From contig NC_017459.1 of the NCBI RefSeq assembly GCF_000237865.1, forward strand, positions 1,170,001-1,202,000: 32,000 nt of DNA, read 5' to 3'. Source of the stretch: Haloquadratum walsbyi C23 (lineage in GTDB: Archaea > Halobacteriota > Halobacteria > Halobacteriales > Haloferacaceae). A model generated the notes under the pieces. That model did no database searches. It was not told the DNA's origin and saw only the letters and a list, made by a program, of their open reading frames with translations. The position numbers and the translations under genes were made by a program. Position 1 is the stretch's first letter, and each line of letters begins with the position of its first letter. Positions 1 through 32,000 of the stretch are shown piece by piece.

Positions 1-520
1 ATCTTTAATCGAAATGAGTAGCATGTTATCCCTGAATACAGTCATAAGACGACGTCGATTGTCAAGAAATACCGATTCATGCAACTCATCAGAGGGTCAA
101 AATCAAAGTCGATCGGGATAGTACAAACGTCACAATAAAGAGGCGATAGGCGATCCCCGCTGGGTAGAGGGGAATATACTTATTCCGATTAATTTTTGAA
201 CAGCTACTGATGATCGAAATCGCACTTTTTGATGACGAAACTGCGACGCAGTCTCAGGTCATTATGGAACCAATGTATCATGAATACTGACTCCTCATAC
301 CAGCACTCCAGAGAAAACACTGATAATTTCAGATTTCTCCGTATCCCCACTGAGGTCAGGTGACGATTCAGCTGAAATATTTGAATCATTTCTGCGATTA
401 TCATTGCTCAATTTGGTTCTATTCAGCTATACCCGTCATCAGACGAACATGGGTATTCAACAGAAGCATCCCAGTACATACTTCGTGCGGTTTTAGTGAC
501 TGGTGAGTGTAAATTAGATT

Positions 521-1234
521 ATGTCACACCGAGTCCTTGTTCCGCTTGAACTACCAGATGCCGACTCGGTTCCAGCGGCGTTAGCGAAAACGATCACATC
601 GATGGAAGTAGTTCTACTCGGTCACTATGGATTGCCAGACCAAACGCCACCTTCAGCAGCCCGTGATCAGTTCGGGGATGAAGCTCGAGAAGAACTTGCC
701 GAGCTCGCGCAATCGCTTGAGGATGTAGAAGCATCTGTAACTACTCGGGTCGTGTTCGGGAAGGCTCGTGATAAGACGATTGACCGTGTCGCTGTTGAAG
801 AAGAATGTGATGTGATTTTGACCTCAGGCGACGCAGATGAGATTACACAGGTTCTTGTGCCCCTTCGTGGTAAGAAGAACTTTGATCGAATCCTTTCATT
901 TACCGAGGAGTTATTGACGGCAACGGGAGCAGCCGTCACGCTATTTCACAGAGGTGAGGAATCAGACCGGATACCAGGTGAAGAAATTCTTTCAGATGCG
1001 ACAGACCGCTTAATTCAGGCAGGTGTTGATGCTGATCGAATTAGCCAGCGACTGTCAGAAGATGATGATACAACTCAAAGTATCGTTGATCTTGGTGAAG
1101 AGTTTGATGTCCTGGTATTAGGTGAAACTGAACCCTCACTGCGCGACCAAATCTTTGGCAATGTTCCTGCACAGGTGACTGCTGACACAGAGGACCCTGC
1201 TTTTGTCGTCCGAAACGCCGAAGAAGTATCATAA
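521..1234 (+). CDS. two-domain universal stress protein (USP)-like protein
   Basis: 237-aa strongly acidic ORF with ATG start. It has two consecutive alpha/beta halves with USP-like ends (..ECDVILTSG.. and ..FDVLVLGETEPSLRDQIFGNVPAQV..). The G-x2-G-x9-G(S/T) ATP motif is degenerate in both halves. Confidence 0.6.
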   Translation: MSHRVLVPLELPDADSVPAALAKTITSMEVVLLGHYGLPDQTPPSAARDQFGDEAREELAELAQSLEDVEASVTTRVVFGKARDKTIDRVAVEEECDVILTSGDADEITQVLVPLRGKKNFDRILSFTEELLTATGAAVTLFHRGEESDRIPGEEILSDATDRLIQAGVDADRISQRLSEDDDTTQSIVDLGEEFDVLVLGETEPSLRDQIFGNVPAQVTADTEDPAFVVRNAEEVS

Positions 1235-1266
1235 ATAACTTTGTATATCACTTGTCTATCATAGTA

Positions 1267-1372
1267 TTGACATCCTCTCGCGCCTGAAGACGCGGGCACT
1301 CTCCTTTCTATTTATAGTTGGGACATCTGAATCTTCAGGAGAAACCAGATTGAGTCCATGTATCCCATAGAT
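1267..1372 (-). repeat. copy A of dispersed structured repeat family (terminus GAGAGGATGTCAA on the minus strand)
   Basis: Minus-strand reading is CTATGGG...GAGTGCCCGCGTCTTCAGGCGCGAGAGGATGTCAA. The TCAA end lies 32 nt downstream of the USP stop codon, between convergent genes. Confidence 0.55.
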
Positions 1373-1487
1373 TATCTGACTATCAACAATCTGGGTATTT
1401 TCCGTCCGTCTCTAACCCAGATGAATAATACAGTGGATATGAGTTACCGTAGTATTATTTCACTCGAAGACGTTATAATCACAGAGA

Positions 1488-1790
1488 CTACGAGCCACGA
1501 ACAGAATAATAAATGCTTGCTAATCCAAGTCCAATCAGAAGCGACTCAATTGTGTAGAGAATTAACAGCGAGGATCCGGATATGTCGTACACACCGATGA
1601 CAGCAGGTGAATAAATAACCTCAGCAATGGTGCTGAGTGTAACAAGCCCAAAGCCGAGTGTTGCGTACTTTAAATTCGGCTTGCCAACGCGACGTTGGGC
1701 TCGAAACCCATAATAAGTGAGACTCCCCCCGATAACAAAGACGAAGATATTACTAAACAGTAACATCCAGAGGGTTGGGTCGCTACTCAT
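1488..1790 (-). CDS. small integral membrane protein (about 3 TM segments)
   Basis: 100-aa hydrophobic ORF. Its ATG overlaps the stop of the upstream regulator gene (ATGA at 1787-1790), which suggests translational coupling. The + strand ORF 1358-1600 looks like a shadow. Confidence 0.7.
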   Translation of the reverse strand: MSSDPTLWMLLFSNIFVFVIGGSLTYYGFRAQRRVGKPNLKYATLGFGLVTLSTIAEVIYSPAVIGVYDISGSSLLILYTIESLLIGLGLASIYYSVRGS

Positions 1791-2170
1791 GAGTCTGTAT
1801 CCGACTGATCATCCTGCTTTTGTGATTGTTCAAGATCCTCAATAAGTTCAGCGAACTGATCTACCGTATCTTTCTCAATATTGATGTTGATATCAAGCTG
1901 TCCCTCTTCGACGCTTATCGTAATTTCATTTAATTCGCTTTTGTATTCACTGTACTGGGTTCCATCAGCATCCCGTGTGATTTCCTCCGAGACAAGATTG
2001 TAATTTTCCATGGCTTGGATACGTCGATAAATAGTTGCCAATGATCGATCACAGATATCAGCGAGTTCCTTAACAGACATTGATCGAACATTCGTCGCGA
2101 CCAAAATCTGGCGAACATCTTCACTCGCCAACACGTCAAATATATCATCTGGGTTCCATGCTTTACTCAC
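1787..2170 (-). CDS. winged-helix HTH transcription regulator (ArsR-like)
   Basis: 127-aa ORF. The HTH segment is SMSVKELADICDRSLATIYRRIQAMENYNLV and the C-terminal tail is acidic. The start appears to be GTG at 2168-2170. The gene forms an operon with the membrane protein. Confidence 0.8.
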   Translation of the reverse strand: MSKAWNPDDIFDVLASEDVRQILVATNVRSMSVKELADICDRSLATIYRRIQAMENYNLVSEEITRDADGTQYSEYKSELNEITISVEEGQLDININIEKDTVDQFAELIEDLEQSQKQDDQSDTDS

Positions 2171-2171
2171 G

Positions 2172-2185
2172 TGTGATTAATCACA
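2172..2185. promoter_or_regulatory. perfect 14-bp palindrome TGTGATTAATCACA abutting the regulator start codon (candidate operator)
   Basis: Read directly. It sits immediately 5' of the GTG start at 2168-2170, and CACGTG (2168-2173) overlaps it. Confidence 0.4.
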
Positions 2186-2700
2186 GACCTGCAGTCACTC
2201 TTATTGATACGTGTAGCTCAATGAATTTTATTCCGGGACTAGGAGAGTGAGTACGAGTGTAGGCTCAGAAAGGAACGGTACTCAGAATACCAGCGACTGA
2301 GAGGAACCAAACAGTTTCAACTCGGGTTTCACCGTCTTGTTCTGGTCTATACTTACTGCAGCATTCAATTCAGTGTTCTGATACCTCTTCTTCTGAAGAC
2401 CGGATACGCCGCCTCCCAATATCATCATTACTGTGTTTTCTTTCTTTCATGACGCTCGATAGCTGAGTTAATCATACTCACGATATGACGAATCCTGTCA
2501 TCAAATGAGCAGTGAGCGCACCGATATCAGATCTTATAACTCATCGCTCATCTGTAAAAGCGAATACCCGTAGTTTCGACCCTCTCTGATCACAGGTGTC
2601 AGTTCGTTACTCTGCCGACTCTACACCCAATCTTCCGCAGGTACTGACTGCTACAGATGAGCGTAACTCGTTATATACGCTACTGATAAGCACAACTGAT

Positions 2701-4065
2701 CTAATCGCTGCTGGCGACTTCACCGTCCTGCTGTCCCTCCAGAATGACGCCAAGTGCCCCTTCGCGGTCGGTTCGACTTCGACCGTATATCAGATACCAC
2801 CCGATACCACCGACAATAATACCAGCCGCACCGAGGATTGGAAACATTCCCATCTGCGTGAGCAATGCCAATCCCCCGAAAAATCCAGCAAACTGGACGT
2901 ATGGATACCCTGGTGATTTAAATGACGGTTGATAAGAATCGACCTCACTTGTACGGAATACAATAAGAGCGACATTCACAAATGAAAATACAAGAATTTG
3001 GAATGCACTCGCTAACTTCGCTAACTCAACGACTGGCACAAATGCAATAAGTGCTAAGAGCAGACCGCCAGTGAGTAAAATTGAGTTTCTGGGAGTGCTG
3101 AATCGTTTACTCACAGTAGCAAGTTGAGTAGGTGCCAGTGAGTCTCGACTCATCGCTAATGGGAACCGCGAAGACGCTAGTACCCCGGCATTCGCCATAC
3201 TGGTTAATGCAAGTATTGCGATTAACGCGATTGCGACGACACCAAACCCGCCGAGCAGTTGATCTGCACCGTCTGCCATTGGGGTTAGTGATGGTCCACC
3301 ATTTGGACCACTTGTTGTCAAGACATTCGGGTCATTCAATCCGACCACAACTGCAACCACAAGCGTATAGAGCAGCATCATCACTCCCATTGAAATTAGA
3401 ATTCCAAGTGGTAAATTCCGATCAGGGTTTTCAATCTCCTCAGCGACACTTGCAATCTTTGTTACCCCAGCATAAGAGACAAACACAAACGCCGCTGCAG
3501 TCACGATTCCGTCTGCCCCCTTTGCAGTGAATCCCTGGAACCGCGTTGGCTCAATGATAAATCCTGAGTTGAGAACATATGCGGCGAGCGCAAACACAAC
3601 AGCAGTGACAATAATCGATTGAGCTTTGCCACTTTGTTCTGTGCCGACAATATTGAGTACAACAATGAGTGCTGCGAGTCCGAGCGCGACAATCTTGATT
3701 AATCCATCCGATATTGGGATAAGCAATAACAGGTATGCGCCGAGTCCAACTAATGCGAAGGAACTCTTAAACACCAGCGAGAACCACGCGCCAATTCCAG
3801 CGATTGTTCCAGCCAATGGTCCCATCGCGCGGTCGATATAAAGATATGTCCCACCAGACTCAGGCATAGCAGTCGCCATTTCTGCCTTTGAGAGTGCGGC
3901 CGGTAAGACGACCAACCCCGCTAGAATATAGGCGAGAATGACTGCTGGTCCGGCTTTTTTTAATCCCAATGCAGGAAGCACAAAAATACCACTGCCAATC
4001 ATTGCGCCCATGCTAATCGTGACTGTCGCATACAGACCAAGATCTCGTTCGAGATCGTTTTTCAT
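2701..4065 (-). CDS. APC-superfamily amino acid permease
   Basis: 454-aa polytopic ORF with about 12 TM segments. The N-terminal segment TISMGAMIGSGIFVLP and GGTYLYIDRA are typical of APC/cationic amino acid transporters. Confidence 0.88.
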   Translation of the reverse strand: MKNDLERDLGLYATVTISMGAMIGSGIFVLPALGLKKAGPAVILAYILAGLVVLPAALSKAEMATAMPESGGTYLYIDRAMGPLAGTIAGIGAWFSLVFKSSFALVGLGAYLLLLIPISDGLIKIVALGLAALIVVLNIVGTEQSGKAQSIIVTAVVFALAAYVLNSGFIIEPTRFQGFTAKGADGIVTAAAFVFVSYAGVTKIASVAEEIENPDRNLPLGILISMGVMMLLYTLVVAVVVGLNDPNVLTTSGPNGGPSLTPMADGADQLLGGFGVVAIALIAILALTSMANAGVLASSRFPLAMSRDSLAPTQLATVSKRFSTPRNSILLTGGLLLALIAFVPVVELAKLASAFQILVFSFVNVALIVFRTSEVDSYQPSFKSPGYPYVQFAGFFGGLALLTQMGMFPILGAAGIIVGGIGWYLIYGRSRTDREGALGVILEGQQDGEVASSD

Positions 4066-4165
4066 CTGATAATCATCTCCAAAAGAGTGAGGTGTGAGTT
4101 ATGCCAGTTGTGCAATATGTTTTTATTCTTATGCCCCTGTTTATTTTTGAGTGTCGCCACATGAA

Positions 4166-4187
4166 AATAATGCGTTAATAATGCGTT
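4166..4187 (+). repeat. perfect tandem duplication of the 11-mer AATAATGCGTT
   Basis: Read directly at 4166-4176 and 4177-4187, about 100 nt upstream of the permease start. Confidence 0.9.
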
Positions 4188-4548
4188 CATAATTGCTGTA
4201 TGTACTATCAAAATTTTAAAAATGAATTTATAATACCCGTCAGATCAAGATCAAAAATTTGCGATAGGGATGACAGTATTGAACCAATCTGTGCTGACAG
4301 AAAACGACTGAATATCGCAATGTGTGTCATTATTGATTCAAGATACTTAATACGAGGTATTTGTTCAATCGTATCGAATCCGTTGAAGTCATTAATGTCG
4401 CTGTGTACATATGTTTGTTAGTATTGATTGGATGAGCTTCATATCTAATTTATTTTGCTCAGTCTGTGGTAGACTTCATTCAGTACCAGTCGTATAGTTC
4501 ATACATCCGATATAACAGTCATCCTGAAATTCTGTCCTCGTATACAGA

Positions 4549-5259
4549 TCATCCAATCAAGAGCTTTTGTACATCATCAAGAATACTCGCCTCCGCAGCA
4601 ACAAGATATCGGCGGCTCCGTTCAAGAGTCGTTTCAGGACGAGCAACCTCGGTCCCCTCAGCATCTGAAATTACATGACATCCATCAGGAAGTAATATCT
4701 CATTTAATTGCTTACCAGCTGCGGGGGACTGTGGGTGCACCCGAATATTGAGGATGTTCAAGTCTCCTGTAACCTGTTCTAATGTTCTGACATCATCCTC
4801 TTGAATCCGATTGACTGTTGCTTTTGATCCGGTCCGCTCAGGATATACAATCTCGTCAATGAATTCATTTTCTATATCCGATCGCTCAAGACTATTAACT
4901 CGCGCAATGGTTCGAAGATTACTCGTCAGGTGTTGCATCTCCGCACAAATCGCAAAGTTAGTTGTTGCATCACCGGTCAGAGCGGCAAGGACATCTGCCT
5001 GTGATGGTTCTGCTTGTTGCAGAATCTGTGGATCTTCTGCATCACCCTCAATCACGACACCTGTCCAGTCATCAATTACCTCTTTAATGCTCTCAGAATG
5101 ACGCTCGATAAGATAGACCTCATGACCATAATCAGTCAACAGCTGAGCTGTTCGACGTCCAATCCGTCCTGCACCGGCAATAATAATATGTTGTTCTGGT
5201 GTCCGATTCCTTTGCGTGTCTGAGTTGGGACCATTCACGCATCCAAGCGCTGAATTCAC
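4549..5259 (-). CDS. trkA: TrkA-type RCK protein (TrkA-N plus TrkA-C), stand-alone
   Basis: 236 aa. It has the Rossmann motif IIIAGAGRIGRRTAQLL and a C-terminal TrkA-C-like segment (LNILNIRVHPQSPAAGKQLNEILLP). It is a paralog of the ORF at 11611-12264. Confidence 0.88.
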   Translation of the reverse strand: MNSALGCVNGPNSDTQRNRTPEQHIIIAGAGRIGRRTAQLLTDYGHEVYLIERHSESIKEVIDDWTGVVIEGDAEDPQILQQAEPSQADVLAALTGDATTNFAICAEMQHLTSNLRTIARVNSLERSDIENEFIDEIVYPERTGSKATVNRIQEDDVRTLEQVTGDLNILNIRVHPQSPAAGKQLNEILLPDGCHVISDAEGTEVARPETTLERSRRYLVAAEASILDDVQKLLIG

Positions 5260-5702
5260 TAGAAAAAGTTACCTTTTGTCGATTTAAAATATAATTGGGT
5301 ATTTGCGGGCTCCGCAAAAATGGTTGCTTCCCAAAGCGCAACACACCAGGTCTTCATGCGCTTTCACGACTGGCTTCAGAATGTTGAGACAGAATATAAT
5401 ACTGATGTGATAGTAATCACGGACATTTACGTTTATGATATATAAAAGATCTAACTTTTATACACACTTCGATAATACCATATAATTATAAACATGAATT
5501 GCACTTTGACTCATTACTTTCGACAGGTTATTAGGATAGAAAAGGTAATATTTGTCTGAATTTATCTCTATCTCACACTCACATGACGTATTATCGCTGA
5601 CCACAGACGAACCACTCGACAACGTTTTAATTCCATGAAAGAGGTTACCATCGGAGAATGATAAAGAAGTTTTCACCCGATTTTAGTGATTATTAGGCGT
5701 AT

Positions 5703-7346
5703 ATGACACGATTCGGATGGAGGCAGCGTTTTATATTATCGTTATTTGGCGTTGCACTGCTCGTATTGATTTATTCACTTCTATATCAATGGGCAATATT
5801 CAGATTTGAAGGGGTCAACATAACAATATTTCAGTCGTTACAGACCGTTATTGAGATATTCACAACAGCCGGATTCGGAGGAGATACTCAGTATTGGAAC
5901 ACAGCTCCAATGAACCTTCTCGTGATTGGAATGAATCTTACCGGTGTTCTCCTCGTCTTCTTAGCACTCCCAGTGTTTGCTATTCCACTCTTTCAGCAGG
6001 CACTTGAAAATAACCCGCAGCAGTCGACCACGATTAGCGATCATATTATTATTTGCTCATACAATTCGCGTGAGAATGTCCTTCGATCAGAACTTGAGGC
6101 TGCAGATGTCCCATATGTCATTATCGATACCGACGCTGAAAAAGTCTTAGAGCTGAATAATAATGGAGTCGAAGCAATTTGTGGTGATCCCGAACAAGAG
6201 CAGGCACTCAAAGCAGCGAATATATCTGCGGCTCAAGCGCTCGTAACTGACGTTTCTGATACAGAAAATATCCCAGTGATTCTGACTGCAAAGGAACTAG
6301 AAGAAGATCTGAGGATCATCAGTGTTGCTGAAAATGAGCAAGATGCGGAGTATCACCGGTATGCAGGTGCTGACCGGGTTATTCGACCTCGACAGGCTCT
6401 TGGAAATGCGCTTGCTAGTAGGGCGACGCTTCCAATTACACAAAAGCTTCTCCAAACGGTCGAATTGAGTGACGAGTTTAATATTTCAGAACTTCGCATC
6501 GAAGACGACAGCGAACTTGCAGGCCAAACGCTTGCAGAATTAAAGCTTCAAGAGCGAATGGGTGTCACGATCATCGGGGTATGGTCCAATGGAAAGTTTA
6601 TCTCTGCACCAGGACCTGATATCCGAATAGATGAGAATATGTTTTTATTGGTCGCTGGAAGTTATGAGGCGCTTACAGAGGTAACCACTCAAACGGTTTC
6701 TCCAAAGCTCTCTGCGAATGATCAGGTTATCGTCGCGGGATACGGCGTTGTTGGTCAATCAACTGTTGAGACATTAGAGGAAAATGGCGTATCGCCTACC
6801 GTGATAGATATGAATGATGATGATAGAGTAGACGTGACTGGCGATATCACGAATAGGGAGACATTTGCCAAAGCTGGCATTGAGAACACTCGATTTGTTA
6901 TCTTAGCAGTTGACGATGATTCGACTACGATGTATGCGACGGTCGCTATCAAAGAGTCTGCGCCTGACACTGAGATGATTGCACGAGCGAATAGTATCGA
7001 AAACACAGCAAAACTGTATCGAGCCGGTGCTCGGTATGTTCTTTCGCTATCGACAGTCACCGGACGAATGCTTTCTTCGGTTCTCTTAGAAGATGAAGAG
7101 GTATTGACGCTTGAAACACAGTTCGAGATTGTCCGGACAACTGCACCTGAACTTGCTGGTCAGACGCTTCGTGGGGCAGCTATCCGCGACAGAACCGGGG
7201 CCACAGTTGTCGCAATTGAACGAGACGGTGAGTTACTGACGAACCCTGAGCCTGATTTGCGAATGAAAGAGAATGATCAATTCATCGTCACGGGGAGTAG
7301 TAATGTGATAAATAACTTTACTGAGACATTTAGATACTCAAGATGA
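5703..7346 (+). CDS. 2-TM potassium-channel-like protein with two RCK (TrkA-N/TrkA-C) modules
   Basis: 547 aa. The layout is TM1, pore helix, filter-like TTAGFGGD, TM2, then two RCK modules. The second module has an intact VAGYGVVGQ motif. The first has a degenerate IIICSYNSRE in place of GxGxxG. Confidence 0.85.
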   Translation: MTRFGWRQRFILSLFGVALLVLIYSLLYQWAIFRFEGVNITIFQSLQTVIEIFTTAGFGGDTQYWNTAPMNLLVIGMNLTGVLLVFLALPVFAIPLFQQALENNPQQSTTISDHIIICSYNSRENVLRSELEAADVPYVIIDTDAEKVLELNNNGVEAICGDPEQEQALKAANISAAQALVTDVSDTENIPVILTAKELEEDLRIISVAENEQDAEYHRYAGADRVIRPRQALGNALASRATLPITQKLLQTVELSDEFNISELRIEDDSELAGQTLAELKLQERMGVTIIGVWSNGKFISAPGPDIRIDENMFLLVAGSYEALTEVTTQTVSPKLSANDQVIVAGYGVVGQSTVETLEENGVSPTVIDMNDDDRVDVTGDITNRETFAKAGIENTRFVILAVDDDSTTMYATVAIKESAPDTEMIARANSIENTAKLYRAGARYVLSLSTVTGRMLSSVLLEDEEVLTLETQFEIVRTTAPELAGQTLRGAAIRDRTGATVVAIERDGELLTNPEPDLRMKENDQFIVTGSSNVINNFTETFRYSR

Positions 7347-7583
7347 CTTCACTTTGATCAGTCTCAGTGAGCGTGAATCGGTTTTTATTCTTCTTCTTGC
7401 ATCGACATGAGTCACGTTGATTGACCCTTAATCTTGTAAGCCTCGGCGGGAGACACAGATGCTCAGGTGATTATCAGTTATATATTTGATATGAAAATAA
7501 TCTGTGCACAACTGAGTTATTCTGGGGGTATAGCTCCAACTATTTCATGACTCAGTGAGAGAAATCAACCGTATTCTGATATA

Positions 7584-7793
7584 TCACTCATCAGTCGTAT
7601 CAATACCGAGTGCTTCATTCAGTCCACAAAAACAGGTTACTGTATTAAATCCAAGTCCGATCGCCCCAGCAGCAGCCAGTATTGCAAATTTATACTTCCT
7701 CTGTTGAAGCGTATTCACTGCAGTGAGAGTCAGAAGAATGGTAAACACTCCACGCATGAGACGGTCGCGACCGCCGACGTTCGTTTCAACCAT
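7584..7793 (-). CDS. DUF2892 (YgaP-like) small membrane protein
   Basis: 69 aa. It has N-terminal GGRDRLMR, two TM segments and a C-terminal CFCGLNEALGI segment characteristic of this family. Confidence 0.65.
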   Translation of the reverse strand: MVETNVGGRDRLMRGVFTILLTLTAVNTLQQRKYKFAILAAAGAIGLGFNTVTCFCGLNEALGIDTTDE

Positions 7794-7956
7794 AGAAGAA
7801 CAATGAGACGCATCCGATTTATATTTTATCTCACAGTAACAGGGAGTGAAACAGGTATGTGAATTCCCTCGAAGAGTGTGCAGTACTTAAACGGCAAATA
7901 CACGTCAGCTGTGTAAGTAGTGCATATCTCTTCTCGTCGACGATATTGGTGGCTCG

Positions 7957-9303
7957 CTATTCTGAAATGGCTGTTGTGCTAGCGTCACCAAGTTGCGCCC
8001 GAAGATGTGACCCGATCAATAAGATCGTCGCAAATAATATCACTGCTGCGAAAAGCAAGACACTGCCTGAAAGGAGAGTGAGACCACTGGTAATCTGACT
8101 AATCACGAAGTTCCCAGCAAGTATACTTGCAACACTGAATACGGCAATGCCGCCGATATTAATAGCGACACTTGGAGGGTCACCAGTTGTTTGTGAGTCA
8201 TTTAATAATACTAATACGAGCGCAAGTGCAAATGGTGTCCCAACTGTCCCGACTGCCAGCACAAGCACTAATTGTCCTAAGAACGCACCGGGAATGAACA
8301 CGCCAGCGCCACTGACAAGTGCTGTCCCAGCCAGCAGGACTCGATACCGTGTATCTTCTACGTTTGTCTCCCAAGTGAGCTTATCAGCGATGACGTACAC
8401 CGGTACAAGAGTATTGCCTCCAAGTGTCGATACAGCCGCTCCAAGAAGCCCGATTAAAAAGACTCGTTGAGCGAACGAGCCAGCAATTGGTTCGAGCGCC
8501 TGTGCTGCACCAATCGCTTGTAATCCTTGTGTATCGATATTCCCAAACAATGCCCCAGCGGCGACAAGAAATGTGGCGATACTAAAAACTCCAAACGCAA
8601 CGAGCATAGAGACACTAATATCAAATCGAGCGATATCAGCATCAGATTGTGTCCATCCACGAGCTTTCACCGTGTAAGTCTGCATTGTAATGATTGTCAC
8701 GTGAACCGCGCCTCCAACGATGCCGGCAGCGGCAATTGCGCCACCAATCGGGACTGTCGGAAAGAGTCCACTGACCGCGGCTCCTGAATCGATGGGAACG
8801 ACAAACAGTGACGCAATGAATGCAAGCACAACTCCTGTGACGACTACCTTCGCCCCAATTTCAGCAATTCGATATCCACCACCAGCGAGTCCAACCGTGA
8901 GAAAGACAGCCCATATAACACCCCAAGACTCAGCACCAAATGGCATTAATAATCCTGAAACACTGGCAACAGTTTTCATAATGACTAATTGTGCAAAACC
9001 GGCAACAAGGACAACATCCGCGACCAACAACCATGCCCATTTTGTCCCCAGTCGTCGTTCAACGGTTTTGATAAGACCCTCATTTGTCTCCAATGCGAGT
9101 TTTGTTGCGAGATACTGCGCCAACGCACCAAAAATAGCCGAGATGACCACAACCCAGAGGAGTGCGTACCCAAAGTTTGCACCACCACTCAGTAAACTTG
9201 CCATAGAAGCCGGTCCTGCCGCAATCGCTCCTGCTAGCCACGTCGGACCTAACTGTGAAATCTTCTCGCTCAGTGAATGCTGTTTGCCTGTTGATTGACT
9301 CAT
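7957..9303 (-). CDS. NRAMP-fold (SLC11-related) transporter, non-canonical
   Basis: 448 aa. The N-terminus LGPTWLAGAIAAGPASMASLLSGGANFGYALLWVVV aligns with MntH ([35 protein letters not shown]). However, DPGN is replaced by GPAS and the TM6 MPH motif by HVT. Confidence 0.75.
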   Translation of the reverse strand: MSQSTGKQHSLSEKISQLGPTWLAGAIAAGPASMASLLSGGANFGYALLWVVVISAIFGALAQYLATKLALETNEGLIKTVERRLGTKWAWLLVADVVLVAGFAQLVIMKTVASVSGLLMPFGAESWGVIWAVFLTVGLAGGGYRIAEIGAKVVVTGVVLAFIASLFVVPIDSGAAVSGLFPTVPIGGAIAAAGIVGGAVHVTIITMQTYTVKARGWTQSDADIARFDISVSMLVAFGVFSIATFLVAAGALFGNIDTQGLQAIGAAQALEPIAGSFAQRVFLIGLLGAAVSTLGGNTLVPVYVIADKLTWETNVEDTRYRVLLAGTALVSGAGVFIPGAFLGQLVLVLAVGTVGTPFALALVLVLLNDSQTTGDPPSVAINIGGIAVFSVASILAGNFVISQITSGLTLLSGSVLLFAAVILFATILLIGSHLRAQLGDASTTAISE

Positions 9304-9528
9304 GTATGTTACCGTTATTATGTGGTGGTTAAAACATTATTAATCAGTGTTACCACAGTAGAAATCTCTTTTATCCGGTGATTCTGTATCAGTGCAATCT
9401 TACTCAGCACATCTGATTTGTATAGACGCATGTGAAAAATTGAGCATTCGAGCCTCCACATCAAGTAAAAAACAACATATAACGACAATTAGAAGTAGTA
9501 ATGATATTGATATTATATTGATATATCG

Positions 9529-11343
9529 ATGCCTGAGGTAACTGTTGGGACGGTACTCGTTTTTCTGATTATCATTGTTGCGCTCGTCTTATTTGTCACT
9601 GAGCCCGTCCCAATTGATGTCACAGCACTTGGCATTATGGTAACGCTCATGATGTTGGGACCATGGACGGGTATCTCCCCACGTGATGGTGTTTCTGGAT
9701 TCGCGAATCCGGCGACAATGACAATTCTCGCAATGATGATTCTAAGCGAGGGTGTCCGGCGCACAGGCGTGATTCAGCGACTAGAAGAGATAGTTACATC
9801 CTACACCGGCGAGAGTAGCCACAAACAACTCGGCGCAACAATCGGTATTGTTGGTCCGCTTTCGGGGATCATTAATAACACAGCAGCCGTTGCAATCTTA
9901 CTCCCGATGGTGAGTGATCTCGCCCATGAGAACGGGACTTCTCCATCGAAGTTGTTACTCCCGCTTTCGTATGCCTCAATGGCTGGCGGAATGTTGACAC
10001 TCATTGGAACATCAACGAACCTGCTCGCCAGCACTATTGCGAGTCGACTGGCGACAGACTACCCATCTCTGCACGCGTTCTCGATGTTTGAATTTACGCA
10101 ACTTGGGTTGCTTGTGTTTCTCGTCGGGGCGGCATACCTGCTGACTATCGGATATTGGCTTACACCATCGCACGTAACACCACGAAGTGAATTCGAAACA
10201 ACTCACAGAGAGGAGTTCTTGACTGAGATCACCATCGGTAATACATCCCCGCTTGTTGGAATGACAATTCAAGAGGCACTTCAGCAGATTGAGTTTGAGG
10301 GAAATGTTACCCAACTTATTCGTCGAGACGATTATTATCGTGAACCTCGATTGTCAATGATAATACAAAGTGACGATGCTTTTATGATCCGCCTCACCGA
10401 GAATGCGCTGCGCACGCTATATGATGTCGAAGGAATTGAGTTTGTTCCGGAAGTAACACCTCAGGGTGATCTTGACGCACTTGCCCCCGGACAAACGCTC
10501 GTTGAGATTGTTATCACTGCTGGCTCTGATCTGGTCAGCGAAACAATTGAGACATCAGGATTTCAGGATCAATACCAGGCGGGTGTCCTCGCAATTCGCC
10601 GTGGTGGGAAAACCACTCATGAACGCCTTACAGAACACCGGATCCAACCTGGAGATATGCTTCTTGTCGAGTCTGATTCGAATACTATTGACCGCCTTGC
10701 AGACGATCCAAATGTGGTCGTGGCTGGTGAAATTGACCTCCAACAGTTTCGCTCATCGAAGCTCCCGCTTGCGGTTGGCGTTGTACTCTCGGTCGTTGCA
10801 CTGGCAGCAGTTGGCATTCTCCCGATCATGGTTGCTGCGCTCGGCGGTGTTATTATAATGTTTGTTACTGATATTATCAAGCCAGCAGAAGCATACGATG
10901 CCGTGCAATGGGATGTCATCTTTCTTTTATCAGGCGTCATTCCGCTCGGTAGAGCGCTATCTGAGACAGGTGGTGCAGATCTGCTTGGAACACTTATCGT
11001 CTCAACAGCTGATTTTTTACCCATAATCGCGGTTCTTGGGCTATTCTATTTACTAACTGCTGCGATGACAAATCTCATTAGTAATCAAGCTAGCGTCGTA
11101 TTATTCATTCCTATCGCCGCCGACACCGCCGCCCGATTAAACGCAAACGCATTCGCGTTCATTCTTGCAGTCACATTCGCTGCGAGCACAGCTTTCATGT
11201 CACCGGTCGGATATCAGACCAACCTCTTTGTCTATGGTCCTGGCGGCTATGAGTTCAGTGACTACGCTCGCGTTGGTGGACCGCTGCAAGTAATCTTAGC
11301 TATCGTGACGACCCTTGGAATCGCGATGTTTTGGGGGCTATGA
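9529..11343 (+). CDS. SLC13/DASS-family permease with two central TrkA-C domains
   Basis: 604 aa. Two polytopic halves are separated by two TrkA-C-like repeats (..TEITIGNTSPLVGMTIQEA.. and ..EIVITAGSDLVSETIETSGF..). Confidence 0.88.
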   Translation: MPEVTVGTVLVFLIIIVALVLFVTEPVPIDVTALGIMVTLMMLGPWTGISPRDGVSGFANPATMTILAMMILSEGVRRTGVIQRLEEIVTSYTGESSHKQLGATIGIVGPLSGIINNTAAVAILLPMVSDLAHENGTSPSKLLLPLSYASMAGGMLTLIGTSTNLLASTIASRLATDYPSLHAFSMFEFTQLGLLVFLVGAAYLLTIGYWLTPSHVTPRSEFETTHREEFLTEITIGNTSPLVGMTIQEALQQIEFEGNVTQLIRRDDYYREPRLSMIIQSDDAFMIRLTENALRTLYDVEGIEFVPEVTPQGDLDALAPGQTLVEIVITAGSDLVSETIETSGFQDQYQAGVLAIRRGGKTTHERLTEHRIQPGDMLLVESDSNTIDRLADDPNVVVAGEIDLQQFRSSKLPLAVGVVLSVVALAAVGILPIMVAALGGVIIMFVTDIIKPAEAYDAVQWDVIFLLSGVIPLGRALSETGGADLLGTLIVSTADFLPIIAVLGLFYLLTAAMTNLISNQASVVLFIPIAADTAARLNANAFAFILAVTFAASTAFMSPVGYQTNLFVYGPGGYEFSDYARVGGPLQVILAIVTTLGIAMFWGL

Positions 11344-11610
11344 ACTACTCTCCTCGCATCCTCAGGACTTCCTATCATTCGGTGGGGACAGACCCAGAAC
11401 TTGCTTCTTTCAGGACATGGTCTGTCAGGGTCGCGCATATTGCATATGGATTTAATTACCGACAGAATATAGATAAATCGTATACACTCGGAGAGAATAC
11501 TTCCGTTGCTAATCGGTAAAAAAAGAGCGTATCACATCTCAATTACCACAGTGTCAACTCGTGATCAATCGTGACGAGTGACTTCAAATCTTAGAATTAA
11601 ACATAAACCA

Positions 11611-12264
11611 ATGTCAAAAACAAAACGTATCATCATCGCCGGCGGCGGGCGTATCGGACTACGAACTGCACAGGAACTCGCCGACCGTGGATATGAAATT
11701 GTATTGATCGAAAAAGAGGAGGCTCGCTCAGAAGAGGTAGCAGATGAATATGTTGCGATGGTCTTACAGGGGGATGCAACAGCGCCGTCAATTCTCGAAC
11801 AGGCAGATCTTGAGCGGGCTGATGCCATTGCTGCGTTGACCGACGAACCTGGAAGCAATCTTGCAATCTGTATGACAGCAAAGCAGATCGCCCCGAATAT
11901 TCGGACACTCGCTCGAACCGGGACAGGGACTGAGGATGAGTACGACGAGATTGCTGACGCAACGATTCTCCCGCAAAAGCTCAGTGCGGGCACTGCCGCT
12001 GATATCCTCTCAGGTGATGAGGTGCGAACAATTATTGGGACCCATCATGACCTCGAAATATTAGAAATTAAAGTGGCTGAAGATGCCCCAGTTGCCAGTA
12101 GTGCGCTCGAAGAAATTAGCCTTCCAAAAGGGAGTCTCATTATCTCGGGTCAAAATCGAACACGAATCGCACGCGCCGATACAACATTAGAACCTGGTGA
12201 GTACTATATTGTCGGCGTTGAACCGGATGTACTCGATGAGGTACTGAAGTTGTTCCGTGGCTGA
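11611..12264 (+). CDS. trkA: TrkA-type RCK protein (TrkA-N plus TrkA-C), stand-alone
   Basis: Rossmann motif IIIAGGGRIGLRTAQEL and a TrkA-C end. I prefer the ATG at 11611 over the GTG at 11578 used in the ORF track. The gene lies immediately downstream of the SLC13 permease on the same strand. Confidence 0.88.
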   Translation: MSKTKRIIIAGGGRIGLRTAQELADRGYEIVLIEKEEARSEEVADEYVAMVLQGDATAPSILEQADLERADAIAALTDEPGSNLAICMTAKQIAPNIRTLARTGTGTEDEYDEIADATILPQKLSAGTAADILSGDEVRTIIGTHHDLEILEIKVAEDAPVASSALEEISLPKGSLIISGQNRTRIARADTTLEPGEYYIVGVEPDVLDEVLKLFRG

Positions 12265-12278
12265 GTGAGAACGCTGTT

Positions 12279-12309
12279 ATATCCCTAATGAGGTCACCTG
12301 CAGGGATAT
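12279..12309. terminator. hairpin between convergent trkA and usp genes
   Basis: ATATCCCT (12279-12286) pairs perfectly with AGGGATAT (12302-12309). The loop contains an inner AGGT-c-ACCT stem. Its function is unproven. Confidence 0.3.
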
Positions 12310-12337
12310 TATCTATCTGATATCCGAATCATCCCAC

Positions 12338-12784
12338 TCAGGAAGATCCATCAGCGGACTCAGTTGGCATTGGAACTGTCAAGACCGGCGCATCTGAAAC
12401 CCGGACGACATTCTCGGTGACACTACCAAGGAAATACCGATCCAAACCTGTGCGACCATGTGTCCCCATGACAATAGAGTCAATGTCATTTTCATCGACA
12501 TAGTCAAGAATGACCTGATGGGGTGTTCCTTGCGCCACTAAACCCTCGATTGTGCGCACACTGGCTGCCTCTGCTTGTTGGATTACCTCATCGATTGCAT
12601 TCTTTCCAGTCTCTTCGAGAGCATCAAGGGTTCCGGGAACCGAGGAGCCAGTTGGACCACTTGCCTCAATGACATATATTGTGTGAAGCGCGGCGTCATA
12701 GACCGTCGCAAGATCAATCGCGTGCTCAACGGCGCCTCGCGTTCCCTCAGTTCCGTCCGTTGGAATCAGTATCTTGTCGTACAT
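12338..12784 (-). CDS. universal stress protein (single USP domain)
   Basis: 148 aa. It starts MYDKILIPTDGTEG and carries the ATP-binding motif MGTHGRTGLDRYFLGSVTENVV. Confidence 0.9.
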   Translation of the reverse strand: MYDKILIPTDGTEGTRGAVEHAIDLATVYDAALHTIYVIEASGPTGSSVPGTLDALEETGKNAIDEVIQQAEAASVRTIEGLVAQGTPHQVILDYVDENDIDSIVMGTHGRTGLDRYFLGSVTENVVRVSDAPVLTVPMPTESADGSS

Positions 12785-12927
12785 ATCAACCTTTTATTCA
12801 CGGAGGGAGAAAATTATGCTGTCGGGTGGTGATATCATGACCAGAGTAGCGCTCGTGACATCCCTCTCATAAAGAAGCCCTCAATCAGTAGCAGTATTTA
12901 ATATATCTCCATCCATGGCATGTCCAC

Positions 12928-14277
12928 ATGAGTCAAGACCAAGCAAGTGAAGTGGCTGATCAACTATCAGTCCCGGAGGCAATGATTAAGAAAGCATGTG
13001 ATGATCCAGCGTTACCTGAACTCGGTATTATTGAACAAGTCTGGAATACCGACTCAATTCCATCGTCGGAGACAGCAGAAGCCGCCGCAAAGGCTGTGGA
13101 TTCACTTCCGCTTGAAACTGTTCCTGCCGGTGGTGAAATTGCGCTTGGTGTTGGGAGCCGGGGAATCGCGAATCTTGCATCATTGGTTAGCGGTGTTGTG
13201 ACACATCTACAGGACAGAGGGTATGAGCCATTCATTTTTCCAGCGATGGGGAGCCACGGCGGTGCAACCGATGATGGTCAACGGAAAAAACTCGCCGAAC
13301 TCGACATTACTGAGGCGACCATTGGCTGTGAGATCCGTTCCAGTATGAACGTTGTCGAAGTCGGTCAGACGGCTGATCGTGAAATTCCGGTCGTTGCCGA
13401 TGCAAACGCTGCCAGTGCGGACGCCATCATCCCAATTAATCGAGTCAAACCTCATACTGACTTTGATGGCACAGTCGAGAGTGGGCTGTCAAAAATGCTT
13501 GTGATTGGGATGGGCAAGCAGCGTGGAGCTCAAATCGCACATCAATGGGCTGTTGATTGGTCACTCAGGAATATGATTCCTGAAATCACTGAGCAATTGC
13601 TCGCGAAACTTCCTGTTGTCGGTGGTATTGCTATCGTCGAAGATCAACACGACGATACAATGCTTGTCGAGGGGGTCCCTCCATCCGACTTTCTCGATCG
13701 GGAAGCTGAATTACTTGAAATTGCGTATGATGTGATGCCAAAGCTTCCATTCAATGATCTTGATGTCGTCGTTCTCGACAAGCAAGGCAAGGAGATCAGT
13801 GGTCAGGGACTCGATACGAATGTTATTGGACGACGACCCTTTGCAATCAATGAACCCGAGCCTGACCAGCCGGATATCAAACGCATATACGTACGTGGAC
13901 TCACGCAAAAGACCCATGGAAATGCAATGGGGATGGGGTCCGCCGACATTGTTCATGAGAATGTCCCAGCAGATCTCGAGGCAACAACGACACTGATCAA
14001 CGCCCTCACCGCGAGCACAATCCGTGGCGTGAAGCTCCCGCCGGTCGTTGAAACAGACCGTGCGGGAATTATTGCTGCACTCTCAACGATTGGTGTTGTC
14101 GACCCTGATACCGTTCGCATGCTTCGAGCTACCGATACGATGCATCTTCATCGACTCTACGCTTCACCAGCACTGATCGCTGAGGCACGCGATCGTACTG
14201 ACCTTCGGGTAGTTGAGGAAGCATCACCAATTATGTTCGATGATGGTCAATTCACTGCTCCATCCCTCAGACACTGA
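12928..14277 (+). CDS. LarA-like (lactate racemase N-terminal domain / DUF2088-like) protein, putative
   Basis: 449-aa acidic ORF. The segments GVGSRGI, FPAMGSHGG and NRVKPHTDFDGTVESGLSKMLVIGMG line up from memory with LarA SSDHTRP, ATGFHRP and ESHFFAGFSGGRKS. The ORF is certain, but the family call is tentative. Confidence 0.5.
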   Translation: MSQDQASEVADQLSVPEAMIKKACDDPALPELGIIEQVWNTDSIPSSETAEAAAKAVDSLPLETVPAGGEIALGVGSRGIANLASLVSGVVTHLQDRGYEPFIFPAMGSHGGATDDGQRKKLAELDITEATIGCEIRSSMNVVEVGQTADREIPVVADANAASADAIIPINRVKPHTDFDGTVESGLSKMLVIGMGKQRGAQIAHQWAVDWSLRNMIPEITEQLLAKLPVVGGIAIVEDQHDDTMLVEGVPPSDFLDREAELLEIAYDVMPKLPFNDLDVVVLDKQGKEISGQGLDTNVIGRRPFAINEPEPDQPDIKRIYVRGLTQKTHGNAMGMGSADIVHENVPADLEATTTLINALTASTIRGVKLPPVVETDRAGIIAALSTIGVVDPDTVRMLRATDTMHLHRLYASPALIAEARDRTDLRVVEEASPIMFDDGQFTAPSLRH

Positions 14278-14384
14278 TATTTGCCTGAGTGCTTTTTCAC
14301 TGCTCAGATACCACTCAGTGAGCATTATTCATCACTTCGACTGTATCAATTGATTATACGCTCTACCGGAATCACCACACTATC

Positions 14385-14467
14385 TTGACATCCCCCGCCT
14401 GCAAACGGGAGAACCCAACGGTACCGCACCGCTGGATTGGGATATGAAGATTTGTACTCTCTCATAG
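14385..14467 (-). repeat. copy F of dispersed structured repeat family
   Basis: Minus-strand reading is CTATGAGAGAG...GCGGTGCGG...CTCCCGTTTGCAGGCGGGGGATGTCAA. The TCAA end points at the 3' end of the LarA-like gene, 108 nt away. Confidence 0.5.
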
Positions 14468-14880
14468 TGATTAGTTCGAATAGTTTTACCGACGGTGTCG
14501 AATGACGCGGGTTCAGCGGCTCACATCACCGACACGCATAATCACGGCGGTAAAAACTTGCACTTATCACTATCAGTTGTGCCTGCGGTTGGAATCCGCT
14601 GGACAAGTCATGAAGATAGATTCCGGGCTGTTCCAACCAGCCAGTGCTCCTATTCTCAACCAAACTGGACGAAGACTCAGTTATGCGACACCGAATGGAT
14701 AACAATATCAAATCAATACAGAGACCATTCGACATGCTGACGTTGTGTGACTCATCGAACAATCATCAATGGGGGTTTTCTCTATGATCGATAAATAACT
14801 ATCATCACCATCAGGTTGGTAATCGCTCGTTCGAATCAGTATAGTGACAGTTATTATTATAGGCGACCTAGTAAGATTGT

Positions 14881-15168
14881 ATGCCCGAAGAAGTTCTCTT
14901 CAAATCAGAGACCAATCAGAGCCGAGACGAAATCGCAGCGTACCTCCGTAGTGTTGCAACAAATCTTGAGAATGCAGAGCCGATCACACTCACATTCAAG
15001 AGTGAGTCTGTAACAATGGAGCCACCTGCGCGCCCGACGTTTGAGGTCAAAGCCGAGCGTGAAGGACCAACGGATGGTTCCGGTGAATTGAGCATCGAGC
15101 TCGAAATCGAATGGGATGAAAGCAGCAGTGAGAATGCCAGCGAGAGCACTCAGTTGGAAATCGAATAA
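14881..15168 (+). CDS. amphi-Trp domain protein
   Basis: 95 aa. It has N-terminal FKSETNQSRDEIAAYLRSVATNL and C-terminal ELSIELEIEWDE, which is the typical layout of the haloarchaeal amphi-Trp family. Confidence 0.7.
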   Translation: MPEEVLFKSETNQSRDEIAAYLRSVATNLENAEPITLTFKSESVTMEPPARPTFEVKAEREGPTDGSGELSIELEIEWDESSSENASESTQLEIE

Positions 15169-15369
15169 TCAGTCCACTGGCAGCTTGCATGAATTGCTTC
15201 TGATAATCACTGTCGAAAACAGCAATCGCAAGCGGGCAATCACTGCTTCGGAGGTCACGAGACTGCTGATAAGATATAAGATATATTCTGATTGCTGCGA
15301 AAACGAATAGTGTCAAGTGTTGAGTGCCGAGCAGCAACTACAACTTCACAAACGAATCGAAGGGGAAGG

Positions 15370-16251
15370 TCAGTCTCCGTGTTCTGTCGAGTCTGCAACG
15401 GTCATAACAGGAACCGGTGCCGAGCGAACAACCTTTTCGGCGACACTGCCGAGCAGGATACGATCTGTGCCACGTCTTCCGGTTGTCCCCATTCCAACAG
15501 CGTGTATATTGTTCGATTCAATATAATCGAGGATTTCACGTACCGGTGTTCCCTGTGTCACATGACGAACTGTATCTATGACACCACGCGTCTCTGCCTC
15601 CGAGATGGCAGTCTCGACAGCGTCGCTTGCAGCTTGTTTCGTGTCTCTCCCGGAAGTTGTAGATCGAACATGCGGACTGAGTCCAGCAGTATCAGCGACA
15701 GAAATGACATGCACGGTCGCATCGAGTGACGCCGCGGCTGAAAAAACATGTTTGGCTGCATGCATCGCAGCAGTGCTCCCGTCCGTTGGAACAAGAATAT
15801 TCTCATATGGAAAAATAATGGGTTCATCAGACTGCACTCGGATTGTGAGAACGGGAATCGAAGATAGTCGGACGACCTTCTCGGAAACACTTCCAATGAG
15901 ATATCGTGAGAGTCCTTCCCGAGCATGAGTCGGCATCATGATGAGATCCTGATCATATCGTTTGGCGTACTCAACGATTGTCGCCGCTGGATTACCTTGG
16001 ACGACATCAGTATCATATGTGACGCCAAGTGTGTTCAGTGTCTGTGCAGCGTCGCTAACAACGGTTTCACCTTTTTGTTCGAGCATATCGATGGTGTCAC
16101 CCTCGACAACTGTGACACTGTCGCGAGTTGTATCGGCGACATAAAGCAGTTGAATAGTTGCATCAAACCAGTGAGCGACCTCGCTGGCATGATGAAGCAT
16201 TTCACCCGCACCCTCACTACCGTCGTATGGAAGCAGAATACGCTCGTACAT
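15370..16251 (-). CDS. tandem universal stress protein (two USP domains)
   Basis: 293 aa. It contains two copies of the USP ATP motif (MPTHAREGLSRYLIGSVSEKVV and MGTTGRRGTDRILLGSVAEKVV). Confidence 0.9.
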   Translation of the reverse strand: MYERILLPYDGSEGAGEMLHHASEVAHWFDATIQLLYVADTTRDSVTVVEGDTIDMLEQKGETVVSDAAQTLNTLGVTYDTDVVQGNPAATIVEYAKRYDQDLIMMPTHAREGLSRYLIGSVSEKVVRLSSIPVLTIRVQSDEPIIFPYENILVPTDGSTAAMHAAKHVFSAAASLDATVHVISVADTAGLSPHVRSTTSGRDTKQAASDAVETAISEAETRGVIDTVRHVTQGTPVREILDYIESNNIHAVGMGTTGRRGTDRILLGSVAEKVVRSAPVPVMTVADSTEHGD

Positions 16252-16501
16252 GTCTAGTGATGTCAGCTTCGGTTACCGACCTCTAATCATTTTCTACCAA
16301 TTCCCATACATGATATTCACGCAAAAATCATCCACTGGTCTCACAGAAAGATATTCGTGTACACTCAGTATGTATGGTATGCACCAACTCCAACTTTTCC
16401 CTATCTCAAACTAGTATCACCGAAGCAGGCACTCTACTATCACGGTAGCTCAGCAATAGCAAATGACTCGAAGATAGGGTGTCATTATTGCGCAGTAATT
16501 T

Positions 16502-17863
16502 TTATTCGGTCATTCCGGTGGTATTCGGATTGACAGTTATCCGGACTTTCTGAATACGTGTGTTCTCTAATTGTTCGGTCCGTAGCGTCACATTCTCATA
16601 GTCAAACTCTTCGCCCTGTTCAACGAGACGACCCGCGAGATTAAAAATAAAGCCCGCAATCGTCTCAAATTCTTCACCTTCAGGGAGATCAATATCGAGG
16701 ATTTCATTTACTTCATGGATATTAACTTCACCCCGGAGTAACACTTCATTATCGTTGACGAACTCAATTGGATGCTCCTCATCATCCATCAAAATTTCAC
16801 CAACGATTTCCTCAGTGACGTCTTCCATCGTAATGAGTCCCTCTGTGGTACCGAATTCATCGATGACAATAACCATACGCATCCGATCTTCTCGCATCTC
16901 TGAGAGCAATTCATCGACATTTTTTGACTCTGGGACGTGCAGTGTTGTGTTGAGTACTTCTGCTACTGTGATATCGTCGAAGGCGCTATCGGTGTCGTCA
17001 AGTTCGCGAATATCGAAGATACCAACTATATTATCGAGTGATTCCTCATAAACTGGTAGGCGAGCATGACCCGACTGAATGCACTCCTCGATAGCTTTTT
17101 CAACGGTCAGCTGCCCGGAGATCGCCGACATGTCGAGACGAGGAGTCATTATCTCTTTCGCAGTAGCATCGGTGAATCGTAAGGTGCGGTCGAGTATCTG
17201 ACGTTCTTCCTCCTCGAGGATACCCTCGCGCTCGCCCATCTTGATCATGTTCCGAATATCATCGCGGCTGACGTACGATGATTCGATTGCTGAACCGCCA
17301 GGTGTGATTTTGTTAATGAGTCTCGTCAAGTAATAGAATAACGTGATAAGTGGCCACAGTATTTTCCCGACAATTTTCAAGAGCGGAGCAACAGTCCGTG
17401 CCCATGAGTCGGTGTTATCAACCGCATACGATTTTGGTGCGCTCTCACCGAATAGTAGAACTATCGATGTGATACCTAATGATGAGACAATGACGGCTAT
17501 CCCGGCATCGAGATAAAAACCGACAATAGTTGTCGAAATAGAAGACATTGTGATATTGACGAGATTATTCCCAACAAGAATTGTCACAAGCAGACGATGT
17601 GGATCACTCTTGAGTGACTTAATCGCCTGTGCCCCGCGCTTTCCCTCCTCAATCATCGCGTCAATCTGATAAGGTGAGAGTGAAAACATGGCAATCTCCG
17701 ATGATGAAAAAAATCCTGACCCCATAATAAGTAGGAGGATCATGCTCACACCAAGTGCGGTAAATTCTGCCTGTCCCAGTTCAAACCCGACGATTGGAAC
17801 AGCATCCAGTGTTATACCGGTCTCAAAGATTGCTGTGAGTACGAAAATTATCATCGATATCAA
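16502..17863 (-). CDS. CNNM / HlyC-CorC family transporter (DUF21, CBS pair, CorC_HlyC)
   Basis: 453 aa. It has an N-terminal 4-TM DUF21-like region (FFSSSEIAMFSL), a central CBS pair and a C-terminal CorC_HlyC-like domain (ETIAGFIFNLAGRLVEQGE). Confidence 0.88.
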   Translation of the reverse strand: MISMIIFVLTAIFETGITLDAVPIVGFELGQAEFTALGVSMILLLIMGSGFFSSSEIAMFSLSPYQIDAMIEEGKRGAQAIKSLKSDPHRLLVTILVGNNLVNITMSSISTTIVGFYLDAGIAVIVSSLGITSIVLLFGESAPKSYAVDNTDSWARTVAPLLKIVGKILWPLITLFYYLTRLINKITPGGSAIESSYVSRDDIRNMIKMGEREGILEEEERQILDRTLRFTDATAKEIMTPRLDMSAISGQLTVEKAIEECIQSGHARLPVYEESLDNIVGIFDIRELDDTDSAFDDITVAEVLNTTLHVPESKNVDELLSEMREDRMRMVIVIDEFGTTEGLITMEDVTEEIVGEILMDDEEHPIEFVNDNEVLLRGEVNIHEVNEILDIDLPEGEEFETIAGFIFNLAGRLVEQGEEFDYENVTLRTEQLENTRIQKVRITVNPNTTGMTE

Positions 17864-17898
17864 TCATTACCAGTGCACAGAACTAATGCTTGTGTACT

Positions 17899-17931
17899 CA
17901 GCTTTCAGTTTTCAGCTTTCAGTTTTCAGTG
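17899..17931 (+). repeat. tandem repeat (YTTTCAG)x4, equal to a 14-mer x2
   Basis: CAGCTTTCAGTTTTCAGCTTTCAGTTTTCAG read directly, 36 nt upstream of the CNNM start codon. Confidence 0.9.
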
Positions 17932-18195
17932 TCACTGTCGACTTCGCTGTTGGTATCAATATCAGTACACATGCCTCCCACAATCCGACTAAGTGATCTG
18001 TCGAGATCGGCAAACACAGTGTAATTATTCATGGACTTTGTCATTCTCTGATATATATCGGGAATCACGTACAGATAATATCATGATATCGATTACTCAC
18101 CCTAATCATACCAATATCTACGATATGTCCTTTCAGATATCTCGACGTATTATTTGACACGGTATATTTTATCACTACATATGTTGTCATAGTGT

Positions 18196-18672
18196 ATGGT
18201 AAATATAGAAACAATTAATCAAGAGGCAAATGCGATTAATGCTGAATCAGGCGAACTCGGCGATAAAAAGAGACAACATATTGAGAATGTGACAGATGAA
18301 ATTGAACATACCATCGACTCACTGTCCGTACTCTGGTCTCATCTTGGATTGTCAGACCGGGAAGCGGAGGTTGCTGCTTACAGAGAGCTTGGATTCACAA
18401 ACAGATCGATTGGATATATGATTGGCATTTCAACAAACACAGTCAATGAATACACGCGTCGTGCAAAAGAAAAATATCGCACTGCACAGGCGTTAGTCAC
18501 ACGTGAGGAGGATTCTCAGGCATTATCGAAAAACTGGATTTGTCCAAAACCAACCTGTGGGCATGAGACAAAGCGCGCGTATGCGGACTCAAGATACAAC
18601 CCAGAGGCTGAGATCAGTAAATGGCGATGTCAGAAGTGTCACACGGAATATCAGCGAAAAATCAGGTGGTGA
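18196..18672 (+). CDS. LuxR/sigma70-region-4-like HTH protein with C-terminal zinc ribbon
   Basis: 158 aa in AT-rich context. The HTH segment is LSDREAEVAAYRELGFTNRSIGYMIGISTNTVNEYTRRA. Four cysteines form C-x4-C...C-x2-C (C116, C121, C145, C148). Confidence 0.65.
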   Translation: MVNIETINQEANAINAESGELGDKKRQHIENVTDEIEHTIDSLSVLWSHLGLSDREAEVAAYRELGFTNRSIGYMIGISTNTVNEYTRRAKEKYRTAQALVTREEDSQALSKNWICPKPTCGHETKRAYADSRYNPEAEISKWRCQKCHTEYQRKIRW

Positions 18673-18822
18673 AATAGACGATTTTGAAGTACTTACTCGG
18701 CGATGACTCTGATACAACAGTTGTCACATCTGTTGACAGGACTTTGAAATAGAGAGTACATTTATTGATATTTGATATATCATTAGCATATAAAAATCGC
18801 TTGAAGACTTCAACAGTATTAC

Positions 18823-19212
18823 TCAGATTTTATCAAGTGCATCATCAAGTGAGAACTGCTCAGTGCTCGTCTCACCTTCAGTACGATTTGGAGATCCATC
18901 AGGTTCAAACTGCGTGATCAGTTCGACTCGGTCATCAGTGACTTCTTGTGTGTCTTTGACAACCGTACAATCGCACTTTGGTCTATCATCGGGTCCACGA
19001 GGAAACTCAAATGGAGTCTCGATATTGATAATTTTGTCATTTTTTGCCTCAATAATCACAGCCACGATTTCTTGATATCCCCATCCATCGGGAGTCCGCC
19101 ATGGAGTTCCGTCGGCTCGAGTGCGCTCAATATGTGGCATATCATCAGATGAAACAACGGCATCATAATCAATTCGAATCGTTGCTGGCTCAGTGTTGTC
19201 TTGATCTGTCAT
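18823..19212 (-). CDS. acidic hypothetical protein
   Basis: The ORF is open from 19257. I prefer the internal ATG at 19210-19212 (MTDQDNTEP...). The composition is very acidic and I recognise no motif. Confidence 0.55.
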   Translation of the reverse strand: MTDQDNTEPATIRIDYDAVVSSDDMPHIERTRADGTPWRTPDGWGYQEIVAVIIEAKNDKIINIETPFEFPRGPDDRPKCDCTVVKDTQEVTDDRVELITQFEPDGSPNRTEGETSTEQFSLDDALDKI

Positions 19213-19354
19213 ACCCCAAAATATGTCATAGTGAAATATAGCACATTCGGACTGCACTCCTAATCACTCGACACAATTGTGAAGAATCCACCATCGGCGC
19301 GTCTCTCGCGTTAGTAGGTCTAAAATCTGCCTGTGTCCGTGTCTATGTCTGTAG

Positions 19355-19378
19355 CTTTGACTTTGACTTTGATTTTCA
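19355..19378 (+). repeat. tandem hexamer repeat CTTTGA x3 plus TTTTCA
   Basis: Read directly. It is preceded by a YRTGTC-like hexamer run at 19332-19354 and resembles the repeat at 17899-17931. Confidence 0.85.
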
Positions 19379-19681
19379 GAACTGAGATCTTCCACAATAA
19401 CCCTTGGAAATCTGATCTCTGTTTCTCCCTGAGATCACACTCAGCTGAGTCGCGTTGAGTTGAAACGCCCGTGTGCGAGTTGCGTGTTATATCATCCCAT
19501 TCCGTTTCGAATATTCATAACGAAGCTCATAGTACTCACAACTGAGAGACAGACGGCAGCCAATGACGACAATGTAGACACAGACCACAGTATCGCCCTG
19601 GGCAGGACTGTCGATTTTAGGATTCGGGGACTCAGACCCTGATGAATGGACTCTCCTGACTTTAATTGTAGTAAATATCCC

Positions 19682-20134
19682 TCACCCGCCGCGTCCGTAG
19701 TTGTTTCGCATGTCGGTCAGCACCTCACGTGCATGTCCTGATGGGTCCGCCATCGCCGGATCGTAGACCGAGATAACTTCACTCTCTGCGAGTGTGAACG
19801 TCCGGCGGTCGATATATCCGCTCGTCGTATCAAGCCCAAACGCCGCAGCAATGTCACCATCGGGATCCGCCAGGAGATCGAATATAATGTCCTCCTCCTC
19901 GGCGAACTCAGCATGGCTATTGACGGTATCCATCGAAACTCCATACACATCAATTCCGACTTCCCGAAATTCCGGTAACACACTCTGAAAGTCGTTTGCT
20001 TCGATCGTACATCCACCAGTAAAATCCTTTGGATAAAAATACATGACGGCGGGTGTATTGAATTCGACAGTTACCGATTCGCTGTGTTGGTTTGTTGCTG
20101 TGATTGTCGGTGCTGGGTCTCCAGATGTAAGCAT
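19682..20134 (-). CDS. bcp: peroxiredoxin, Bcp/AhpC-TSA family
   Basis: 150 aa with the peroxidatic motif FYPKDFTGGCT (P-x3-T-x2-C). Confidence 0.88.
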   Translation of the reverse strand: MLTSGDPAPTITATNQHSESVTVEFNTPAVMYFYPKDFTGGCTIEANDFQSVLPEFREVGIDVYGVSMDTVNSHAEFAEEEDIIFDLLADPDGDIAAAFGLDTTSGYIDRRTFTLAESEVISVYDPAMADPSGHAREVLTDMRNNYGRGG

Positions 20135-20224
20135 ACGCGTTCGTCAGTCTCAGTTCATATACCGATTGCGATTGTCGGTAATGCCACCTATTCACCTTCT
20201 TCTGACACCTGCTCAATCACCCAA

Positions 20225-20253
20225 TTACGTTACATTACATTACATTACATTGA
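20225..20253 (+). repeat. pentanucleotide microsatellite (TTACA)x4 with imperfect flanking units
   Basis: TTACG TTACA TTACA TTACA TTACA TTGA read directly. It is intergenic. Confidence 0.9.
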
Positions 20254-20382
20254 TAATGGCGTCGTCTGGAATCTGATGAGGACACTCACTCGACAGTGTG
20301 ACATCAATTCAGATGATACGGGAATAAGCGCATGTATACTTTCAGACAGGGCGAAAATCAACAACTAACTACGAGAGAAAAC

Positions 20383-21225
20383 TCACTTCGGGGCAGGCGT
20401 AGAAGTCTGTGATCCAATCGGGGTACCGATAATAGAAATGTCTGCCATCCACTCGTCTACGCCCCAATCAAGTCTGATTGTGACTGTATCGTTCCTTCCA
20501 ATGACTCTTATATTTTGAGTGACATTACGTTCGGAATCAGAATCAAGTGTCGCAGTCACCGTCTGTGAACCAGAGGTAAAGTTTCCGCTGAGACTCGCTC
20601 CAAATGTGCCACGTCCATCGCCGGTGTTCGTCAGTGTGAAGCTGACGGTTACCTCACGTTGTGTTCCCGCACGCAGTTCCCTCGGTGACACCGAAAGTTC
20701 GGATACCTCGAATACCGGAGGAGTATTCAATCGGGTGAGCATAGTCTTTGATAATGACTGTCGCTTTTTTTGATCATAGAGAATGTATCCGGAATCGAAC
20801 GTCTCGGTTTTACTCACAGCAAACGCGATATCTATGGTCTCATTCCGCCAGCGAACAGGTTGAGATTCAGCCAGCGGAACTGACTCGCCATCTATGTTTA
20901 CTCTCAGCTGATTCTGAATCGTGTCTCGTGAGAGCGCTGAGTTCACAGAAAGGGTGAGATACTGTTTGTCCTTTCGCCGATGAACATGTGGATGAACACC
21001 TGCGAGTGCATAGACAATGTAATCTGTAACGGAGAGTGAAACAATGTTTACAGGCTCATTACCATCGCTCGTTTGAGATGTAATTGGCTGTGTTTCGGGA
21101 GAACGAGTTGCTGAATCCGCTGGTGACCCACTATTATCTGAAAGACATCCTGACACTCCTACAGCCATGATGACAGATGTCTTCAGGAATTGACGACGTC
21201 GACATGCATGTTCGTTTGGGGGCAT
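20383..21225 (-). CDS. Tat-secreted lipoprotein with CARDB-like beta-sandwich domain
   Basis: It has a twin-arginine signal plus lipobox (CRRRQFLKTSVIMAVGVSGC), a Ser/Thr/Pro linker, and a C-terminal segment VSPRELRAGTQREVTVSFTLTNTGDGRG. I prefer the start at 21225. The longest ORF reaches 21288. Confidence 0.7.
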   Translation of the reverse strand: MPPNEHACRRRQFLKTSVIMAVGVSGCLSDNSGSPADSATRSPETQPITSQTSDGNEPVNIVSLSVTDYIVYALAGVHPHVHRRKDKQYLTLSVNSALSRDTIQNQLRVNIDGESVPLAESQPVRWRNETIDIAFAVSKTETFDSGYILYDQKKRQSLSKTMLTRLNTPPVFEVSELSVSPRELRAGTQREVTVSFTLTNTGDGRGTFGASLSGNFTSGSQTVTATLDSDSERNVTQNIRVIGRNDTVTIRLDWGVDEWMADISIIGTPIGSQTSTPAPK

Positions 21226-21523
21226 GAGTTGATCTTTCGACACTGAATAATAAGGAATATTAATAGTATATTCTGGTTCGTTTCTCACGATGAAATTGAA
21301 GCCGGGGTCGAATCAAGATCCAACATTCTCGAGATTTCCTCGTCCGTCACTCGAAGAGCACATTTTCTGACATATGAGGGTGTTAAGATATGAGCATTGG
21401 GAATCGACCTGTTATCAGTCGTTGGGACTGTGGGTATCGGTATTCGAAACGGAACGCGCACACGAACGTTCCAGTTCAACTGAGTGTCGCTTCGAATATA
21501 AACATCGATCAGAATGCCACCGA

Positions 21524-21671
21524 CTGTTATGGTCGTGTGGTTTAATTCTCAGATATCAGCTTCGTCCAACGGCTCAAGCTGTGGGCTTTCGCCCCGCTAC
21601 CGCTGTAATCTTGGGTATTGACCCCAATAGCGAGAAGAAATCCCACTCTCTCGGGGATGGGAGGATGTCAA
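21524..21671 (+). repeat. copy E of dispersed structured repeat family (longer variant with three hairpins)
   Basis: Three stems are visible: GGGC-tttc-GCCC (21583-21594), TTGGG..CCCAA (21611-21627) and TCCCA..TGGGA (21641-21661). They are followed by GAGGATGTCAA (21661-21671). The terminal TCA is the rtcB stop codon. The 5' boundary is uncertain. Confidence 0.5.
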
Positions 21672-23113
21672 TTTGCTTTGAGATTATGAATAACTTCGAG
21701 CCAATCGACAATTTCGGCAGTTGGCTCAATCGCATCAACGATTGCCTCAGTTGGTTTGTATGCCATTGGGGCTTCATCAAGCACCGATTCGACAACCGAT
21801 TCAGAGTAGATCCCATCCATTGCATCCGCAAATGCTTCGAGTGATCCCTCGTTGTGTGCTTGTCGCCGACTCATTATTCGACCAGCACCATGTGGTGCTG
21901 TTTGATGAAATCTCTCGACGCCCTGACCACGTGCCAGGATTGATCCCTCAGCCATATTGAATGGAATGATGAGTTCTTGGTCCTCACGAGCAGGGGTAGC
22001 ACCTTTTCGAATCATCAGATCACGGAAGTCAATGTAATTATGAATTGATTGAAACTGACGGTCTGGGTCAATCTGAAGCGTCTCACAAATAGCTTTGCTC
22101 ATCAACTGTCGATTCCAGCGAGCATATTGCTGAGCAAATAACATGTCGATATAATATCCATGTGCTTCACGACCATCGAGCCAATCAAGATCGTTCGATT
22201 GGTCATCGATCTCCGAGTGCGGTCGACTAAGGATATTAAACACCTCGGTAATCTCTTTGCCATCAAAGTCGCGTCTGATTGATTCCTTACGAAGATGTGA
22301 TTCTCCCATCCCGCCGGTGACCCAGGTATATAATTCACCGTTGCTGACTGTTTCGGGGTCAAATTTCAGATATTCATGATACTTTGATGGCAGGATATCT
22401 CTGATATCATCGGCTTGCCGGTATTGTGTGGCGTGCTGTTGCCAGTACTCAGCAATAGATTTACCAAGATATCGTGACCCACTGTGAACAACTAGCCAAT
22501 AGTCACCAGAGTCACGCGCTTTCGCGAACTCGATAAAATGATTCCCACCGCCAAGTGTTCCAGCACTTCGAATCACATGACCCATTCCCTGGCGCTGATT
22601 GGCAAGAACGCGCTGACAAAGCGATTTAAAATACTCACTATCATAGCCGTCAAAATCAAATCCAAGGGGATTGATATGTTGTCCGAACTCATCTTTGTAT
22701 GCTTGCTCAAACCGTCTGAACACGCTATTCGCTTGCTCGAATGGAAACTCATCGATAAGATGTATAGCGTCGGCATCATTATGCACATCATACCCCATCG
22801 GTATCACATCACGAACGCGCTGCTCACGCTCTGACCCCGAAAGCGGTAATGTCGACCCAAGCTTCGTTGCCACCATTCCACACCCGACGTCCACACCAAC
22901 AATATTGGGGACAACGCGGTCGGGAAGTGGCATGGTAAATCCAATTGGTGCACCTGACCCAACGTGTGTATCGGGCATAATCCGAACTGGTTCGGTGAAT
23001 GCAGGATGATCAATCAACTGTTGAATTTGTTCGATACAATTAGATTCAATGAGTCCCTCATCATCAATGAGGATAGTGGCAGTCGTATACTCGCCTGTTA
23101 ATTCAATCGTCAT
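21668..23113 (-). CDS. rtcB: RtcB RNA 3'-phosphate ligase
   Basis: 481 aa. The conserved RtcB motifs are present: MPDTHVG, DVGCGM, GGGNHFIE, HSGSRYLG, SIHNY and APHGAGR. Confidence 0.93.
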   Translation of the reverse strand: MTIELTGEYTTATILIDDEGLIESNCIEQIQQLIDHPAFTEPVRIMPDTHVGSGAPIGFTMPLPDRVVPNIVGVDVGCGMVATKLGSTLPLSGSEREQRVRDVIPMGYDVHNDADAIHLIDEFPFEQANSVFRRFEQAYKDEFGQHINPLGFDFDGYDSEYFKSLCQRVLANQRQGMGHVIRSAGTLGGGNHFIEFAKARDSGDYWLVVHSGSRYLGKSIAEYWQQHATQYRQADDIRDILPSKYHEYLKFDPETVSNGELYTWVTGGMGESHLRKESIRRDFDGKEITEVFNILSRPHSEIDDQSNDLDWLDGREAHGYYIDMLFAQQYARWNRQLMSKAICETLQIDPDRQFQSIHNYIDFRDLMIRKGATPAREDQELIIPFNMAEGSILARGQGVERFHQTAPHGAGRIMSRRQAHNEGSLEAFADAMDGIYSESVVESVLDEAPMAYKPTEAIVDAIEPTAEIVDWLEVIHNLKAN

Positions 23114-23151
23114 AGTGGATACACAATCTTAAACTGATATCTATAATTACT

Positions 23152-23171
23152 CACCCATGTGTAAATGGGTG
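23152..23171. other. perfect 7-bp stem hairpin CACCCAT-gtgtaa-ATGGGTG upstream of rtcB
   Basis: Read directly, 39 nt upstream of the rtcB start codon (23111-23113). Confidence 0.5.
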
Positions 23172-23365
23172 GGTTTTCGTATTATCTCCGTTGGGTTCTA
23201 GTGACCTACATTTATTTGTGAGCGTGGGTCGTGGTAATCTCTGACCACTGCCACTGTATCACGATATCGACAATGACTCATTCAGACGCTCCCAGACAAC
23301 AGTCTCATACTTGATGTTACCCAATTCACTCTGGTGAGTCTGTGATACTGGATATCAGCATATAT

Positions 23366-23449
23366 CTATGAGGATTTATTATAATACTAATATTTGGGTG
23401 CGGAAAGTCGAGGTGAAAGCCTCGCGTTTCAGCGCCGAGAGGATATCAA
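23366..23449 (+). repeat. copy B of dispersed structured repeat family
   Basis: CTATGAGGATTTATT...GGGTGCGGAAAGTCGAGGTGAAAGCCTCGCGTTTCAGCGCCGAGAGGATATCAA. The terminal TCA (23446-23448) is the stop codon of the minus-strand gene 23446-24414. Confidence 0.6.
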
Positions 23450-24414
23450 GCTGGCAATGTGTACGTATCTACGGTTTGGTCGTTGATGCTATATCGAATC
23501 TCTAAATCGCCGTTTCTGATTGCCTGCAGTTGAGCACTCGATAGATCACTCACTGCAATAATCTCCCACGAGATTTCAGACTCATCGTCGGCTGATACCA
23601 TCACATCACGATCTTCGGTCGCAACTACCTCGCCATCGATTACTAACTCGGCGGTCACCGTGTTGTCAACATCGTTATCTGTTGGGTTTGTGATTTTCGC
23701 ATCTGCATAGAGTGTGCCCTGCATGGCTGAAGCAGAGCCATCGACCTCGAGTTGTGGGTCATTGTTGATAAGATCCGGTATGACTAAGCCTCCTGTGGCG
23801 ACCAACGCAATTACAACAATTCCAGCAGCCACATATCTTATCGGCAGCGTCATACCGCCCGCACTCGGCGTCTGTTTCCCTCCAATATATGTTCCCCCAA
23901 GACCAGTCAGTCCGGTCGGGAGTGCCACCGTGATGATTGGAATAAGATACTCCCCAATCGGCAAACCCCGAGATGAGTCGCCTTCCATCGTTGTTTGTGT
24001 GGCAGTATCAGCGACTGCACTTCCTCCACCACCCTCAATCATTGCCACACTCATTGCGAGGATGACAACGATAATCATAGCAAAATATCCAGCAGTCGAA
24101 CCGAGGAAGCTCACAAGATATGATGTAGTTGTCGCTCCATTTTCAGACCCAACCCGAAGTCCAGCGATTAGTCCGATTACAGGTCCAAGTAAAAAAACAA
24201 TAGTAAGTACAACAAGAGTGAGGATCCCACCCAGGATTGCACTTCCTGATCCTAACTGAGTGATTGTTATCCCAGCAGTAGCACCAATTCCAATCCCGGC
24301 GAGTATGAAGATCCCAATCACTTGAGCAAGCATGCTAACTGAAATGCCTGAGTTTACTTCGCTCGTCTCCGTTGGAACCTCGGTCGTGCTTTCTGGTGTA
24401 TTCCCGGCTGACAT
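23446..24414 (-). CDS. polytopic membrane protein with C-terminal extracellular beta-rich domain
   Basis: 322 aa. It has about 6 Gly/Ile-rich TM segments followed by an acidic beta-rich C-terminal domain (LEVDGSASAMQGTLYADAKITNPTDND...). I recognise no family. Confidence 0.75.
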   Translation of the reverse strand: MSAGNTPESTTEVPTETSEVNSGISVSMLAQVIGIFILAGIGIGATAGITITQLGSGSAILGGILTLVVLTIVFLLGPVIGLIAGLRVGSENGATTTSYLVSFLGSTAGYFAMIIVVILAMSVAMIEGGGGSAVADTATQTTMEGDSSRGLPIGEYLIPIITVALPTGLTGLGGTYIGGKQTPSAGGMTLPIRYVAAGIVVIALVATGGLVIPDLINNDPQLEVDGSASAMQGTLYADAKITNPTDNDVDNTVTAELVIDGEVVATEDRDVMVSADDESEISWEIIAVSDLSSAQLQAIRNGDLEIRYSINDQTVDTYTLPA

Positions 24415-24591
24415 ATGTCATATAATAAAAATAAATATGAATGTAAAATAGTTCCCCCATCATTGCATTATTGAGTTCAAACATAGGGGTGAACCGCTTC
24501 GGGGTCATATTCAAGCTCAAGGCAATCTCATAGATCGCTTATAATATGATCTATCTGTGAATTTTGAGTCTGTGAGAAAGTTATTTATTTG

Positions 24592-24807
24592 ATGTCGCTG
24601 AATCGTCAAGAGATGATAGAGCGAGTCTCCAAGCGATTAAATGATTTCGTGAGCACAGATGCTAAGGTCACATTTCTTTTTGTCATACTTGGTCTTGCAT
24701 CATGGCTTGGTGCACAGTTGATAACCGACAGTCGACAAATTCAATTAATCGTGCTCTTCACAGTTGGAATCATCATTCCGACACTGATTAACGAATTGCG
24801 AGAGTAG
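24592..24807 (+). CDS. small membrane protein (2 TM), hypothetical
   Basis: 71 aa counted from the ATG at 24592 (the track uses the TTG at 24589). It has two hydrophobic segments. Support is weak and rests on composition only. Confidence 0.45.
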   Translation: MSLNRQEMIERVSKRLNDFVSTDAKVTFLFVILGLASWLGAQLITDSRQIQLIVLFTVGIIIPTLINELRE

Positions 24808-24904
24808 ATCGTGTCAGGATCTGAGATTCAGATTCTACTCTGCTTTCTCTGTCAAAAATTCAGTATACAAATGCTCATCTTATCTGACTGCATATCCTCA
24901 TACG

Positions 24905-24977
24905 ATATGAGAATTTATTCTGTCCCAGTATAAGATGCAAGGCTAAAACCTCGCTCTTCAGGTCAGAGAGGATGTCA
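24905..24977 (+). repeat. copy C of dispersed structured repeat family
   Basis: ATATGAGAATTTATT...AGATGCAAGGCTAAAACCTCGCTCTTCAGGTCAGAGAGGATGTCA. Its end lies 9 nt from the stop codon of the minus-strand SDR gene. Confidence 0.55.
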
Positions 24978-24986
24978 GCGAATCCA

Positions 24987-25754
24987 TCAGCGTTCTTGAT
25001 CAGTCGGTCGGATTAACATTTCATTCACATTAACATGCTGTGGCTGAGTCACAGCGTAAGCGATTGCGCGGGCAATATCCTCGCTTTCGAGTGGTTTCAT
25101 TGATTCAAGCAGTCCTTCTTCGATTCGCTGTTTGATTTCCTCATCAGGAATATGATCTTGAAGCTCAGTATCAACCGCGCCTGGTTCAATAATCGTCGTT
25201 CGAATACCCTCGGTCGTGACTTCCTGTCTAACGGCTTCAGTAAAGGCGTTTACCCCGAACTTCGTTGCATTATATCCCGAACTCGTCGCACTTGCCCGTC
25301 GACCAGCCGTCGATGAGATGTTCACGATGTGCCCCGCATCTTGCTCTTGCATGATCGGAAGTGCAGCATGAGTGAGATTCATCAATCCAAGAAGATTTAC
25401 CTCAATCATCTGTCTGAAATTTCCACGGTCGGCTCGCTCAACTGGTTCAAGTAACATCACACCTGCATTATTAATCAAAATATCAATCGAGCCAAACTCA
25501 TCAACAGTTAGGTCGACCAGTGAGTCAATGTCATTTTCTTCTGTCACATCAGTTGGAACGACAAGTGATTCACCTCCTGCTGCTTCGATTTGTTCTGCTA
25601 ATGTCACAAGCTCATCTTCGCGCCGAGCAGCAAGGACAACGTTGGCACCCCGAGAGCTCAGCATCTCAGCCGTTGCTTCTCCGATACCTGATGATGCACC
25701 GGTTACGATTACGGTTTGTCCATCAAGCTCAGAATTAATTTCCGTCGACATCAA
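24987..25754 (-). CDS. short-chain dehydrogenase/reductase (SDR) family oxidoreductase
   Basis: 255 aa with cofactor motif TGASSGIGEATA, an NNAG motif and the catalytic Y-x3-K (YNATK). Confidence 0.9.
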   Translation of the reverse strand: MMSTEINSELDGQTVIVTGASSGIGEATAEMLSSRGANVVLAARREDELVTLAEQIEAAGGESLVVPTDVTEENDIDSLVDLTVDEFGSIDILINNAGVMLLEPVERADRGNFRQMIEVNLLGLMNLTHAALPIMQEQDAGHIVNISSTAGRRASATSSGYNATKFGVNAFTEAVRQEVTTEGIRTTIIEPGAVDTELQDHIPDEEIKQRIEEGLLESMKPLESEDIARAIAYAVTQPQHVNVNEMLIRPTDQER

Positions 25755-26062
25755 GAATATTAGTTTCTCCAGTCAATATGAGGGTGTTGCTACGCACATT
25801 AACTATCAATCTCATACGATATGCTCCGGCAGCTAGAAATGCATATCATGAAATGGTGATCTCAATCACAGTTCGTTACAGAGAGTTTGATACCATCCAG
25901 TGATTATCCATATTATTGGGTGTATAATAATAATATCAAATACCGAACGTATTTACACAATTATAACCCGGATGCCACGGAGTTCGACCCCGAGGCAGTT
26001 TATCTCATCATAGGATAGCAGCAAGATGCTTCGGTGATTAGTTCCTCGATATTAACATCTAT

Positions 26063-27961
26063 ATGTCTATGAGAAATCTCTCAGAGCGGTTCAAACGAAA
26101 CTCTGTTTTATGGATGTATCTTACACATTGGACACAGTATCGAAAGTATATTCTTATTGCTGTCGTCTCTGGTGCGGTTGGAACGGCGCTGACACAAATT
26201 CCACAGATTGCCTTCGGACTTGTCATTGAGGTCATTGACACAAGTGTGACGCAATCGCAATTTCCATTTGCTGACTCATTACTCTCTTCAAGCGCGCAAA
26301 AACGGACGACCCAGGTGAGTGTGATATTTTTTATTTCGATATTTCTGATTGCTATGTTCCGATTTATCTCAGGGTATCTGTGGGACGTATTTAAGGAATC
26401 ATTTCAAAAGAGCGTCCGCGTCGACTGCTATGAGTCCATTCAGGAACTTCACCCAAGACGATTTATCCAGCACTCTTCAGGCGAATATCTCAGTGTTATT
26501 GAATCGGATGTGAAACAGGTCGGTGACCTTCCACGGACGGTTCTTTCTGGTGTCTCAAACGATATTGTGAATGTCTTTACCACCGGTATTGTGTTATTCT
26601 CACTCAATTGGCAATTCTCACTCCTTTTGCTCACCCCAGTTCCGCTCATCGGGTGGTATGCACTGAGATTCAATCGTGTTATTGAACCACTTTATCAAGA
26701 GACAAGAAAAAGCTCAGCGTCTCTCACCGAGCAACTTTCCTCAAGCATTCGAGGCATACTCACGGTGCGGTCATACGTCGCAGAAGAAAGAGAAATAAAC
26801 CGGGTCCAGGAGGCATCGGAGAGTGTGCAAGACACGCGCTTAGCTGTGTCGAAGACGTGGCTCTCATACGCGCAGGTATTTGGGGTAACATCGCGATTTA
26901 GTAGCTTTCTCGTGTTGTCTGTCGGTGCATTTTGGGTAATCAACGGTCCACCGCTGTTTTTCACCCAGTCGTTAACGACCGGTGAGTTGGCTGTTTTCTT
27001 TACGAATGCAACGTTGCTGATTCAGCCCGCAACGAGTCTACGCTCGTATGTGGACGAGTATAAGGACGCAAAGGCCTCTGCTGATAGGGTGTACAATATC
27101 ATGCAGGTACAGACCGATGATACAAAACAGTTTGATGATAGATTTAACGAAATAGATGGGGATATTCGATTTGAGGAGGTGAGTTTCTCATATTCATTTG
27201 ATACGACAGACCCACTTAGCCAATTAAATAATGCGAGTGATGACGCTGACACTGATACTCATCAGGATGAGCCGTTCGCATTTGGTCCGGTTGATTGTCG
27301 GATCAAGCCTGGGGAGACAATTGGCGTCGTCGGTCGATCGGGATCAGGAAAAACCACATTCATCCGGTTACTTCTGCGGTTTATTGACGTCGATACTGGA
27401 ACGATACGGGTAGATAATAACGATATCTCTGAATATGATCCAAAGAGTCTCCGAGATCATATTGGATATGTTGAACAACAGCCATACATCTTTGATTCAA
27501 CACTCGAAGATAACATTCGATATGGAAACGTCTCAGCAACTGAAGAGGAACTCGAAAGGGCAATTGAAACAGCCGCATTGCAAGGACCAATTGCGGCAAT
27601 GGAGGATGGTCTCAAAACAAGCCTTGGCGAATCCGGCAGTCGAATGTCAGGTGGGGAAAAACAACGTGTTGCTATTGCACGGGCAATTCTCTCTGATCCG
27701 GAAGTGCTCGTGTTCGATGAGGCGACGAGTCACGTTGATAATATCACAGAAAGTAAGATACAAACCGCAATCGAGGAGGCAACACAAGACAGAACAACGA
27801 TCATCATTGCCCATCGGCTGTCAACAATACGGAACGCTGATAGGATATTTGTGCTTGATGATGGGAATATTGTCGAACAGGGAACACATGAGAATCTGCT
27901 CAGGATTGAAAATGGATTATACAATGAGCTCTGGTCAAAGCATGTCGGGAAAGTGCGTTAG
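26063..27961 (+). CDS. ABC exporter, fused permease and ATPase (MsbA-like half transporter)
   Basis: 632 aa. It has an N-terminal 6-TM domain, Walker A GRSGSGKTT, signature MSGGEKQRVAIARA and Walker B VLVFDEATS. Confidence 0.9.
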   Translation: MSMRNLSERFKRNSVLWMYLTHWTQYRKYILIAVVSGAVGTALTQIPQIAFGLVIEVIDTSVTQSQFPFADSLLSSSAQKRTTQVSVIFFISIFLIAMFRFISGYLWDVFKESFQKSVRVDCYESIQELHPRRFIQHSSGEYLSVIESDVKQVGDLPRTVLSGVSNDIVNVFTTGIVLFSLNWQFSLLLLTPVPLIGWYALRFNRVIEPLYQETRKSSASLTEQLSSSIRGILTVRSYVAEEREINRVQEASESVQDTRLAVSKTWLSYAQVFGVTSRFSSFLVLSVGAFWVINGPPLFFTQSLTTGELAVFFTNATLLIQPATSLRSYVDEYKDAKASADRVYNIMQVQTDDTKQFDDRFNEIDGDIRFEEVSFSYSFDTTDPLSQLNNASDDADTDTHQDEPFAFGPVDCRIKPGETIGVVGRSGSGKTTFIRLLLRFIDVDTGTIRVDNNDISEYDPKSLRDHIGYVEQQPYIFDSTLEDNIRYGNVSATEEELERAIETAALQGPIAAMEDGLKTSLGESGSRMSGGEKQRVAIARAILSDPEVLVFDEATSHVDNITESKIQTAIEEATQDRTTIIIAHRLSTIRNADRIFVLDDGNIVEQGTHENLLRIENGLYNELWSKHVGKVR

Positions 27962-28227
27962 TTCTCACTGCTCAGTGGACTGATTATGACATTGATATTG
28001 TACGCTTCAGGATCTGCTATATCATCAACTTCGGTGTCAATGCGAATAGTGCTAGTTCCATCGGCAAGAATATTCATATCAAATATTCCTTTATCAACTG
28101 CATTTGTCTTAGCGAAATTCACACCACTGTCTGTGCCCGGATTGCATATTGGATTAATTTCATAGCCAACAGCAACGGTAACCCTGCAAGCATCGATATT
28201 ATCATAATAACTATATCTGCGGGAGAA
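27958..28227 (-). pseudogene. possible 5'-truncated gene remnant (start-less open frame)
   Basis: My hand translation of the minus strand gives an 89-codon open frame (..YYDNIDACRVTVAVGYEINPICNPGTDSGVNFAKTNAVDKGIFDMNILADGTSTIRIDTEVDDIADPEAYNINVIISPLSSEN*). It has no plausible start codon near its 5' end. It sits at the left edge of the AT-rich R-M islet. Confidence 0.3.
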
Positions 28228-28243
28228 TCAAATAGAATGATAG

Positions 28244-29098
28244 ATGGAAGAGTATGAACTCTCTAATGGCGTCATTCACAGAGGAGACTGTCTTGATGGA
28301 TTGAGAGAACTTGCTGAAGACGCTATTACGCTTGGATTTACATCGCCTCCATATTTTAATGCTGTCAACTATGAGGAACATGTCGAGAAGGTGCATGGAA
28401 ACACAGATCACTGGGAACGTGAGGAGATGTCATATGATGATTATCAGGATTTCCTTATCAAACGTTTTGAGGAAGTATTTCGTGTCACAAGACCTGGCGG
28501 ACACACAATCGTAAATATCTCGCCTGTTCATTGGGAGGATGAGAGGGTAGCACTACCATTTCACCTTGTTGGGTGGATGGAGGATATTGGATGGACATTC
28601 AAAGAAGATATTATTTGGGAGAAACCTGTTGCGAAGGACCGACGATCTGGCGTCCTTCTGCAAAATCCATATCCAGGATATTATTATCCATCTGTAGTAG
28701 CTGAGTATGTCCTTGTGTTTCAAAAAGAGGCTGATGATGAGAATAAAAATAATATCTACTGGAACAGAACAGAAGAAGAAAAAACGAAGAATGAAATAAG
28801 CCTTGATGACTATCAAGGCGAGAAATCAAAAAATGTCTGGAAAATCCGTCAGGTAGCTCCCGGGGAGAACGAGCATCCAGCGCCATTTCCGCGAGAGCTT
28901 GCAGAACGAGTTATACAGTTTTACTCATATCAAGACGATACGGTCATGGACATCTTTGCAGGGAGTGGTCAGACGCTCCTTGCTGCACAGGATCTGGATC
29001 GAGAGTTTATTGGGTTTGAGACGCAGCACGAATACGTTGAGTACGCTAAGGACAGAGTGATAGATGAAAGTTCACAGATGACATTAGAGGATATCTAG
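28244..29098 (+). CDS. beta-class N4-cytosine/N6-adenine DNA methyltransferase
   Basis: 284 aa. Motif IV TSPPYFN is near the N-terminus (SPPY at 28343-28354) and AdoMet motif I FAGSGQT is near the C-terminus. That order is the beta-class permutation. Confidence 0.88.
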   Translation: MEEYELSNGVIHRGDCLDGLRELAEDAITLGFTSPPYFNAVNYEEHVEKVHGNTDHWEREEMSYDDYQDFLIKRFEEVFRVTRPGGHTIVNISPVHWEDERVALPFHLVGWMEDIGWTFKEDIIWEKPVAKDRRSGVLLQNPYPGYYYPSVVAEYVLVFQKEADDENKNNIYWNRTEEEKTKNEISLDDYQGEKSKNVWKIRQVAPGENEHPAPFPRELAERVIQFYSYQDDTVMDIFAGSGQTLLAAQDLDREFIGFETQHEYVEYAKDRVIDESSQMTLEDI

Positions 29099-29261
29099 TG
29101 AATGAATATGAGTGAACCAACCAACTTACTCAAGAGACTCCCACGAGGGCTCTATTCACAAAACTGAGAACGCCAACTACGAAATGAGCCGTAGACTCAA
29201 TTCATTCTTCGGATATAAATCAATCTCTTACCAGTGACAGTAATGATAATACGAATCGGAA

Positions 29262-30398
29262 TTACTGTTTCGGTGCTTTGAATCTATCATAGAGGTCCTT
29301 CTCAACAGATTCAGTATCCTCAGAGATAATAATAGTAAAGTCGTTTTTATTTGCCTCCTGAAGAAGTGAATCAATCTGCTTTCTTTTCCGATCTGAAACT
29401 GATTGTAAGTTGTCCTCAATACTGTCAGAATTAGATATGTATCCCTCGAGTTCATTCCCCGTCACACCAAGAATAGGAACAGGTTCATACCGTTCTCCAT
29501 CTATTTCGACCGTATCAAGATTTTTGAAGAGCATCATTCGGACTAATCCATTTTTGATGTCAGCAGTGCTCGGAAATGTCCTTGTTGTGTGTTTTTTCTC
29601 TATCAAGAATACCTCATTATCCTCGACCATTATCTCATCAGTCGTAAAGTAGTACTCTCCGCCGAGGTGGTCTTGTATTGTTATCCTACCCTTATTGGCT
29701 TTAACACTTTCTTTGGGCTGGAGAGTCAACGATTCCCTATTTTGCGCCTCCGCAGCGAGCCCCCTTGATTTTTGTTTGAAATCCTCAGCCTTCTCAGTCA
29801 TGCTATTCATTCTTCGCTGGAAATAGCTTCGTGAGTGCATTTCTACACCTGTTTCAGCGGATATATTATCATAGTAGTATTTCTCACTCAATTCAGCCAC
29901 TTCATCAAGATTGGATGCCTGATTCAAGTTCCACTGTAACGCATCTGAGTGATACTTCTGTAGTTCCTGGAATTTCTCTTTGATATATTCCTGATCGAAT
30001 GTTTGATTCGTTATTTTATTTTCATACTTCTCGTTTTTGTCAGCGTGTTTATATGGAGCGATTATTACATTGATTTGGAGGAGACTCATCAGCGAGAGCG
30101 TATCCCATTGTAGATAATCTCGGTCACCGTCCTTCCCCTCGTCTTTTACTAATGGCAGTATGGTAACTCGATTCTTATGATCATATGTATCATACACCCT
30201 TGCTCTTGGATAACTCCGTGTTCTCTTCGGCGAAACCCACCAGCTTATTGCATAATCGTTTTGCTCTGTGTTAACACGAAATGAACTATCACTGAATGCC
30301 TTTCCAGAATAAAAGTCCTTGATAGAGTATATGTTTAGCTCCTTAGATAATATTGGATTATAAGTAATGGATTCAATTTTTGCATTAACATCAATCAT
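29262..30398 (-). CDS. candidate type II restriction endonuclease (uncharacterised)
   Basis: 378 aa. It is convergent with and adjacent to the methyltransferase, and has a Lys/Asn/Tyr-rich, non-halophilic composition. A possible PD-(D/E)xK signature is D254...E267-K268-K269 (29592-29639). I recognise no family. Confidence 0.5.
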   Translation of the reverse strand: MIDVNAKIESITYNPILSKELNIYSIKDFYSGKAFSDSSFRVNTEQNDYAISWWVSPKRTRSYPRARVYDTYDHKNRVTILPLVKDEGKDGDRDYLQWDTLSLMSLLQINVIIAPYKHADKNEKYENKITNQTFDQEYIKEKFQELQKYHSDALQWNLNQASNLDEVAELSEKYYYDNISAETGVEMHSRSYFQRRMNSMTEKAEDFKQKSRGLAAEAQNRESLTLQPKESVKANKGRITIQDHLGGEYYFTTDEIMVEDNEVFLIEKKHTTRTFPSTADIKNGLVRMMLFKNLDTVEIDGERYEPVPILGVTGNELEGYISNSDSIEDNLQSVSDRKRKQIDSLLQEANKNDFTIIISEDTESVEKDLYDRFKAPKQ

Positions 30399-30469
30399 TA
30401 TATATTAACTCGTCCTGTTTGCATAACTCCTGGCTCATCGCTTAATGTTTTGGTATATCAATTATGGAA

Positions 30470-30520
30470 GTGCAAGGAGAAAGCCCAGTGCTTTCCCGTG
30501 CTTTCGCGCGGAGATGAATC
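30470..30520 (+). repeat. degraded copy D of dispersed repeat family
   Basis: GTGCAAGGAGAAAGCCCAGTGCTTTCCCGTGCTTTCGCGCGGAGATGAATC shares the RTGCAAGG box and hairpin region with copies B and C. The terminal GGATGTCAA has diverged. Confidence 0.3.
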
Positions 30521-30745
30521 CTCACGTTCATACTCGTTCACATTTGGTAGTCATTGCTGACATGATTAGTGCCAACGTCACTGGTCTATTGCGGACACTC
30601 ATTGGTGATACTTCAATCATCATCGTAGTACACATCTTAAGTGAAGAGGCTGTCTCTGCAAATGTGTTATTTTTCTGATTATGTTATCCGATTAATGTTT
30701 CCAGCGTAACCCTTTAACATTAATAATTAATATATGTATATGCAC

Positions 30746-32000
30746 ATGTCTACTGACAACGAAGTGCAATCACCAGCGGAGCGTAAATCAGCAATCAGTA
30801 AGCGACACGAACAGACAGCAAGCGAAGTGATGCCAACTCGGCGGTCACTGTACATTGGCGGAGAGTGGACTCAGAGTGCATCCGGGGAGACATTCGAAAC
30901 GAACGACCCCACGACAGGTCAAACATTAGCTGAGGTACAAGCCGGTGTCGCCGCCGATATTGACCGCGCAGTCGACGCAGCGCAGGAAGGCTACGATGAG
31001 CGTGTCTCTGAAATGTCATCAGCTGACCGACAGTCAATGTTAGAGACAATGGCTGATCGTGTTGAGGATAAAAAAGAGGAGTTTGCTCAACTTGAATCGC
31101 TAGATAATGGTAAGCCAATCACTGAGGCACGGATTGACGTTGACCTTGTCATCGATCACTTCCGATACTTTGCTGGAATGGCTCGGTCACATGAGGGTCG
31201 AACAATTGACACTGATGACTCCCGACATGTCCAGACACTTCAGGAACCTTACGGCGTGGTTGGACAGATCATCCCATGGAACTTCCCTCTGTTAATGGCC
31301 GCGTGGAAACTTGGACCAGCACTCGCAGCAGGAAATGCAACCGTTCTCAAGCCTGCAGAACAGACGCCACTCTCGATTTTGAAGCTGATGGAAGAAGCGG
31401 GCGACGCGATTCCCGACGGGGCGGTTAATGTCGTGACTGGATTTGGCACAGACGCAGGAGAGCCACTGTCGAAGCATGATGGGATTCGGAAGCTTGCATT
31501 TACCGGATCAACGAAGGTCGGTCGGTCTGTCATGAAAGCAGCTGCAGATACAATCACAGATGTGACATTAGAACTTGGTGGTAAGTCGCCACTTGTTGTT
31601 TTCCCAGATGCAGATCTTGATCGCGCTGTCGAAACGACAATTACGGCAATTTTCTTCAATACTGGCGAGTGTTGCTGTGCTGGTTCACGGTTGTTCGTTC
31701 ACGAAGACATCAAGAGCGAATTCATGGATAAACTTGCTGAGGCTGCAGATGATCTTGAGGTTGGTGACCCGCTATTAGAGGCAACAGATCTTGGACCGAA
31801 AGTGACAGCCGATCAGGTTGAGCGGACAATGGGGTATATTCAAGAAGCACGTGATGCCGGTGCGAATGTTGTCTCAGGTGGAGATGCACCAGATGATGAG
31901 GCTCTTGCAGATGGGTGTTTCGTCACTCCAACGCTTATTTCAGAGATTGATCATGATAACCGCGCAGTTCAAGAGGAAATATTTGGACCTGTGCAGGAGG
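30746..32000 (+). CDS. NAD(P)-dependent aldehyde dehydrogenase (partial, runs off the window)
   Basis: This gene is absent from the ORF track because it has no stop codon in the window. My hand translation gives MSTDNEVQ...LYIGGEW...PWNFPL...ELGGKSP...FFNTGECCCAGSR. In-frame alternative ATGs exist at 30734, 30740 and 30830. Confidence 0.9.
   Translation, partial: MSTDNEVQSPAERKSAISKRHEQTASEVMPTRRSLYIGGEWTQSASGETFETNDPTTGQTLAEVQAGVAADIDRAVDAAQEGYDERVSEMSSADRQSMLETMADRVEDKKEEFAQLESLDNGKPITEARIDVDLVIDHFRYFAGMARSHEGRTIDTDDSRHVQTLQEPYGVVGQIIPWNFPLLMAAWKLGPALAAGNATVLKPAEQTPLSILKLMEEAGDAIPDGAVNVVTGFGTDAGEPLSKHDGIRKLAFTGSTKVGRSVMKAAADTITDVTLELGGKSPLVVFPDADLDRAVETTITAIFFNTGECCCAGSRLFVHEDIKSEFMDKLAEAADDLEVGDPLLEATDLGPKVTADQVERTMGYIQEARDAGANVVSGGDAPDDEALADGCFVTPTLISEIDHDNRAVQEEIFGPVQE

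Follow-up and report, generated by a model that had tools for sequence, protein, structure and literature searches.

Repeats in the window

The window analysed here is a stretch of 32,000 nt from Haloquadratum walsbyi C23, an assignment with which exact protein matches agree (CCC40030.1, CCC40022.1 and CCC40033.1). Its 20 large ORFs are of the housekeeping kind (transporters, TrkA, Usp, RtcB, AhpC, SDR, an ABC transporter) and no transposase is present among them. Between these genes lie several short units, five of which, c1 to c5, are right ends of mobile elements, with c6 as a sixth site. When the sites are read directly, c1 to c5 display a common build: a short hairpin, the loop of which is T-rich/CAG, and behind it GAG(A/G)GGAT(G/A)TCA. 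The terminus is TCAA in c1 to c4 and TCAG in c5, in agreement with a sequence-only reading of this DNA, which had counted TCAA in four of the five intact copies.

The motif GAGRGGATRTCA, allowing at most one mismatch, occurs six times in the window against 0.85 expected, and none of 100 shuffled sequences reaches six, so that the similarity among copies reported in that reading does exceed the shuffled background. Four of the six matches are c1, c3, c4 and c5, while c2 differs from the motif at two positions. The two others, at 12000-12011(-) and 28421-28432(+), fall inside coding sequence, lack a hairpin and appear to be due to chance.

Three models were used to search the window. R1 is a right-end model of 39 nt drawn from all taxa. 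R2 is a covariance model of the right end with 85 positions, built from 39 haloarchaeal TnpB right ends, and R3 is a left-end model built from 15 left ends; none of the three contains any window sequence. The best five R2 matches are exactly c1 to c5, at the places where five right-end copies had been proposed: c2 at 14385-14466(-) with 41.0 bits (E 2e-10), c4 at 23370-23449(+) with 22.3 bits, c1 at 1267-1348(-) with 20.1 bits (E 6e-4), c3 at 21594-21671(+) with 19.0 bits and c5 at 24909-24978(+) with a marginal 13.2 bits (E 0.07). The next-best match elsewhere in the window scores 10 bits. With R1, the first three ranks are held by c1 (23.4 bits), c3 (19.3) and c5 (15.4). R3 detects c6 (39.9 bits, E 9e-10), a segment at 21553-21608(-) (39.6 bits, E 1e-9) and c4 (25.4 bits, E 1e-5), the last being thus recognized by both the left-end and the right-end models.

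Self-BLAST of the window returns no pairwise similarity among the copies, indicating that pairwise methods are blind to this family here. Single-sequence folding gives right-end hairpin energies like those of shuffled sequences (z -0.2 to -1.4, and +0.55 for c5), and the same is true of a canonical relative. The support for the family therefore comes from profiles and covariation, not from thermodynamics. A search of the window against Rfam yields no relevant match at the gathering threshold nor at E<=10; for the sot0042 model, which spans 174 nt, the copies are too short and have decayed too far.

Architecture of the individual copies

The best preserved right end is c2 (14385-14463, minus strand), which R2 and comparison with published ends place in the ISHwa24/HqIRS54 type (ATCCCAATCCAGCGGTGCGGTACCGT..GGGGGATGTCAA). 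It is near-identical to the published 3' ends of HqIRS54 and ISHwa24. Upstream of it on the same strand, tblastn reveals the C-terminus of a TnpB protein (...ENRSTGWLEQPGIYLHDLSSGFQPQAQLIVI) as a pseudogene remnant of 42 codons at 14574-14699(-), which corresponds to residues 382-424 of a haloarchaeal TnpB with 46% identity (E 1.3e-6). The earlier statement that the window holds no tnpA or tnpB ORF is therefore correct as far as the 20 large ORFs are concerned, but it overlooked this pseudogene. Between the tnpB remnant and c2 sits an element of 110 nt (ATAGTGATAAGT...ACTAATCACTAT; 14464-14573, minus strand) with 12-nt terminal inverted repeats. Excising it by eye gives back a canonical sequence in which the 3' end of tnpB leads into the right end, and c2 is the right end that belongs to this tnpB remnant. 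By its size and its choice of target, the 110-nt element fits the short mobile repeats (SMR) of H. walsbyi. Among the five right ends, c2 alone has tnpB sequence upstream, and the two are parted by this insertion.

Two left ends are present. One is c6 (30462-30520, plus strand), with the structure TTAT|GGAAGTGCAAGGAGAAAG-hairpin-GAGATGAATC. Its first 21 nt (GGAAGTGCAAGGAGAAAGCCC) match the left end of a full-length element in contig L015 at 20 of 21 positions, and the right-end model R2 does not match it. The segment 30470-30520 had been taken for a degraded sixth copy of the right end; it is in fact part of this left end, as its R3 score shows. The other left end, at 21553-21608(-), has the form TTAC|AGCGGTAGCGGGGCGAAAG-hairpin-GGACGAAGC and resembles the left end of ISNph18. 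It abuts c3, a right-end remnant of 63 nt (..AGAAATCCCACTCTCTCGGGGATGGGAGGATGTCAA; 21609-21671, plus strand). Copy 3, first drawn at about 21524-21671, thus retains its right-end portion on the plus strand, while 21553-21608 turns out to be a left end on the minus strand. An ISNph18-like element has been inserted here, in the opposite orientation, into the element to which c3 belonged.

The remaining units are of a mixed kind. In c4 (23398-23449, plus strand) a left-end 5' part (GGAAAGTCGAGGTGAAAG) is followed by a single hairpin and a right-end tail (GAGAGGATATCAA). Judged from its two halves, c4 would be a fusion of left and right ends, that is, the 'terminal-only' form of a PATE. Upstream of it, at approximately 23300-23380(+), alignment with L003, L001 and L002 brings out a weak, decayed right end in tandem, c4'. 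Its tail reads CTATGAGGATGTCAA in L003, L001 and L002 and CTATGAGGATTTATT in the window, and R2 scores 13.6 bits on the L001/L002 stretch homologous to c4'. The fused unit of c5 measures about 49 nt (AAGATGCAAGGCTAAAACC-hairpin-GAGAGGATGTCAG; 24929-24978, plus strand). In c1, a decayed right end (1267-1348, minus strand), there are a TCCCAAC box, a CGCG/CGCG hairpin whose loop is TCTTCAGG, and the tail GAGAGGATGTCAA; the pre-hairpin sequence GGAGAGTGCC is closer to the left-end type. As in c4, though more weakly, c5 and c1 thus carry left-end-like sequence ahead of the hairpin, and c4, c5 and c1 are the copies in which such sequence is fused to a right-end tail.

The tetranucleotide AAAG, the guide of the left end, is intact in c6, in the left end at 21553-21608(-) and in c4. 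By contrast with the relatives described below, the right-end guide GAAT is intact in none of the window copies, being replaced by AAAT in c3, GTTC in c2, AGTG in c1 and AAAA in c5. The R3 search of the window finds no partner left end for c1, c2, c3 or c5, so that the choice between a PATE and a solo right-end remnant is uncertain copy by copy. Likewise, the R2 search of the window finds no partner right end for c6 or for the left end at 21553-21608(-).

Two upstream boxes had also been proposed as shared features. CTATGRG, considered as a common 5' boundary or left end, does not hold up, since it occurs 10 times in the window against 6.1 expected, which is no enrichment, and its origin differs from copy to copy. 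In c2 it is the point where the 110-nt insertion (...CACTAT) meets the right end (GAGAGAG...). The box of c4 corresponds to the first part of the tail belonging to the tandem right end c4', and that of c5 is flanking DNA, found also in L001 where the c5 core is missing. The model places CTATGRG on the tnpB codons E-Q (CAGG), a placement obtained by forced global alignment. SMR-like insertions were considered as a source of the boxes, and no inverted terminal repeats were found upstream of c1, c4 and c5. The RTGCRRG box is real and occurs in two contexts: left ends have it within GTGCGAGG, right ends within GGTGCGGTG.

Full-length relatives

One genome per species was scanned with the pattern GGGAATC-N5-9-TTCAG-N6-9-GGATGTCAA, which returned at least 120 loci. 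Among the matches listed are haloarchaea, Actinobacteria, Cyanobacteria, Nitrospirota, Deltaproteobacteria, Micrarchaeota and others. In many of the listed loci, an ORF of 390-455 aa stops 35-70 nt ahead of TCAA. All eight upstream ORFs tested contain an OrfB_IS605 domain and a Cas12f1-like TNB domain, which identifies them as TnpB. The right-end module GGGAAT-hairpin-GGAGGATGTCAA is thus found 35-70 nt after tnpB in listed loci of archaea and of many bacterial phyla.

Several haloarchaeal loci also possess, upstream of tnpB, a left end of the form TTAC|GGAGAATCGAGGAGAAAG-hairpin-GGGGATGAATCC. Full-length haloarchaeal elements consist of TTAC|left end, tnpB and a right end ending in TCAA, over about 1.48-1.50 kb; left and right ends flank tnpB in L015, L038 and L041. 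In three loci both ends lie about 372 nt apart without tnpB, which is the size of a PATE. The canonical relatives carry GGGAAT|stem...GGATGTCAA at the right end and GAAAG|stem at the left end, and their tail GGATGTCAA is 9 nt long. The proposal that the repeats are IS200/IS605 right ends of the IS1341/TnpB type is therefore borne out in two respects: the terminus follows tnpB in full-length elements, and it matches the 3' ends of ISHwa24, ISNph18 and HqIRS54.

The link between the right end of such elements and the guide RNA of TnpB became textbook knowledge in 2021. Canonical haloarchaeal right ends score 94-165 bits on the Rfam family RF02656 (sot0042), whose model leaves the last 9 nt of the element uncovered. 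Since the model ends 9 nt ahead of the TCAA end, the right-end hairpin is the last stem-loop of the omega-RNA. The suggestion that the same end forms the 3' part of the omega-RNA in TnpB elements is in line with this overlap with sot0042 in the canonical relatives. The haloarchaeal sotRNAs are now equated with TnpB omega-RNAs (PMC12558985).

The relatives also permit an evaluation of the hairpin. Their search pattern left the stem positions free. In 87 distinct relatives, the hairpin comprises nine pairs, a stem and then a C-G pair closing the TTCA loop, and 91.5% of the cells are paired compared with 51-71% in slid controls. There are 89 double-sided changes versus 22 in shuffles, and none of 500 shuffles is as high. 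Stem covariation, initially noticed among the few window copies, is thus upheld in a larger alignment. In the stems of c1 to c5 themselves, the paired share of cells is 80.7%, where shuffles give 68% and slid controls 38-59%. Nine cells are changed on both sides versus 4.4 expected. This alignment was fitted to the model and is consequently biased towards structure. When the c4 stem of the window is compared with that of L001, G>A and C>T changes weaken the pairs without compensation.

Insertion footprints and strain variation

The HBSQ001 chromosome (L129) and the HBSQ001-like contigs L133 and L134 align with the window at 98.4-98.7% from position 21672, one base past the TCAA of c3; the alignment picks up again only at 20161. 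The empty site reads TTAT|TTTGCTTTG where C23 has GTCAA|TTTGCTTTG (in longer context, GCTGTATTAT|TTTGCTTTG and GAGGATGTCAA|TTTGCTTTG, respectively). This indicates that the c3 element sits 3' of TTAT, as IS608-type elements do. The left edge of the C23-specific block (20162) is not a left end, so that the block is not a simple single insertion. A 301-aa ORF within it was considered as a degenerate TnpB and set aside, as it has no Pfam or NCBIfam support and no TnpB tblastn match.

The gene rtcB ends in AAA TAA in HBSQ001 and in AAT TGA in C23, its last residue changing from K to N. The TGA stop of the C23 gene is the terminal TCA of c3 seen from the opposite strand. The right end would have supplied this stop codon through an insertion at TTAT that overlapped the TAA stop of rtcB. 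The geometry is the same at c4, where TCA constitutes the stop codon (23446-23448) of the DUF973 gene 23446-24414(-). Both c4 and c5 are present in the two sequenced strains, C23 and HBSQ001. In the divergent contig L001, a 46-nt core of c5 is missing and the sequence at the site is TGTTAT|TAAATCC. Among the left ends, c6 is flanked by TTAT and the one at 21553-21608(-) by TTAC.

In contig L003 there is an apparent deletion of 13,110 nt (13.1 kb) between c2 and c1, across 1353/14464, with the junction CACTAT|CAATCTGG. Simple recombination on a shared repeat was considered and rejected as its cause: microhomology at the junction is at most 1 nt, and the deletion begins exactly at the end of the 110-nt element.

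Several strain-level structural variants have a breakpoint at or inside the elements. They are the block ending at c3, the c5 core, a replacement beside c4 and the 13.1-kb deletion starting in c2.

Relation to known elements

The sequence-only reading had left it undecided whether the family was already catalogued for this genome. As far as element families are concerned, it was: in H. walsbyi C23, Dyall-Smith et al. (2011; PMC3119063) catalogued 29 IS605-type families and six PATE families. In that catalogue, HqIRS54 measures 370-381 bp and HqIRS81/82 51-60 bp, 52-bp 'terminal-only' derivatives of ISHwa23 and HqIRS46 are reported, and short mobile repeats of about 110 bp insert into the ends of IS605-type elements and PATEs (PMC3119063). 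HqIRS54, HqIRS56, ISHwa21, ISHwa24 and ISNph18 all end in ...GGATGTCAA, the preceding loop being CTTCAG in HqIRS54, ISHwa24 and ISNph18 and TGAAC in HqIRS56 and ISHwa21, and the left end of ISHwa24, ISNph18 and HqIRS54 reads TTAC|GG..GAGGAGAAAGCC-hairpin-GGGATGAATC (PMC3119063, Table S9). All 15 tnpA genes of C23 are reported to be pseudogenes and some tnpB genes to be intact; strain-specific insertions of IS605-type elements and PATEs exist nonetheless (PMC3119063).

ISHwa23 and ISHwa24 and the PATEs HqIRS54 and HqIRS81/82 resemble the window units in their genome, C23, in their terminal sequences and in the core deletions between two palindromes. The nesting of elements and the insertion of an SMR of about 110 bp into an end are further likenesses to the ISHwa and HqIRS elements, and c4, c5 and c1 are similar to the terminal-only PATEs in size and build. 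The window units also display the traits of PATEs: no transposase occurs among the 20 ORFs, inverted terminal repeats are absent, palindromes lie near the termini, and the terminal oligonucleotide is one that IS605-type elements share. Unlike the 'homogeneous' PATEs, the window copies are far more diverged, showing no BLAST similarity, which points to the 'heterogeneous' or remnant classes. These exact window coordinates presumably carry HqIRS codes.

The best-known paradigm is IS608 of Helicobacter pylori. Its cleavage and guide code consists of CL TTAC, GL AAAG, CR TCAA and GR GAAT; on the left, TTAC lies about 19-20 nt 5' of the hairpin and, on the right, TCAA ends 9-10 nt 3' of the hairpin foot. 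The relatives share this end architecture and the code, TTAC/AAAG on the left and TCAA/GAAT on the right, and resemble IS608 also in insertion 3' of the tetranucleotide, the absence of target duplication and the lack of terminal inverted repeats. Together with the empty-site boundary, which falls exactly after TCAA, this further favours the assignment to IS200/IS605. The haloarchaeal relatives, as judged from tnpB, would differ from IS608 in having tnpB only. The window copies differ from it in being fragments with eroded guides, and the tetranucleotide next to c6 and at the c3 empty site is TTAT instead of TTAC.

As to sot0042 (RF02656), the right-end hairpin of the canonical relatives is part of the model, whereas no window copy reaches the model at E<=10. 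REP/BIME sequences with their RAYT proteins are similar in being short intergenic hairpin repeats that are evolutionarily linked to Y1 transposases of the IS200/IS605 type. REPs, however, are palindromes of 20-40 nt, often in inverted pairs, with a tetranucleotide of their own, whereas the homology of the window units is to IS ends with the TTAC/TCAA code, located next to tnpB.

Origin of the repeats

It is very probable that the repeats are decayed termini of IS608-like, tnpB-only 'IS1341-type' elements of the IS200/IS605 family and of their PATE derivatives. The lineage in Haloquadratum is that of ISHwa23/24, with HqIRS54 and probably HqIRS81/82 as its transposase-free derivatives. This assignment is supported directly by homology and architecture, by covariation in the relatives, by a single tnpB remnant and by an exact insertion boundary at one copy, for which the empty site is available. 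The copies in the window are apparently inert relics by now: guides and stems are eroded, four of the five right ends have no adjoining tnpB remnant, the sot0042 signal is absent and the tnpA genes of C23 are all reported to be pseudogenes. Strain HBSQ001 has one undisrupted tnpA. [quoted passage not shown]

In an intact element, the conserved hairpin would be the subterminal imperfect palindrome that the TnpA Y1 transposase binds on single-stranded DNA. A guide tetranucleotide just 5' of the hairpin, GAAT on the right and AAAG on the left, would pair with the cleavage tetranucleotide, TCAA at the right end and TTAC in the target and at the left end. Insertion would then take place 3' of TTAC or TTAT, without target duplication. 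The right-end hairpin and its tail would serve also as the last stem-loop, at the 3' terminus, of the guide RNA of TnpB (omega-RNA; sotRNA in haloarchaea), the guide beginning immediately past TCAA.

A rival reading takes the orphan right ends for exapted, working omega-RNA genes. They would be transcribed and loaded in trans onto one of the intact TnpB proteins, and the 16-20 nt past TCAA, which run antisense to the neighbouring gene at its 3' end, would be the guide in homing, retention or gene regulation. The right-end hairpin and tail do form the omega-RNA 3' module in the relatives, c3, c4 and c5 adjoin convergent gene ends on their 3' side, and C23 retains some intact tnpB and undergoes strain-specific insertion although its tnpA genes are all pseudogenes (PMC3119063). 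We nevertheless regard such exaptation as improbable. Scaffolds of this kind span about 150-200 nt, including the 3' coding region of tnpB, whereas the copies keep at most 85 nt of homology, and they fail the sot0042 model entirely. Stems decay uncompensated between lineages (c4), the c4' tail has been lost in C23 and c5 has lost TCAA. That the copies lie at gene ends is accounted for by TTAT/TTAC targets which overlap stop codons, together with selection against insertions in coding sequence.

In another reading, the elements are kept, on the opposite strand, as 3' UTR or terminator hairpins for the convergent rtcB, DUF973 and SDR genes. On the gene strand, the hairpin comes directly after the stop; at c3 and c4 the TGA stop even belongs to the element, and c5 is located 10 nt beyond a stop. 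This role is still harder to credit than the guide RNA, because a terminator-like scan flags none of the right-end hairpins on the gene strand and the oligo-T tracts that archaeal termination needs are absent here. Moreover, HBSQ001 expresses the same rtcB without the element, c1 and c2 are 34 and 108 nt away from the nearest convergent stop, and the conserved 11-nt tail would be left without a role. Least credible of all is another class of structured repeat (REP/BIME mobilized by RAYT, a CRISPR-like array, a MITE with inverted terminal repeats) or chance. Units that are short, intergenic and hairpin-bearing would suit such classes, but terminal inverted repeats, target duplications, regular spacing and the REP-type 5' GTAG signature are all lacking. 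The motif count, the ranks and E-values of the profile matches and the exact boundary at the empty site rule out chance.

Implications

With the repeats regarded as decayed IS608-like termini and PATEs, the annotation of the window gains about 10 fragments, including two left ends, a tnpB pseudogene and a nested short mobile repeat beyond the original finding. The c3/rtcB junction offers a natural worked case in which the TTAT target of an IS608-type insertion coincides in part with a stop codon. Outside Haloquadratum, the module GGGAAT-hairpin-GGAGGATGTCAA is near-unchanged across TnpB elements of haloarchaea, Actinobacteria, Cyanobacteria, Nitrospirota and other groups, which makes it a handy search handle for omega-RNA ends.

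There is a small chance that the relics are not fully inert, and that the few intact TnpB proteins of Haloquadratum use them in trans as orphan right-end/omega-RNA remnants that have neither tnpB nor tnpA in cis. If this were true, TnpB would cut the empty alleles, made up of TTAT/TTAC and the flank, within a polyploid population whose members exchange DNA, and the elements would be copied in by repair. Such trans use could explain the occurrence of strain-specific insertions despite pseudogene tnpA, a paradox noted in 2011, and could likewise account for the strain-variant breakpoints at or inside these elements.

Loss of the island between two right ends

The right ends discussed here are decayed IS605-type transposon ends that terminate in TCAA (TCAG in the fifth copy, c5). 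A related metagenome contig (L003), which is 98.5-99.5% identical to the window, lacks the 13,110 nt that lie between c2 (14385-14463, minus strand) and c1 (1267-1348, minus strand). In this contig, window position 14464 is fused directly to 1353 (L003:13340-13370). The missing island (1354-14463) carries transporter, TrkA, Usp and Nramp genes and is present in contigs resembling HBSQ001, another H. walsbyi strain. The starting point of the deletion coincides exactly with the right end of a 110-nt inverted-repeat element; its other edge and the TCAA of c1 are 87 nt apart. The junction, CACTAT|CAATCTGG, displays microhomology of 1 nt at most.

The 110-nt element (14464-14573) is bounded by inverted repeats (ATAGTGATAAGT / ACTAATCACTAT), and a second inverted pair, 11 nt long, lies further inside (TTTTACCGACG / CGGCGGTAAAA). 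The element probably belongs to the HqIRS42/43/55 class of ~110-bp short mobile repeats. IS605-type ends are known targets of these repeats (PMC3119063), and the element is inserted in the region of the tnpB 3' end and right end.

A strain-specific block and the stop codons at transposon ends

A block of 1,510 nt (20162-21671) is specific to C23; HBSQ001 has 234 unrelated nt instead. The TCAA of c3 (21609-21671, plus strand) forms the right boundary of the block, but the left one does not coincide with a transposon end. The block includes a 301-aa ORF (20383-21288, minus strand), for which no family was found in Pfam or NCBIfam, and also carries IS605-type debris. Within it, at about 20225-20250 on the plus strand, tandem pentanucleotides (TTACG followed by four TTACA) present five consecutive copies of TTAC, the IS608-type target tetranucleotide.

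Positions 21416-21532 lie in the body of a minus-strand element adjoining c3, and are 69% similar over 129 nt to L001:11420-11548 in a related contig, where this segment occupies the place of the tnpB remnant and c2 of C23. The two may belong to the same family of transposase-free elements with IS605-type ends (PATEs).

The terminal TCAA also supplies stop codons to neighbouring genes. In both rtcB (21668-21670) and the DUF973 gene (23446-23448), the stop is the TCA of a terminal TCAA read on the opposite strand. The ancestral rtcB stop, TAA, is seen in HBSQ001.

Right ends in a divergent lineage and across taxa

In the divergent lineage represented by contigs L001 and L002 (L001:2395-2491 and L002:801-897; 78-89% identity), homology with the window ends about 3 nt short of the end of c4 (23398-23449, plus strand), whose antisense strand is read through there by a called ORF. 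The lineage-specific DNA beyond this point contains a further, better kept right end (GGAATCCCACGACTGAAGTCGTGGGAGGAACTCAA), and there are therefore as many as three right ends in tandem in this lineage.

Two other matches to the terminal 12-mer, lie in coding sequence, at 12000-12011 (minus strand) inside a TrkA-like gene and at 28421-28432 (plus strand) inside a 284-aa ORF. Neither has a hairpin or a match to the right-end profile, and both are regarded as due to chance.

The TnpB elements among the matches listed in a genome scan (L009-L128) share a right-end module that hardly varies, GGGAAT-hairpin(CTTCAG loop)-GGAGGATGTCAA. Its carriers among these matches are haloarchaea, Streptomyces, Frankia, Micromonospora, cyanobacteria, Nitrospirota, Deltaproteobacteria, Endozoicomonas and Micrarchaeota. 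The module, which is both omega-RNA (the TnpB guide RNA) and TnpA recognition end, is strikingly conserved across domains.
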